In this document: positions 1 through 64,000 of the stretch, one piece after another
Layout of the letters: each line of letters opens with the position of its first letter
Numbering within the stretch: the first letter of the stretch is position 1
From: an uncultured Actinomycetota bacterium
Lineage (GTDB): Bacteria > Actinomycetota > Actinomycetes > CAVWCF01
Direction: 5' to 3'
Assembly: GCA_963753435.1 (NCBI GenBank)
Contig: CAVWCF010000001.1
Span: 544,001-608,000 of the forward strand
Length of the DNA: 64,000 nucleotides
Notes under the pieces: model-generated
What the model saw: the letters and a program-made list of their open reading frames with translations, nothing else
The model's database searches: none
What the model was told of the DNA's origin: nothing
Program-made: the position numbers and the translations under genes

Positions 1-1835
1 CACGATCTCGCGGTGCATGGACTCCTCGAAGCGCACGAACGTGCTGGAGCCGGCGGTCTTGGCGCGATACATCGCAACGTCGGCGTTCTGCAGCAGCCGT
101 TCGGCCGTCTCGTCGCCGCGTGTGGTTCACCGCGATCCCGGTGGACCCGCCGATGCGAACGCTGCGCTCACCCAGGCGGAAGTCACTGCTGAGGACCCGC
201 TGAACACGCTGCGCTGCCCACAGAGCGGCATCGGCAGCATCCGGCCCGGTCACCAGCATCCCGAACTCGTCACCGCCCAGCCGGGCGACCAGGTCTCCAG
301 GACGAACGCAGTTGCGTAGCCGCTGGGCCACCAGGACCAACAGTTCATCGCCCACGTCGTGGCCCTGGGAGTCGTTGACGCCCTTGAAGCCGTCCAGATC
401 GCAGAAGAGCACCGCGACTGAACCGGGGTTGCCCTGGGCGAGTTCGGCCTCGACACGGCTGCGGAAGAGGGAGCGATTGGCGAGCCCGGTGAGCACGTCG
501 GAGAACGCCTGCCGGGACAACTCATCCTGCAGTTGGCGCCGCTCGTGAACGTCACGGATGTTCAGCACGATCCCGCGGATGTCCGCGTCCCGCAGTAGCG
601 ACGTGACCGCCGTCTCGGTGTGCAACCAGTTCCCGTCGGCGCACCACAGTTGCATTGACGCGGTCCCGACCAGGCCGTCGCGGAAGGCGGCCTGGCTCAG
701 CAGCGCGGAGAACGCGCGCGACTCGTCCGGACGCAGGAACTCGGTTAGCACCCGGCCGGCGAGGTCGGTCGGATCGTGTCCGAACATCCCGGTGACGGCG
801 GGTGATACGTACCTGATGGTGCCCCTGTCGTCGATCACACAGACCACGTCGGACGCGTTCTGGACCAGGGTACGAAACCACTTCTCCCGGGTCCCGAGGT
901 CAAGCGTGCGCTGGGCCACCCGGCTGTCCAGCGTCCGGCTCATCTCGAGGGCATCCAGGCGCGCCATCACCACACCGGCCAGCAACAGCACGAGCATCGC
1001 GATTGCCAGCGTCGTCGTCACCGGCGACACCGGGAAGCCGGCCAACACCGCTACCACCCAAAGGAATCCGGACAGGACCAGAGGTAGCAGCGGGGCCATC
1101 ACTGCAGCACGCTCACGCCACCGGATCTCCTGCTCGGTGTCCATCTCATCGGCGGGCCGGCAGGCGGCAAGGGTGACCAGCGCCTGGCCGGAGGCGGCCA
1201 CCACTAGAGCCGGAGTCACCGTTTGCAGGCCTTGGGCCAGTCCTGCGGCAGCCAAGGCGGCGCCGGATACATGCACAGCCTCCCCGACCACCAGCGGCGC
1301 GAGGCTGCGCAGCGGCAGGCCCCCAGCCGGCCGGGATCGAACCAGGACGAGGACGATCGACGCACCAACCACGATCGCCACGGTCGCTTCAGCCAGGACC
1401 AATGCGGCCTCAGACAGGCTCAGCCCGCCCAAGCGGGCCGGTAGCACCAACTGCCAGACCAGCAGACCCAGGCCGAGGGCGGCCGCGCCTGTGTCCAGCA
1501 CTACCTGCGCACCGCGCCGCGAACCGTCGCCGCGATGCGGCAACTTGAGCAACCCCGCGGCAACCAGGACACCAGCCGCAACCTGCGCCAAGTCGCCGAT
1601 CCGAGCCGGCGCGGCGAAGTCCCCTACGGCCAGAGCCAGCGAAGCGGCCCAGGCTGCCTGCAGGGCACTCGCCACGGCCAGCAGTCGCCACGCGGTCGCG
1701 GCGTCGGAGTCCCGGCGGGAACGCACGACGCAGGCGAACGCAGCAACCATGCCGCTGACCGTCAGGGTCGCGGCGAACAGGACCCCCACGCTGGCTGCGT
1801 CGGCAGTACCGGAGCAACAGTTGCGCCGACGTCAC
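1..1835 (-). CDS. Membrane-anchored PAS-GGDEF signalling protein (probably followed by an EAL domain outside the window); runs off the left edge; contains apparent +1 frameshifts near 1811 and 124
   Basis: Not in the ORF track because the frame has no stop in the window. Manual translation gives hydrophobic N-terminal helices, a PAS segment (WFRTLVQNASDVVCVIDDRGTIRYVSPA), DVLTGLANR, LFCDLDGFKGVNDSQGHDVGD and ARLGGDEF (GGDEF at 263-277). The tail LLQNADVAMYRAK (58-96) lies in a different frame. Start is either GTG 1835 (GTGA overlap with the hflX stop, needs a frameshift) or in-frame GTG 1789. Confidence 0.85.
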
Positions 1836-3202
1836 CCGTTCGGCGCAGCGGCGTTTCGCAGGGCAGTGGCGAGTTCCGGGCTGACGTGCGCGCGCAACCG
1901 GGTGCCCGAATCGGTGTGCTCGATCTGGAGAATCTCACCTGTCTCGTGTGCGCGGGCCACCAGATCGCCGCGGGGGTAGGGGACGACCACGTCCACCAAC
2001 TCCCCCGGATCCGGCAGCATCGCGTGCAGGGCATCGGCGAGGGACTCCAGGCCCGCTCCGGTACGGGCCGAAACAGCTACCGAGCCCGGTTCGGTGGCCA
2101 GCAACCTGGCTACGACCTGTTCGGATGCCAGGTCGGTCTTGTTGAACACGATCAGTTCCGGCACCGATGCCGCGTCAACGTCGGCGAGCACCTCCCGCAC
2201 CGCGAGGATCTGACCCGTCGGGTCCTCGTCAGCGGCATCGACAACGTGCACGACGACATCCGCACCAGCGACCTCTTCCAGCGTGGACCGGAAGGCCTCC
2301 ACCAGTTGGTGCGGCAGGTGCCGAACGAAACCGACCGTGTCGACGAGGGTCAGCTCCCGACCATGAACGCTGGCCCGGCGGACCGTGGGGTCGAGCGTGG
2401 CGAACAGCGCGTCCTCCACAAGGACCCCGGCGCCGGTGAGCCGGTTGAGAAGGCTGGACTTGCCGGCATTGGTGTACCCGGCGATGACTACCGAGGGCAC
2501 TTGATTGCGTCGACGCTGCGACCGCTGGGTGACGCGCGCGGTCTGCATGTGCCGGATCTCCCGACGCAGTTTGGCCATGCGGCTGCGAATCCGACGACGA
2601 TCGGTCTCGATCTTGGTCTCACCGGGCCCGCGACTACCGATCCCAGCGCCGCCGGCCACCCGGCCACCGGCCTGACGGGACATGGAGTCACCCCAACCAC
2701 GCAACCGGGGCAGCAGGTACTCCATCTGCGCCAGCGCCACCTGCGCCTTGCCCTCCCGGCTGCGGGCGTGCTGGGCGAAGATGTCCAGGATCAGCGCCGT
2801 GCGGTCGACGACCTTCACGCCGACCACGTCCTCCAGCTGGATGCGCTGCCCGGGGGTGAGTTCGCCGTCGCAGATGACCGTGTCCGCCCCGGTGGCCATC
2901 ACGACCTCGCGGAGTTCCTTGGCCTTGCCGGACCCGATGTAGGTGGCCGGATCCGGTTTGTCCCGGCGCTGGATCAGCCCCTCCAGCACCTCCGACCCGG
3001 CTGTCTCCGCCAGCGCCGCCAGTTCCCGCAGTGAGCGGTCGGCCGACTCCGCGGTGCCTTCGGTCCATACACCCACCAGGACGACGCGCTCCAAGCGCAA
3101 CTGCCGGTACTCGACCTCGCTGACGTCGGCGAGCTCGGTCGACAACCCCGCCACGCGCCGCAGCGCCTGGCGGTCTTGCAGATCCTGAGTGGGCTCGCTC
3201 AT
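1832..3202 (-). CDS. hflX: Ribosome-splitting GTPase HflX
   Basis: GYTNAGKS P-loop, DTVG, NKTD and GPGETKIETDRRRI motifs; ATG 3202 overlaps the dapF stop (ATGA). Confidence 0.97.
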   Translation of the reverse strand: MSEPTQDLQDRQALRRVAGLSTELADVSEVEYRQLRLERVVLVGVWTEGTAESADRSLRELAALAETAGSEVLEGLIQRRDKPDPATYIGSGKAKELREVVMATGADTVICDGELTPGQRIQLEDVVGVKVVDRTALILDIFAQHARSREGKAQVALAQMEYLLPRLRGWGDSMSRQAGGRVAGGAGIGSRGPGETKIETDRRRIRSRMAKLRREIRHMQTARVTQRSQRRRNQVPSVVIAGYTNAGKSSLLNRLTGAGVLVEDALFATLDPTVRRASVHGRELTLVDTVGFVRHLPHQLVEAFRSTLEEVAGADVVVHVVDAADEDPTGQILAVREVLADVDAASVPELIVFNKTDLASEQVVARLLATEPGSVAVSARTGAGLESLADALHAMLPDPGELVDVVVPYPRGDLVARAHETGEILQIEHTDSGTRLRAHVSPELATALRNAAAPNG

Positions 3203-4044
3203 GAGTGGGCCGCCACCCAATCCGCGTCTAGTTCACCGCGCGCCAACAGCACCGCCGGTCCGGTCAGTAGGGCGTGCCCGTCAGTCCGGACCGTGACGGC
3301 CACGGTGCCGCCGGGAACGTCCACCTGGTAGGTCGCGGGCAACTCCACTCCGTCGCGGCGCATCGCGGCCCAGGCCGCCGCACAGGCCCCGGTGCCGCAG
3401 GACAGGGTCTCGCCGACACCGCGTTCAAAGACTCGCATGGCGATGTGCCCGCCGCCGCCGGTCACGAACTCGACGTTTACCCCCTCCGGAAACGCGGTCG
3501 GCGGGGCAACGTCCGGCGCATTCAGCAAGTCGCCGGCGTCCGTCAAGTCCTCGACGAACGTGACCGCATGCGGGTTGGGCACGAAAACCGCGGACGCCGC
3601 CCATTCCCGGGCGCCCACGCGCACCGAGACCTGCTCGCCACTTCGGACTTGCCCCATATCGACGGTGACCTGGCCACTGCCCTGGGCCTGACAGGTCCGG
3701 GTCCCCCCACGGGTCGCCAGCTCAAACTCGCCCGGCTGCACCAGGCCCTCGGCCACCAGGAACCGCGCTACGACCCGGGCGCCGTTGCCGCACATCTGCG
3801 CGATGGACCCGTCCGCGTTTCGGTAGTCCATGAAGAACTCTGCCGACCCCACGTCACGCGCGTCGGGCTCCAACGCGGTCGGCACGATGCGGAGTACGCC
3901 ATCGGCGCCGAGGCCGAACCGGCGGTCGCAGATCGCGGACACCAGCCGGTCGGTCAAGATGCGGGACCCGTCAAGGTCGGGAATGACCACGAAGTCGTTG
4001 CCGGTGCCCTCGCCCTTGAGGAACGGCCACGCCACAGCAGTCAT
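3199..4044 (-). CDS. dapF: Diaminopimelate epimerase
   Basis: GTGNDF, MCGNGAR and ERGVGETLSCGTGACA motifs with both catalytic Cys. Confidence 0.97.
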   Translation of the reverse strand: MTAVAWPFLKGEGTGNDFVVIPDLDGSRILTDRLVSAICDRRFGLGADGVLRIVPTALEPDARDVGSAEFFMDYRNADGSIAQMCGNGARVVARFLVAEGLVQPGEFELATRGGTRTCQAQGSGQVTVDMGQVRSGEQVSVRVGAREWAASAVFVPNPHAVTFVEDLTDAGDLLNAPDVAPPTAFPEGVNVEFVTGGGGHIAMRVFERGVGETLSCGTGACAAAWAAMRRDGVELPATYQVDVPGGTVAVTVRTDGHALLTGPAVLLARGELDADWVAAHS

Positions 4045-5024
4045 GTGCCGATGCTACGAGTAGCGACCGGCTGCGGCGGTTCGGCAGCGGGCCCGGTCAG
4101 TCCAGCCAGCGCGCGTTGCAGCAAATCCGCATCGTCGTGCGGCAGCCAGTGCACTCGCGGGTCCCGGCGAAACCACGCCATCTGGCGCCGCGCGAACCGG
4201 ATCGTCGCCTGGGTCGTCTCGAGCTGGGCTGCCTGCTCATCGATCTCTCCGGACAGGAACCGAAGGACCTGCGCGTAGCCAAGCGCCGTTCTTGCCGTCC
4301 GCCCGTTGGTGAGGCCGGCCGCCGCCAGCGCGCGAACCTCCTCGACGAGGCCATCGGCCCACATTCGCTGCACCCGGGCGGCGATCCGGGACTCGATTAC
4401 GTCGCGGCCGGCGGAAAGGCCGATCCGATGGTGGGCCAGCAGCGTCCGCTCCACCGGCGGCGGCAACGTCGCGCGGAACGGCCTGCCGGTGAGCTCGATG
4501 ACCTCCAGGGCCCGGACGATTCGTCGCCCGTTGCCATCGTTGATTGCCGCCGCAGCGACCGGGTCGAGCCGTGACAGCTCGGCGTGCAGGACCACCGGGC
4601 CCAGATCCGCCAGTCGTTGCTCCCACCGGTCCCGCACCGCCGGGTCCGTACCGGGGAAGTCCAAGGCATCCGTGACCGCGTCGGTGTACAGCCCCGATCC
4701 GCCGACGAGGACCGCGCTCTTTGCCCTGTTAGTCAGGTCGGAGATGACCGCCCGCGCGGCGACCTGGAACTCAGCCACCGATCCCGCCTCAGCGACATCC
4801 AGGACGTCCAACAGGTGGTGTGGAACGCGCCGCTGCGCCGCGGGGACCTTGGCCGTTCCGATGTCCATACCGCGATAGACCTGCATCGCGTCGGTGTTGA
4901 CCACCTCGCCGTCAATGGCCTCCGCGATCGCGATCGCGAGGTCGGACTTGCCGACGGCCGTTGGTCCAACGACCGCGACCACGATCCCGGGCGGAATCGG
5001 CTGCTGCGGCAGCGGCGTGGTCAT
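4041..5024 (-). CDS. miaA: tRNA dimethylallyltransferase
   Basis: GPTAVGKS, DAMQVYRGMDIGTAK, GGSGLY, FARRQMAWF motifs; usual miaA-dapF-hflX order. Confidence 0.97.
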   Translation of the reverse strand: MTTPLPQQPIPPGIVVAVVGPTAVGKSDLAIAIAEAIDGEVVNTDAMQVYRGMDIGTAKVPAAQRRVPHHLLDVLDVAEAGSVAEFQVAARAVISDLTNRAKSAVLVGGSGLYTDAVTDALDFPGTDPAVRDRWEQRLADLGPVVLHAELSRLDPVAAAAINDGNGRRIVRALEVIELTGRPFRATLPPPVERTLLAHHRIGLSAGRDVIESRIAARVQRMWADGLVEEVRALAAAGLTNGRTARTALGYAQVLRFLSGEIDEQAAQLETTQATIRFARRQMAWFRRDPRVHWLPHDDADLLQRALAGLTGPAAEPPQPVATRSIGT

Positions 5025-5686
5025 GAGCGTGACTCCTGGCTCACCCAGGCCCCGGTCAGATAGCCCACACCGAACGGAGCGTTCAGTTCGGCCGCGACAG
5101 CCGGGCGCCAGGGCCGGTCACGCAGCGCCGCCCCTACCGCCCGCCACACGTGCACGCCGTCGGCCAGCAACTGGGTCCCCAGTTCCGTGTCCAAGGCCGC
5201 AAGCCCGACCGGGTCAGCCTCCCCAACGGCGGCCAAGACCGCTGCGTCGAAGGTCTCCGCGCGCGGGTCCAGCGAACCTGGGGCAGCGTCAGATCGCTTG
5301 GCCGAACCGTCCGCAGCGATTACCAGGCACGCCGACTCGGTCGGCTCGGCCAGCGGGGAGTCGGCGCGCAACTCCTGCACGTGGTCTGCCCTGAGCCCGT
5401 GCCGACGGATAAGTGACTCCGCAACGCCAACCCGCCAGGGCGTGTCGCTGACGTCCAGCCCCACGGCGGACGCAGCCCCACCACCGGCTGGCACAGCGCC
5501 CAGGCCCGCCAGCGTGAACCCCGCCGATTCCGGCTCGGGGGCAGCCAGCAGCAGATGAACGGGCGCGGCCGCCGCCGCAATCGGCGCCAGCGCCCTTGCC
5601 ACCGCGGCGTGCACGGGCTCAACCGCATCCGGTGGCCCGAACACCAACACCGGGGCCACCGGAATGAAAGCAACTGCTGTGAACAC
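5021..5686 (-). CDS. Conserved actinobacterial protein, class III extradiol dioxygenase subunit B-like fold
   Basis: DGSA..R...APG..DPRA..FD and APFGVGY motifs typical of the protein found between miaB and miaA in Actinobacteria. Confidence 0.7.
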   Translation of the reverse strand: MFTAVAFIPVAPVLVFGPPDAVEPVHAAVARALAPIAAAAAPVHLLLAAPEPESAGFTLAGLGAVPAGGGAASAVGLDVSDTPWRVGVAESLIRRHGLRADHVQELRADSPLAEPTESACLVIAADGSAKRSDAAPGSLDPRAETFDAAVLAAVGEADPVGLAALDTELGTQLLADGVHVWRAVGAALRDRPWRPAVAAELNAPFGVGYLTGAWVSQESRS

Positions 5687-7126
5687 TCAGGCGCCCACGG
5701 TGGGCAGCCCGAGGCTCACCGGTCCCCCGCTCGCGGTCGGTCCGCACGAGCCCGCTTCGATCAGATCTCCCGCTCGGGTGCGGCGCACAGCAAGCACGGG
5801 GCCGTCGGCGATCAAGTGGTGCGGCGCGGCCTTCGTGATCGACACCGTGGCGAAATCACCTGGGCGCACTGCCAAGGCCCCCGGCGTGAAATGGACCAAC
5901 CGGTTGTCGGGGCCGCGGCCGGTCATCCTCTGGGTGTCGGTGTCCTTACGCCCGGCGTCGGCGCTGACCAGCAACTCGATCTCGCGACCGACAAGCGCGC
6001 GGTTCTGCTCCCAGGTCACCTCTTCGAGAAGCTGCACCAACCGCTGGTACCGGTTCGCAACCACGTCGGCCGGCACCTGCTCCGGCATCGTCGCAGCCGG
6101 CGTTCCCGGACGCGGGGAGTACTGGAACGTGAACGCGCCCGCAAACCGCGCCTGGCGCACCAGGTCGAGCGTGGCCTCGAAGTCCGCCTCGGTCTCGCCG
6201 GGGAAGCCGACGATGATGTCGGTGGTGATCGCAGCGTCGGGGATGGCAACTCGCACCCGATCCAGGATTCCCAGGAACCGTTCGGCCCGATAACTGCGGC
6301 GCATGGCCGCCAGGATTCGGTCGGAGCCGGACTGCAACGGCATGTGCAGCGACGGCATAACCGCTGCGGTTTGGGCCATCGCGTCGATTACGTCGTCAGT
6401 GAAGTCGCGGGGGTGCGGGCTGGTGAACCTGATGCGTTCGATGCCGTCAACCTGACCCGCGGCGCGCAGCAACGACCCGAAGGCGCGGCGGTCGCCGAAC
6501 TCGACTCCATAGGAGTTGACGTTCTGACCGAGCAAGGTCACCTCGACAACCCCTTCGGCTGCCAGCGCGGCGATTTCCGCCAGGACATCTCCGGGTCTGC
6601 GGTCCTTCTCCACCCCGCGCAGGCTGGGAACGATGCAGAACGAGCAGGTGTTGTTGCACCCGACGGAGATCGACACCCACGCCGAGTACGCGGACTCGCG
6701 CCGGGCCGGCAACGTGGATGGAAACGTCTCCAGCGATTCGAGGATCTCCACTTGGGCCTCGGACTGCACCCTGGCCCGCTCCAGCAGCACCGGCAATGAG
6801 CCCAGGTTGTGCGTGCCGAACACCACATCCACCCAGGGGGCCCGACGGAGGATCTCCTCCCGGTCCTTCTGCGCCAGGCAGCCGCCCACGGCGATCTGCA
6901 TGCCCGACTGCTGGGCTTTGCGGGGAGCCAGGTGCCCGAGGTTCCCGTACAGGCGGTTGTCGGCATTCTCCCGAACGGCACAGGTGTTGAAGACGACCAC
7001 GTCAGCGACGTTCGGGTCCGCAGCGAGCGCGTAACCGGCGGCCTCCAGGACGCCACCGATGCGTTCGGAGTCGTGCACGTTCATCTGACACCCGTAGGTG
7101 CGGACCTCGTACGTGCGCGTGGACAT
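5687..7126 (-). CDS. miaB: tRNA-2-methylthio-N6-dimethylallyladenosine synthase (radical SAM methylthiotransferase)
   Basis: [29 protein letters not shown] motifs and C-terminal TRAM domain; ATG 7126 lies 7 nt after a TAATCT -10 element. Confidence 0.97.
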
Positions 7127-7177
7127 CCGCCCCAGATTACGCGGAGGTCCAGCCGGACCCCGAATCACTGAGCCAGG

Positions 7178-8285
7178 TCACGTGCGCAACAGCAACTCCA
7201 CCGACGCGATCATGGTCGCGTACCTGGTCTTGAGGCCATGACTGGTCAGGTGGATGCCGTCGTACTGCCACGACGGGTGCGCCCGAAGCGTCTTGTACCA
7301 GTCCATGACCCAGGTGTTGGGTCGATCGGCGTGGATGTCCCGGATCACCGTGTTGATCATGAGCGCGTTGTGCTGCTGCCGGGACAGGAGCGGACCCGGC
7401 TTGGTGCGCCAAATGGTCGGCCAAACGATGTTGGTGTCAGCACCGGCCCACAGTTGCGCCGCGAATATGTCCTGGCGCACCTGATACGGGCTGAAGATGT
7501 CGTTGTTGCCAAGGGCGAAGATGACCGTGGGTGGAATGGGAACCTTCTGCTCCTTGGCGCGGCGCACCAGATCCTTCACCCGACCACTGCCCTGGGACAG
7601 GATGCAGGGAACCAACCCGCCGTTGGTGAGCGCGGTGTTCATGCCACTCCAGTCGCGGCTGGTGATCGAGTCCCCCAGCACCAAGACACCCCGCGGCGAA
7701 GCGGCGGCCTTGTTGCACTGCGAGACCGAGGAGCGCTTCAACCAGTAGTCCTGGGTGCCGCCCCAAGCGCCGGCAGCGATGGCCTGCTCGCCGAGCTTGG
7801 ACATGATTCGACTGCCTGCGGACTCCCCGGATATGTAGCCGGGCCAATACACGCGCGAGCCAAATGCGGAGTCGTGGGATCCGATCAGTCGCTTGCGCGG
7901 TTGGTTGCCGTACCAGAGTCGCACCTGGCTGGTGGTTCCCGGAACCGCGACGACCACGGTGTCCGGCCGACGGCTGAGCGGCAGCGTCTTCCAGTGGTCC
8001 AGCGCCCGAGCGACGTTGAACGCGGTGTTGCGGACCACGCAGGCGGGGCGACCGTTATTCCACGTCCATCGCTGCAGCCTGGGCATGTGCGACGTGTACA
8101 TGCGCTCGTCGGTGTAAACGAGCATGCCGCCGGGGTACTGCGTGGCATGGCGCAGGCAGGCGTCCAGGGAACGGCCCCACATGTCCAGAGACGGCGGCGT
8201 TGACGGCCTGGGCCGGGATCGCGCTCAGCAAGCCGGCCACGAGGCCCAGCGCCAGCGTCGAGACCAGTACTGCCAATCGGCGCAT
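7178..8285 (-). CDS. Secreted SGNH/GDSL hydrolase-family protein (degenerate plus intact SGNH domains); apparent +1 frameshift near 8200 just after the signal peptide
   Basis: ORF 7178-8182 has GDS, GNND and DGIH blocks. A signal peptide MRRLAVLVSTLALGLVAGLLSAIPAQA is encoded immediately upstream in another frame (within ORF 8055-8312). Confidence 0.8.
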
Positions 8286-8347
8286 GCCGAAGCCCACAGA
8301 ACTCATACCCATCAGTCTCGGCCCGTCAAAGGCGAATCTGAACCGGG

Positions 8348-10735
8348 TCAGCCGACCGGCTTGCTTTCGGACTCACCCTCGGGCGCCTGCGCGGCGGCGT
8401 CCGGCGTGGCACCGTTCGCCGCATCACCGTCCAGCGCCTCAGCGTCCAGCAGGCGGTCCTCGGCGCGAATCGCCTCCGGATCAGCCTCCAACTCAAGGTG
8501 CGGCAGCAGCCGATCCAGCCACGCCGGCAGCCACCAGTTGGCCTTGCCGATCAAGGTCATCAGCGCCGGGATGAACGTCAAGCGAATGATGAAGGCATCA
8601 AGAAGCAAGGCGGTCGCCAGCGCAAGGCCGAATAGTTTGATGCTGGGGTCGGTCTCGGCCACGAACGCCAGGAACACGCTGCTCAGGATCAGCGCCGCGG
8701 CCGCGACAACTCGGCCCGACCCGGCGACGCCGCGAAGGACCGACCTGCGGTTGTCCTGCGTGTAGCCCCACTCCTCGCGCATTCGGGACACGAGGAAGAC
8801 GTGGTAGTCCATGGACAGCCCGAACAGGATCGCGAACACGAAGATCGGGGCCCACGGTGGGATGGGGCCGGTCGCCTGGACCCCGATGAGGTCGGCGCCC
8901 CAGCCCCACTGGAAGACAGCCACGATGACGCCGATCGCCGCCCCGAAGCTGAGGACGCTCGAGAGCACACCCGTCAGCGGCACCACGACCGCGCGGAACA
9001 GAGCACCGAGGACCAGGAAGCCCAGGATGACCACGACGGTGATGAACAGGGGCAGCGCGTCCGACAGCACCTTGCCGAAGTCGGCGGTGACAGCCTGCGA
9101 GCCACCGACGAACGTCGTCGCACCACCGTTGGCCTCCGCCGCCGGAATTACGTCCACCCGCAGCCGATCCAGCAGTTCGGCCGTCTCCGCCGACTGCGGC
9201 GACGTGGTCGGGTAGGCGGTGGCGATGGCGGCGGTGGATGCGTCGATGTTCTCCACGTCGCTGGGGAAGGGGGCAGTGACCCCGGCCACCCCCGGGTCTT
9301 CCGAGACCGCCTGCGTCACGATGGCCGCACTGGCCAAGTCCCCGGGCGCGGGCAGTTCCATGACCAACAGGAACGGACCGTTGATGCCCGGGCCATAGCC
9401 CTCGCTCAGCAGTTCGTAGCCGATCCGCGGCGGGCTGCCTTCCGCACGCCCACTGGCGTCTGGGAAGCCCTGGCGGAGGCTGAACGCCGGAATGGCGACG
9501 ATGCCCATGACCAACAACGCGACCAAGACCACCGGGATGGGTCGACCCTGCACCCAATGTCCGTACTTGGCGAAGAAGGTGCCCGCGGGGCGGGCGTCCC
9601 GCCGTCGGGCCCACGGCAGCTTCCAAGCGAACGCCTTGGTCCCCATCCAGGACAGCAGCGCCGGCAGTAGCCACAAGGCGCTGAGGGCAACTGCGGTCAC
9701 CGTGAGAATCGAGGCGGTGGCCAGACCAGTGATGAAGTTGATGTTGAGAATGAATAGGCCGCCAAGTGCCGCGATCACTGTGATCGCGGCCGTGAGCACC
9801 GCTCGGCCAGACGTTTCCACCGTCTCGATCGCCGCCTCGCGCACTCCCCGGCCGGCGTCAACGGAGAACTTCTGGCGGTTAATGACGAACAGCGAGTAGT
9901 CGATCCCGACACCCAGGCCGATCATCGTGGCCAGGGTCGGGGCGAACTCGGGGATGTCGACGAACCGGGTGAAGATGGTGACTGCCGTCAGTCCGGTGAT
10001 CAGACCGAAGAGAGCAGTAACGATCGGGAGCCCGGCGGCGATCGCAGAACCGAAGAGGATCAACAGAATCAGCAGTGCCACACCGATACCGACCAACTCG
10101 GCCACGCCACCTGGCGCCTCGCCCGCAAAGTCGATGAGGGATCCCTGCACGCCCATCTGGATGCTGCCGTCGAACTCCGCGTTGGCAGCGTCAACTATCT
10201 CGATCATCTCGAGAACCTGGGCGGTGTCCACCACGTCATCGACGACCTCGAAGGTCGCGGTGGCATAGGCCACGGTGCCATCCGGGCTCACCGGCGACAG
10301 GAAGTCCCCGGCCGTCCCCGCTGGGTTTCCTTCGGCCGGGTCTGCACCCTGGGCAGCGGCGGCCTCGGCCGCCTGCGCGGCCTGCTCCTCCGCCGCTGCG
10401 GCCGCCTCCTCCGGCGTGACGACGTCGACTACGGCGTCCAGCTGACCGATCTCTTCCAGAACCGGGGCGACCGCTTCGGCGACGGCCGGGTCGGTGGCTG
10501 CGCCGGACTCTGGGCTGTAGACGATCCGGACTTCGCTGTCGAAACCGCTGGCCGCCCCGAACTCCTCCGTCAGGAGGTCCTGGGCCGACTTGCTCTCCGT
10601 GTCCGGCAACTCGAAGGAGTCGTTGAACTCACCGGCGAACCTGCCCGCGAGAACGAAGATCAGCGCCATGAACGCAAACCACATCAATACTGCGGTCTTC
10701 GGGCGGTTGACAGCGAAACGGGAAAGGGGGCCCAT
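8348..10735 (-). CDS. MMPL family (RND superfamily) membrane transporter
   Basis: Two repeats of a single TM plus loop plus five TMs; GLGVGIDYSLF and FGLSMDYHVFLVSRMREE motifs; C-terminal NWWLPAWLDRLLP; GGAGG RBS. Confidence 0.93.
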   Translation of the reverse strand: MGPLSRFAVNRPKTAVLMWFAFMALIFVLAGRFAGEFNDSFELPDTESKSAQDLLTEEFGAASGFDSEVRIVYSPESGAATDPAVAEAVAPVLEEIGQLDAVVDVVTPEEAAAAAEEQAAQAAEAAAAQGADPAEGNPAGTAGDFLSPVSPDGTVAYATATFEVVDDVVDTAQVLEMIEIVDAANAEFDGSIQMGVQGSLIDFAGEAPGGVAELVGIGVALLILLILFGSAIAAGLPIVTALFGLITGLTAVTIFTRFVDIPEFAPTLATMIGLGVGIDYSLFVINRQKFSVDAGRGVREAAIETVETSGRAVLTAAITVIAALGGLFILNINFITGLATASILTVTAVALSALWLLPALLSWMGTKAFAWKLPWARRRDARPAGTFFAKYGHWVQGRPIPVVLVALLVMGIVAIPAFSLRQGFPDASGRAEGSPPRIGYELLSEGYGPGINGPFLLVMELPAPGDLASAAIVTQAVSEDPGVAGVTAPFPSDVENIDASTAAIATAYPTTSPQSAETAELLDRLRVDVIPAAEANGGATTFVGGSQAVTADFGKVLSDALPLFITVVVILGFLVLGALFRAVVVPLTGVLSSVLSFGAAIGVIVAVFQWGWGADLIGVQATGPIPPWAPIFVFAILFGLSMDYHVFLVSRMREEWGYTQDNRRSVLRGVAGSGRVVAAAALILSSVFLAFVAETDPSIKLFGLALATALLLDAFIIRLTFIPALMTLIGKANWWLPAWLDRLLPHLELEADPEAIRAEDRLLDAEALDGDAANGATPDAAAQAPEGESESKPVG

Positions 10736-10867
10736 CAGGGTTCCTCCGGAGCTAAGCGGCGGCGACTTTGCGGCTGGACGGGGATGAGACTTCCGTCCAC
10801 AACGATTGATGAACCTACAACATTCCTGGTCCAGGCCTCACGCACGCTCGCACCCCTCCAGGGAGCC

Positions 10868-11398
10868 TCAAACCCGCGACTCAGCGACCTCTTCGGCGAT
10901 CACCGCGGCCACCACTTCGTACACCAGCGCCGCCGGATACCCCTTGCGGGCCAGGTAGCCGGCCAGTCTGCGTCGTTGCACGTCCGCAGGTAGTCCACGT
11001 AGTGACCCCAGCCGCCGCGCAGCCAGCCGGTGCGCCGTAGCCCGCTCGACGTCCGGCTCCAAGTCGCTGAGGGCGGCCTCGATCTGCTCCGGGCTCACCC
11101 CTTTGGTCCTGAGTTCGTGAGCCAGCGCCCGTCGCGCCAAGCCGCGACCGGTGTGCCGGGACTCGACCCAGTCCATCGCGAAGCGGCCGTCGTCGATGAG
11201 GCCAACCTCACAGAATCGGTCAAGGACACGGTCCGCGGCATCGGTCGGGACACCGCGGCGGGCCAACAACTCGGCCAACTGCGACCTCGTGGCCGGCGAC
11301 CTGGTCAGACGCTGCAACAGAATCGCGCGCGCCACCGACTCGGGATCGCTGGTACCGAAATCCGCCTCGACCGGGCCCGCCGCACCGGGCTCCGGCAT
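10868..11398 (-). CDS. recX: Regulatory protein RecX
   Basis: Directly downstream of recA; GLIDD.RFA..WV, ELRTKGV and YLARKGY helical repeats. Confidence 0.93.
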   Translation of the reverse strand: MPEPGAAGPVEADFGTSDPESVARAILLQRLTRSPATRSQLAELLARRGVPTDAADRVLDRFCEVGLIDDGRFAMDWVESRHTGRGLARRALAHELRTKGVSPEQIEAALSDLEPDVERATAHRLAARRLGSLRGLPADVQRRRLAGYLARKGYPAALVYEVVAAVIAEEVAESRV

Positions 11399-11401
11399 GG
11401 C

Positions 11402-12442
11402 TCAGAACTCCTGGGCGTCAGCGGGCTCGTCCACCTTGGCGCCGATGCCCATTTGCTCCTTGAGGCGCTTCTCCAGCTCATCAGCCAAGTCCGGGTTGTC
11501 CAGGAGGAAGGTCCGGGCGTTCTCCTTGCCCTGGCCCAACTGATCTCCCTCGTAGGTGTACCAGGCGCCGGACTTACGGACGAGACCACAATCGACGCCG
11601 AGGTCGATCAAGCCACCTTCACGAGAGATGCCGTGCCCGTAAAGGATGTCGAACTCTGCCTGCTTGAAGGGCGGGGCCATCTTGTTCTTGACGACCTTGA
11701 CCCGGGTCCGGTTGCCGACCGGGTTGGTGCCGTCCTTGAGTGTCTCGATGCGGCGCACGTCGAGGCGCACGCTGGAGTAGAACTTCAGGGCGCGCCCACC
11801 AGTCGTCGTCTCCGGCGAACCGAACATCACGCCGATCTTCTCCCGCAACTGGTTGATGAAGATGGCGGTGGTCCCGGACTGGCTCAGCGCACCGGTCATC
11901 TTTCGCAGTGCTTGGCTCATCAACCGCGCTTGCAGCCCGACATGGCTGTCGCCCATCTCGCCTTCGATCTCTGCTCGCGGCACCAATGCCGCGACCGAGT
12001 CGATGACCATGATGTCCAGGGCTCCGGAACGAACCAGCATGTCCGCGATCTCCAGGGCCTGCTCGCCGGTGTCCGGTTGGCTGACCAGTAGGGCGTCGGT
12101 ATCTACGCCCAACCTGCCGGCGTAATCCGGATCCAGCGCGTGCTCAGCGTCAATGAAGGCGGCGATGCCACCGGCCCGTTGCACGCTGGCAACGGCATGC
12201 AGCGCGACAGTGGTCTTACCGGAGGACTCCGGACCATAGATCTCGACGACCCGGCCGCGCGGCAGCCCACCGATGCCCAGGGCAACGTCCAAGGAGATCG
12301 CGCCGGTGGGGATGACCTCTACGGGCGCGCGGGTCTCATCACCCAGTCGCATCACCGACCCCTTGCCGAACTGGCGCTCAATCTGAGCCAGGGCGGTGTC
12401 TAGGGCCTTGTCGCGGTCTTGGGAGCGGTCGGCTGGAGCCAT
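11402..12442 (-). CDS. recA: Recombinase RecA (no intein)
   Basis: [23 protein letters not shown] and [28 protein letters not shown]; GGAGG RBS before ATG 12442. Confidence 0.99.
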
Positions 12443-12494
12443 TGGGAACCTCCGGGTGGTCGGCTTTGCGCTGTTAATCAACGGCGCGAGCCGG

Positions 12495-12516
12495 ACGTTA
12501 GGGATCGGGTCCGACA
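12495..12516 (-). promoter_or_regulatory. PafBC-activated (RecA-NDp type) DNA-damage promoter of recA
   Basis: Minus strand reads TGTCGG-ACCCGATCCC-TAACGT, an exact match to the TGTCGG-N10-TA-N3-T motif, about 50 bp upstream of recA. Confidence 0.85.
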
Positions 12517-12634
12517 GTCGGGCGGCGAAGCGATGGGCTGTGCATGACGGGACCGGGCATCCCGCCGTGGACGACCGGGCCGTGGACTACTGGGTGGTGC
12601 TGGAACGGGCGCCTGCGGCTCAAACACGAAGCGG

Positions 12635-12657
12635 ACGCTATCCGAACAGATGTTCGA
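12635..12657 (-). promoter_or_regulatory. LexA (SOS) box with adjacent -10 element of the distal recA promoter
   Basis: Minus strand TCGAAC-ATCT-GTTCGG (12642-12657), one mismatch to the actinobacterial TCGAAC-N4-GTTCGA consensus, followed by TAGCGT. Confidence 0.88.
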
Positions 12658-12676
12658 ACGCACTGCGACACGCCGC

Positions 12677-12871
12677 TCAACGTTCCCCCGGCGGCACCCC
12701 CAGTGCATCAGCTGCCGCCCGCCAGACCACGACCGCGTCGTAACCGGCCGCCAAGGCGTCCACAACCGTCCGCTCGCCCAGCTGCGACAGCACGAAGTCC
12801 CGGGACCAGGAGTCGGCGTACTCAGTCCCGAGCCGGCTGGCCAGCCGTTCATGCAGTTCGGTCAGACGCAC
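12677..12871 (-). CDS. DUF3046 family small protein
   Basis: VRLTELHERL...YADSWSRDFVLSQLGERTVVDAL.AG.D...VWRA matches the small protein commonly found upstream of actinobacterial recA; GTG 6 nt after TATGGT. Confidence 0.88.
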   Translation of the reverse strand: MRLTELHERLASRLGTEYADSWSRDFVLSQLGERTVVDALAAGYDAVVVWRAAADALGVPPGER

Positions 12872-12908
12872 CGGGCCACCATAAGAGCCACTGCTCCATG
12901 ATGGGCGG

Positions 12909-15900
12909 GTGCCATCGGCCCAAATCCCCGCGCTGGCGCCGTTCAGTGCGCCCACCCGCGAGTGGTTCGCGGCCGCCTTGGGCGAACCAACGCCGGTACA
13001 GGAGCAGACCTGGGCCAGCGTCGGGGCCGGGGCGCACACGTTGGCCATCGCACCGACCGGGTCGGGCAAGACGCTGGCCGCATTCCTCTGGTCCCTGGAC
13101 CAACTCCTGGCCGGGGCGGCCCAGGACGGCACGACGGTCGTATACGTGTCGCCCCTGAAGGCCCTGGCCGCCGACATCGAGCGCAACCTGCGGGCCCCCC
13201 TGGTCGGCATCAACCGGACGGCGCAACTGCTCGGGATCGATACGCCGCCGGTCACCGTCGGCGTCCGGACCGGGGACACCTCGGCTGCGGATCGACGTCA
13301 GATGGCGCGGACACCACCGGACATCCTCATCACCACGCCGGAGTCGCTGTATCTGCTCCTCACCTCTGCGGCCCGGGCGACGCTGACAGCGGTCAAGACC
13401 GTCATCGTGGACGAAATCCATGCGGTTGCCGGCACCAAACGCGGCGCGCACCTGGCGGTGTCGTTGGAGCGACTGGACGCGGCACTGCCGGTCCCGGCCC
13501 AGCGGATCGGCCTGTCCGCCACGGTCGCGCCGGCGCCGACGGTGGCCGGTTTTCTCGGCGGCAGCCAGCCGGTGCGCATAGTGCAGCCGCCGACCGGACG
13601 ACAGGTGGAACTGAGCGTTCGGGCACCGGTCCAAGACATGGCAGCACCACCGCAACTGGATGACGAACGGGGGCCATCCATCTGGCCCCACCTCGAAGAG
13701 CAGGTAGTGGATCTGGTCGCCGCGGCGCGGTCGAGTTTGGTGTTCGCCAACTCCCGCCGGCTGGCGGAGCGGCTGAGCGCGCGCCTCAACGAGATAGCCG
13801 AAGAACGTGGCCTGCTGCCGGCACCGTTGGCACGACCCCACCACGGCTCCATGAGTCGCAGCGAACGCAAGCAGGTCGAGGAGGAACTGAAGGCCGGGCG
13901 GCTGCCCGCGGTGGTGGCAACCAGCAGCCTCGAACTCGGCATCGACATGGGCGCTGTCGATCTGGTGATCCAGGTGGAACCACCTCCGTCGGTCGCGTCG
14001 GGGCTGCAACGCGTTGGCCGGGCCGGGCATCAGGTCGGGGCCACGTCCACAGGAGTGCTGTTCCCCAAGCATCGCGGCGACCTGCTCCCGACGGCGGTGA
14101 CCGTGGAACGCATGCGCGACGGCGCGATAGAGCCGCTCACCCCACCGCAGCATCCCCTGGACGTACTCGCCCAGCAGGTGGTGGCAATGGTCGCCATGGA
14201 CGACTGGGCGGTCGATGACCTACTCGCGCTGCTGCGCCGTGCGTACCCATATAGGGAACTGCCGACAAGCGCCTACGACGCCGTGGTCGACATGCTCTCC
14301 GGTCGCTATCCGTCCGACGCTTTCGCCCAGCTGCGGCCACGAATCCTGTGGGACCGGGCGTCCGGCGTCCTGTCGGCACGGCCGGGGGCGCAACGGCTGG
14401 CCGTGACCAGCGGCGGAACCATCCCCGACCGCGGCCTGTTCGGCGTGCACCTGGTCGACGGCGGCCGGGTCGGCGAGCTCGATGAGGAGATGGTCTACGA
14501 GTCCCGGATCGGGGACGTCTTCACCCTCGGCTCCACCTCCTGGCGCATCGAGGAAATCACCCGCGACCGGGTAATGGTGTCCGCGGCGCCCGGGGTGCCC
14601 GGGCGGATGCCGTTCTGGCACGGCGACAAGCCAGCGCGCCCGGCCGAACTGGGTCGACAGATCGGCCGCTTCACCCGCGAAGTGGGCGGTGCCGACGAGG
14701 CAACGGCCCGAGCCCGAGTGCTCAGCGCGGGCCTCGACGATGCGGCGGCGGCAAACCTGCTCAACTACCTGGCCGAGCAGCGGCAGGCGACCGGGCACCT
14801 GCCCGATGACCGGACCGTGGTCCTGGAGCAGTTCCGCGACGAACTCGGCGACTGGCGCGTGGTGGTGCACACGCCGCTAGGGGCAGCAGTAACCGCGCCC
14901 TGGGCGTTGCTGGTCGGAGCCCGGATTCGGCAGCGATACGCGACGGAACCACAGATCGCGCACAGCGACGACGGGTTCGTGCTGCGTCTGCCCGACGCCG
15001 ACACCGAACTCGACCTCACGGATCTGCTGCTCTTCGACCCCGAAGAGGTCGCCGACGCGGTCACCGCCGAGATCGGCACATCAGCGCTGTTCGGGGCCAG
15101 GTTCCGCGAGGCGGCGGGACGTTCACTGCTGCTGCCGCGGCGGGACCCGCGGACCCGACAGCCGCTTTGGCAGCAACGGCAGCGGGCGGCGCAACTGCTT
15201 TCGGTGGCGAGTGAGTTCCCGACCTTCCCGATCGTCCTCGAAGCCGTTCGCGAGTGCTTGCAGGACGTCTACGACGTCCCCGAGTTGATCGATCTGATGC
15301 GACGGCTGGCCGATCGCCGGATGAACCTGGTGCTGGCCCGCACCGCACAGGCGTCGCCGTTCGCCCGCAGCCTCCTGTACGGGTACGTGGCTGCCTTCCT
15401 CTACGAAGGCGACGCCCCACTGGCCGAGCGCCGGGCGCAAGCGCTGTCACTGGACGCGACGCTGCTGGCCGAACTCCTGGGGCGAGCCGAGTTGCGCGAA
15501 CTCCTGGACCCCGCCGTTCTCGCCGACACCGAAGCACAACTGCAGCGGCTCACAGCGGATCGAATGGCACGCGACGTGGAGGAGGCTGCGGATCTGCTGC
15601 GTTTGCTCGGCCCCCTGACCGAGACCGCAGCCGCGGCGCGAGGTGTGCAGCCGGAATGGCTGGAGGAACTCCTGCGGGCCCGCCGGGCGATCCGCGTGCG
15701 AGTGGCCGAGCAGGACTGCGTCGCCGCCGTCGAGGACGCCGCCCGGCTCCGCGACGGGCTGGGAGTGGCCCTGCCCACCGGGCTACCGGAGGCGTTCACC
15801 GAGCCCGTCGCCGATCCACTGGGTGACCTGGTCTCGCGTTACGCGCGGACCCACGGGCCCTTCACCGCCATCGAAGCCGCGGCAACGTTGGGGCTGGGCA

Positions 15901-17297
15901 GCGCCGTGGTCGAACCGGCGCTGGCCGCGTTGGCGCGCTCCGGCCGCCTCGTATCCGGGGAGTTTCGGCCCGGAGCTTCCGGGCTGGAATGGTGCGACTC
16001 AGGCGTACTGCGCCTGGTTCGCCAGCGCTCGCTGGCCGCGCTGCGACGCGAAGCTGAGCCGGTTGAGCAAGCCGAGTTGGGTCGGTTCCTGCCGGCGTGG
16101 CAGGGAGTCGGCGGCATGGTGCGCGGCGCTGAAGGCGTCCTGCGCGTTGTGGAACAACTCGAGGGTGCGGCGCTGCCGGTCTCCGCGCTGGAAACGCTGA
16201 TCCTGCCTAGCCGGGTCGTCGACTACTCCCCCGCCGCGTTGGACGAACTGACCTCGGCCGGGGAGGTGCGCTGGTGTGGCCGAGGCGCCCTGCCCGGAGG
16301 TGACGGATGGGTGAGCCTGCATCTGGCTGAATCGGCGCCACTGACCCTGCCGGTGATCGGCGATGCTCCCGACGGTGCCCGCCATCGGGCGATCCTCGAT
16401 GCCTTGGGCGCGCGCGACGCGCAGTTCTTCGCCGACCTCTTGGAGGTACTGGCCGACGATGACCCGCAATCGGTCGATCACGCCCTCTGGGACTTGGTGT
16501 GGGCCGGACTGGTCACCAACGACAGCCTGGCCCCCCTGCGGTCGGCCATCGCCGGCCCCAAGTCCCGCGGATCTGCCCGAACCGCGGCGGCGCCCAATCG
16601 GTACCGGCGGGGTCGGGCCGGAGCCCCGAGAGTGCTGCAGCGACACCTGACCGGCCGCTGGAGTCTGCTGCCCGCGCGCGACCTCGACCCGACCCGACGC
16701 GGACTGCTGACTGCGGAACTACTCCTGGACCGTCATGGCGTGCTGACCCGTGGCGCGGTAGCTGCGGAGAGCGTCCCCGGAGGCTTCGCGGCCATGTACC
16801 GCGTGCTGTCCGCCCTTGAGGAGTCCGGACGGTGTCGGCGCATCTACGCCGTCGCCGGGCTCGGGGCGGCGCAGTTCGCCGCGCCCGGAGCCGTGGACCG
16901 CCTGCGGGCGGGTGCGGACCGCAGCTCGAAGACCGTGGTGCTGGCCGCCGCCGACCCCGCCAACCCGTTCGGCGCGGGCCTGCCCTGGCCGGCCGCACCC
17001 GCTGAACAGGGCCACCGACCCGGACGCAAGGCCGGGGCCCTCGTGGTCGTGGTGGACGGCGAAGCCGTCTTGTACGTAGAGCGCGGCGGCCGCTCCCTGA
17101 TTTCGTTCACCAAGTCCGAGACGGCCCTCGGCCTGGCCGCAGATGCGCTGGCTCTGGCCGTTCGTGAGGGGGCGCTAGGCGCGCTGACCGTCGAACGCGC
17201 GGATGGCACCGGGACCCTTGCGGGCGGTGTCGTGGCTCAAGCTCTGCAGCGCGCCGGATTCACCCCGACGCCGCGCGGCCTGCGACTACGTTCCTGA
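12909..17297 (+). CDS. lhr: ATP-dependent helicase Lhr (long form with C-terminal winged-helix/glycosylase-like region)
   Basis: APTGSGKT, DEIH, SAT, HHGS, TSSLELGID and QRVGRAGH SF2 motifs; 1462 aa; C-terminal AADPANPFG and GFTPTPRGLR. Confidence 0.95.
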   Translation: MPSAQIPALAPFSAPTREWFAAALGEPTPVQEQTWASVGAGAHTLAIAPTGSGKTLAAFLWSLDQLLAGAAQDGTTVVYVSPLKALAADIERNLRAPLVGINRTAQLLGIDTPPVTVGVRTGDTSAADRRQMARTPPDILITTPESLYLLLTSAARATLTAVKTVIVDEIHAVAGTKRGAHLAVSLERLDAALPVPAQRIGLSATVAPAPTVAGFLGGSQPVRIVQPPTGRQVELSVRAPVQDMAAPPQLDDERGPSIWPHLEEQVVDLVAAARSSLVFANSRRLAERLSARLNEIAEERGLLPAPLARPHHGSMSRSERKQVEEELKAGRLPAVVATSSLELGIDMGAVDLVIQVEPPPSVASGLQRVGRAGHQVGATSTGVLFPKHRGDLLPTAVTVERMRDGAIEPLTPPQHPLDVLAQQVVAMVAMDDWAVDDLLALLRRAYPYRELPTSAYDAVVDMLSGRYPSDAFAQLRPRILWDRASGVLSARPGAQRLAVTSGGTIPDRGLFGVHLVDGGRVGELDEEMVYESRIGDVFTLGSTSWRIEEITRDRVMVSAAPGVPGRMPFWHGDKPARPAELGRQIGRFTREVGGADEATARARVLSAGLDDAAAANLLNYLAEQRQATGHLPDDRTVVLEQFRDELGDWRVVVHTPLGAAVTAPWALLVGARIRQRYATEPQIAHSDDGFVLRLPDADTELDLTDLLLFDPEEVADAVTAEIGTSALFGARFREAAGRSLLLPRRDPRTRQPLWQQRQRAAQLLSVASEFPTFPIVLEAVRECLQDVYDVPELIDLMRRLADRRMNLVLARTAQASPFARSLLYGYVAAFLYEGDAPLAERRAQALSLDATLLAELLGRAELRELLDPAVLADTEAQLQRLTADRMARDVEEAADLLRLLGPLTETAAAARGVQPEWLEELLRARRAIRVRVAEQDCVAAVEDAARLRDGLGVALPTGLPEAFTEPVADPLGDLVSRYARTHGPFTAIEAAATLGLGSAVVEPALAALARSGRLVSGEFRPGASGLEWCDSGVLRLVRQRSLAALRREAEPVEQAELGRFLPAWQGVGGMVRGAEGVLRVVEQLEGAALPVSALETLILPSRVVDYSPAALDELTSAGEVRWCGRGALPGGDGWVSLHLAESAPLTLPVIGDAPDGARHRAILDALGARDAQFFADLLEVLADDDPQSVDHALWDLVWAGLVTNDSLAPLRSAIAGPKSRGSARTAAAPNRYRRGRAGAPRVLQRHLTGRWSLLPARDLDPTRRGLLTAELLLDRHGVLTRGAVAAESVPGGFAAMYRVLSALEESGRCRRIYAVAGLGAAQFAAPGAVDRLRAGADRSSKTVVLAAADPANPFGAGLPWPAAPAEQGHRPGRKAGALVVVVDGEAVLYVERGGRSLISFTKSETALGLAADALALAVREGALGALTVERADGTGTLAGGVVAQALQRAGFTPTPRGLRLRS

Positions 17298-18149
17298 CGC
17301 GGCCAGACGCTGCACGTACTCCCGGAACCGCGTGGCCGGTCGCGCGAGCAACCACTCCAGCACATGTGGGTTGCCCAGGAAGCCATGAGCGTCGTAGTGG
17401 GCGTTCATGACTCGCATCTGCTCGACGCGATCTGCGGACGCACCCGCGGCCTGCGCCGCAGCGACCATGTCCGCTTCGCTGACCCGCACGGCCGCGACCT
17501 CTCGGTCAAGGACATCGGCGCACACCGCCGCCATGTCCCGTGTCGACAATGACTCGGGGCCGGCCAGTTCGTAGGTGGCGTACCGGTGCGCCGGGTCAGC
17601 CGCCACCAGCGTGACGGCAGCCGCGAGGTCCTCCAGGTCGACCACGTTGAAGCGCGCATCCGTGCGAAACGGGAAGCCCAGGACACCCTCGTCGCGTACT
17701 CGGCTCCACTGCGGCGTCACATGCTGCATGTAGCGAGCCGGTTGCAGGATCGTGTACGGCAAGCCCGACTCGACGACCGCTTCCTCCGCCTCCAGCTTCA
17801 GACGGTGGTGGCGGACCTCCCGCCGTAACGGATGCATCACCGAGTAGTAGACGAATTCGGCGCCGCCGGCGGCGGCTGCAGCCAGGGCGTTGCCCGTCAT
17901 CTCCACCTCGGCCGGATGCATCGGCGGGCCGATGTGCACCACGACGTCCACTCCGGCCACGGCTGCCAGAAGCGACTCGCGATCAGCCAGATCGCCGACG
18001 GCAACATCCTTCGCCCCCGCCGACCGGACTGCTGACTCCTTGCCGGGGTCGCGGATGAATGCACGTACGCGATGCCCGGCAGCGTCCGCTGCCGCGAGAA
18101 CGGCACGTCCAGTGCGGCCGGCCGCACCGGTAACCAGGATGGAGGTCAT
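17286..18149 (-). CDS. NmrA-family NAD(P)-binding oxidoreductase
   Basis: ILVTGAAGRTG Rossmann motif, SGLPYTILQP and YELAGPE. Confidence 0.85.
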   Translation of the reverse strand: MTSILVTGAAGRTGRAVLAAADAAGHRVRAFIRDPGKESAVRSAGAKDVAVGDLADRESLLAAVAGVDVVVHIGPPMHPAEVEMTGNALAAAAAGGAEFVYYSVMHPLRREVRHHRLKLEAEEAVVESGLPYTILQPARYMQHVTPQWSRVRDEGVLGFPFRTDARFNVVDLEDLAAAVTLVAADPAHRYATYELAGPESLSTRDMAAVCADVLDREVAAVRVSEADMVAAAQAAGASADRVEQMRVMNAHYDAHGFLGNPHVLEWLLARPATRFREYVQRLAASGT

Positions 18150-18176
18150 GCTGGATATGAGTTGGGGGCCGGAAGG

Positions 18177-18458
18177 TCAGGCAGCAACTCGGGCTCGCGG
18201 CTGTGGCATCACGCCGATCCCGCCTTCAGGTCTCGCCATCTGCACGCTGACCGACATGAGGACCTGCGACAGCGGAACCTCCAAGGCGCCACAGATGGCA
18301 CCTAGGAGTTCGCTGGATGCCTCTTTCTGACCGCGTTCCACCTCGGACAGATAGCCGAGTGAGACCCGCGCGGCAGCGGACACCTGGCGAAGCGTGCGGC
18401 CCTGCGCCTGCCGGCGACGCCGCAACTCCTCACCCAGGACTTCCCGAAGCAACTGCAT
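18177..18458 (-). CDS. clgR: XRE-family transcriptional activator ClgR
   Basis: [46 protein letters not shown]; canonical position downstream of cinA. Confidence 0.9.
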
Positions 18459-18484
18459 CCGGCGTGCCCCTTCCGTCTCTACTC

Positions 18485-18516
18485 GGCTAGTACTGCTCTG
18501 GGCTAGTACTGCTCTG
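18485..18516. repeat. Perfect 16-bp tandem duplication GGCTAGTACTGCTCTG x2 in the clgR leader
   Basis: Identical units at 18485-18500 and 18501-18516. Confidence 0.95.
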
Positions 18517-18647
18517 GCCTGTGCCACTCACAGATGGTGCCATTCGAAAACCGTGCTTCACCGTACCCCGGCACCCCGACATCCCGCGCGTCCGACCGGG
18601 TGACCCCAACGGAGCGCCGCGCCGACTGTCTGTGCCCGGCAAATATG

Positions 18648-19811
18648 TCAACGCCGGACTGCGTCCTCCTGTTCCCCCAGCGGCAGACCGGCGGCCAGGC
18701 GCCGAACCCCGTCCAGCGCGGCCGCGACGGTGCAGCGTCGGACCCAGTCCCGGTCGCCGGGGAACGTGAAGCCACGGCTGAAAACGTCGCCCCGAACCGC
18801 CCAGGCCACGAAAACGGTCCCTGGGGAGTGCCCCGAATGGGTCGACGGGCCCGCTACGCCGGTCGTGGCGACCCCCAGGTCCGCGCCGGTCACGCGGGCC
18901 ACGCCCTGGGCCATCTGCTTGGCGACGTCGGCGTGCACCGTGCCCACGGTTCGCAGCAGTTGCGGGTCCACGCCGAGCATCTTCTGCTTGATGCTTTCGT
19001 CATATGCCACGACGCCACCGACAAGCACGTCACTGGCCCCAGCAACGTCGGTCAACGCCGCGGCCAGGGCACCTCCGGTCAGCGACTCCGCCACCGCCAC
19101 GGTCAGCTCGGCCGCCGAAGCCGCCGCCAGGGCCGCCCCCGCCAGGCCGAAGGGGTTCTCAAATACGGCGTCCCCCAGCAAGTTCTGAACCAGGGCGGCT
19201 GCGTCCGGGGCGGCAGTGCCGCTGAGGCGTACCCGCACCTGACCCGGGTTCGCGTAGTAGGCAACTTCGACGCTCAGTTCCGCCAGCGCGGCCAGCCTCT
19301 TGGCGACGACCGATTCCCGGATCCCGGCCACGGTCAGCGTGACCACGGGACCGGCCGCCCCGGCCAGGTCGAGCAACGGCAGAGCCTGCGCCCAGACCGC
19401 CCGCAATTCCCGCGGCGGGCCAGGCAGGGCCAACACAACGCGGTCGCCTGGACGTGCGAGCAGGCCCGGCGCGGTCCCCACCGGGTTCGGCACCGGGGTC
19501 AAGTCGAGGTCACCAACCGCCTCTTGAACGGCGGCCGCAGTTCGATCGTCCACGGTTGGGCCGAGCCCACCCGTGACCAGGACCAGGTCAGCCTGTGGCA
19601 GCGCCAGCGCAATGGCGGTGGCGATCGCGTCGACGTCGTCGCGGACCACCCGCCGCTCGGGCACGTCGACTCCTAGAAGGTCCAGCTCCGCGCCCAGGTA
19701 GGCGCCGTTGGTGTCGATGGTCTCCCCGCGCAGCAGCTCATCCCCGACCGCGATGATGATCGCGACACTCGGCTTGGCGCCGTTGGCGCCTGTGCGCGCT
19801 GAGCCGCTCAT
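18648..19811 (-). CDS. cinA: CinA family protein (MoCF-biosynthesis-like domain fused to PncC NMN deamidase)
   Basis: VGDELLRG..IDTN, TGGLGPT.DD.T, LPGPPREL, AESLTGG and TTGVAGP motifs. Confidence 0.93.
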   Translation of the reverse strand: MSGSARTGANGAKPSVAIIIAVGDELLRGETIDTNGAYLGAELDLLGVDVPERRVVRDDVDAIATAIALALPQADLVLVTGGLGPTVDDRTAAAVQEAVGDLDLTPVPNPVGTAPGLLARPGDRVVLALPGPPRELRAVWAQALPLLDLAGAAGPVVTLTVAGIRESVVAKRLAALAELSVEVAYYANPGQVRVRLSGTAAPDAAALVQNLLGDAVFENPFGLAGAALAAASAAELTVAVAESLTGGALAAALTDVAGASDVLVGGVVAYDESIKQKMLGVDPQLLRTVGTVHADVAKQMAQGVARVTGADLGVATTGVAGPSTHSGHSPGTVFVAWAVRGDVFSRGFTFPGDRDWVRRCTVAAALDGVRRLAAGLPLGEQEDAVRR

Positions 19812-20356
19812 GCCGGGTCGGTCGCAACCGACCGAAGTCGCTGCGCCTTGCGGACGTAGTCAATGCCGGTAAGAACCGTTACCGCCACGGCCAGGGCCAT
19901 CACCGTCGCCGCGACCGGGTCCCAACCTGCGGGCAGCGGCAGCAGGTAGAGGCTGATGGCAATCATCTGCAGCACCGTCTTGGCCTTGCCGCCGCGGCCG
20001 GCGGGCATCACCGCGCGACGCAGGAGTGCGAATCGCATCAGCGTGATCCCGATCTCCCGCCCGAGGATCACCACGGTCACCCACCAGGGCAACTCGCCCA
20101 GTAGCGACAGGCCGATCAGGGCGGCGCCGGTCAACGCCTTGTCCGCTATCGGATCGGCAATTTGCCCGAAGCGGGTGACCTGCCCCCGGGACCGGGCCAG
20201 CCAACCGTCCACGAAGTCCGTTGCGCTGGCTACGACGAACACCACGAAGGCCGCGATTCGAGCGGCCTGCGACTCGCCGCCCTCCACGAACAGCAAGGCG
20301 ACGAACACGGGCACGAGCGCCAGCCGCAAGCCAGTGAGCAGATTCGGCAGGTTCAC
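19808..20356 (-). CDS. pgsA: CDP-diacylglycerol--glycerol-3-phosphate 3-phosphatidyltransferase
   Basis: NLPNLLT.LR and TD.VDG.LAR..GQVT.FG..ADP.ADK CDP-alcohol phosphotransferase motif. Confidence 0.95.
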   Translation of the reverse strand: MNLPNLLTGLRLALVPVFVALLFVEGGESQAARIAAFVVFVVASATDFVDGWLARSRGQVTRFGQIADPIADKALTGAALIGLSLLGELPWWVTVVILGREIGITLMRFALLRRAVMPAGRGGKAKTVLQMIAISLYLLPLPAGWDPVAATVMALAVAVTVLTGIDYVRKAQRLRSVATDPA

Positions 20357-21723
20357 GCGTCAACCTGCACCATCAGGTCGATCCCGACATTCGCCGAAAC
20401 CACACCCTCCACCACGTCGCCTACCCGCGGACCTGGCGGCAACAGGCAGACACCGTCGACCTCCGGCCCTTGATGCAGGGCACGACCCGTTGCCTGATCC
20501 GGTCCGGCCGCTTCCACCAAGACCGAAACCCGCTCCCCGATGCGCTCGGCCGCCCGGTCGTCCATCAGGACGCCCACGAGACTGCTGATGCGCTCGACGC
20601 GCTCGGCGATTTCCGACTCATCGATGTGGCCGTCCAGCGTGACCGCTTCGGTGTCCTCCTCGTCTGAGTACCCGAACACACCGACCACGTCGAGTCGCGC
20701 CTCGGCCAGGAACTCCGCCAACTCGTTCAGGTCCGCCTCGGTCTCGCCGGGGAAGCCCACAATGACGTTGCTGCGGATCCCGGCCGTGGGCGCCAAGTTC
20801 CGGATCTGCCCAAGCAGTTTGAGGAAGGAGTCCGAACCGCCGAATCGCCGCATCCGGCGCAGGATCGACGGGCTGGCGTGCTGGAAAGACAAGTCGAAAT
20901 ACGGCGCGACCCCGGGTGTAGCAGCGATGGACTCGACCACCTGCGGCCGCAGCTCCGCCGGCTGCAGGTAGGAAACACGGACGCGCGGCACCAGCGCCGC
21001 CAACTGCGGCAGCAACTGCGCCAACGCCTGCGGTTCGCCGCGGTCCTTGCCGTAGGCGGTCGTGTTCTCCGATACGCAGAACACCTCCACGACGCCCTGC
21101 TCGGCCAGCCAACTCGCCTCCGCGAGCACGTCCGCGGCCGGGCGCGAGATGAACGATCCCCGGAAGCGCGGGATGGCGCAGAAGCTGCAGCGTCGGTCGC
21201 ATCCGGAGGCGATCTTGAGGTTGGCCGTTGGCGCCGGCGCCAGCAACCGTCGAGTCGGTGCCTTGGCCTCGACCAGCGGCAAGACCCGTCGATCTGCGGG
21301 CGTCGGCGCAACCAGCGACTCCCCGTTCAGAACCTGCCGCAGCCGGGTCGCGATCTGCCCGTAGTCGTCGAAACCAAGTACCGCATCAGCCTCGGGCAGC
21401 GAATCGGCCAACTCGCTGCCGTAGCGCTCGGCAAGGCACCCCACAGCCACAACTCGACTCGGCCGTCCGCTGTCGCGTAGATCAGCGGCTGCGAGTACCG
21501 CGTCGATGGAGTCCTTCTTGGCTGCATCGATGAAACCGCACGTGTTGACGACAACCACATCCGCATCGGCCGGTTCCGCGACCAGGGCGAATCCACCCGA
21601 GGTCAGGCGGCCCGCGAGTTCATCAGAGTCGACATCATTTCGGGCGCACCCCATGGTGACGACGGCGACGCGGTGCCCTGGTTCGGTCAACTCGGGCACG
21701 GCCAGCTCGGCGTCGGGCGACAT
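20353..21723 (-). CDS. rimO: Ribosomal protein S12 methylthiotransferase RimO
   Basis: MGCARNDVDSD, NTCGFIDAAKKDS, LKIASGCDRRCSFCAIP and GPEVDG motifs. Confidence 0.95.
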   Translation of the reverse strand: MSPDAELAVPELTEPGHRVAVVTMGCARNDVDSDELAGRLTSGGFALVAEPADADVVVVNTCGFIDAAKKDSIDAVLAAADLRDSGRPSRVVAVGCLAERYGSELADSLPEADAVLGFDDYGQIATRLRQVLNGESLVAPTPADRRVLPLVEAKAPTRRLLAPAPTANLKIASGCDRRCSFCAIPRFRGSFISRPAADVLAEASWLAEQGVVEVFCVSENTTAYGKDRGEPQALAQLLPQLAALVPRVRVSYLQPAELRPQVVESIAATPGVAPYFDLSFQHASPSILRRMRRFGGSDSFLKLLGQIRNLAPTAGIRSNVIVGFPGETEADLNELAEFLAEARLDVVGVFGYSDEEDTEAVTLDGHIDESEIAERVERISSLVGVLMDDRAAERIGERVSVLVEAAGPDQATGRALHQGPEVDGVCLLPPGPRVGDVVEGVVSANVGIDLMVQVDA

Positions 21724-21772
21724 GGCAGTCAGCGTAGGCGGCGGCTCACCGCGAAGCGGATCGGCGCAGGTC

Positions 21773-22522
21773 TCAGCCTGCGATCAGCGGCGGTTCGCCC
21801 GGTTCGAACGTCAACCGGACCACCTCGCCGCTGGCACCAGGCGCGCCGAGGTCCCGGCCGTTGACAACCAGGGTCACGCCGCCGGCGTTGCCGACCACAA
21901 GCCGAACGCTGCTCGGGTCGGTGAACTCCTCTGTCTGGCCCGGGTCCATGAGCCCTTCGAACGCGGCCGTGCCACCCGTGGTTGCGGAGACCCAACTCGG
22001 TGCGATCGCGGTCACCTGCACCACGACGCCGTCGGTCGGAGTCGGCGCCAGAGCCAGGGTCTCGGTGGGCGCGGGGGTAGGCGAAGGCGTCGGGGTGCCC
22101 GGGGACACAGCTGCGGACGGCGACGCGGAGGTCTCCGGAGCGGTCACCGTGTCCGAATCCGAGCCAACGACCTGCCAGACGGCGACCACCGCCACGAGAG
22201 CGAGCGCGGCGGCCATCGCCGCCGACCAATTGGGCCCGCGCCGCGGCCGTCGTTCCTCCACCGGTCCGGACAGCGCAGGTGTCGGGTCGGCCACCCGCTG
22301 CTCGGCGGGCATCTCCGCCAGCACCTCGGCCGGGTCGATGCCAATCGCGCGGGCCAGAGCGCGCACATGCCCGCGCGCGTAGACGTCACCACCGCTCATG
22401 GAGAAGTCGTCGCGTTCGATGGCCTCGATGACGGCGCCGCGGATCCGGGTGCGCTCGGCAACAGCAGCCACGCTTAGTCCCGCGGCGTGACGGGCTTGGC
22501 TGAGCCTTTGCCCCACGCTCAC
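21773..22522 (-). CDS. RodZ-like membrane protein (HTH, TM helix, DUF4115)
   Basis: GQRLSQAR..AGLS...VAERTRIR..VIEAIE.DDF...GGDVYARGHVR, one TM helix, C-terminal VGNAGGV.LVVNG.DLG; located between ftsK and rimO. Confidence 0.88.
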   Translation of the reverse strand: MSVGQRLSQARHAAGLSVAAVAERTRIRGAVIEAIERDDFSMSGGDVYARGHVRALARAIGIDPAEVLAEMPAEQRVADPTPALSGPVEERRPRRGPNWSAAMAAALALVAVVAVWQVVGSDSDTVTAPETSASPSAAVSPGTPTPSPTPAPTETLALAPTPTDGVVVQVTAIAPSWVSATTGGTAAFEGLMDPGQTEEFTDPSSVRLVVGNAGGVTLVVNGRDLGAPGASGEVVRLTFEPGEPPLIAG

Positions 22523-22594
22523 GGTGCGCCCCCATTCGATGGTCGCCACTTCGAGTGTAGGTGCAGTGGCGGAACCACCCAAGGGGCCGTTTGG

Positions 22595-25063
22595 CTACTC
22601 CCCGCGCAGGGTGGCAAGCAATGCCGGCAGGTCATCGGGCTTAGCCAGGACCTCCCGGGCCTTGCTCCCCTCTGACGGTCCGACGATGCCGCGGGTTTCC
22701 ATCAGGTCCATCAAGCGGCCCGCCTTGGCGAAACCGACCCGGAGCTTGCGTTGCAGCATCGACGTCGATCCGAACTGGGTGTCCACGACCAGTTCCACCG
22801 CCTGGCACAGCACGTCGAGGTCGTCGCCAACCTCCTCGTCGATCTCCCGACTGGGTCCGCTGGTCGCGGTGACATCCTCACGGTAGGTGGGGGCCAACTG
22901 GTCCTTGCAGTGCTGGACCACCGCGGCGACCTCGGCCTCGGAAACGTAGGCGCCTTGCAGGCGCATCGGCTTACTCGCGCCCATGGGCAAGAACAAGCCG
23001 TCACCGTGGCCGACGAGCTTCTCCGCTCCGGGTTGGTCCAGGATCACGCGGCTGTCGGCGAGGCTTGAAGTCGCGAACGCCAGGCGGCTGGGCACATTGG
23101 CCTTGATGAGTCCGGTGACGACATCGACACTCGGGCGCTGAGTGGCCAGAACAAGATGAATTCCGGCCGCTCGCGCCAACTGGGTGATGCGGACGATCGC
23201 GTCCTCCACGTCGCGCGGGGCGACCATCATCAGGTCGGCCAACTCGTCCACGATCACGAGCAGATACGGATATGGCTGCATCACCCGCTCGCTGCCTTCC
23301 GGCGGCGTGACCGTGCCGTCCCTTACGGCCTTGTTGAAGTCGTCGACGTGCTTGAAACCGAATCGCGCAAGATCGTCGTATCGCAACTCCATCTCGCGGA
23401 CTACCCACTGCAGCGACTGGGCCGCCTTCTTGGGGTCGGTGATGATGGGGGTGATCAAGTGCGGGATGCCGTCGTAGGCCGTCAGCTCCACGCGCTTGGG
23501 GTCGACCAGCACCATTCGGACCTCATCCGGGGTCGCACGCAACAGCACCGATGTGATGAGGGTGTTGATGCAGGTCGACTTTCCCGCTCCGGTGGCACCG
23601 GCGACGAGCAGATGCGGCATCTTGGTCAAGTTGGCGACGATGTAGCCGCCCTCGACGTCCTTGCCCAGACCAACGAGCATTGGGTGGCCATCCGACACCG
23701 CCGCGGGCGCCTTGAGAGTGTCGCCCAGGCTGACCAGTTCCCGGTCCGCGTTCGGGATCTCCACCCCGATCGCTGACTTGCCGGGAATCGGGCTGAGGAT
23801 GCGGACATCGGCGCTGGCCACGGCGTAGGCGATGTTCTTGCTCAGCGCGGTGACGCGCTCGACCTTGATACCGGGGCCCAGTTCGACCTCGTAGCGCGTG
23901 ACCGTCGGGCCCCTGGTGAATCCGGTGACCGCCGCGTCGATATTGAACTGCTCCAAGACCTGCGTGAGGGCATCCACAACTGCGTTGTTCGCGCTGCTGC
24001 GCGCCTTGTGCGGTGCCCCCGGTTTCAGGATCCCGGCCGGTGGCAGCGAATAGACCACGTCGCCGGACAGCAGCAACTGCTCCATCCGCTCCGGCACCGG
24101 CGACAGCGGCTTGGCTGCCGCGGCGCTGGAGGCGGGGAACGACCCCGGTTGGGGTGCCGGCTCATCTGCCCCGGCCTCATCAGACACGATCGGCACGGCC
24201 ACCTCGAACGGCTCATCCCGCTCGAGTTGCTCGATGCTGGACCGCCGCCGCTTGGTCGCCTTGGCCGGTTCGGTCTCCGGCAGCACGACTTCGTCGGCAG
24301 GTGCGGTCACGGTCCGGTGCAACAGGCGATCCGCCAGCGCGCGAGCCCGCTGCGGGATCTGGTGCACGGGTGTTCCGGTCAGAACCACCCCACCGAAGAT
24401 GGCGAGCAGTAGCAGCACCGGCACCGCCAGGTACCCGGTGACCGCCGCCTCCAGCGGCGAAGCAGCAATCCACCCGAACCAACCGCCGCCGGCGCGCATC
24501 GCTTCGCTGCCGTCGGTTGGCACCGCGTTGCCGCGCAGGATGTGCACCAGGCCACTGACCCCGAGAACCAATGCGCCGTAGCCGACGATCGTCCGTCCCC
24601 GCGGGGGACGCTGCTCGGGGTGGCGCAGGATTCGCACCGCTGCGGCGACAAGCAGCAAGGGCACGACCCAGCCGAGGGACCCGACGGCACCGTTGACCAC
24701 CGCGCGGGTGGCGTCGCCGAACGCACCGGGCACCTGCCACCAGGTGGCCGCGGCAATGAGTACCGCCACGGCGATGAGCCCCAGCCCAAGCCCGTCGCGG
24801 CGCATCTGCGGCTCGAGATCACGGGCGCTGGCCCCGATGCCACGCACCAGAGCGCCGAGGGCATGACCCACCGCCACCCAAAGCAGGCTGACCGCTCGCC
24901 ACAGCGCGCGCACGAGGCGCGCTGGCAACGGCGGTCGATTTCGGCGGGAAGCGGAGGAAGGACGACGTGCCGACCCGGACTGCTTGCCGGACCGACTCTT
25001 CGCGGGGGAAGTCGCCGGTCGCGCCGAACGAGCGCGCGTACCGGCCGACGAGCGACTGGCCAT
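22595..25063 (-). CDS. ftsK: DNA translocase FtsK
   Basis: N-terminal TM helices, PHLLVAGATGAGKS, VDELADLMM, LATQRPSVDV and gamma domain STSMLQRKLRVGFAKAGRLMD. Confidence 0.98.
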   Translation of the reverse strand: MASRSSAGTRARSARPATSPAKSRSGKQSGSARRPSSASRRNRPPLPARLVRALWRAVSLLWVAVGHALGALVRGIGASARDLEPQMRRDGLGLGLIAVAVLIAAATWWQVPGAFGDATRAVVNGAVGSLGWVVPLLLVAAAVRILRHPEQRPPRGRTIVGYGALVLGVSGLVHILRGNAVPTDGSEAMRAGGGWFGWIAASPLEAAVTGYLAVPVLLLLAIFGGVVLTGTPVHQIPQRARALADRLLHRTVTAPADEVVLPETEPAKATKRRRSSIEQLERDEPFEVAVPIVSDEAGADEPAPQPGSFPASSAAAAKPLSPVPERMEQLLLSGDVVYSLPPAGILKPGAPHKARSSANNAVVDALTQVLEQFNIDAAVTGFTRGPTVTRYEVELGPGIKVERVTALSKNIAYAVASADVRILSPIPGKSAIGVEIPNADRELVSLGDTLKAPAAVSDGHPMLVGLGKDVEGGYIVANLTKMPHLLVAGATGAGKSTCINTLITSVLLRATPDEVRMVLVDPKRVELTAYDGIPHLITPIITDPKKAAQSLQWVVREMELRYDDLARFGFKHVDDFNKAVRDGTVTPPEGSERVMQPYPYLLVIVDELADLMMVAPRDVEDAIVRITQLARAAGIHLVLATQRPSVDVVTGLIKANVPSRLAFATSSLADSRVILDQPGAEKLVGHGDGLFLPMGASKPMRLQGAYVSEAEVAAVVQHCKDQLAPTYREDVTATSGPSREIDEEVGDDLDVLCQAVELVVDTQFGSTSMLQRKLRVGFAKAGRLMDLMETRGIVGPSEGSKAREVLAKPDDLPALLATLRGE

Positions 25064-25078
25064 GGCCGCGAGGTTACC

Positions 25079-25108
25079 CAGCAGTCACACTGTTCACAGC
25101 AGTCACAC
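25079..25108. repeat. Direct repeat CAGCAGTCACAC x2 (TCACA x3 at 9-bp period) over the ftsK promoter
   Basis: Units at 25079-25090 and 25097-25108; TCACA at 25085, 25094 and 25103; adjacent to the TAACCT -10 element (25071-25076, minus strand). Confidence 0.8.
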
Positions 25109-25123
25109 GCCGAAGGCGCCGGG

Positions 25124-26812
25124 TCAGACCTCCACGACCACCGGGAGGATGAGCGGGCGGCGCCGATGCCGACCGCCGACCCAACGGCCGACCGTCCGGC
25201 GAACGACCTGCTGCAGGTCGTAGACGTCGGCCACGCCGTCACGCAGGGCGTCTTCGATCGCCGTGGACACCTTCGGCAGCACTTCGTCGAAGATCTCGGT
25301 GTCCTCCAGGAACCCGCGAGCGTGTACGTCCGGGCCGGCCAAGACCTTGCCCGCGGTCAGGTCAACCACGACCACAACCGAGATGAACCCCTCAGACCCC
25401 AGGACTCGGCGGTCCTTGAGGGACAACTCGGTCACGTCACCCACGGTGCTGCCGTCGACGTACACGTAGCCGCAGGGCACCCGTCCCGCGATGTGCGCCA
25501 CCCCGTCGACCAGATCGACAACGATCCCGTCCTCGGCAACAAGTACCCGCTCAGCCGGGACTCCTGTGGCGATCGCCAGGGACGCGTTGGCGCGCAGGTG
25601 CCGCGGCTCGCCGTGCACCGGCAGCACGTTTCTGGGCTGAACGAGGTTGTAGCAGTACGTCAGTTCCCCCGCGGCGCTGTGGCCGGACACGTGCACCAAG
25701 GCGTTTCCTTGATGAACCACGGAAGCACCGATGCGCACCAGGCCGTTGATGACGCGGAAGACCGCGTTCTCGTTGCCAGGGATCATCGAACTGGCCAGGA
25801 TCACCGTGTCATCGGCGGTGACCTGAACCGGATGATCGCCGGCAGCCATCCGCGACAAGGCCGCCATCGGCTCGCCTTGGGATCCGGTGGAGACGAAGAC
25901 GACCCGGTCCGGCGGCAAGGAGTCGGCGTCCTTGGCGTTGACCACCAGCCCAGGGGGCACGCGCAAGAAGGACAGATCCCGGGCGACACCCATATTCCGC
26001 ACCATGCTGCGGCCGATGAATGCGACCTTGCGCCCGTGCCGCTCGCTGACGTCGAGGACCTGCTGCACGCGATGAATGTGGGACGCGAAGCACGCCACGA
26101 TCACTTTGCCCTGAGACCGGCCGATTACGTCGTCCAGAACCGGCTCGATGTCCCGTTCGGTTCGCACGAACCCGGGGACTTCCGCGTTCGTGGAGTCCAC
26201 GAGGAATAGATCAACGCCGGCCTCGCCCAACCGCGCGAACGCGCGCAGGTCGGTCAACCGACCGTCCAGCGGCAACTGGTCCATCTTGAAGTCGCCGGTA
26301 TGCAGCAGAACCTGACCGCTGTCGCTGGTCAGCGCCACTCCCAGCGCGTCAGGGATTGAGTGGTTCACGGCCACGAACTCCGCGGTGAAGACACCCAGGC
26401 GCTCGGTCTGTCCCTCGCGCACGGTCATCGTGTGGGGCTTGATCCGGTGCTCAGCGAGCTTGGCCTCGACCAGCGCCAGAGTCAGCCCGGACCCGATCAC
26501 CGGAATGTCGGGCCGCTCGCGCAACAGGTAGGGAACCGCACCGATGTGGTCCTCGTGTCCGTGGGTCAGGATCAGGGCGTCGACGTCATCCCAGCGATCA
26601 CGCAGGAACTCAAAGTCGGGCAGGATCAAATCCACCCCGGGCTGGTGCTCCTCCGGGAAGAGCACACCGCAGTCGACGATCACGATGCGGCCGGCGTGCT
26701 CGATGACCGTCATGTTGCGGCCGATTTCGCCCAGACCACCGAGCGGGATCACCCGAACTGCGCCTTCGGCCAGGGGTGGTGGGGCCGGCAGATCAACCCG
26801 CGCGGGGTTCAC
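25124..26812 (-). CDS. rnj: Ribonuclease J
   Basis: PLGGLGEIGRNM, THGHEDHIG, HTGDFK, STGSQGEP and HVSGH metallo-beta-lactamase/beta-CASP motifs. Confidence 0.97.
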   Translation of the reverse strand: MNPARVDLPAPPPLAEGAVRVIPLGGLGEIGRNMTVIEHAGRIVIVDCGVLFPEEHQPGVDLILPDFEFLRDRWDDVDALILTHGHEDHIGAVPYLLRERPDIPVIGSGLTLALVEAKLAEHRIKPHTMTVREGQTERLGVFTAEFVAVNHSIPDALGVALTSDSGQVLLHTGDFKMDQLPLDGRLTDLRAFARLGEAGVDLFLVDSTNAEVPGFVRTERDIEPVLDDVIGRSQGKVIVACFASHIHRVQQVLDVSERHGRKVAFIGRSMVRNMGVARDLSFLRVPPGLVVNAKDADSLPPDRVVFVSTGSQGEPMAALSRMAAGDHPVQVTADDTVILASSMIPGNENAVFRVINGLVRIGASVVHQGNALVHVSGHSAAGELTYCYNLVQPRNVLPVHGEPRHLRANASLAIATGVPAERVLVAEDGIVVDLVDGVAHIAGRVPCGYVYVDGSTVGDVTELSLKDRRVLGSEGFISVVVVVDLTAGKVLAGPDVHARGFLEDTEIFDEVLPKVSTAIEDALRDGVADVYDLQQVVRRTVGRWVGGRHRRRPLILPVVVEV

Positions 26813-27732
26813 GCCGCTCCACCGCCGACCATGGCCAACGCGGCCTGGTCCACGTCGCTGACGATCTGCTCAGTGAGCTCGGCTGAGGCGGTAAGGAGCG
26901 GCAGTCGCACGGTCGCCGAAGGCAGGATGCCGTAGTGGGTCAATGCGGCCTTGGCGGCGATCGCCCCCTGGGTGCGCGACATGACCCCGTTGACCGCGGG
27001 CAGCAACCGCAGGTGCAGTTCCCGCCCCACCCGCAGGTCGCCCGCGTCGGCGGCGGCGACCATCTGCGCATACTCACCGGCGGCCACGTGCCCCACCACG
27101 CTCACCAGGCCGATTGCACCGACGGCCAGCCAGGGCCAGTTGAGGGCATCGTCCCCGGAGAAGTAGGCCAGGTCGGTCCTCGCCAGCACCTCCGAAGCCG
27201 CGAACAGATCGCCCTTGGCGTCCTTGACGGCCTGGATGCGCGGATGCTCCGCGCAGCGCAGCAGCACTTCGGTCGGTATCGCCAGACCAGTACGGCCGGG
27301 GATGTCGTAGAGCATCACCGGCAGCCCCGTGGCATCGGCGACCGCGTTGAAGTGAGCAAGTAGGCCGTCGGCGGGGGGCTTGTTGTAGTAGGGGGTCACC
27401 ACCAGCGTCCCGTGGGCGCCGGCCTTCTCGGCTATGCGGGCTAAATGCACGCTGTGCGCGGTGTCATTGCTGCCCGCGCCGAAAACAACCCGGGCTCGAT
27501 CTCCGACTGCCTCCACCACGGCGCGGAGAACGGCCTCCTTCTCCACGTCGGAGGTGGTGGGGCTCTCCCCCGTGGTGCCGTTGATCACCAGTCCGTCGCA
27601 CCCGGCAGCGACCAAGCGTTCAGCCAGCGAAGCGGCGGAGTCCAGGTCCAGGTCGCCGTCGGGGTCAAACGGCGTCACCATCGCCACCAGCACGCGGCCG
27701 AATGCTTCGGCAGCGGGATGACCGACGGGCAT
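26809..27732 (-). CDS. dapA: 4-hydroxy-tetrahydrodipicolinate synthase
   Basis: AMVTPF, GTTGES, VTPYYNKP, LYDIPGRT and AVKDA; ATG 27732 7 nt after TAGCCT. Confidence 0.96.
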   Translation of the reverse strand: MPVGHPAAEAFGRVLVAMVTPFDPDGDLDLDSAASLAERLVAAGCDGLVINGTTGESPTTSDVEKEAVLRAVVEAVGDRARVVFGAGSNDTAHSVHLARIAEKAGAHGTLVVTPYYNKPPADGLLAHFNAVADATGLPVMLYDIPGRTGLAIPTEVLLRCAEHPRIQAVKDAKGDLFAASEVLARTDLAYFSGDDALNWPWLAVGAIGLVSVVGHVAAGEYAQMVAAADAGDLRVGRELHLRLLPAVNGVMSRTQGAIAAKAALTHYGILPSATVRLPLLTASAELTEQIVSDVDQAALAMVGGGAA

Positions 27733-27754
27733 GGACGACAGGCTAGCCGCGGGC

Positions 27755-28483
27755 TCAGGGCGCAACGCGGCCATTGTCCACGAACGCCTGATGCGTCAGC
27801 GGCATCAGATCGGCCCAGATGTCCTCGTACTGCTCCGCCACCATCTCGATCTCAGCCTGCGGGTAGGAAGGGAAAGCCGAACCCTCCACTTTGCGCCGCA
27901 GCGAGAGGAAGTTCATCAGTGCGCGGGCGTTCATCGTCACGTAGGCCGAGGAGTAGATCGAAACCGGAAGCACCACCCGGGCTACCTCGCGCGCGACCCC
28001 CTCATCCAGCATCCGCTGGTAATCCGCATAGGCCGACTCGACCGACTGGCGGACCGTTTCGTCGACCACCTCGGTCTGCTGCGGCGTGCCGGGCACGAAC
28101 TCGTAGGAGCCCGGCTTACCAACCTGAACCAGCGGTCGTTGGGGACCAGGCACGTAGAAGACCGGATCCAGGACCCGGTAGCGGCCCGACTCCTCGTTGT
28201 AGGAGGCCATGCGGTGCCGCATGTGCTCGCGCCATACGAAGATGGGCGCGGCCACGTAGAAGGTCATCACGGAGTGCTCGAACGGACTGCCGTGGCGTTC
28301 CCGCATCAGGTATCTGATGAGGCCGGCCGACCCCTGGGCATCGGAGTCCGCCGACTCCAGCGACCGCTCACCTTGCGTGCTCACGCGCGCGGCGAACACC
28401 ACGTCGGAGTCGGCAGCGCTGGACTTCACCAACTCCACCGTCACGTCGCTGCGGAAGCGCACCTGGGGCGCTTGCTCGGTCAT
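27755..28483 (-). CDS. thyX: FAD-dependent thymidylate synthase
   Basis: HGSPFEH and RHRMASYNEESGRY (RHR-x7-SxR) motifs; GGAGG RBS before ATG 28483. Confidence 0.97.
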   Translation of the reverse strand: MTEQAPQVRFRSDVTVELVKSSAADSDVVFAARVSTQGERSLESADSDAQGSAGLIRYLMRERHGSPFEHSVMTFYVAAPIFVWREHMRHRMASYNEESGRYRVLDPVFYVPGPQRPLVQVGKPGSYEFVPGTPQQTEVVDETVRQSVESAYADYQRMLDEGVAREVARVVLPVSIYSSAYVTMNARALMNFLSLRRKVEGSAFPSYPQAEIEMVAEQYEDIWADLMPLTHQAFVDNGRVAP

Positions 28484-28612
28484 CGGCCTCCGATCCACGG
28501 GTCCGGGCGAGACTAGTCCGCGGCGGGGCCGGCGCGGCTCTGCCCCCGGCCCGACTGGTCTGCTTGCCCGGGCCTGCCACCGGCCCGGGCGTAGGCCCGA
28601 CATGCTTGCCCC

Positions 28613-29302
28613 GTGACCGCCGCACCAGACAGCCTTACCGCGAGCGAGCGGCGTGCCGTCATCAGTCGCTCAGTGAGTTTCGGCGTGCTCGGCCTGTACG
28701 GGGTGTCTTTCGGTGCCGTCTCGGTGGCGTCCGGCCTGGACTTCTGGCAGACCGCCGCCCTTTCCGCTCTCGCCTTCACCGGCGGGTCGCAGTTCGCCCT
28801 CGTCGGCATCCTGGGCGGTGGCGGGTCCGGCCTGGCAGGGACCGCAGCCGCACTGCTTCTGGGCTTGCGCAACGGCCTGTACGGCGTGCGGCTGGCGCCG
28901 CTGTTGCAGGTGCGCGGACTGCGCCGCCTGATTGCCGCGCAGTGGGTAATCGACGAGACCACGGGTCTGGCCGTCGCCGAGAGCAAGCCTGCAGCCGGTC
29001 GAGCGGCGTTCTGGGTCACCGGGGCCACCCTCTTCGTGGCCTGGAACACGAGCACCTGGCTGGGCGCAGCGGGGGCATCAGTGCTGGATCCGGTCCAGTG
29101 GGGCCTGGACGCCGTCGCACCCGCGGCCTTCCTGGCCCTGCTGTCGCAGCAGGTCTCGACCGACGCGGCGCGGGTGGCTGCGCTCATGGCGGCCACGGTC
29201 GTGCTGGTGTTGACTCCGCTGCTACCGGTCGGGGTGCCCGTGCTGCTCGGCGGGTTGGCCGGCATGGCCATCGGCGCTCGGCTCCTGGCGCGTGCGCCGT
29301 GA
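28613..29302 (+). CDS. AzlC family branched-chain amino acid exporter subunit
   Basis: AFTGGSQFALVG, LRN.LYG, IDET and GLDA..PAAFLALL motifs. Confidence 0.9.
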   Translation: MTAAPDSLTASERRAVISRSVSFGVLGLYGVSFGAVSVASGLDFWQTAALSALAFTGGSQFALVGILGGGGSGLAGTAAALLLGLRNGLYGVRLAPLLQVRGLRRLIAAQWVIDETTGLAVAESKPAAGRAAFWVTGATLFVAWNTSTWLGAAGASVLDPVQWGLDAVAPAAFLALLSQQVSTDAARVAALMAATVVLVLTPLLPVGVPVLLGGLAGMAIGARLLARAP

Positions 29303-29601
29303 TCTGGGTATGGGTCCTGCTGACGTCGGTCGGCTGCTATCTGACCAAGCTGACGGGCCTGTCGATCAAGTCGGAGCGGCTCGAAAGCGAGCGCTTGCAG
29401 CGCTGGATCCTGATGGTCCCGCCGGCCTTCTTCGGCGGCCTGGTGCTGGCCCAGACCGTGACCACTGGGAACCAATTGGTCGTGGATGCGCGGCTGGCGG
29501 GACTGGCCGCGGCAGCGCTGGCCCTGCTGCTGCGTGCCCCGTTCCTGCTGGTCCTCGTCGTCGCCGCCGCGGTGACCGCAGCGGTGCGGGCCCTGGTCTG
29601 A
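29299..29601 (+). CDS. AzlD family small membrane subunit
   Basis: GTGA overlap with azlC; IWVWVLL..VGCYLTKL.G and DARLAGL.AA..ALLLRAPFL. Confidence 0.88.
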   Translation: MIWVWVLLTSVGCYLTKLTGLSIKSERLESERLQRWILMVPPAFFGGLVLAQTVTTGNQLVVDARLAGLAAAALALLLRAPFLLVLVVAAAVTAAVRALV

Positions 29602-29618
29602 GGTGTGAGGATCAGCAG

Positions 29619-30158
29619 GTGAGCGGCTGGAAACTCTGGGGCGATCCCGAACCCATCCCGCCCGGCGGCTACAAGCAGTCCCGGTGGGTTCGCCCGTACC
29701 GACCGGGCCTGGCGCGGGTGCTCCTGAGCCTGCCCCCGGCCCTGCTGGCGGTAGCCGTCGCCGGGCTCGGTGTGCTCGGGGCCTTTGCCCAGACCGGCTG
29801 GACCGGAAGAGCGATCGGCGTGGCCGGCACAGTCGCAGCGGCCGGCGTCCTTGTTTGGATCGCCCTACGGGTGTTCAGCGCCGGGGTCTGGGTGACCGAC
29901 CACCGGGTCCGGATCCTCGGCCTGCTGGGCAGCCGGGAGATGCCGTGGACGGCTGTTGTGGACGTCGCCGCCGTGGACGGTTCGCGCCTACTGGGACTTC
30001 CCCTGTCGATCCCCGGGGGAACTGTGGTCCTGCGCACGTCCGACGGGGTCACCCTGCGCACCCCGGTCTGCAGTGGCTCCCCGGACTTCCTGGGCCGCCC
30101 GGAGTCCTTCCGGATCGCTGCCGGTGCACTGCGGCGCTGGTGGCTTGAGTGCCGCTGA
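29619..30158 (+). CDS. Membrane protein with bacterial PH-like domain
   Basis: WVRPYRPG, two TM helices, GVWV...VRI......REMPW and SPDFLGR.E.F..AA..L.RW. Confidence 0.7.
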   Translation: MSGWKLWGDPEPIPPGGYKQSRWVRPYRPGLARVLLSLPPALLAVAVAGLGVLGAFAQTGWTGRAIGVAGTVAAAGVLVWIALRVFSAGVWVTDHRVRILGLLGSREMPWTAVVDVAAVDGSRLLGLPLSIPGGTVVLRTSDGVTLRTPVCSGSPDFLGRPESFRIAAGALRRWWLECR

Positions 30159-30171
30159 TCTGCCCACGCCC

Positions 30172-30918
30172 CTAGAGCCCGAGCAGATCCTCCAGCCCGA
30201 CAGTGAGTCCGGGTCGCTTTGGGACCTCGCGGATCGCGTGGAGCACCCCGGGCATGAACGACTCCCGCGACATCGAGTCGTGCCGGAGCGTCAGCACTTC
30301 ACCGGCGGAGCCGAAGAGCACCTCCTGGTGGGCGATAAGACCGGACATCCGCACCGAATGCACGGGCACGTCATCGACTCGAGCGCCGCGGGCCCCATCC
30401 AATTCGGTGGCAGTGGCGTCCGGCATCGGGGCCAGCCGGGCCTCCCGGCGCGACCGAGCGATCTCGGTCGCGGTGGCTCTGGCGGTGCCCGACGGCGCAT
30501 CCAACTTGGCCGCGTGGTGCAACTCGATGATCTCCGCGGACTCGAAGAACCGCCCCGCCTCGCGCGCGAAGCGCATGAGCAGGACGGCACCCAAGCCGAA
30601 GTTCGGCGCAATCACGACGCCGGTCCCCGGCGAGTCCGCGAGCCAGCGCCGCACTATGTCGAAACGCTCCTCGTCGAAGCCGGAGGTGCCCACGACGGCA
30701 TGGATTCCGTGCCGCACACAGAACTCCAGGTTGGGCATCACCGAGCCGGGATCGGTGAAGTCGACCGCCACCTGCACCCCAGCGGTGCGCAATACGTCCA
30801 GGTCATCGCCGACGTCGACGCTGGCCACCAGATCAAGATCGACCGCCGCGTTCACAGCGTCGGTGACCTGAGTGCCCATGCGCCCCGCGGAGCCGATAAC
30901 GCCTATAGCCAGCCCCAT
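30172..30918 (-). CDS. dapB: 4-hydroxy-tetrahydrodipicolinate reductase
   Basis: GSAGRMG, DFT, VVGTSG, APNF and ELHH..KLDAPSGTA; GGAGG RBS. Confidence 0.97.
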   Translation of the reverse strand: MGLAIGVIGSAGRMGTQVTDAVNAAVDLDLVASVDVGDDLDVLRTAGVQVAVDFTDPGSVMPNLEFCVRHGIHAVVGTSGFDEERFDIVRRWLADSPGTGVVIAPNFGLGAVLLMRFAREAGRFFESAEIIELHHAAKLDAPSGTARATATEIARSRREARLAPMPDATATELDGARGARVDDVPVHSVRMSGLIAHQEVLFGSAGEVLTLRHDSMSRESFMPGVLHAIREVPKRPGLTVGLEDLLGL

Positions 30919-30928
30919 AACGACCTCC

Positions 30929-32266
30929 TCAGGCCACAGCCGCGAACTCGTGGTCATCGTCGAAAGGGCCCACGACGGCGAGTGTGGCATCGGCCCGCAG
31001 CAGATCAGCCGCAACAGCTGCGACGTCGTACTCCGAAACCGCCGCCACTCGCGCCAGGACCTCGTCCAGGCTCAACCACTCGCCGTGGAACAGTTCGGAC
31101 TTGCCCAAGCGGCTCATCCGGCTAGCGGTGTCCTCTTGCCGTAGCACCAGCGAGCCAGCCAGTTGACCTTGACCCTGTGCCACCTCGGTAGCCGTCAGGC
31201 CGGACTCGGCAACACGCGCCAACTCGCTACGACACACGTCCAATACCTCGCCCACCTTCTGCGGCAGGCACCCCGCATAGACCCCGAACATCCCGGAGTC
31301 GGAGTACTGCGAGGCGAAGGAGTAGACGGAGTAGGCCAACCCACGCTTCTCGCGAATCTCCTGGAACAGCCGGCTCGACATCCCACCGCCGAAGACGGCG
31401 TTCAACACGCCGACGGCGAACCGCCGGTCGTCCGTCAGCCGCACCCCCGGCACGCCAAGGACCAAGTGCGCCTGCTCCACCGGACGGCGAGTGAGCAGCA
31501 GCGGTGCCGAAGTCAACGCACTGAACTCGTTGATGCGCGGCGCCGCCGGACGCCCGGTGGTTAGCCCCAGGCCGGCGACGCCAAGTGCTTCGGCGACCGC
31601 TTCAACAACCGCGTCGTGGTCGAGGCTCCCGGCGACGGCCACCACCAGGTTGGACAGCGCGTAGCGGTCCCGGTAGTACTCCGCGACCGTGTCCCGTTGC
31701 ATCGAGCCGATCGAATCCACCGTGCCCAGGATCGGCCGCCCCAATGGGCCGGCACCGTAGAGGGCAGTCGCGAAGACGTCATGAACAGCATCGGATGGTT
31801 CGTCCAAGTGCATCGCGATCTCTTCGAGGATCACGTCACGTTCGGCGGCGAAGTCCGCATCCCTGATCTGTGAGGCCAGGACCAGGTCCATGAGCACGTC
31901 CACTGCCAGCGGCAAGTCGGTGTCCAGGACCCGAGCATAGAAACACGTGGACTCCTTGCCGGTGAAGGCGTTCAGCTCCCCACCACCGGACTCGACCGCC
32001 GCGCTGATGTCGAACGCCTCGCGACGCTTGGTGCCCTTGAAGAGCAGGTGCTCGAGGAAATGGCTGGCGCCGGCCTGCGCAGCGGACTCGTCGCGAGAGC
32101 CGACACCGGCCCACACGCCGATGGACACCGAGCGGACAGCCGGCACCGACTCCGTGACGATGCGCAGACCGCCAGGCAGGACTGTTCGGCGAACCACGCC
32201 GCCACCGGGCTCCTCAGCCAGAGTGAGCGTCGCCCACTCCGGCTGGTCCGGCGACAGCAGCGGCAC
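30929..32266 (-). CDS. M16 family (pitrilysin-like) zinc metallopeptidase
   Basis: GSRDE, HFLEHLLFKGT, NAFT.KE.T and GGGMSSRLFQEIREKRGLAYSVYS; usual position after pnp. Confidence 0.95.
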   Translation of the reverse strand: MPLLSPDQPEWATLTLAEEPGGGVVRRTVLPGGLRIVTESVPAVRSVSIGVWAGVGSRDESAAQAGASHFLEHLLFKGTKRREAFDISAAVESGGGELNAFTGKESTCFYARVLDTDLPLAVDVLMDLVLASQIRDADFAAERDVILEEIAMHLDEPSDAVHDVFATALYGAGPLGRPILGTVDSIGSMQRDTVAEYYRDRYALSNLVVAVAGSLDHDAVVEAVAEALGVAGLGLTTGRPAAPRINEFSALTSAPLLLTRRPVEQAHLVLGVPGVRLTDDRRFAVGVLNAVFGGGMSSRLFQEIREKRGLAYSVYSFASQYSDSGMFGVYAGCLPQKVGEVLDVCRSELARVAESGLTATEVAQGQGQLAGSLVLRQEDTASRMSRLGKSELFHGEWLSLDEVLARVAAVSEYDVAAVAADLLRADATLAVVGPFDDDHEFAAVA

Positions 32267-34453
32267 TCAGGCGCCTTCGCTCACCGGGGAAAGGGACAAC
32301 TTGCCACGGTCGTCGATCTCGGTGATCTCCACCTGGATCTTCTGCCCGACGTTGACGACGTCCTCCACGGACTCAACCCGCTTGCCGTCGTTCAGCTCAC
32401 GCATCTTGGAGATGTGCAGCAGGCCGTCCTTGCCCGGCAGCAGCGAAATGAAGGCACCGAAGGCGGTGGTCTTGACCACTGTGCCCAGGTAGCGCTCCCC
32501 GATCTCCGGCATGTGCGGGTTGGCGATCGCATTGATGCGCTCGCGTGCCGCCTCAGCCGAGGGACCGTCAACCGCACCGATGTAGACGGTGCCGTCGTCC
32601 TCGATGCTGATCTCGGCGCCGGTCTCGTCCTGGATCGTGTTGATCATCTTGCCCTTCGGGCCGATGACCTCGCCGATCTTGTCGACGGGCACCCGCACGC
32701 TGATGATCCGCGGCGCCAGGGGCGACATTTCCTCAGGACCGGACACGGCCTCGTTCATCACGTCGAGGATCGTCATTCGGGCGTCACGGGCCTGCGTCAG
32801 TGCCTGGGCCAGCACGGAGGCCGGGATTCCATCCAGCTTCGTGTCCAACTGCAGCGCAGTGACGAACTCGCGCGTGCCGGCGACCTTGAAGTCCATGTCA
32901 CCGAACGCGTCCTCCGCGCCCAAGATGTCGGTCAGCGCCAGGTACTGCGTCTCACCGTCGACCTCGTCGGAGACCAGGCCCATCGCGATGCCGGCAACCG
33001 GCGCCTTCAGCGGGACCCCGGCGTGCAGCAACGACAAGGTCGAAGCGCAGACCGAACCCATCGACGTCGAACCGTTGGAGCCGACCGCCTCACTGACCTG
33101 GCGGATCGCGTAGGGGAACTCCTCGCGCGTGGGCAGAACCGGCACCAGCGCCCGCTCGGCCAAGGCGCCGTGTCCGATCTCGCGCCGCTTCGGCGAACCC
33201 ACGCGGCCGGTCTCACCGGTCGAGTACGGCGGGAAGTTGTAGTTGTGCATGTAGCGCTTGGTCCGCTCCGGGTTCAGCGTGTCCAAGGTCTGCTCCATGC
33301 GCAGCATGTTCAGCGTGGTTACACCCATGATCTGGGTCTCACCGCGCTCGAACAGCGCGGAGCCGTGGGCCCGCGGAATGATGTCCACCTCGGCGCTCAA
33401 CTGGCGAATGTCGGTGGGGCCGCGACCGTCGATGCGGACCTTGTCGGTGAGGATGCGGCGGCGGACCAACTTCTTGGTCAGAGAGCGGAAGGCGCCGTCG
33501 ACCTCCTTCTCGCGGCCGGCGAACTCCTCCGCCAACTTGTCCTGGGTTGCGGCCCGAACGCGATCGATCTCGGCTTCGCGCTCCTGCTTGCCGGCGATCG
33601 TCAGGGCAGCGCCCAGGTCCGCAGCAGCCACGTTCTCCACGGCCGCGTAGGCATCGTCGGCGTAGTCCAGGAAGACCGGGAACTCACCGGTGGGCCGAGC
33701 CGCCTTGTCCGCGACAGCCTGCTGCGCCTGGCACAGCGACTTGATGAAGGGCTTGGCCGCCTCAAGGCCTTCGGCGACGACGTCCTCGGTGGGGGCGGTG
33801 GCTCCACCGGCAACCAAGCCGATCGTGGCGTCGGTGGCCTCAGCCTCGACCATCATGATCGCCACGTCGCCGTCAGCCAGCACGCGGCCGGCCACGACCA
33901 TGTCGAACACGGCGTTCTCAAGCTCGGAGTGGGTCGGGAAAGCGACCCAGACGCCATCGATAAGTGCCACGCGAACGCCGCCGATGGGACCGGAGAAGGG
34001 CAGCCCGGCCAACTGCGTCGACATGCTCGCGGCGTTGATGGCCAGCACGTCGTACAGGTGATCGGGGTTCAGCGAGAGCACGGTTACGACGACCTGGATC
34101 TCGTTGCGCAGCCCCTTGGTGAACGAGGGACGCAGCGGGCGGTCGATCAGGCGGCAGGTAAGGATCGCATCCTCACTGGGCCGACCCTCACGACGGAAGA
34201 ACGAGCCGGGGATGCGCCCGGCGGCGTACATCCGCTCCTCGACATCGACGGTCAGCGGGAAGAAGTCCAACTGGTCCTTCGGCCGCTTCGATGCGGTCGT
34301 GGCCGACAACACCATGGTGTCGGCGTCCAGGTAGGCGACCGTGCTGCCAGCGGCCTGGCGGGCCAGGCGGCCGGTCTCGAACGTGACGGTGCGGGTGCCG
34401 AACGGACCGTTGTCCAGAACGGCCTCGGCGGTGTAGATCTCAGAACCCGACAA
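32267..34453 (-). CDS. pnp: Polyribonucleotide nucleotidyltransferase (PNPase/GPSI)
   Basis: [56 protein letters not shown] and S1 domains; TTG start after AAGGAGG. Confidence 0.98.
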
Positions 34454-34500
34454 GGGTCCTCCTTCGGGAACGGGAGGAGGCGGTGTCGGATCTCAACGTC

Positions 34501-34557
34501 CCGGTCTTCGATCGAGGGCCACGGCCATCAATGCCGGGGTCCACCACCGAGGACCGA
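34501..34557 (-). ncRNA. pnp 5' leader stem-loop (Actino-pnp-type, probable RNase III processing site)
   Basis: Minus strand CGGUCCUCGGUGGUGGACCCCGG...CCCUCGAUCGAAGACCGG folds into a long imperfect stem and resembles the conserved actinobacterial rpsO-pnp leader (recalled). Confidence 0.75.
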
Positions 34558-34618
34558 CCGTCGCTGCCTTCGGCCCCCTCGCAGGGTTGGGTTTTCAGTT
34601 GTAGGTGCAGATAAGCCG

Positions 34619-34648
34619 AAAAGGGAGTGAGTCCAACGACTCACTCCC
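34619..34648 (-). terminator. Intrinsic terminator after rpsO
   Basis: 11-bp perfect stem GGGAGTGAGTC/GACTCACTCCC with 4-nt loop, followed by UUUU on the minus strand. Confidence 0.85.
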
Positions 34649-34652
34649 CCCG

Positions 34653-34916
34653 TCAGCGGCGCAGGCCCAGGCGCTCGATCAGCGACCGGTACCGCTGGAT
34701 GTCCTTGTCCTGCAAGTAGTCCAGCAGGCGGCGGCGACGACCGACCAGCAGCAACAGCCCACGGCGGCTGTGGTGGTCGTGGCCGTGTGTCTTCAGGTGG
34801 CCCGTCAGGTGGCTGATCCGGTGGGTCAGCAACGCGACCTGAACCTCCGGGGAGCCGGTGTCACCATCGCTGGTGCCGTACTCGTCGATGATCTGCTTCT
34901 TGGTTGCAGCGTCCAT
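34653..34916 (-). CDS. rpsO: 30S ribosomal protein S15
   Basis: [43 protein letters not shown] and LGLRR end. Confidence 0.98.
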
Positions 34917-35017
34917 GACTGTCCGCCGACTCCTTTCGGGGGTCGTTGCGCGGCGCGCCGGGGCAGGTTCACCCGGGCTCTCTCAGACCGCGGCCGTTGA
35001 ACGGCATCGGAAGGCTA
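34917..35017 (-). promoter_or_regulatory. rpsO promoter and structured leader (possible S15 autoregulatory element)
   Basis: TAGCCT -10 at about 35012-35017, then about 90 nt of GC-rich leader able to pair (GCGG..CCGC, CCGGG..CCCGG) and an AAAGGAG element; function inferred from position only. Confidence 0.45.
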
Positions 35018-35107
35018 CCAGCGCGAGCGGCCAGCAGCCCAATCCGGCCGAGCCGCGGCGAGCCGGGCCTGGACCAGTCCGTGGGCCCCGGATCCAGTGG
35101 GGGTCGG

Positions 35108-36052
35108 CTAGCGATCGGCCAGCAGCCGGCGGACCGCGACCACGTCTTCATCCATCTGCGCCACCAACGCCTCGGCGGAGTCGAACTTCCACGTGTCCCG
35201 GATGCGGGCCAGGAATTCGACCCCCACTTGGCTGTCGTACAGATCGACATCCACATCCAGTGCGTGGGCCTCGACCCGTCGGGTCGAACCACTGAACGTC
35301 GGATTGGTCCCCACCGAGATCGCGGCCGGCCAGGCGTCGCTGCCCCGAACCAGCCGACCGGCGTACACCCCGTCCGCAGGGACCGCGGCCGCCTCCGCCG
35401 CGCTGACGTTGGCCGTCGGGTACCCCAGCGCCCGGCCGCGCCGGTCCCCGGTCACCACGACACCGTCAAGTCGATGCGGTCGCCCCAGTGCCAGTGCCGC
35501 TTCCTCGACCTGCCCAGCCAGGACTCGTTCGCGCACGTAGGAGGAGGAGAACGTGCCCCCGGAGGTCCCGACCAGCGGGACCCCCTCGACGGCGAACCCG
35601 ACCGCCGCGCCGATCTCCGTGAGCGTGTCGAGGTCGCCCGCGGCGCGGTGGCCAAAACGGAAGTTCGAGCCCACCACCACGGCCGTTGCCGCCAATGCGC
35701 CGCGCAGCACCGAATCCACGAACTCGCGCGGCTGCAGTCGGCTCAGTTCCTCGGTGAACGACAGCACCACGACCTCGTCCACCCCGCATTCCTTCAGCAG
35801 CTGGGCGCGGCGCGGAACAGTCGTCAGCAACGGGACCCGATGTCCGGGCCGCAGCACCGTGACCGGGTGCGGATCGAAAGTGAGGGCAACGGCCCTGACT
35901 CCGAGTCGGCGGGCCAGGCCTACTGCGTGACCGACGATCACCTGATGACCACGGTGGACCCCGTCGAAGACGCCGACGGTGACAACTGACGGCGCGGCGG
36001 GGAGTTCCGCCAACTCGGTCCAGCCCCGATCCACGGGCGGCAAGCCTGCCAC
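35108..36052 (-). CDS. ribF: Bifunctional riboflavin kinase/FAD synthetase
   Basis: GVFDGVHRGHQ, TFDPHP, VG.NFRFG, SSSYVR, GR.LGYPTAN and SVGTNPTF motifs. Confidence 0.96.
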   Translation of the reverse strand: MAGLPPVDRGWTELAELPAAPSVVTVGVFDGVHRGHQVIVGHAVGLARRLGVRAVALTFDPHPVTVLRPGHRVPLLTTVPRRAQLLKECGVDEVVVLSFTEELSRLQPREFVDSVLRGALAATAVVVGSNFRFGHRAAGDLDTLTEIGAAVGFAVEGVPLVGTSGGTFSSSYVRERVLAGQVEEAALALGRPHRLDGVVVTGDRRGRALGYPTANVSAAEAAAVPADGVYAGRLVRGSDAWPAAISVGTNPTFSGSTRRVEAHALDVDVDLYDSQVGVEFLARIRDTWKFDSAEALVAQMDEDVVAVRRLLADR

Positions 36053-36057
36053 GAGCC

Positions 36058-36927
36058 CTAGACGAAGACCGCAAGCGGCTTGAGTCGGTCGTCGTCCTCG
36101 GCCATCAACGCCAAGGGCGCGTCGCCAGGTCCGAACACCGCGATCGGACCGTCCGCGCCGATGGCCGGGAGGCTGCGCCCATGCCCCACTGCGGTGGCCG
36201 ACTCCGCATCCACATCGAGGCGGGCGAAGTTGCGATCCAGCGCCTCAGCCAGTGGGAGCACCTTCGGGTCCCGCTCGAAGTCCTCGAGTTCCTGGCACTC
36301 CCCTACGTCAACCGAGCCGGACCGGGTCCGTCGAAGTTCTCGCAAGTGCCCGCCGACTCCAAGGTCTGCGCCGAGGTCGCGGGCCAGGGCCCGGATGTAG
36401 GTGCCCGCGGAGCAGGTGACGGACACGGCCACGTCCAAGTAGTCGCCGACCTCGGCAACGTCCCGCACCTCGAAACGACTGACTGTGACCGTGCGCGCAG
36501 GCAACTCGACCGTCTCGCCGGACCGAACCCGCTCATAGGACCGTCGGCCCCCGACCTTGATCGCGCTGACCGAACTGGGTACCTGCTCGATCACTCCGGT
36601 CAAGCCAGCCACGGCGGCGTCTAGGTCGGCGGGTGGCACGGATGCAGTTGCTCGGCTGAGGACTTCGCCTTCGGCGTCGTCGGTGGTGGTGGCTTCTCCC
36701 AGCCGGATCACCGCGTCGTAGTCCTTATCGGCAACCGTTAGATACCCCAGCAGCCGGGTGGCACGGCCGATCCCGAGCACCAGGACGCCGGTAGCCATGG
36801 GATCCAGCGTGCCCGCGTGCCCGACCCGACGTGTCCGCAGGATGCGTCGACACCGACCGACAACATCGTGGCTGGTCATGCCCGACGGCTTGTCCAGCAG
36901 CGCGATGCCATCGACGGTTCCGGTCAC
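36058..36927 (-). CDS. truB: tRNA pseudouridine(55) synthase
   Basis: DKPSGMTSHDVV, VGHAGTLDPMATGVL and CSAGTYIRALARDLG. Confidence 0.97.
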   Translation of the reverse strand: MTGTVDGIALLDKPSGMTSHDVVGRCRRILRTRRVGHAGTLDPMATGVLVLGIGRATRLLGYLTVADKDYDAVIRLGEATTTDDAEGEVLSRATASVPPADLDAAVAGLTGVIEQVPSSVSAIKVGGRRSYERVRSGETVELPARTVTVSRFEVRDVAEVGDYLDVAVSVTCSAGTYIRALARDLGADLGVGGHLRELRRTRSGSVDVGECQELEDFERDPKVLPLAEALDRNFARLDVDAESATAVGHGRSLPAIGADGPIAVFGPGDAPLALMAEDDDRLKPLAVFV

Positions 36928-37355
36928 GCCTCTTCGGCCGGTCGTGGCGGGCGGTAGGGATCAGGCTCGCCGACCGGTTGCGCGGTCGCGGCCTCCCGGT
37001 GCACCCGCTCGTCGTCGGCGGCTGCGGCCTTCAGCAGTTCCTCGATGTGGTGGGCGTTCTCCGGAACAGCGTCGGCCACGAACGCCAGGAAGGGGGTGAA
37101 CTTGACTCCGGTCCGCCGCCCGACCTCGCTGCGCAGCAAGCCACGCGACGACTCCAGCGCAGCTGCCGTCCCGGCGGAGTCCGACTCCGCGCCGAACACG
37201 GTGTAGAACACCGTCGCTTCGCGCAGATCCGCGGTCACGCGGGCATCGGTGATGGTCACGAAGCCCAGCCGCGGATCCTTGATCCGGCGCTCCAGCGTCT
37301 CGGCGACGATCTCCTTGATGCGCTCCGCCAACCGGCGGGCTCGCTCCTCGCTCAT
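36924..37355 (-). CDS. rbfA: Ribosome-binding factor A
   Basis: IKDPRLGFVTITD.RVT.DLR.A.V and KFTP.L.F..D. Confidence 0.96.
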   Translation of the reverse strand: MSEERARRLAERIKEIVAETLERRIKDPRLGFVTITDARVTADLREATVFYTVFGAESDSAGTAAALESSRGLLRSEVGRRTGVKFTPFLAFVADAVPENAHHIEELLKAAAADDERVHREAATAQPVGEPDPYRPPRPAEEA

Positions 37356-37648
37356 TCGTCCTCCTCCGAGTAGATCCGCCGTCGAGCCGACAGAACTTCC
37401 AGCTCCGGACGCTCTGCTACTGCCCGTTCACATGTGTCCAACACCTCGCCGCAGTGGCCCGCGTCCGCGGACACCACGGCGACCCCGATCAGCGCCCGCC
37501 GATGCAGATCCACGTGCCCGGCCTCGGCGGCGGCCACCCCGAAGCGCCGGCGCAGGTCGGCCAGCACCGGTCGGATGACCGATCGCTTCTGCTTCAGCGA
37601 ATGGACGTCACCAAGCAACACGTCCAGCGCCAATGTGCCGACATACAT
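37352..37648 (-). CDS. DUF503 (YlxP) family protein
   Basis: MYVGTL..D.LLGDVHSLKQKRSVIRP and AAE.GH.DLHRRA.IG; between infB and rbfA. Confidence 0.92.
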   Translation of the reverse strand: MYVGTLALDVLLGDVHSLKQKRSVIRPVLADLRRRFGVAAAEAGHVDLHRRALIGVAVVSADAGHCGEVLDTCERAVAERPELEVLSARRRIYSEEDE

Positions 37649-37663
37649 GCCCACCTCGCCGGG

Positions 37664-40375
37664 CTAGGCCCGCGGCTTCTCGCGCATCTCGTAGGTCTCG
37701 ATCATGTCGCCAACCTTGATGTCGTTGAAGCCACCGAGGTTGATACCGCACTCGAAGCCATCGCGGACCTCGCTCACATCGTCCTTGAAGCGGCGAAGTC
37801 CGGCGATTTCCAGGCTCTCCGCGACAACCGCGCCGTCACGGACGAGGCGTGCCTTGGAACTGCGCTTGATCTCGCCGGAGCGGACCAGGCAGCCGGCAAC
37901 AGTGCCGAACTTGGACGACCGGTACGTCTCCTGGACCTCCGCCGCGCCGAGAGCAACCTCTTCGAACTCCGGCTTGAGCAGGCCCTTGAGCGCCGCCTCG
38001 ATCTCCTCGATGGCGGAGTAGATGACGCTGTAGTAGCGAATCTCCACGCCCTCGCGGTCAGCCAGCTCGCTGGCCTTGCCCTGTGGCCGCACGTTGAAGC
38101 CGATGATCACCGCGTCCGATGCGGCCGCCAGCATCACGTTGGTCTCTGTGATGGCACCGACGCCACGGTCAATGATCCGCAGCGCGACGTCCTCACCGAC
38201 ATCGATCTTGACGAGGGCGTCCTCCAGTGCTTCCACCGAACCGGAGACGTCACCCTTGAGGATGAGCCGCAACTCCGCGGTCTCGCCTTCGGACATGGAC
38301 TTGAGGAAGTCCTCCAACGTCCGCCGACCACGGGACGCGGCCAGTTGGGCGTTGCGCTCCCGCGCCGCACGCGTCTGGGCGATCTGGCGGGCTACCCGAT
38401 CCTCCGGGACCACCAACAGGTTGTCACCGGCGCCGGGAACCGACGTGAGGCCGAGGACCTGGGCCGGCCGCGACGGGCCCGCCTCCGTCAACGGCTCGCC
38501 GTGCTCATCGAGCAGCGCCCGGACCCGGCCGTGTGCCTCGCCGACCACGATGGAGTCGCCCGGCCGCAGCGTGCCGCGCTGGACCAGAACAGTGGCGACC
38601 GCACCGCGGCCACGGTCCAGATGCGCTTCGATGGCCACACCCTGGGCTGGCATTTCGGGATTGGCATGCAATTCCAGGGCCGCGTCCGCGGTCAGCAGAA
38701 CGGCCTCCAGCAGCTGGGTCAGCCCGGTGCCCTCCTTGGCCGAGACGTCGACGAACATCGTTTCCCCGCCGAAGTCCTCAGCGACGAGGCCGTACTCGGT
38801 CAACTGGCCGCGGACCTTGGTCGGGTCAGCGCCTTCCTTGTCCACCTTGTTGACGGCGACCACGATCGGCACCTCGGCAGCCTGGGCGTGGTTCAGAGCC
38901 TCAATCGTCTGCGGCTTGACCCCGTCGTCGGCGGCGACCACCAGGATCGCGATGTCGGTGACCTGGGCACCACGGGCACGCATGGCCGTGAAGGCCTCGT
39001 GACCTGGGGTGTCGATGAACGTGATCGCTCGCTCGTTGCCCTCGGCGTCAGCAGCGGCGACCTGGTAGGCACCGATGTGCTGGGTGATGCCGCCGGCCTC
39101 GCCGGCCACGACGTTGGCATCGCGGATGGCGTCCAGCAACTTCGTCTTACCGTGGTCGACGTGACCCATGACCGTGACGACCGGCGGGCGCGGCTCGAGG
39201 TACTCAGCGGCCCCTTCCTCGCCGAACTCCAGGTCGAAGGACTCCAGCAGTTCGCGGTCCTCGTCCTCCGGTGAGACCACCTGCACGTCGTAATTCAGCT
39301 CCGACCCCAGCAGGGTCAACGTGTCGTCGGACAGCGACTGCGTTGCCGTCGCCATCTCACCGAGGTGCAGCAGCGCCGAGACCAGCGCCGCCGGATTCGC
39401 ATCGATCTTCTCCGCGAAGTCGGTCAGCGAAGAACCTCGCGGAAGTCGCACGACCTGACCGCTACCGGTCGGGACGCGCGCGCCACCCAGGGTGGGTGCG
39501 TCCATGTTGTCGAACTCTTGGCGCTTGGCCTTGCGCGACTTGCGGCTCTTGGCCGGGCGACCACCAGGCCGGCCGAATGCGCCACCGACACCGCCACGAC
39601 CACGGCCGCCGCCACCGCGACCGGGAGGCGGACCACCAGGTCCACCACCGAAGCCACCGCGACCGCCACCGGGGCCACCGCCAGGTCCACCACCGGGGCC
39701 ACCGCCACCACCTGGGCGCGCCGGCGCATACCCGCCGCCGCCACCGCCGGGACGGCTGGCGGGACGCCCGGGGGCACCCGCCGGGGCTCCGGGACGAGGC
39801 CGCCCACCGGGGGCGGGGCGTCCAGGTGCGCCGGGACGACCCACGGGCCGTGGACGGGGCGGCATCATTCCGGGGTTCGGCCGCGGCGGGAGCCCGGTGT
39901 CACCGGTGCTGTACGGGTTGTTGCCCGGCCGCGGCGCGGCTGGGCGACTCACGAATGGGTTGTTGCCTGGCCGGGGCGAGCCGGGTCGCGGAGCGGGACG
40001 CGGCGCCGCGGCCGCGGGGGCGGCCGGAGTCGGCGGAGCCGCCGGAGGCGGCGTGGCGGGTGCGGCCGCAGCGGCCGGGGTCACCACAGCTGGTCCGGCT
40101 CCGTCGTCGCCGGAGTCACCTGCGTCCGGCGTAACCGGCTCCGGAGCCGGAGTCACCGCCTTCTTGGCGGCCTTCTTTGCCGTCTTCTTCGCTGGTGCCT
40201 CGCCGGCGCCCGCTGCCGGTGCCGGGAAGGCTTCCTTCAGCTTCTTGATTACGGGCGGCTCAACGGTGGAGGACGCCGAACGGACGAATTCGCCCATGTC
40301 TTTCAGCTTGGCGACGATCTCTTTGGATTCAACGCCCAACTCGCGTGCGAGTTCATAGACCCGGACCTTGGCCAC
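37664..40375 (-). CDS. infB: Translation initiation factor IF-2
   Basis: [10 protein letters not shown]-terminus, Pro/Gly-rich linker, [17 protein letters not shown] and NKVD. Confidence 0.99.
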
Positions 40376-40450
40376 AGTGCTCCTGTCATGGCCCGGGGGT
40401 GAAACCGAGCCTCAGTCGATAGTTCTCATCGTGCGGTGCTCATCGCGCAG

Positions 40451-40759
40451 TCATGTCGTCGCGACCTGCTCTCCGACTCGGTTGGCTGAGGACGAGCCAC
40501 TGCTGACGTAGTCGGCCAGGGCGGAGAAGTCGACGGGCCCGTTCACCCGTAGCGCACGGGCGAAAGCCCGCCTCCGCACTGCCGCCTGCAGGCATTCGGC
40601 TCGTGGGTGTAGAGACGCCCCACGACCCGGCAGCCTGCCCGCCGGATCCGGGATCAACGCCCCAGCCACGGCTACGACACGCAGCAACTCAACCTTGGCG
40701 GCCCGCTCACGACACCCCACACAGGTGCGCACGGGAGTTGTTGACGAGCCGCTGGTCAC
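40451..40759 (-). CDS. YlxR/DUF448 (RnpM-like) RNA-binding protein
   Basis: PVRTCVGCR, ELLRVV, GRGA.LHP..EC and RRAF.RALR. Confidence 0.92.
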   Translation of the reverse strand: MTSGSSTTPVRTCVGCRERAAKVELLRVVAVAGALIPDPAGRLPGRGASLHPRAECLQAAVRRRAFARALRVNGPVDFSALADYVSSGSSSANRVGEQVATT

Positions 40760-40762
40760 CGG

Positions 40763-41797
40763 TCAGTGTACCGCGCCGGATGGGTTCAGCCCGCCTGCCT
40801 CGTCGGATCCCGCTTCGCTCACTGCGGTTGCTTCGCCACCGTCACCGCGGATGTCGATTCGCCACCCGGTCAGTCGAGCTGCCAGCCGGGCGTTCTGCCC
40901 CTCCCGGCCGATAGCCAGCGAGAGCTGGTAGTCCGGCACCGTGACCCTGGCCGCCTGCGCCACCGGATCCACCACCACTACTTCTGACGCGTGCGCCGGG
41001 CTGAGGGCGTTGCCGACGAAGGTGCCCGGGTCCGGGTCGTAGTCGATGATGTCGATCTTCTCGCCGCCGAGTTCGGCCATTACCGCCCGCACCCGGGCTC
41101 CCATCGGACCGATGCAGGCGCCCTTGGCGCTGACCGCGGGGTCGGTCGAGCGAACCGCGATCTTGGTTCGGTGCCCGGCCTCTCTGGCGACGGCCTCGAT
41201 CACAACGGTCCCGTCGGCGACCTCCGGTGACTCCAGCGCGAACAACTTGCGCACTAGGTCCGGGTGGGTGCGGCTCAGGGTCACCTGTGGCCCCCGCAGG
41301 CCACGGCGGACCGAGACGATCAGACACCGAACCCGCTCCCCATGGGGGTACTTCTCCCCCGGCGACTGCTCCGCCGGCGGCAGCAGAGCCTCCAGCTTGC
41401 CGATGTCGACGAGGACGTCCCGCGGGTCCCGGCCTTGCTGGATCACCCCGGCGACGAGGTCGCCTTCCCGGCCGGCGAACTCTCCGTACGTCGCCTCATC
41501 GCTGGCTTCCCGAAGCCGCTGCAGGATCACTTGTTTGGCGGTCGAAGCGGCGATGCGCCCAAACCCCTCCGGGGTGTCGTCCCACTCCCGGCGCACAGCG
41601 CCCTCGTCGTCCAGCTCCTGCGCAAAGACAGTGACGTGTCCGCTCTTTCGATCCAACTCCACGCGGGCGTGTGGCTGCGACTGCGGCGTGTGCTGGTAGG
41701 CGACCAATAGGGCCGACTCAATCGCTGTTGAGAGGACCTCCCAAGAGAGGTCCCGCTCGCGGACCAGCGCCTTCAGCGCCGCCACATCAATATCCAC
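40763..41797 (-). CDS. nusA: Transcription termination/antitermination factor NusA
   Basis: [34 protein letters not shown] and [26 protein letters not shown]. Confidence 0.98.
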
Positions 41798-41798
41798 G

Positions 41799-42272
41799 TC
41801 ACGATCCCTTCGGCGGCTTGCGGTTGAACTCCACCTGGACGACGGCCTTGGCGACATCGGCATACCGCACAACCGCCGGACCGTCTGGCGTGTCCAACGT
41901 GGCCGACTTGTCTCCGGCGTCCCGGACCCGGCCGGTGATCGGGCTGCCGCCATCAGCGAAAGTGACATTGACCAGACGGTCGTGCGCTCGGGCCCAGTGT
42001 CGCTGGGTCCGCAGCGGACGACTGATGCCCGGTGAGGTGACCTCAAGCGTGTACGGCCCATCCGCCAGCACCTCAGTGGCGTCCAGCCGCTCGGATATCG
42101 CCCGGCTGACGGCAGCTACCGCGTCCAGATCGACTCCGTTGTCGGCGTCAACGATCACCCGAACCACCCGGCGCTTGCCAGCGCTGGAGATCTCCACATC
42201 CTCCAGATCCACCCCCGCGTCGGCGACGGCCGGCGCGATCGCGTCTCGAACCGCTGCTGTGGGGTCTGACAC
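41799..42272 (-). CDS. rimP: Ribosome maturation factor RimP
   Basis: [25 protein letters not shown] and VQVEFNR; GGAGG RBS before GTG 42272. Confidence 0.95.
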
Positions 42273-42366
42273 CGCTGGACCTCCCTGTGTGCTCTTGTGG
42301 CAGTCAGCGTAGCCGCGAACCATGCTTGCTTCGGAGCGCCGGTCCGTACCTGCCATGCTGCGCGCC

Positions 42367-42858
42367 GTGCCACAAGGATCAGTCTCGCGCCGCTCCGTCC
42401 TGGCCGGCGGAGCACTGCTGCTGACCGGCGCCATGCTGGGCTGCACCGAGGGCGACCGGACCCAACCAACCCCGTCGGGCAGTCCCGACCCGGACGCGGA
42501 CGCGTTGCGCGCGGCCTTGGCGCGGGAGGACGAGTTGCTCGCCGCCTACGCCGCGGCCGTCGCGAACTCCCCCGCAACTGCCGACACGGCCGGGCTCGCG
42601 GAGATCGCCACCCGACACGAGTTGCACCGAACCGCCGTCCTGAGCGCCCTCGCTACCGCTGGGACGCCCGCGACGCCATCGGCATCGACTCTCCCGACGC
42701 CTCCGGACGCGGACACCCAGGACTTGGCACGGTTGGAGGCCGAGGCCGCCGTAGCTGGTCGCGCCGCGGCCAACCAGGTGGCCGCCGGCGACCTGGCCGG
42801 CCTGTTGGCGGCGATCGCAGCGGCCGAAGGCGCAAACGCCGTGGAGTTGGGTGCATGA
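42367..42858 (+). CDS. Putative Tat-exported lipoprotein (ferritin-like helices)
   Basis: SRRSVL twin-arginine motif, hydrophobic stretch and MLGC lipobox; partner of the downstream DUF4439 gene. Confidence 0.75.
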   Translation: MPQGSVSRRSVLAGGALLLTGAMLGCTEGDRTQPTPSGSPDPDADALRAALAREDELLAAYAAAVANSPATADTAGLAEIATRHELHRTAVLSALATAGTPATPSASTLPTPPDADTQDLARLEAEAAVAGRAAANQVAAGDLAGLLAAIAAAEGANAVELGA

Positions 42859-43277
42859 GCGACGCGAACGCGCTGCAGGAGGCGCTCGCCGATGAGCACG
42901 CGGTCATCTACGGCTACGGCGTGGCCGGACCGAGACTGCAGGGGGCCGACCGCGCCGCGGCAGACGCTGGATTCGACGCCCACCGGCTGCGGCGTGAGCG
43001 CCTAGCCGAACTGGTGGCGGCCGCCGGTGAAACACCAGTTGCCCCGGCCGCGGCCTACGAACTGCCCTTCGCCGTGGAATCTGCCGCGGATGCGCGCCGG
43101 TTGATCGCACTGCTAGAAGCTGGGATCTCCGACCGCTACTACGACCTCGTGCTCACCGCAGCCACGGGCGAACGATCCGAACCGGTCGACTGGCTCAGTG
43201 ATTCCGCGGCTCAGCGCGCCCGGTTCGACGGCGGCATCGCGGCTTTCCCTGGCGCGCCAAGCCCGCTCGTGCCCTAA
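42855..43277 (+). CDS. DUF4439 ferritin-like domain protein
   Basis: ALQEALA.EHA.IYGYG, HR.RR..L, AAAYELPF.V and AFPG motifs; ATGA overlap; usual position between rimP and proS. Confidence 0.85.
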   Translation: MSDANALQEALADEHAVIYGYGVAGPRLQGADRAAADAGFDAHRLRRERLAELVAAAGETPVAPAAAYELPFAVESAADARRLIALLEAGISDRYYDLVLTAATGERSEPVDWLSDSAAQRARFDGGIAAFPGAPSPLVP

Positions 43278-43301
43278 CCGGCCGCGTCGAGCCCGTCTGC
43301 A

Positions 43302-45059
43302 TCACCGGGTCAGATTGATTATTGCTTCGGCGGCCGCCGCGACCGGCACCTCGTCTTGGCTGCCGGTCAGCCGATCGCGGACCTCGACAACGCCATTGGC
43401 CAGGCCCTTGCCGACGATCACAACGGTGGGCACGCCGATCAGGTCCGCGTCGTTGAACTTGACCCCCGGCGATACACGTCGGTCGTCGAACAGGACGTCG
43501 AGGCCGGCTTGGGACAACTGTTCACACAGGTCACCCGCAGCGGCGAACACCGCCTCGTCCTTACCGGTCGCCAACAGGTGAACGTCCACCGGCGCCACCG
43601 ACCTGGGCCACAGGAGCCCCTTGTCGTCGTGGGTCTGCTCCGCGATGGCGGCCACCGCTCGGGACACCCCGATCCCGTATGAGCCCATGGTGGGCACAAC
43701 CTGCTTGCCGTGCTCGTCCAACACGGTCAGGCCGAGCGCCTCGGCGTACTTGCGGCCCAACTGGAAGATGTGGCCGATCTCGATGCCGCGGGCAATCTCC
43801 ACCGGCGACCCACACATCGGACACGGGTCGCCTGCGCGCACCTCGGCTGCCTCGATCACGCCGTCGGCGACGAAATCGCGTCCGGCAACCAGCCCGACCA
43901 CGTGTCGGCCCGGCTGATTCGCGCCAGTGACCCACTGGCTGCCGTCCACCACCCGCGGGTCCAGCAGGTAGCGGAACCCGCGGTCGGCGCCCAAGGCATC
44001 CGGACCGATGTAGCCACGCACCAGCTCCGCGGATGCGGCGAAGTCAGCCTCGGCGAAGGGCTCAATGACAGCCGGGGCAACCTGCGCCTCCAGCCGCTTG
44101 AGGTCGACCTCACGATCGCCGGGCAACCCGATCGCCAGCGGTGTGCGGGTGCCATCGGGGTCCACGAGAGTCACCAGAACGTTCTTCAGCGTGTCGGCCG
44201 CAGTCCAGTCCCGGTCCGGGCGACGCAGGTCCGCCCGCTCGTTCAGCAGCGCCACCAGGGTGTCGATCGTCGCGGTGTCCGGGGTGTCGACCACTTGGGC
44301 CTCGGGCAGCCCACCCGTGCTGGACGCAGCCGGCGGCTGACTCTGAAACGCCTCGGTGTTCGCCGCGTAGTCACATTCCGTGCAGCGCACGAAGGTGTCC
44401 TCGCCGTGAACGCACGGAGCCAGGAACTCCTCGCTGGCCGAACCGCCCATAGCCCCGGACATCGCCGACACGACGGTGTAGTCCAGACCCAGTAGGTCGA
44501 AGATGGCGATGTAGGCGTCGCGCTGGTGCCGATATGCGGCGGCGAGACCTGCGTCGTCCACGTCGAAGGAGTAGGAGTCCTTCATGACGAACTCGCGCCC
44601 GCGCAGGATCCCGGCGCGCGGACGCGCCTCGTCCCGGTACTTGGTCTGGATTTGGTAGAGGACCAGCGGCAGTTCCTTGTAGGAGGAGACCTGGTCCTTC
44701 ACCGCCAGCGTGAACATCTCCTCGTGCGTCGGCCCGAGCAGGTAGTCGCCCTGTTTGCGGTCCTGCAGTCGAAACAGCGTGTCGCCGTACTCGGTCCAGC
44801 GACCGGTCGTCTCGTACGGCTCCCGCGGTAGCAGCGCCGGGAAGTGCACCTCCTGGCCACCGGCGGCATCCATGCCCGCGCGCACGATGCCTTCGACTTT
44901 GCGCAGCACCCGGTAGCCGAGAGGCAACCAACTGAAGATCCCCGGCGCCACTCGCCGCACATATCCGGCACGGACCAGCAATCGATGGCTGGGTACCTCG
45001 GCATCAGCCGGGTCCTCGCGCAGGGTGCGCAGCAGCAATGCGGACATGCGGAGGATCAC
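43302..45059 (-). CDS. proS: Proline--tRNA ligase (with editing insertion domain)
   Basis: [48 protein letters not shown] and [10 protein letters not shown]. Confidence 0.98.
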
Positions 45060-45105
45060 GGCGGCTCCCTGGAGGTACGACCGCGCGCACCCTATCCGCG
45101 TCGGT

Positions 45106-45951
45106 TCAGAAGAGGACCGTGGCGAAACGTCCCCGCTCGCGGAATCCGACTCTTTCGTAGGCCTGGCGGGCGGAGACGTTGTGTGAATTCACATAGAGAC
45201 TGACCACCGGGGCACCGCGCCGGGCGTACGCCGCAACGGCCGCCATCCCACGGGCACCCACGCCTCGGCCCCGGTACTGCGGGTCCACCCAGACCCCCTG
45301 CACCTGGCTCACCGAGTCCGAAACCGCAGCCAACTCGGCCTTGAACACCACCTGCCCCTCGGACACTCGAAGCAGTGCTCGCCGGCGCCGGATCAAGTCG
45401 GCCAGTCGGGCGCGGTAGGCGGGCCCGCCGCCTCCCGCCAGTGGCGATACCCCCACCTCCTCGGTGAACATGGCCACCGCCGCTGGCAGCAGCACGTCGA
45501 AGTCGGCCTCGGTGGCCGGGCGGACCAACGGGTCGGCCTCGATGACCGGATCAGCGTCCAGAACCAAGAGCGGCTGATCTGCGCGAACCTCGCGCGCCGG
45601 TCCCCACACCCCAGCCAACTGTGCCCACAGGGCCAACGCGGACTCGGCCGGTCCGACGATGCTTGAGCACCGGCGCCCCAACCGGGCCGCGCGTGCTGCG
45701 AAGGCCGCCAATGCCTGCGGATCCGCTTGCACCGGGATCAGATTGGCCCCGGAATAGCACATCGAGACCAGCTCACTACCCCGGTACCAGCCCCAGAGTT
45801 GGCCGCCGAGTTCGTCAGGCCGCAGGCCGGAATCCCGCACCCGCGCGGCGACGAAGCAGTCCACCACCGGATCGCGCCGCAGCAACGTCTGTGCCGCCTT
45901 CAGGTCTGCCCGGTCCAGGACCCGCAGAGTTGCCGCCACATCAGCCGACAT
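45106..45951 (-). CDS. GNAT family N-acetyltransferase (DUF4081-associated)
   Basis: [39 protein letters not shown] and SLYVN..N..AR.AY.RVGF. Confidence 0.9.
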
Positions 45952-46921
45952 CGCGTACCTGGGCCAACGCCCGTGCCCCGTCACCTACCTCAGGGAACGA
46001 CAGCATCAGGAGCGTCGGCAGTTGGTCCGCTTCGCGCCGGCACGTGGAGATGCGGCCGGCAAGTACGGACTGCTCGTTGTTCGCCACGCCGTCGGCGAGT
46101 TCGGGGGGTCGCCCCGCAACCCAATGCTCGAGGACGAGCATCGGTTCATCGCCGGCCGCGCGGCAGGCCCCGGTTCCGCCGCTGGTCGGCAGCGGCGCGG
46201 ACCGGCGCAGGACGTCGCTTCGATACCAGGACGGATCCGCAGTTGACGGGTAGCGATGGGAGACCAGGACCTGACCGGCCGCCAGCAGTGCTTCCACGTC
46301 GGCCGTCGCCTCGACGGACCCCGGGATGACGTCGCCCTCCAAGCGGGAGACCCGGAAGGCGTCGGCCACTTCGGCCGCCGGGACGTAGTCCTCCAGGTCC
46401 AGCACCACGATCTCGCGCGGGTTCTCGACGAACCACGCGCTCAACTCCCGCAACACCGACTCCAGCGGCACTGCACCAAGCTCACACCAACCGGCGCAGA
46501 TGTAGACCGCAGCGGAGCCGGTCGGGTCGGTCGCCAGCAACTGTTGGCGGGCCTGCTCCAGCGTTGGTCGCAGTTCCGGCACAGGCGCTGGCGGCGGCGG
46601 TGCCTCGGGGTCGGTCAAGACCCCGTTTCGGTACGGGATGCCCGAGCGCAACTGCAGGTGGAACGCGCGTACCTGCCGATCGAGCAGTTGAGTCATCGTG
46701 AGGTTGGTCCAGGGTGTCACCCAGCCCCCCGAAGCCCCGGACGCCGCAGCCTGGTGTGCCCCGAGCAGGCCCACCTCGGCTAGCGGCAGGTCACACAGCT
46801 CGACTGATCCCAGGCAGGGTTCTGCTTCGACCGGGGCCGCATCCGGGGTAACGGTGCACGCGCCCAGCAGCGTCGTCGAAGTCGCTACTGCGGCGATCGC
46901 AGCGGCCAGGCGTACCAACAC
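45941..46921 (-). CDS. Lipoprotein with degenerate PI-PLC X-domain-like phosphodiesterase fold
   Basis: LGAC lipobox; CLGSVELCD, GAHQA, QLLD.QVRAF.L, CELGA.PL and NPREIVVL.LEDYV segments resemble actinobacterial PLC-like proteins; GTG 46921 lies 7 nt after TAGGTT. Confidence 0.72.
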   Translation of the reverse strand: MLVRLAAAIAAVATSTTLLGACTVTPDAAPVEAEPCLGSVELCDLPLAEVGLLGAHQAAASGASGGWVTPWTNLTMTQLLDRQVRAFHLQLRSGIPYRNGVLTDPEAPPPPAPVPELRPTLEQARQQLLATDPTGSAAVYICAGWCELGAVPLESVLRELSAWFVENPREIVVLDLEDYVPAAEVADAFRVSRLEGDVIPGSVEATADVEALLAAGQVLVSHRYPSTADPSWYRSDVLRRSAPLPTSGGTGACRAAGDEPMLVLEHWVAGRPPELADGVANNEQSVLAGRISTCRREADQLPTLLMLSFPEVGDGARALAQVRDVG

Positions 46922-46979
46922 GACTGGCAACCTAACCGCAGCCGCTCGGTAGTGTCGTGGCGGTCCGGAAGGAGCCGTC

Positions 46980-48476
46980 ATGACGCAGGCCGAGACGATC
47001 GAGACGCATTGGAGCCGACGACCGTCGAGCCCGCTGGTATCTGGGGCCGACTACAGGGACAGCCTGCGTGGCCGCGGGTTGCGGGTGCACTACCGCGGTG
47101 AGCGCATCGCTGAACCTGTCGACCACCCGGTCATTCAGCCTTCCATCAACGCGGTGGCGCGCACCTACGACCTCGCCGTCGAGTCGCCGGAACTGGCGAC
47201 GGTGCACTCCAGCATCTCCAACCGGCGCGTGAACCGTTTCCTGCATGTGGCTGAGTCCGCCGATGACGTGGTGATGCAGAACCGGATGCAGCGCCGGCTG
47301 GGCCAGGACACTGGCACCTGCTTTCAAAGGTGTGTCGGGATGGATGCGTTCAACGCCCTCTTCTCGGTGACGCACGACTGCGATGCGGCGACCGGGTCGC
47401 GGTACCACGAAAGGTTCGTGGCGTTTTTGCGGCGGATGCAGGAGGACAACCTCGTGGTGGGCGGGGCGATGACCGACCCGAAAGGGGATCGCAGCAAGAG
47501 CCCGGCGCAGCAACACGATCCCGACCTCTACACCCGAGTCGTCGAGCGCCGGGACGGTGGCGTGGTCATCCGCGGCGCGAAGGCCCATCAGACGGGATGC
47601 CTGAACAGTCACTGGATCGTGGTGATGCCCACGATGCGGATGGGGCAGGCCGACCGCGACTACACGATCGCCGCGGCCATCCCGGTCGACCATCCGGGGC
47701 TCACCTACGTGTATGGGCGACAGTCCTGCGACTCCCGATCCGCCGAAGACGGCGAAATCGACGCCGGCAATGCCCGCTTCGCCGGCCAAGAGGCGATGAT
47801 TCTTATCGATGACGTGTTCGTGCCTGAGGAGTACGTCTTCCTAGATGGCGAACACGAGTACGCCGCGCCCTTGGTTGAGCGCTTCACCGCATTTCACCGC
47901 CGCAGTTACGTGTGCAAGACAGGTCTGGGCGATGTGCTGATCGGCGCCGCCGCCCAGTTGGCGCAGTGGCAGGGGGTGGCCGGCGCATCGCACGTTCGCG
48001 ACAAGCTGGTCGAAATGGCCCATCTCAACGAGACCATCTACGCGGCTGGGATCGCCTCATCGCATGAATCAGCGCCAACCGCCGCAGGCAACTACCAGAA
48101 CGATTCACTGCTGGCCAACGTCTGCAAGCAGAACGTCACCCGCTTTCCCTACGAGCTGGCGCGGCTGGCCCAGGACATCGCCGGCGGCCTGGTCGCCACC
48201 TTGCCGAGTGAGGCGGACCTGGCCGACCCCGAGATCGGTCCCCGCCTACTGAAGTACCTGAGCACCAGCGCCGACGTGCCCACCGAACACCGGATCCGCA
48301 TGTTGCGCCTCGTGGAGAACATGACCATGGGCCGCAACGCAGTCGGTTACCTCACCGAGTCGATGCACGGTGCCGGGTCGCCGCAGGCGCAGCGAGTGCA
48401 GATCGCCAGGGAGGTCGACCTGGAGGCTGACAAGGCGATGGCACGCCGGCTGGCGGGGATAGACGGCGACGACTGA
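46980..48476 (+). CDS. abfD: 4-hydroxybutyryl-CoA dehydratase/vinylacetyl-CoA isomerase (AbfD; HpaB structural family)
   Basis: TGTCFQRCVGMD (Cys-x3-Cys), GAMTDPKGDRS, GAKAHQTG, YGRQSCD.R, GQE, HRRSYVCK and TESMHGAGSPQAQR; AAGGAG RBS. Confidence 0.9.
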   Translation: MTQAETIETHWSRRPSSPLVSGADYRDSLRGRGLRVHYRGERIAEPVDHPVIQPSINAVARTYDLAVESPELATVHSSISNRRVNRFLHVAESADDVVMQNRMQRRLGQDTGTCFQRCVGMDAFNALFSVTHDCDAATGSRYHERFVAFLRRMQEDNLVVGGAMTDPKGDRSKSPAQQHDPDLYTRVVERRDGGVVIRGAKAHQTGCLNSHWIVVMPTMRMGQADRDYTIAAAIPVDHPGLTYVYGRQSCDSRSAEDGEIDAGNARFAGQEAMILIDDVFVPEEYVFLDGEHEYAAPLVERFTAFHRRSYVCKTGLGDVLIGAAAQLAQWQGVAGASHVRDKLVEMAHLNETIYAAGIASSHESAPTAAGNYQNDSLLANVCKQNVTRFPYELARLAQDIAGGLVATLPSEADLADPEIGPRLLKYLSTSADVPTEHRIRMLRLVENMTMGRNAVGYLTESMHGAGSPQAQRVQIAREVDLEADKAMARRLAGIDGDD

Positions 48477-48482
48477 CGTCCC

Positions 48483-49655
48483 TCAGTGGACCTCGACCAC
48501 GGGCGCAGCCGCGCCCTCCTCGCCCGACTCCGGGTCCACGCCCATCTCCTCAGCCAGACGCAGTGCCTGCTCGATCAGGGTCGGCACGATCTGAGCCTCC
48601 GGGACGGTGGCGATCACCTCGCCCTTGACGAAGATCTGACCCTTGCCGTTTCCGCTGGCCACACCGAGATCGGCTTCGCGCGCCTCCCCCGGACCGTTGA
48701 CGACGCAGCCCATCACGGCCACGCGCAACGGGACGTTGAGCCCTTCAAGTCCGGCGGTGACCTCCTCGGCCAGGGTGTAGACGTCAACCTGCGCCCGCCC
48801 GCAGGACGGACAGGAAACGATTTCGAGGCCGCGTTCGCGAAGTCCCAGGGACTCCAGGATCGCGATGCCGACCTTCACCTCTTCTGCCGGCGGCGCGGAG
48901 AGACTGACGCGAATCGTGTCGCCGATGCCTTCGGCGAGCAGGGCCCCGAACGCCACGGCGGACTTGACCGTGCCCTGAAACGTCGGGCCGGCTTCGGTCA
49001 CGCCCAGGTGCAGCGGGTAGTCGCACGCGGCGGCCAACTGCCGGTAGGCGGCGATCATCACGACCGGGTCGTGATGCTTGACGGAGATCTTGATGTCCCC
49101 GAACCCGTGCTCCTCGAACAGCGACGCTTCCCACAGCGCCGACTCCACCAAAGCTTCCGGCGTGGCCTTGCCGTGCTTGGCAAGCAGGCGCGGGTCGAGC
49201 GAACCGGCGTTCACGCCGATACGGATCGGCACCTGGGCGTCGGCCGCGGCCTTGGCGATCTCGGCGACCTTGTCGTCGAACTGCTTGATATTGCCGGGAT
49301 TCACCCGGACACCGGCGCAACCAGCGTCGATTGCTGCGAACACGTACTTGGGCTGGAAGTGGATGTCGGCGATGACAGGGATGTTGGACTTGGCCGCGAT
49401 CACGGGCAGCGCCTCGGCGTCGTCCTGACTGGGCACCGCAACTCGAACAACCTGGCAACCCGAAGCGGTCAACTCCGCGATCTGCTGGAGCGTGGCGTTC
49501 ACGTCGGCAGTGACCGTGGTCGTCATGGACTGCACGGAGACAGGCGCGTCTCCGCCCACCGCCACCGGGTGGCTGGGGTGCTTGAGCAAGAGCTGGCGGG
49601 TCCGGCGGCGAGGGGCCACCGTGCGCGCGGATGGAATACCCAGCGAGACGGTCAT
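48483..49655 (-). CDS. ispG: (E)-4-hydroxy-3-methylbut-2-enyl-diphosphate synthase
   Basis: [42 protein letters not shown] and [10 protein letters not shown]. Confidence 0.98.
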
Positions 49656-49663
49656 GTGCTCCC

Positions 49664-50860
49664 CTAAAGGCCTAGGTCAACGGGATTGACGATATCCGCG
49701 GTCAGCAGCAGCAGCGACAGACCGACGAGCAGGAACAAGAACACGTACGCGAAAGCCGCGAAACGCGTCACATCCACCGGACCGGGGTCGGGGCTACCCC
49801 GCTTGCGCGCCCTGCGGACCTTCCAGCGCTCATATCCCAGAACCGCTAGGTGACCTCCGTCCAGAGGCAACAACGGCAGGATGTTGAACCAGCCGATGAA
49901 GACGTTCAGACCGGCGATCAGCAAGAGGAAATCTGCAATTCGAGCCGAAAGCGGCAACTCCTCACTGAGGATCGCCACGCTGCCCTGGGCGATTCCTACC
50001 GGCCCCACCAGGTCCTCCACGCCGCGCGGCTCGCCACCGAAGGTTTGCCCGAAGAGCTCCGGAACCTTCGAGGGAATCGACACCAGCGCCGCGAACGTGC
50101 CGCTGGTGAGCCGCAGCAGACCGCTGGCTGCAGTGGTAACCGCCTCGACCGGCCCGGATCGCTCCACGGCAACCGTCGGCGTGAGGCCGATGACACCGAT
50201 GGTCGTGGCCGCACCGTCCACCTCGCGTTCGACCGCCGCCGGGGTGGCCGTCAGGGACAGCTGGCTGCCGGCCCGGTCCACATCGATGCTGATCGCCGTG
50301 TCGGCCGACTCGCGAACCACGGCGGTGAAGTCCGACCACTCCTCGACTTCGCGCCCGTCGACGGCCAGCACCTGGTCCCCGGAGCGCAGGCCGGCTGCCG
50401 CCGCCGGGCTGGCCGGGTCCGACTCGGTGCATTCGGTGCCGGCCTCCGGCAGGCACTCGGAGACCTCGTCAATCGTGGTACTCGCGGTCGCCGTCCCGAA
50501 GACGGTGAGGGCCACGATGATCAGGACCACCGCGAGGACCATGTGCATCGCTGAGCCGGCCGCCAGGACGACGGCTCGGCGCGATGCCGGCTGCCGATAG
50601 AAGGCCCTTGACTGGTCTTCCTCAGGAAGCGGCTCGCTGGGAGTCATCCCGCTGATGCGAACAAAGCCACCGGCCGGGATGGCCTTGACCCCGTACTCGG
50701 TCTCGCCACGGCGGACCGACCAGATGGTGGGTCCGAACCCGACAAAGAACTGGGTGGCCTTCATCCCGAATCGACGCGCAGCGGCGAAGTGCCCCCACTC
50801 GTGGAACATGATCGAGCCGAGCAGGGCAGCGATGAAGGCGAAGATGGCCAGTGCGGTCAT
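49664..50860 (-). CDS. M50 family intramembrane zinc metalloprotease (RseP/Rip1-like, PDZ domain)
   Basis: [25 protein letters not shown] segment and [12 protein letters not shown]; between dxr and ispG. Confidence 0.95.
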
Positions 50861-52014
50861 GCCGCAACACCGCAGTGTTCACGCGCCGCAGCCCGCGCCC
50901 ACTCATCCGCCGCCAGCACGTCCTCAAGTGTGGGGTCGGTGACCAGAGTGTGCGCGGCGAGGACTGTGGCGACAGTGTCGGTGATGGCCGGGAACCCCAG
51001 CGCGCCGGAAAGGAAGGCGTCGACGGCCACCTCGTTGGCCGCGTTCAACACCGCCGGCGCCGTACCCCCGGCAGCCCCAGCTTCCCGGGCCAGACGCAGC
51101 GCCCCGAAAACCGATTCGTCGACGGGTTCGAAAGTCCAAGACGCCGCCTGACTGAAGTCGATTGCGCTGATCGCCCCCGCAACCCGATTCGGCCACGCCA
51201 GACCCAGCGCGATCGGTAGCCGCATGTCCGGGGGGCTCACCTGGGCTAGCACCGACCCGTCAGTGAACTCCACCATCGAGTGCACGAGGGACTGCGGGTG
51301 CACTACGACGTCGATCCGGTCCAGCGGGATGTCAAACAGCAGGTGGGCCTCGATCAACTCCAGGCCCTTGTTGATGAGGGTCGCTGAGTTGATGGTGATG
51401 GTTGGGCCCATGGACCAGGTGGGGTGCGCCAGTGCCTCCTGCGGCGTGACCGACTGAAGTGCGGCCGCATCCCAACCCCGGAACGGACCGCCGGACGCCG
51501 TCAACACCAGTCGCGCCACTTCTTCCGGGGACCCGCCGCGCAGGCATTGCGCCAGGGCGGAATGCTCGGAGTCGACCGGGACGATCTGACCAGGACCAGC
51601 CGCAGCCCGGACCACTGGCCCACCTATTACCAACGACTCCTTGTTGGCCAGAGCAAGCGTGTGCCCGGCCGCCAGCGCGGCCAACGAAGGCAACAAACCC
51701 GACGCGCCGGTGATCCCGTTGAGCACTACGTCGCAGGGCCGCGACGCCAGCTCCGCGGCCGCATCCGGGCCCACCAGCACTTCGCCGTCCCAGCCGGCAG
51801 CGTGCAACACCCGACGTACGTCTGACTCCCGCGCGCCATCGGCAACCGCGACCACCTTCGCTCCGCTGATGGCCGCCTGCTGGGCCAGAAGCTCTGGGTC
51901 GCGCCCGGTGGCGGCCAGCCCGACGATGCGGAACTGATCTGCCGCCGCCTGGACGACGTCGTGCGCTTGGGTACCGATGGACCCGGTACTGCCGAGGACA
52001 ATTACGTCGCGCAC
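50857..52014 (-). CDS. dxr: 1-deoxy-D-xylulose-5-phosphate reductoisomerase
   Basis: [36 protein letters not shown] and NAANE. Confidence 0.98.
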
Positions 52015-52141
52015 CGGGCCATTCTCACCGATCCCGACATCGACTCGGACACATGCCGACACAGCGGCGGCATTTGCCTATCTGGCTGGCCCACGTCTGG
52101 ACACTGTCCCTTGCCCCAAGAGCGCTACGGCACCGCGCCAA

Positions 52142-53584
52142 CTACAACTGCAGTCCGGTAAGGACCATCACCCGGATGTCGGTGTAGTCCTCCATGGCGT
52201 AGCGAAGGCCCTCTCGACCGACGCCGGATTCCTTAACCCCGCCGTAGGGCATCTGGTCGGCGCGGTAACTGGGGACATCGCCGATGACGACGCCGCCCAC
52301 CTCCAACTCCGCGTGCGCCCGGAAGGCGGTTCGCACGTCCCTGGTGAACACCCCGGCTTGGAGGCCGAACTTGCTGTCGTTGACGATGGCGAACGCGGCG
52401 TCCACATCGGGGACTGATTGCAGCACCAGTACGGGTCCGAATACCTCCTCGCAGGAGACCCGGGCGTCGGCTGCGACATCGGTGAGCACCGTGGGTGCGT
52501 AGGTGGCGCCGTCACGCTGTCCGCCCGTGAGCACCTTGGCGCCGCTGGCGACCGCCTCGGAGACCCATTGCTCTACCCGGACCGCCGCTTCCGTGCTGAC
52601 CATTGGACCGACGTCGGTGGTCGGGTCCGTCGGATCGCCGGTGGCCAGGGCCTGAACCTTGGCCACAAGCAAGGGCGCGAAATCGCCCATGAGGGCTTCG
52701 TCGACAAGCACGCGCTGCACCGAGATGCAGGACTGGCCCGCCTGGTAGTTGGCGAATGTGGCGATCCGCGAAGCCGCCCAGTCCAGGTCGTCGGCCGCTC
52801 CGAAGTCGGCGCAAACCACCGCAGCGGCGTTGCCGCCCAGTTCCAGGGTCACGTGCTTTCGCGGCACCGCATCAAGGATCTGGTAGCCAACAGTGGTCGA
52901 ACCAGTGAACGAGATCACCGGGAGGCGAGAATCCGCGACGAGTGCCGGCATGTCCTCGTTGGCCACCGGGAGCACCGACCACATCCCGTCGGGCAACTCG
53001 GTCTCTGCCAGCACTTCTCCCAGCAACAACGCCGACAAGGGAGTCGCGGGCGCCGGCTTGATGATGATCGGTGCGCCTACGGCGATGGCCGGGGCCACTT
53101 TGTGCGCCACCAGGTTCAAGGGGAAGTTGAACGGCGCGATGCCGAGGACGGGTCCCTTCGGCACGCGCCTGACGTAGGCGAGGCGACCGGCGCCGGCCGC
53201 GTCCGTGTCGAGGCGCTGAACCTCGCCGCTGAACCGGCGGGTCTCCTCCGCAGCGAACCGGAAAACACTCACCGCCCGGCCCGCCTCGGCCATTGCCCAC
53301 TTATGCGGCTTGCCGTTCTCGGCCGTGATCAACTCAGCGACTTCCGCCTGCCGTTCGGCCAGACGCTTGGACACGTGCATCAGCGCGTCGGCGCGCGCCG
53401 ACAGCGGCATCCGGGCGGCTGATCCGGCTACGGCGCCAGCGGCTGCCACCGCCGCTTCGACCTGGGCGGCATCCGGGCGGCTGACCCGGGCGACCAAGGC
53501 GCCGGTGTAGGGGTTGGTGACGGCGAACGATTCCGAAGAGGTCGCGCGCTGTCCGGCGAGGTAGAACGGTTGGGCGTCCGACAT
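52142..53584 (-). CDS. NAD(P)-dependent aldehyde dehydrogenase
   Basis: PFNFPLN, KPA, FTGS, LELGGN, GQSCIS, EEVFGPV and PYGGVKESG; divergent from gabT. Confidence 0.95.
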   Translation of the reverse strand: MSDAQPFYLAGQRATSSESFAVTNPYTGALVARVSRPDAAQVEAAVAAAGAVAGSAARMPLSARADALMHVSKRLAERQAEVAELITAENGKPHKWAMAEAGRAVSVFRFAAEETRRFSGEVQRLDTDAAGAGRLAYVRRVPKGPVLGIAPFNFPLNLVAHKVAPAIAVGAPIIIKPAPATPLSALLLGEVLAETELPDGMWSVLPVANEDMPALVADSRLPVISFTGSTTVGYQILDAVPRKHVTLELGGNAAAVVCADFGAADDLDWAASRIATFANYQAGQSCISVQRVLVDEALMGDFAPLLVAKVQALATGDPTDPTTDVGPMVSTEAAVRVEQWVSEAVASGAKVLTGGQRDGATYAPTVLTDVAADARVSCEEVFGPVLVLQSVPDVDAAFAIVNDSKFGLQAGVFTRDVRTAFRAHAELEVGGVVIGDVPSYRADQMPYGGVKESGVGREGLRYAMEDYTDIRVMVLTGLQL

Positions 53585-53642
53585 GAGCACACGCTAGTCC
53601 GACAGTGCCTATCCTTGAGGCCCCTGCCCAAGGATGGTTCCC

Positions 53643-54998
53643 ATGACGTCCCCCGTCACCGGCGGTCCCGAAGTCCCTCAGGAACGCCGCCTCGTCACCG
53701 AGGTCCCCGGACCCAAGTCGCTCAGCCTCATGGAACGGCGCAATGCCGCCGTCTCAGCGGGTCTGGGCACGACCCTGCCGGTGTTCATCGAGCGGGCCGG
53801 CGGTGGCGTCCTCGTCGACGTGGACGGCAACTCGCTGATCGACATGGGTTCCGGGATAGCCGTGGTGAACGTCGGCAACGCCGCTGAGCACGTGGTGGCA
53901 AACGTGTCCGAGCAGGTGGCCGCTTTCACGCACACCTGTTTCATGGTCACGCCGTATGCGGGGTATGTGGAGGTTTGCGAAGCACTGAATCGACTGACCC
54001 CGGGAGACCATCAAAAGAAGTCTGCGCTGTTCAACTCAGGCGCGGAGGCCGTGGAGAACGCGGTGAAGATCGCTCGCGCCGCCACTGGTCGGCAGGCGAT
54101 CGTGGTCTTCGAGCATGCGTACCACGGCCGCACGAACCTGACGATGGCACTCACGGCCAAGGACATGCCCTACAAGCACTCTTTCGGCCCGTTCGCCGGT
54201 GAGGTGCACCGCATGCCGCTGGCGTACCCGTTCCGCTGGCCAACAGGTCCGGACAATTGCGCCAGCGAGGCGCTGGCGACCGTCATCAGCAAGATCGACA
54301 AGGAGGTCGGCGCCGACCAGGTAGCCGCCATCCTGATCGAGCCGATCGCCGGCGAGGGCGGTTTCGTGGTTCCGGCGCCTGGATTCCTGGCCGGCCTTGC
54401 CGATTATGCGCGCAGCAAGGGGATCGTGTTCGTCGCCGACGAGGTGCAGACCGGGTTCGCGCGCACCGGGCACATGTTCGCCTGCGAAGCCGAGGGCGTG
54501 GTCCCCGATCTGATCACCACCGCCAAGGGCATCGCCGGCGGCCTGCCGCTGGCGGCCGTGACCGGACGCGCCGAGCTGATGGACGCAGTGCACACCGGTG
54601 GGCTGGGCGGCACGTACGGCGGAAACCCGATCGCTTGCGCCGCCGCGCTTGGCGCCATTCGCACCATCGAGGAACTGGACCTGGTCGGGGCGGCCCAACG
54701 AATCGAATCGGTGATGACGCCGGCGCTGCGCGCCATGCAGGAGAAGTACCCGGTCATCGGGGACATCCGGGGTCGCGGAGCGATGATCGCCGTCGAACTG
54801 GTCCAGCCCGGCACTCTCGAGCCCGACCCGGCCACCGCAGCCGCAGTGGCCAAGGCGTGTCACGCCGAGGGTGTGCTCGTGCTGACCGCCGGGACGTACG
54901 GCAACGTCCTGCGTTTCCTGCCGCCGCTGGTGATGCCAGAGGACCTGCTGCGCGAAGCCCTGACGATCCTGGACAAGGCGTTCGCTACGGCCGCCTAG
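53643..54998 (+). CDS. gabT: 4-aminobutyrate--2-oxoglutarate transaminase
   Basis: FTHTCFMVTPY, NSGAEAVENAVKIAR, YHGRT, GEGGF, DEVQTGFARTG and AKGIAGGLP (PLP lysine). Confidence 0.93.
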   Translation: MTSPVTGGPEVPQERRLVTEVPGPKSLSLMERRNAAVSAGLGTTLPVFIERAGGGVLVDVDGNSLIDMGSGIAVVNVGNAAEHVVANVSEQVAAFTHTCFMVTPYAGYVEVCEALNRLTPGDHQKKSALFNSGAEAVENAVKIARAATGRQAIVVFEHAYHGRTNLTMALTAKDMPYKHSFGPFAGEVHRMPLAYPFRWPTGPDNCASEALATVISKIDKEVGADQVAAILIEPIAGEGGFVVPAPGFLAGLADYARSKGIVFVADEVQTGFARTGHMFACEAEGVVPDLITTAKGIAGGLPLAAVTGRAELMDAVHTGGLGGTYGGNPIACAAALGAIRTIEELDLVGAAQRIESVMTPALRAMQEKYPVIGDIRGRGAMIAVELVQPGTLEPDPATAAAVAKACHAEGVLVLTAGTYGNVLRFLPPLVMPEDLLREALTILDKAFATAA

Positions 54999-55002
54999 TG
55001 CG

Positions 55003-56220
55003 TCAGGGGGTCCGGTCCTCCATCCCCCACGGCGATCCGTAGGGGCCGGCAAGCAGTTCCAAGAAGGGCTTGGGTTCGAAAGCCTCCGGACCCAACACGC
55101 CGGCGCCGGTCCAGGATCCGTTCGCCAGCAACTCCAAAGCCACGATCGGGTTGATGGCGGTCTGCCAAACCACCGCCTGGGAGCCGTACTCGCGCATTGA
55201 CCATTCGTTGTCCACGACGTGGTAGTAGTACGTCGCCCTGGGGTTGCCCTGCTTGTCCAACCCCGTGACGTACAGGCCCGCACAGGTCTTGCCACTCATC
55301 ACGTCGCCCAGCCCGGCCGGGTCCGGCAGGCAGGCGGCCACAACGTCTCGAGGGCTGACCTCGACACCGCCGACGCGGACCTTCTCGGTGCGATCCAATC
55401 CCAACTTGTGCAGCGTCTTGAGCACGTCGATGAACTCATCGCCGAGCCCGTACTTGAAGGTGGCGCGCTGAACGTCCACCCAACGGGGAATCAGCAGCAC
55501 TTCCTCGTGCTCGACGTTCACACACTCAACCGGACCGATTCCTTCTGGGAACTCGAACACCTCCGGCTCGCTGAAGGGAGCCGTGGTGAACCACCCGCGG
55601 TCCTTCTCGTAGATCACCGGGGGGTTCAGGCACTCCTCGATCGTGGTCCAGATGGAGAACGAGGGCGCGAAGTCGTAGCCGGAGACCACCAAGTTCGAAC
55701 CGTCCCGCACTCCAGCCTCGTGAATGACCGAGAAGTGCTCGTCCGCCGCATACCGGGCGAACACGTCGGCCAGACCCGGCTCGATGCCGATCCCGGCCAG
55801 CGCGAGCCGACCTGCGGCCTCCCACTCAGCGGCCTTGGCGAACTGCTCGTCGCCCAACTTCACCCCGCACTCGGAGTAAGGCTGCTGCGGATGCGGCCTC
55901 GATAGCGACATGGCCATGTCGAGGTAGTCCGCGCCAGCGGCGAACGCACCATCGAATATGGGCATTACGAACCTCGGGTCGACCGCGTTGAGCACGTGCG
56001 TGATCCGCTCTTGACGACACAGCGCTGCCACCGCATCGGCGTCGGATGCGTCCACCTGTGCGGCCTGGAACCGGGCATCGTCAGCCACCTGGGCTACGGC
56101 TCGCTCCGCTCGCGCCAGGTCGTAGTCGGCCACCACGATCGCCTCGAAGAAGTCCCGTCGGGCGGCGATCGGCACCGCAGCCGAACCGACTCCCCCGGCG
56201 CCAACCATCAGGATTCGCAT
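55003..56220 (-). CDS. Saccharopine dehydrogenase-like oxidoreductase (carboxyspermidine-dehydrogenase-like family)
   Basis: MRILMVGAGGVG, YLDMA, G.EPG..DVFA and VEHEEV; AAGAGGAG RBS. Confidence 0.85.
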   Translation of the reverse strand: MRILMVGAGGVGSAAVPIAARRDFFEAIVVADYDLARAERAVAQVADDARFQAAQVDASDADAVAALCRQERITHVLNAVDPRFVMPIFDGAFAAGADYLDMAMSLSRPHPQQPYSECGVKLGDEQFAKAAEWEAAGRLALAGIGIEPGLADVFARYAADEHFSVIHEAGVRDGSNLVVSGYDFAPSFSIWTTIEECLNPPVIYEKDRGWFTTAPFSEPEVFEFPEGIGPVECVNVEHEEVLLIPRWVDVQRATFKYGLGDEFIDVLKTLHKLGLDRTEKVRVGGVEVSPRDVVAACLPDPAGLGDVMSGKTCAGLYVTGLDKQGNPRATYYYHVVDNEWSMREYGSQAVVWQTAINPIVALELLANGSWTGAGVLGPEAFEPKPFLELLAGPYGSPWGMEDRTP

Positions 56221-56260
56221 ACCCACTCCTTAACTTCTTGGGATGTACGTGGCATCTGTA

Positions 56261-57274
56261 CTAGTCCCGATCTGCCAACAACGGCTGAGTCGGATCCCAG
56301 GCCGGCCCACCGGCGGCAACTGCCCGGCGCCGAGCGATCCCGCTCAGCGCCTCCAGGCACACCCGGTTGGCCAGGGCCGCGGTGATGTCGGCGTGATCGA
56401 AAGGCGGCGACACCTCAACCACGTCCAGCCCCACGACGGGTAGCTCGTAGGCGATCCGACGCACGGCATCAAGCAACTGCCTCGCGGTCAGTCCACCGGG
56501 TTCGGGCGTGCCCGTTCCCGGCGCGTGACCGGGGTCGCAGACATCGATGTCGACCGACAGGAAGACTCCGTCGCAGTCATCCGTGGCGATCGCGAACGCT
56601 TCGGACAGGCACTCGTCGAGCCCGCGGGAGACGATCTCGGTCATCTCGTACGAGCGCATCCCCTGCTCGGCCATCCACTGCAGCACTTCCGGCCCGGGCC
56701 AGTAGCCGCGTAGACCGATCTGCAGGAATCGGTCGCCGCGCACGGCGCCTGACTCGATGAGTCGCCGCATCGGCTGACCATGACCGATCAGGGAGCCGAA
56801 CTCGATGTCGCCGGTGTCGGCGTGAGCGTCGAAGTGGATGACGCTGACCCGGCCCCACCCGACACTGCGGGCGACAGCGGTGGCGTTCGGCCACGTGACC
56901 GTGTGGTCGCCACCGAGGATCAACGGGATCGCGCCCGCTTCGACCACCTTGCCCACGGCTGCTTCGAGGTCCCGCACGGAGCGCGCCGCGTCACCACTGA
57001 ACAACTCCACATCGCCGGCATCGCGAACGTCGAGGTCACGAAGCCCGTCCACGCGCAACGCGAGGCTCGGCCTTGACGAGTCGTGCGCCAGGTAGTCGGT
57101 GATGCGGATCGCCTGAGGCCCGAATCGCGCCCCAGAGCGGTAGGAGGTTCCGCCGTCGAATGGCGCCCCCACCACCACCACGTCCGCGCCGGCCATGGTG
57201 TCGTCATCCAGGGCGCACCGCTCAACCCCCAGGAACGTGACGTCGGGGCCGTACTGACCTCCGTAGCGCGCCAT
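56261..57274 (-). CDS. speB: Agmatinase-family ureohydrolase
   Basis: GAPFDGGTSYR.GARFGP, GGDH, DAHAD, SVDIDVCDP..APGTGTPEPGG and DVVEVSP; exact substrate not determinable. Confidence 0.88.
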   Translation of the reverse strand: MARYGGQYGPDVTFLGVERCALDDDTMAGADVVVVGAPFDGGTSYRSGARFGPQAIRITDYLAHDSSRPSLALRVDGLRDLDVRDAGDVELFSGDAARSVRDLEAAVGKVVEAGAIPLILGGDHTVTWPNATAVARSVGWGRVSVIHFDAHADTGDIEFGSLIGHGQPMRRLIESGAVRGDRFLQIGLRGYWPGPEVLQWMAEQGMRSYEMTEIVSRGLDECLSEAFAIATDDCDGVFLSVDIDVCDPGHAPGTGTPEPGGLTARQLLDAVRRIAYELPVVGLDVVEVSPPFDHADITAALANRVCLEALSGIARRRAVAAGGPAWDPTQPLLADRD

Positions 57275-57280
57275 GTCGAA

Positions 57281-58774
57281 CTAGTGGTGAGTCGGGAAGC
57301 CGAGGTTGATCCCGCCGTGGCTGGGATCCAGCCACCTGCTGGTGACCACCTTGCCGCGCGTAAAGAAGTGCACTCCCTCGATGCCGTGTGCGTGCGTGTC
57401 TCCAAACAGCGATGACTTCCATCCCCCGAACGAGTAGTAGGCCATGGGGACCGGGATGGGAACGTTGATGCCGACCATGCCGACCTCTACCTCGTGCTGG
57501 TAGCGCCGAGCCGCGCCGCCGTCGTTGGTGAAGATGGCGGTTCCGTTGCCGTAGGGATGGGAGTTGACCATCTCCAAGGCGGACTCGTAGCTGTCGGTAC
57601 GCACCACCGAAAGCACCGGACCGAAGATCTCATCGGAGTAGACGGACATGTCCGTGGTCACGTGGTCGAAGAGCGTGGGGCCGAGCCAGAACCCCTCGGG
57701 GGCCCCGTCGATGGTGACCTCACGGCCGTCCACGGCCAGCGTCGCCCCCGATGCCACACCCGCATCCAGGTAACTGGCGACCTTGTCCCGGTGCGCCTCG
57801 GTGACCAACGGCCCCATGTCGCAAGCCCGACGTCCGTCGCCGGTCTTCAGCGTCGCCATCCGCTCAGAGATCTTGGCGACGAGTTCGTCCCCGACCGGGT
57901 CCACAGCCACCACGACCGAGATGGCCATGCAGCGCTCCCCCGCCGAGCCGAACCCGGCGTTCACCGCAGCATCAGCGGCCAGATCGAGGTCGGCATCAGG
58001 CAGCACGACCATGTGGTTCTTCGCGCCGCCAAGCGCCTGCACGCGTTTGCCATGGGCCGTGCCGGTCTCGTAGACGTACCGGGCGATCGGCGTCGAACCC
58101 ACGAACGAGGCCGAGCGAACGTCGGGGTGAGTCAACAAACCGTCGACCGCAACCTTGTCCCCGTGGAGGACGTTGAAGACGCCGTCCGGCAGACCGGCTT
58201 CAGCCCAAAGCTGCGCGATGTACATCGACGCGCTCGGGTCCTTCTCGCTCGGCTTGACCACAACGGAGTTCCCGGTCGCGATGGCGATCGGGTAGAACCA
58301 CATTGGGACCATGGCCGGGAAGTTGAACGGGCTGATGATCGCGGCGACGCCGAGGGGCTGTCGGATGGAGTAGGAGTCGACTCCCGTTGACACCTGCTCG
58401 CTGAAGCCACCCTTGAGCAGGTGTGGGATACCGCAGGCGAACTCGACCACCTCTTGTCCGCGCGTCACCTCGCCTAATGCATCCGAGAGCACCTTGCCGT
58501 GCTCGGCGGTGATGAGTGCGGCGATGTCCTCCTTGCGGGCGTTGAGCAGCTCCCGGAATGCGAACAGGATCTGCGTGCGCCGCGTGAGCGAAACGTGCCG
58601 CCACTCTTCGAACGCCGCCTTGGCCGAGGCCACCGCCTCATCAACGACCGCTCCGGATGCGAAGTCGACCTCGGCGGTCACCTGGCCCGTGGCCGGGTCG
58701 TAAACAGGCCCAACGCGCTCAGCAGTGCCGCCGTACGGCTTGCCGCCGATCCAATGGGTGATTCGATCGCTCAT
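57281..58774 (-). CDS. mmsA: CoA-acylating (methyl)malonate-semialdehyde dehydrogenase
   Basis: PFNFPAMVPMW, KPSEKDP, FVGST, GGAKNHM, AGERCMA and GINVPIPVP. Confidence 0.95.
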   Translation of the reverse strand: MSDRITHWIGGKPYGGTAERVGPVYDPATGQVTAEVDFASGAVVDEAVASAKAAFEEWRHVSLTRRTQILFAFRELLNARKEDIAALITAEHGKVLSDALGEVTRGQEVVEFACGIPHLLKGGFSEQVSTGVDSYSIRQPLGVAAIISPFNFPAMVPMWFYPIAIATGNSVVVKPSEKDPSASMYIAQLWAEAGLPDGVFNVLHGDKVAVDGLLTHPDVRSASFVGSTPIARYVYETGTAHGKRVQALGGAKNHMVVLPDADLDLAADAAVNAGFGSAGERCMAISVVVAVDPVGDELVAKISERMATLKTGDGRRACDMGPLVTEAHRDKVASYLDAGVASGATLAVDGREVTIDGAPEGFWLGPTLFDHVTTDMSVYSDEIFGPVLSVVRTDSYESALEMVNSHPYGNGTAIFTNDGGAARRYQHEVEVGMVGINVPIPVPMAYYSFGGWKSSLFGDTHAHGIEGVHFFTRGKVVTSRWLDPSHGGINLGFPTHH

Positions 58775-58805
58775 GTCATCGCCTTTCGTGGGCCGTTTGC
58801 ATCTG

Positions 58806-60215
58806 CTAGGAGTCGAAGCCGAGGCCGAGTCGGTCCAGGCCGCGCAGCCATACGTTGCGACGACCGCCATCCCGGTCAGCACGGTCCAACGACCAGCGGG
58901 TCAACTGCACTCCTGGGTAACGAATGGGTTCCGGCGGGAACGGCATCGGCAGCGTTCGCACCATTTCCAGTTGTGTCAACTCCGTCGCCTTGCCGGAGAC
59001 CAGGTCCAACGCCACTCGAGCGCCGAAGCGGCTGGCCCCGACACCCAGACCGGTGAACCCAGCCACATGTGCGAGGCGGCCGCCGTAGGCCCGGCCGAAG
59101 AACATGGAGAACCGCGAGCATGTGTCAATGGCTCCGCCCCAAGAGTGGGTGAAGTTGAGTCCGGCCAACTGCGGGAACGTCTCGAAGAACTGCTGGGCCA
59201 GCAAGTGGAAGGTCTCGGGCCGCTGATCGTGCACGGAGGAAACCCGACCGCCGAAGTTGTAGACCGCCTCGTAGCCGCCCCAGAGGATGCGGTCGTCCTC
59301 AGTGAGCCGGTAGTAGTGGAACTGGTTGGCCGAATCCGCCAGCCCCTGTCGGGACTCCCACCCGATCGCATCCTTCTGCTGGGTCGACAGCGGTTCGGTG
59401 ACGAGCACGTAGTCGTAGACAGGGATCACGAACGGACGGAAGCGCCGCACCGGGCTGCGGAAAGCGCTGGTCGCCGTGATCACCGAATCCGTAGCGACGT
59501 CACCACGGTCGGTGCGTACGACAAGTCGCGATCCTTCGCTGGCGATGGCGCGCACCGGGCTGCGTTCGAAGACCTCAACGCCGCTCTGCTGACACGCCTG
59601 CAGCAACCCCCAGGCCAACCGAGCCGGATTGACCATCACGACTCCGGTTCGGTCCCAAAGCCCGGCCAAGTACGTCGGCGAATGGACCTCTTTGCGGACT
59701 TGCTGGGTGTCCAGGAAGTCGACTTCAGACCCGTGCTGGCGCAGCAGTTGGGCGTGCTGCTCCAGATCGGCGACCTGCCAGGCCTCGGTGGCCACGGTCA
59801 ATTCCCCAGTGGCCTCCAAGCCGCAGTCGATGCCGTACCGCTCGACGGCGGTCACGATGCCGGCGAGGTTGTCCGCCCCCAACCGCTGCAGCGTGTCGAT
59901 CTCATCGGCGAAGCGCTCGACCCCGTTCGGGAGTCCGTGGGTGAGGCTGGCAGCCACGAAACCACCGTTGCGTCCGGTCGCCGCCCAGGCCACCCGAGCC
60001 CCCTCGAGCAGCACCACCCGTCGGGCCGGATCGGCCTCCTTGGCCTGCAGTGCCGCCCACAGCCCGGTGAAGCCACCGCCGACTACGACCAGATCGGCCT
60101 GATTGGCGCCGCGCAGGGGCGGCAGCACCGCCGGACGGTGCGGATCATCCAGCCAGAAGGGAACCGGGTTGGTGTCCCCAAGGGCGGAGGCCAGTTGCTG
60201 TTGATTCACACTCAC
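58806..60215 (-). CDS. FAD-dependent oxidoreductase (PuuB/DadA family, probable polyamine oxidation)
   Basis: VVGGGFTGLWAA, ATGRNGGF, NQFHYYRLT.D.RILWGG and G.GVGASRFG; GTGA overlap with the ABC permease. Confidence 0.9.
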   Translation of the reverse strand: MSVNQQQLASALGDTNPVPFWLDDPHRPAVLPPLRGANQADLVVVGGGFTGLWAALQAKEADPARRVVLLEGARVAWAATGRNGGFVAASLTHGLPNGVERFADEIDTLQRLGADNLAGIVTAVERYGIDCGLEATGELTVATEAWQVADLEQHAQLLRQHGSEVDFLDTQQVRKEVHSPTYLAGLWDRTGVVMVNPARLAWGLLQACQQSGVEVFERSPVRAIASEGSRLVVRTDRGDVATDSVITATSAFRSPVRRFRPFVIPVYDYVLVTEPLSTQQKDAIGWESRQGLADSANQFHYYRLTEDDRILWGGYEAVYNFGGRVSSVHDQRPETFHLLAQQFFETFPQLAGLNFTHSWGGAIDTCSRFSMFFGRAYGGRLAHVAGFTGLGVGASRFGARVALDLVSGKATELTQLEMVRTLPMPFPPEPIRYPGVQLTRWSLDRADRDGGRRNVWLRGLDRLGLGFDS

Positions 60216-61093
60216 CGCCCGCGGCTTCGCCGCCTGCTCACCACCTGACCCAGAACGACCAGCAAAAGGGCAACCCCGAACATCAGCGAACCAATGACGT
60301 TCACCTGAGGTGGGATGCCTCGCTGGGCAGCGCCCCATACGTACATGGGGAAGGTGACGGTCTGGCCGGAGTTGAAGTTCGTGATGATGAAGTCGTCGAA
60401 ACTCAGCGCGAACGCAAGTGCGGCGGCGGCGGCGATCCCGGGGAAGACCAGCGGCAGAGTGATCCGCCGGAAGGTTTGCCACTCGTTCGCGTAGAGATCC
60501 ATGGCGGCCTGTTCAAGTCGCGGGTCCAGACCCGCCAGGCGCGCCTTTACCGTGACGACGACGAAGCTGATGCAGAACATGATGTGCGCGATCAGGATCG
60601 TGCCGAAGCCGAGGTTGAAGTTCAGGTTCAGGAACAGCGCGAGCAGCGACGCACCGAGGACGACCTCCGGTGTGGCCATCGGCAGGAAGATCAGCAGGTT
60701 CGTCGACTCCCGGCCGCGGAACTTGTGCCGCACCAAGGCGAACGAGATGAGGGCGCCGAGGATCGTCGAGAACAGCATCGTGATGAACGCCAGGCGCAGA
60801 CTCACGCCGACCGCGTTACAGATCGTCGGGTCGCGACAGATGTTCAACCAGGCGTCGAAGGAGAACTGGTTCCAGGTGATGTTCTGCCGACCCGCCGGCT
60901 TGTTGAACGAGAACGCGATGACGTAGGCCACCGGAAGGAACATGTAGGCCAGCGCCAGCACCGAGTAGAAGGCCAGCAGGCGCCGCCGCAGCCATCGGGA
61001 CGCGCGGTACCAGGCCGAAGGCGGCGTCACCGGTAGATCCGGCGGCGGGGGTGCCGCTGACGTAGCCGAGCCGCTGAGCGTGGGAGTCGCCAT
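60212..61093 (-). CDS. Spermidine/putrescine ABC transporter permease (PotC-like)
   Basis: Six TM helices, LEQAAMDL.A loop and FALSFDDFIIT. Confidence 0.93.
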   Translation of the reverse strand: MATPTLSGSATSAAPPPPDLPVTPPSAWYRASRWLRRRLLAFYSVLALAYMFLPVAYVIAFSFNKPAGRQNITWNQFSFDAWLNICRDPTICNAVGVSLRLAFITMLFSTILGALISFALVRHKFRGRESTNLLIFLPMATPEVVLGASLLALFLNLNFNLGFGTILIAHIMFCISFVVVTVKARLAGLDPRLEQAAMDLYANEWQTFRRITLPLVFPGIAAAAALAFALSFDDFIITNFNSGQTVTFPMYVWGAAQRGIPPQVNVIGSLMFGVALLLVVLGQVVSRRRSRGR

Positions 61094-61995
61094 CAGACCA
61101 GGTCCTCCGTTCCAGCCCGGCGGATGTAGAGGAACACCAGAACCAGGATGGTGAACATCAGGATGAACGACAACGCCGAGGCCAACGGGTAGTTACGAAC
61201 GCTGACGAACTGCGCCTGGATGACGTTGCCGATCATCGTGGTGCGTGGACTGCCGAGCAGCGTGGACGAGATGTAGTCGCCCGCCGCCGGGATGAACGTG
61301 AGCAGCGTCCCGGCGATTACTCCCGGCATGGACAGCGGCAGCGTCACCTTGCGGAAGCCGGTGAAGGGCCGGGAGTAGAGGTCACCGGCCGCCTCGATGA
61401 GTCTTGGGTCGATCCGGTCCAGGGCCGCATACAGCGGCAGGATCATGAACGGCAGGAAGTTGTAGGTGATGCCAGTCACGACCGCGAGCCACGTGGACAA
61501 CACCGTGATGTCGGCCCCCGGCCAGAACGAGTTGAACGTGCTCAGGAACCAGCCCTCGTCAGCCAGAATCGACTTCCACGCGTTCGTACGGACCAGGAAC
61601 GACGTGAAGAACGGCGCAACAATCAGGATCAGCATCAGGTTCCGCCAGCGGCCTGCCCGGAACGCGATGAAGTAGGCCAACGGGTAGGAGATCAGCAGTG
61701 CGAGGACGGTCGCCGTCCCGGCGTACAAGAAGGAACGGGTGAACTGCGGCAGGTACGTCGTGATCGCATCGACGTAGTTGGAGACCTCGAATCCAGGGAC
61801 ATAGCCGGGACCATCGGGGTTGGGCGCCTGCAACGAGGTCGCGAACAGGGACAGCAACGGCACGGCGAAGAAGACGAACAGCCATGCCATGCCTGGCAAC
61901 AGCAGCAGGTAGGGAGTCCACCGGCGCCGGCCAACCGGCGTGGCCTCCGAACTGCCGGTTTGGACGAGGCCCGCGTCGGGCACCACGGCCGGCAT
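61093..61995 (-). CDS. Spermidine/putrescine ABC transporter permease (PotB-like)
   Basis: YPLAY, PFFTSFLVRT.AW, LPFMILPLY and LIEAAGDL loop. Confidence 0.93.
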   Translation of the reverse strand: MPAVVPDAGLVQTGSSEATPVGRRRWTPYLLLLPGMAWLFVFFAVPLLSLFATSLQAPNPDGPGYVPGFEVSNYVDAITTYLPQFTRSFLYAGTATVLALLISYPLAYFIAFRAGRWRNLMLILIVAPFFTSFLVRTNAWKSILADEGWFLSTFNSFWPGADITVLSTWLAVVTGITYNFLPFMILPLYAALDRIDPRLIEAAGDLYSRPFTGFRKVTLPLSMPGVIAGTLLTFIPAAGDYISSTLLGSPRTTMIGNVIQAQFVSVRNYPLASALSFILMFTILVLVFLYIRRAGTEDLV

Positions 61996-61998
61996 TGC

Positions 61999-63183
61999 TC
62001 AGCCCCCGACCGCGGTCTCGGCGATGCGACCTGTCGCGATCTCCACTACGTCGGAGTCCAGTCCCGCCTCGATTCCCTGCGATGCGTCCAGACCGAAGCT
62101 GTGGATCGGATCCCACACCAACTCAACCCGATCACCGCGACGAATCGGATCCTCCATGTGCAGGTTCTGTTCGAAGCACTGGTACTCCGCGCCCCAGTTC
62201 GCGCGGATCAGGAACTGCGTGCTCAGGCCGGTGAACGAGGCATCGGTGACCACCCCTTCGACTCGGTTCAAGCCCGACTCCCCACCCGCGTCGGAAAGCC
62301 GCCGGATTCGGGTCTTCTCCGGCCGAACACCGAGGACCACTTCGGGCCCATCCGTTGCCGAGCGCTGCTTGGGCAATGCCCACCGCTGCCCGAAGCCCTC
62401 AACCACCAAGTTGTCCGAGTCCGAGGTGACCACTGTCGCCGGAATGAGGTTGCTCTGGCCCAGGAAGTTGGCGACGAAGACCGTCGCCGGGCGGTCGTAG
62501 ATCTCCGCCGGCGCACCCATCTGCTCGATGCGGCCGTGGTTCATGACGGCGACGGTGTCGGCCATCGTCATGGCCTCTTCCTGGTCGTGCGTGACATGGA
62601 TGAAGGTGATCCCGACCTCCACCTGGATGCTCTTCAACTCGATCTGCATCTGCCTGCGCAGTTTGAGGTCCAGCGCGCCAAGCGGTTCGTCGAGCAGAAG
62701 CACATCGGGTTGGTTGATCAGGGCCCTGGCCAGCGCAACGCGCTGCTGCTGGCCTCCGGACAACTGTGCCGGCTTGCGCCGGGACATCTGTTCCAGTTCC
62801 ACGAGGGCCAACATCTGTTGGACCTGCTCGTCAACGTCCTTCTTGCCACGCCGACGCAGTCCGAATGCCACGTTCTCAAAGATGTCCATGTGCGGGAACA
62901 GCGCGTAAGACTGGAAGACCGTGTTCACCGGGCGCTCATAGGGGCGCTTCGTGGTCACGTCGTTCTCGCCGATCAGCACGGAGCCAGCTGTTGGCTCCTC
63001 CAACCCGGCGACCATTCGCAGCGTCGTGGTCTTGCCGCAACCGCTAGGTCCCAGAAGCGCGAAGAAGCTGCCCGCCGGAAAGGTGAGGTTGAGGTCATCG
63101 ACCGCCTTGGCCTCACCGAACTGCTTGGTGAGGTGAATCAGATGGAGGTCTTCGACCTCACGACGGATCTGGTCTTGCGTCAC
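61999..63183 (-). CDS. Spermidine/putrescine ABC transporter ATP-binding protein (PotA-like)
   Basis: GPSGCGKTT, VNTVFQSYALFPHM, LSGGQQQRVALARAL and LLLDEPLGALDLKLR; C-terminal TOBE region. Confidence 0.95.
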   Translation of the reverse strand: MTQDQIRREVEDLHLIHLTKQFGEAKAVDDLNLTFPAGSFFALLGPSGCGKTTTLRMVAGLEEPTAGSVLIGENDVTTKRPYERPVNTVFQSYALFPHMDIFENVAFGLRRRGKKDVDEQVQQMLALVELEQMSRRKPAQLSGGQQQRVALARALINQPDVLLLDEPLGALDLKLRRQMQIELKSIQVEVGITFIHVTHDQEEAMTMADTVAVMNHGRIEQMGAPAEIYDRPATVFVANFLGQSNLIPATVVTSDSDNLVVEGFGQRWALPKQRSATDGPEVVLGVRPEKTRIRRLSDAGGESGLNRVEGVVTDASFTGLSTQFLIRANWGAEYQCFEQNLHMEDPIRRGDRVELVWDPIHSFGLDASQGIEAGLDSDVVEIATGRIAETAVGG

Positions 63184-63197
63184 TTCGTCCTCCCGGC

Positions 63198-64000
63198 CTA
63201 GTTGCCGATCGCCTGCTGGAAAGCGGCCTGGTAGCGCTGTTCTTCTTCTTCGCTCAAGGACTTGAAGATCACTCCCCGCGACAACTGCTCGTCGTCGGGG
63301 AAGATCCACTCACTGTCAACCAGCTCCGGGTCCACCTGCTCCATGGCCTCTCTAGCGCCTTCGAACGGGCATAGGTACTGGACATACGCGGCCACCTCGG
63401 CAGCGATATCCGGCTGGGTGTACCAGTCGAGCAGCGCTTCCGCGTCGGCTTGATCGCCGGCCCCCTGCGGCACCATGGACGTGTCCGTCCACAGAGTCCC
63501 GCCAGACTCCGGCAGCGCAAACCCGTACTCTTCGCCCAGCGCGACCACATCGCCGGACCAGCCGATGACGGCCGCGATGTCACCGTTCTCCAACGAGTTC
63601 AGGTAGTCGTTGCCTTGAACCTGGCGGATCTGACCGTTGTCGATCTGCTTGACCAGTTCCGCGAGCGCCTGGTCAAACTCGTCGTCGCCGAAGTCGGTGG
63701 GGTCGTTGCCCTGCCACAACATGATTACGCCGATGGTGTCGCGCATCTCGGACACGACACCCACGCGGCCACGAAGCCCCGGGTCCCAAAGATCATCAAG
63801 CGTGCGCATCTCCGACTTGCCGGCGAGGTCGGCAAGGAGCGGAACGTTCCAACCCAGTCCCGCGAATCCGGACTGCCAGGGAACCGTGTAACTGCGGTCC
63901 GGGTCGTACTCGGGGCTCTTGAGCCGCTCGATGATCCGGGACGAACCAGGGATGTTGTCCTTGTTCAGCTTCTCGCTGTAGCCCAAGTTGATCCAGCGGG
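63198..64000 (-). CDS. Polyamine ABC transporter substrate-binding protein (PotD/PotF-like), 5' end outside the window
   Basis: DP.RSYTVPWQSG, EMRDT.G, GWSGD, PESGG.LW.D and AAYVQY..P. Confidence 0.92.
   Translation of the reverse strand, partial: RWINLGYSEKLNKDNIPGSSRIIERLKSPEYDPDRSYTVPWQSGFAGLGWNVPLLADLAGKSEMRTLDDLWDPGLRGRVGVVSEMRDTIGVIMLWQGNDPTDFGDDEFDQALAELVKQIDNGQIRQVQGNDYLNSLENGDIAAVIGWSGDVVALGEEYGFALPESGGTLWTDTSMVPQGAGDQADAEALLDWYTQPDIAAEVAAYVQYLCPFEGAREAMEQVDPELVDSEWIFPDDEQLSRGVIFKSLSEEEEQRYQAAFQQAIGN

Follow-up and report, generated by a model that had tools for sequence, protein, structure and literature searches.

A predicted stand-alone 4-hydroxybutyryl-CoA dehydratase of the tunnel-closed Nitrosopumilus maritimus type in an actinomycete

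Gene locus and upstream region

The window, i.e. the whole stretch of 64,000 nucleotides analysed here from an uncultured actinomycete, carries at 46980-48476 on the plus strand an open reading frame of 498 aa that runs from ATG to TGA without internal stop (hereafter the 4HBD gene). It converges with ispG (48483-49655, minus strand) and is divergent from a PI-PLC-like domain gene at about 45941-46921 on the minus strand, whose start is uncertain, with a frame open to 46981. The other flank of the insert is a DUF4081/GNAT acetyltransferase gene (45106-45984, minus strand). A preliminary description of this DNA had placed the gene on the opposite strand within an ispG-GNAT-proS block. Coordinates and strands bear this out for ispG, the GNAT gene and proS, but the insert does not consist of a single gene, since the PI-PLC-like gene lies between the dehydratase and GNAT genes. 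In relatives without the insert the GNAT gene directly follows ispG. The 4HBD gene occupies the matching site in one other actinomycete, and the PI-PLC-like gene is missing from the corresponding site in locus L001. In agreement with the earlier account, no CoA transferase, ligase or 4-hydroxybutyrate (4HB) dehydrogenase adjoins the gene. A GABA/polyamine cluster is located 5-12 kb away, and the 4-aminobutyrate transaminase gene gabT (53634-54998, plus strand) scores 765 bits with NF004714 (cut-off 639) and 575 bits with TIGR00700 (cut-off 507).

The 4HBD gene had been credited with its own -10 element and ribosome-binding site. AAGGAG is present at 46969-46974 (plus strand), 5 nt before the ATG, and TAGTGT, a TANNNT hexamer, at 46950-46955 (plus strand), but a sigma-70 scan of the upstream region found no promoter and no -35 match. 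Since 516 of the 2068 predicted genes have a TANNNT hexamer in the 60 nt before their start, versus 2% of random 60-mers, TAGTGT is a plausible but unproven -10 element. Codon usage is host-like, as had been noted as a sign of an old transfer: calculated on codons 36-498, GC3 is 0.838 (46th percentile) and CAI 0.671 (43rd percentile), near the middle of the 921 genes of at least 300 aa.

Identity of the encoded enzyme

A direct search located NRFLH at residue 85 of the protein, TGTCFQRC at 111, GQE at 269, HRRSYVCK, GRNAVG at 451 and TESMHG at 459. Motif search and alignment agree on the complete set of [4Fe-4S] ligands, three Cys and one His, that had been expected from CFQRC and H-x5-C. C114-x3-C118 (47319-47333, plus strand) corresponds to C99/C103 of Clostridium aminobutyricum, and H306-x5-C312 (47895-47915, plus strand), which includes the catalytic Y310, to H292/Y296/C299. 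The catalytic residues T190, E257, Y296 and E455 of the clostridial enzyme align with T205, E271, Y310 and E460; ligands and catalytic residues are those named by DeMirci et al.

The same preprint names L77, T102, R441 and N442 as tunnel-closing residues of the N. maritimus enzyme (DeMirci et al. 2020). All four are retained on the plus strand, as L88 (47241-47243), which closes back tunnel 2, and as T113 (47316-47318) and R452-N453 (48333-48338), which form the tunnel 1 constriction. Among the six wall residues of tunnel 1 there is one deviation, Ala268 in place of G257. Ligands, catalytic and tunnel-closing residues are all kept in 67 of the 69 bacterial loci and in 36 of the 37 loci from ammonia-oxidising archaea (AOA). 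Oxygen tolerance of the 4HBD protein is a prediction, as is its dehydratase activity. The preprint bases its connection between closed tunnels and oxygen tolerance on structure and simulation, and the archaeal enzyme expressed in C. necator was only moderately oxygen tolerant.

In a PDB sequence search the protein scored 715.5 bits with the N. maritimus enzyme Nmar_0207 (6VJR), 572.3 with C. aminobutyricum AbfD (1U8V) and 121.7 with HpaB. Its AF2 model (pLDDT 91) matched 6VJR in Foldseek with a TM score of 0.94 (rmsd 1.4), 1U8V with 0.93 and HpaB with 0.79-0.85. The alignment to Nmar_0207 is ungapped over residues 20-497 with 64% identity and shares the H-x5-C spacing. AbfD has the same ligands, catalytic residues and predicted reaction, but identity is 53%, the GG of HRQSYGGCK and an 8-residue insertion are missing from our protein, and its back tunnels are, judged by sequence, closed. 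Scores, motif, tree and structure thus agree with the earlier assignment to the N. maritimus rather than the clostridial type. That the protein is instead an HpaB-type flavin monooxygenase is close to inconceivable: Pfam does assign HpaB_N and HpaB and the overall fold is shared, but the protein is about 20% identical to HpaB structures, TIGR02309 gives 156 against a cut-off of 480 and TIGR02310 77 against 885, and every cluster ligand is present. The predicted risk of mis-annotation is real, because close homologues are named '4-hydroxyphenylacetate 3-hydroxylase N-terminal domain-containing protein' at NCBI. We conclude from sequence and model that the product of 46980-48476 is very probably an intact 4-hydroxybutyryl-CoA dehydratase with FAD and a [4Fe-4S] cluster, of the tunnel-closed N. 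maritimus type.

Phylogeny and distribution

The bacterial comparison set comprised the best 80 of 557 loci, which were found with patterns derived from the studied 4HBD. In the trees the tunnel-closed enzymes form a clade with support of 100/100 (99 in another tree), apart from anaerobe-type and crenarchaeal-type enzymes. The 4HBD protein is placed inside a five-row actinobacterial clade (support 100/97), and is 72-82% identical to actinobacterial and other bacterial sequences versus 62-67% to 37 AOA copies. Besides this actinobacterial subclade, the bacterial group holding it includes Acidobacteriota, Myxococcota, Chloroflexota and Proteobacteria. AU tests (LG+G4, 40 rows) rejected monophyly of the 4HBD protein with nine AOA sequences (p=4.05e-15) as well as its grouping with two fusobacterial anaerobe-type copies (p=5e-61). 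Grouping with HpaB or clostridial enzymes, raised beforehand as a contrary outcome, was not seen. The expectation that it would fall within the thaumarchaeal clade or beside it as a sister did not hold up either, the nearest rows being actinobacterial, so that 'thaumarchaeal-like' is apt for the enzyme type but not for its origin. In free trees AOA sequences fell into two parts with bacteria between them, but monophyly of AOA was not rejected (p=0.147) and that of the bacteria was borderline (p=0.0505).

Intact copies are rare in the host class (4 in 400 genomes). Against four actinomycete copies dN/dS was 0.11-0.18, and the gene is under purifying selection.

Gene neighbourhoods and host genome

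When 2843 ORFs from 84 loci were clustered all against all, no true neighbour proved common beyond kin groups, save an acyl-CoA ligase in 5 loci. Informative neighbours are acyl-CoA catabolic: 4 of 51 loci have a thiolase, MaoC, acyl-CoA dehydrogenase or AMP-forming ligase. On a Bradyrhizobium plasmid a lactonase, SDR, ligase and crotonase lie beside the homologue, and in Sphingomonas a CoA transferase and hydrolases. Since at least 43 of the 51 loci of relatives have uninformative neighbours, this evidence rests on a minority. The designation 'orphan' is right in that no partner adjoins the gene, but it marks no peculiarity, stand-alone copies being the usual state in the clade. In AOA, by contrast, an ADP-forming 4HB-CoA ligase is linked in 7 loci.

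Several candidate partners were set aside. A link to Ccr is contradicted by its presence in only 15 of 55 carriers, and a link to PHA by the occurrence of PhaC_N in 3 of 54 carriers and its absence from the host genome, although PhaC_N misses class III synthases. PF13336 occurs in 40 of 53 other carriers and in both same-family relatives, and its frequency in actinomycete carriers, 8 of 9, exceeds that in class relatives, 25 of 60 (Fisher p=0.011). We disregard this enrichment, since three carriers belong to one genus, one of the eight has only a broken copy, the host itself is the exception and G030, among the background genomes, is marked as unpublished. In three to four actinomycetes the gene is preceded by genes for an HMG-CoA reductase and an unannotated protein, but our genome has no match to the former and a marginal 56-residue match to the latter.

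The host genome (98% complete) encodes seven acyl-CoA dehydrogenases, three thiolases, five crotonase-family proteins, seven AMP-binding matches, four family III CoA transferases and a cytochrome c oxidase. Ccr and an epimerase score above cut-off, and a MeaA-like fused mutase gene lies near ccr; the search for the ethylmalonyl-CoA pathway also gave CitE-like, MaoC and acyl-CoA dehydrogenase candidates below any specific cut-off, while Streptomyces-type Mch/Mcl motifs gave no useful match. PF03446 has two strong matches, one a phosphogluconate dehydrogenase and the other without further annotation. CoA transferases of PF02550, PF13336 and PF01144 were not found in the genome, nor was a dedicated 4HB-activating enzyme; the only ADP-forming ligase, which is GNAT-fused, reaches 333 with NF045493, whose cut-off is 1300.

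Discussion

We propose, with somewhat better than even confidence, that the 4HBD gene encodes a stand-alone catabolic dehydratase, tunnel-closed and predicted to be oxygen tolerant, which would convert 4-hydroxybutyryl-CoA, and also vinylacetyl-CoA, to crotonyl-CoA outside of carbon fixation. Catabolism or assimilation of 4-hydroxybutyryl-CoA is the most likely role suggested by the genomic data. The substrate would enter through general acyl-CoA metabolism. Either 4-hydroxybutyrate or butyrolactone would be activated by an uncharacterised ligase or family III CoA transferase, with three AMP-forming ligases, the GNAT-fused ligase and the four family III enzymes as candidates, or even-chain omega-hydroxy acids would be shortened by beta-oxidation until the C4 compound is left. 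The latter route would need no dedicated partner gene; our literature search found no paper matching it. Crotonyl-CoA would then yield two acetyl-CoA via crotonase, 3-hydroxybutyryl-CoA dehydrogenase and thiolase, or alternatively be turned into ethylmalonyl-CoA by Ccr.

The surroundings of the gene would also suit a GABA/polyamine branch, in which succinic semialdehyde (SSA) from GabT, Gad or Kgd is reduced to 4-hydroxybutyrate by a non-dedicated AKR, MDR or SDR, then activated and converted to crotonyl-CoA, as a low-oxygen electron sink like that of C. aminobutyricum. gabT is 5 kb off, an agmatinase and two aminobutyraldehyde dehydrogenases are encoded within about 20 kb, and the genome contributes Ccr, four AKR and seven other MDR candidates, a glutamate decarboxylase at 661 bits (cut-off 380), a gene that is Kgd-like by motif, and a NiFe hydrogenase resembling sulfhydrogenases that stays below cut-off. 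We still consider this branch rather unlikely. The host has no Fe-ADH over cut-off, no GLXR-type reductase and no AbfT, and its SSA dehydrogenase (NF006916, 704 versus 521) offers a direct route. Among 89 neighbour proteins from 51 loci there is neither a class III aminotransferase nor an Fe-ADH, and an ortholog of the clostridial-type 4HB dehydrogenase was detected in 1 of 54 genomes, that of the search sequence itself, five further matches reaching 30-35%. The classic abfD-abfT-abfH operon, which Cetobacterium has, is not matched here, where abfT and abfH are both missing. Less probable again is another true substrate, be it vinylacetyl-CoA, which would be isomerised, or a longer 4-hydroxyacyl-CoA that remains when hydroxy or terminally unsaturated fatty acids undergo beta-oxidation. 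This would account for the missing 4HB-specific partner in the clade and for the beta-oxidation neighbours, and isomerase activity is part of the JGI and PDB family name, but all active-site positions compared are those of the C4-acting N. maritimus enzyme.

The remaining readings run the chemistry towards biosynthesis. A reverse anaplerotic shunt in place of the glyoxylate shunt, leading from two acetyl-CoA via crotonyl-CoA, 4-hydroxybutyryl-CoA and SSA to succinate, is in our view quite improbable. The N. maritimus enzyme did produce 4HB-CoA from crotonyl-CoA in C. necator, isocitrate lyase was not found in the host genome, which has an SSA dehydrogenase, and in 28 of the 53 other carriers the assemblies contain no Ccr and no isocitrate lyase. 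However, many of these carriers are incomplete MAGs, no 4HB dehydrogenase was identified, and with Ccr and the MeaA-like mutase the ethylmalonyl-CoA route is probably available to the host. We give hardly any credence to a hydrogen-powered bacterial 3HP/4HB cycle or a natural CETCH-like CO2-fixing cycle. Ccr, three mutase-family genes, the epimerase, three carboxyltransferases and the NiFe hydrogenase would fit, and HP/HB cycles were suggested for some bacteria from genomes (PMC9802188, section 10). The genome, however, is nearly complete, Ccr is confined to a minority of carriers, and the search for 3HP/4HB and DC/4HB genes, which was homology-based and would miss non-homologous replacements, and which covered the succinyl-CoA and malonyl-CoA reductases and the 3HP- and 4HB-CoA ligases, came out against it. 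Neither a succinyl-CoA nor a malonyl-CoA reductase was detected: a SucD-kind acylating aldehyde dehydrogenase was absent at E<=1e-40, the best archaeal ASD-type match reached 94 bits against a cut-off of 301, and all 15 SDR ORFs, at 546 aa or less, were too short for a Chloroflexus-type Mcr. Models for 3HP- and 4HB-CoA ligases scored far below cut-off, and AbfT/AbfH were missing.

As part of the proposed catabolic reading, and with the same slight preponderance, we regard the gene as derived from a bacterial pool of the tunnel-closed type, by an acquisition old enough for it to resemble host genes by now. This copy is a rare actinomycete member and not a new system. The type is in print for Plesiocystis pacifica and other bacterial members of the 'aerobe' clades, which share the tunnel-closing residues according to DeMirci et al. 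(2020), and cultured Nannocystis spp. carry copies 71-73% identical to ours; our literature searches turned up no work on the biochemistry or physiology of a bacterial member. Since the four tunnel-closing residues are common to the whole bacterial clade, oxygen protection may be older than its archaeal use. A more speculative, though conceivable, extension is that the tunnel-closed dehydratase was originally bacterial and was passed on without partner genes among Acidobacteriota, Myxococcota, Chloroflexota, Proteobacteria and a small number of actinomycetes, running an undescribed aerobic route, and that AOA acquired it ready-adapted, perhaps twice, with Nitrosocaldales apart from the rest. 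Such a route might strip omega-hydroxy acids, once shortened by beta-oxidation, of their terminal hydroxyl or, in the reverse direction, lead from two acetyl-CoA to succinate without the glyoxylate or ethylmalonyl-CoA route.

The earlier caution against hcd as a marker of archaeal autotrophy is justified for homology-based annotation. K14534/abfD matches of the N. maritimus type are frequent in bacteria without an HP/HB cycle, and claims of 4HB-cycle autotrophy from homology to this gene alone are therefore unsafe. A soil metatranscriptome study takes abfD transcripts of Nitrososphaerota and Pseudomonadota as supporting these cycles (PMC11917034); archaea-specific qPCR primers (PMC5619642) may be unaffected. 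For CETCH-type cycles or the production of P(3HB-co-4HB), where the archaeal enzyme showed only moderate oxygen tolerance, candidates include a high-GC enzyme from bacteria as well as the cultured carriers Nannocystis, B. elkanii and Sphingomonas.

In RNA data, seven estuary runs contained 5-10% of the sequence words. In the four of these runs that were aligned, near-identical short contigs covered parts of the 4HBD gene, but also flanks and intergenic DNA at a depth of 2-12. They show that a close relative was present in those libraries and not transcription or its level. In one of these contigs all ten listed differences were synonymous.

Identity of the enzyme and its gene

The dehydratase gene (46980–48476, + strand, 498 codons) is intact, and its product very probably belongs to the 4-hydroxybutyryl-CoA dehydratase (4HBD) family. 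In a sequence search of solved structures the top match, ungapped, was the Nitrosopumilus maritimus enzyme (6VJR, 715.5 bits), followed by that of Clostridium aminobutyricum (1U8V, 572.3 bits) and by HpaB (121.7 bits). An AF2 model built from a 41-row alignment (pLDDT 91.1) agreed with 6VJR at a TM score of 0.94 and an rmsd of 1.4 Å. Pfam detects shared HpaB domains only, and an identity as HpaB itself is scarcely credible, since both HpaB TIGRFAMs score far under cut-off.

According to a preprint (DeMirci et al., bioRxiv 10.1101/2020.02.05.935528), T190/E257/Y296/E455 are the catalytic residues and two back tunnels are closed by four substitutions, L77, T102, R441 and N442; it also identifies the cluster ligands. 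The protein carries all of these at offset 11, and the wall residue G257 is replaced by Ala. At these four tunnel positions, 67 of 69 bacterial loci and 36 of 37 loci from ammonia-oxidising archaea (AOA) have LTRN, with Leu to Val or Ile as the only exceptions. Since Plesiocystis pacifica is reported in the same preprint to have the tunnel-1 residues, a bacterial example of this tunnel-closed, N. maritimus-like type was already known; the literature searched, in which subscription journals are thinly covered, yielded no work on a tunnel-closed enzyme from bacteria or on a copy from an actinomycete. The motifs quoted in the preliminary description were all located at their expected positions by direct motif search. 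In the 4HBD family the [4Fe–4S] cluster binds the 4-hydroxyl of the substrate and FAD takes electrons; the resulting enoxy/dienolate radical intermediate loses water to yield crotonyl-CoA. Because the active site is fully conserved, this radical chemistry would also apply here.

The ATG start is supported by a 97% identical homologue that aligns across all 498 residues, and AAGGAG lies 5 nt upstream of it. TAGTGT at 46950 matches the hexamer TANNNT, which occurs in the upstream 60 nt of 516 of 2068 host genes vs 2% of random 60-mers (about twelve-fold enriched); a sigma-70 promoter scan of the upstream region returned none passing. The codon usage is host-like, as had been proposed (GC3 at the 46th and codon adaptation at the 43rd genome percentile), and dN/dS against four actinomycete copies is 0.11–0.18.

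Phylogeny and distribution

Three trees (FastTree, 144 rows; a quick IQ-TREE C20, 83 rows; a careful IQ-TREE LG+G4, 40 rows) excluded the distant 35–41% types and were rooted on copies from a search of 151 genomes of an archaeal phylum, assigned as crenarchaeal-type by motif and identity. All recovered a single tunnel-closed clade of AOA and bacteria apart from the anaerobe-type enzymes (support 0.972; 99; 100/100). The thaumarchaeal placement first suggested did not hold: the enzyme belongs to an actinobacterial subclade (0.936; 90; 100/97) inside a purely bacterial group, and a tree constrained to unite it with AOA is worse by 199 log-likelihood units (AU p=4e-15). A constraint with two fusobacterial anaerobe-type copies gave p=5e-61. 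The AOA copies divide into Nitrosocaldales, separate in every free tree, and the rest, which a proteobacterial group adjoins; the tests do not reject a monophyletic AOA group (p=0.147), and a monophyletic bacterial group is borderline (p=0.0505). One study considers a new acquisition of 4HBD by the ancestor of AOA possible (Abby et al., PMC7554672).

Among 7999 scored homologues, the best 120 show 72–97% identity, the few organism-named ones coming from actinobacteria, Chloroflexota or an acidobacterium. The best 80 of 557 GTDB loci, a sample biased toward the query, comprise 17 archaeal and 63 bacterial ones, the latter from Acidobacteriota, Myxococcota (including cultured Nannocystis), Actinomycetota and Alpha- and Gammaproteobacteria. 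Five plasmids, four of Bradyrhizobium elkanii and one of Sphingomonas, carry the type at 61–67% identity. Within the host's class the dehydratase is rare: it was absent from 60 of 60 relatives, including both same-family genomes (88% and 58% complete), and the close type occurs in 5 of 400 genomes, one copy being frameshifted and truncated. At L124 (G130:C12, about 8709–9489) a broken dehydratase is frameshifted near residue 170 and stops matching after residue 273. A distant type (35–38%) missing the second Cys and two catalytic Glu occurs in 6 of the 400. Loci L109–L113 (genomes G184, G076, G122, G164 and G234) represent a distant actinomycete subfamily at 35–38%, with C..Y replacing C..C, the motif HHRHTCIGARA and no catalytic Glu, which probably catalyses a different reaction.

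The dehydratase gene and ispG are transcribed towards each other; on its other side the dehydratase gene diverges from a second inserted gene, beyond which lie the GNAT gene and proS. At the same GNAT–ispG junction, a Ca. Nanopelagicales MAG (L001) carries a dehydratase of 78% identity, while four other genomes, including both same-family ones, have ispG then GNAT with no dehydratase between. The gene may be an old resident that was lost elsewhere, or it may have been transferred with the conserved flanks as guides; the pattern is compatible with either. The second gene (45941–46921, − strand), absent from the site in L001, encodes a product that has no Pfam match at 1e-3 and whose top Atlas matches are PI-PLC-like domain clusters (0.93). 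Its hydrophobic N-terminus is lipoprotein-like, with a Cys at its end.

Neighbourhoods of related copies

No conserved partner gene was found across the homologue loci. A Pfam scan of 89 of 149 selected neighbour proteins from 51 loci placed acyl-CoA ligase, thiolase, acyl-CoA dehydrogenase or MaoC genes near the dehydratase at 4 loci and weaker indications (SDR, Zn-dehydrogenase, carboxyltransferase, HMG-CoA reductase) at a further 4; AbfT-type transferase, Fe-ADH and class III aminotransferase occurred among these 89 proteins at none of the 51. By contrast, the anaerobe-type copy of Cetobacterium has the classic transferase and 4-hydroxybutyrate (4HB) dehydrogenase. The gene described as an orphan indeed has no partner beside it, but this is no peculiarity: with no conserved partner and mostly uninformative neighbours, a solitary gene is the norm for the tunnel-closed type.

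The neighbourhoods that are informative, a minority, point towards a role in acyl-CoA catabolism. A B. elkanii plasmid cluster (L116, NZ_CP126033.1, 1865–13990; also L068) combines molybdenum hydroxylase, lactonase, SDR, ligase and crotonase with the dehydratase and looks like a catabolic route for a cyclic ether or lactone; its hydroxylase and ligase also occur in an alphaproteobacterial MAG. The Sphingomonas copy lies beside a CoA transferase and hydrolases. In four actinomycetes (L120:6688–7992, L121:9493–11948, L122:9440–11804, L124:9506–12015) a co-directional protein of about 410–430 aa, with no Pfam (E<=1e-12) or NCBIfam (E<=1e-25) match, is encoded a few bases upstream of the dehydratase. 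An HMG-CoA reductase gene precedes it in three of them, all one genus; such an enzyme could in principle convert succinyl-CoA to 4HB. Two tunnel-closed copies (L075, L080) occur in a MAG labelled Gammaproteobacteria, which on another contig (L175, G448:C16:5001–18000) has a cluster of acylating aldehyde dehydrogenase, Fe-ADH, CoA transferase, thiolase, 3-hydroxybutyryl-CoA dehydrogenase and crotonase, a predicted complete succinyl-CoA to acetyl-CoA arm.

Physiological role

We lean, at little better than even confidence, towards a forward role in catabolism, in which general acyl-CoA metabolism would supply 4-hydroxybutyryl-CoA and the dehydratase would pass it on as crotonyl-CoA. The host genome (2.17 Mb, 98% complete) has beta-oxidation genes, 7 AMP-binding matches and 4 family III CoA transferases; PF02550, PF13336 and PF01144 transferases were not found in it. 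It also has cytochrome c oxidase, Ni-SOD, glutamate decarboxylase, GabT, agmatinase, two aminobutyraldehyde dehydrogenases and one succinic semialdehyde dehydrogenase. A large polyamine/GABA catabolic region (52142–64000 and G000:C1:608001–617419) holds aldehyde dehydrogenase, gabT, saccharopine-dehydrogenase-like, agmatinase, MMSDH, two aminobutyraldehyde dehydrogenase, aminotransferase, acyl-CoA dehydrogenase and family III CoA transferase genes. Fe-ADH above cut-off was not found in the genome, and a GABA-linked branch under hypoxia seems unlikely; a different physiological substrate is slightly less likely again.

The reaction is described as reversible in vivo in PMC13288912. The genome has Ccr, of the ethylmalonyl-CoA route, three mutase-family genes and three carboxyltransferases; isocitrate lyase and PhaC_N were not found there. 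We regard a reverse anaplerotic shunt as improbable. Carbon fixation is more doubtful still: 3HP/4HB or CETCH-like cycles are proposed for some other bacteria in PMC9802188, but neither acylating aldehyde dehydrogenase nor malonyl-CoA reductase, ASD-type or long SDR-type, was found in the host genome, and such a cycle is therefore not supported. RuBisCO and malate synthase were not found in it either, in a check by motif search only. The other carriers share no constant metabolic partner with one another (Ccr in 15/55, ICL in 12/54, PF13336 in 40/54, PhaC_N in 3/54, clostridial-type 4HB dehydrogenase in 1/54). The small aerobic host genome also contains a sulfhydrogenase-like NiFe hydrogenase, scoring under cut-off, in an operon with maturation genes (G000:C1:1052593–1062295; L129, L103) that we take to be group 3b-type.
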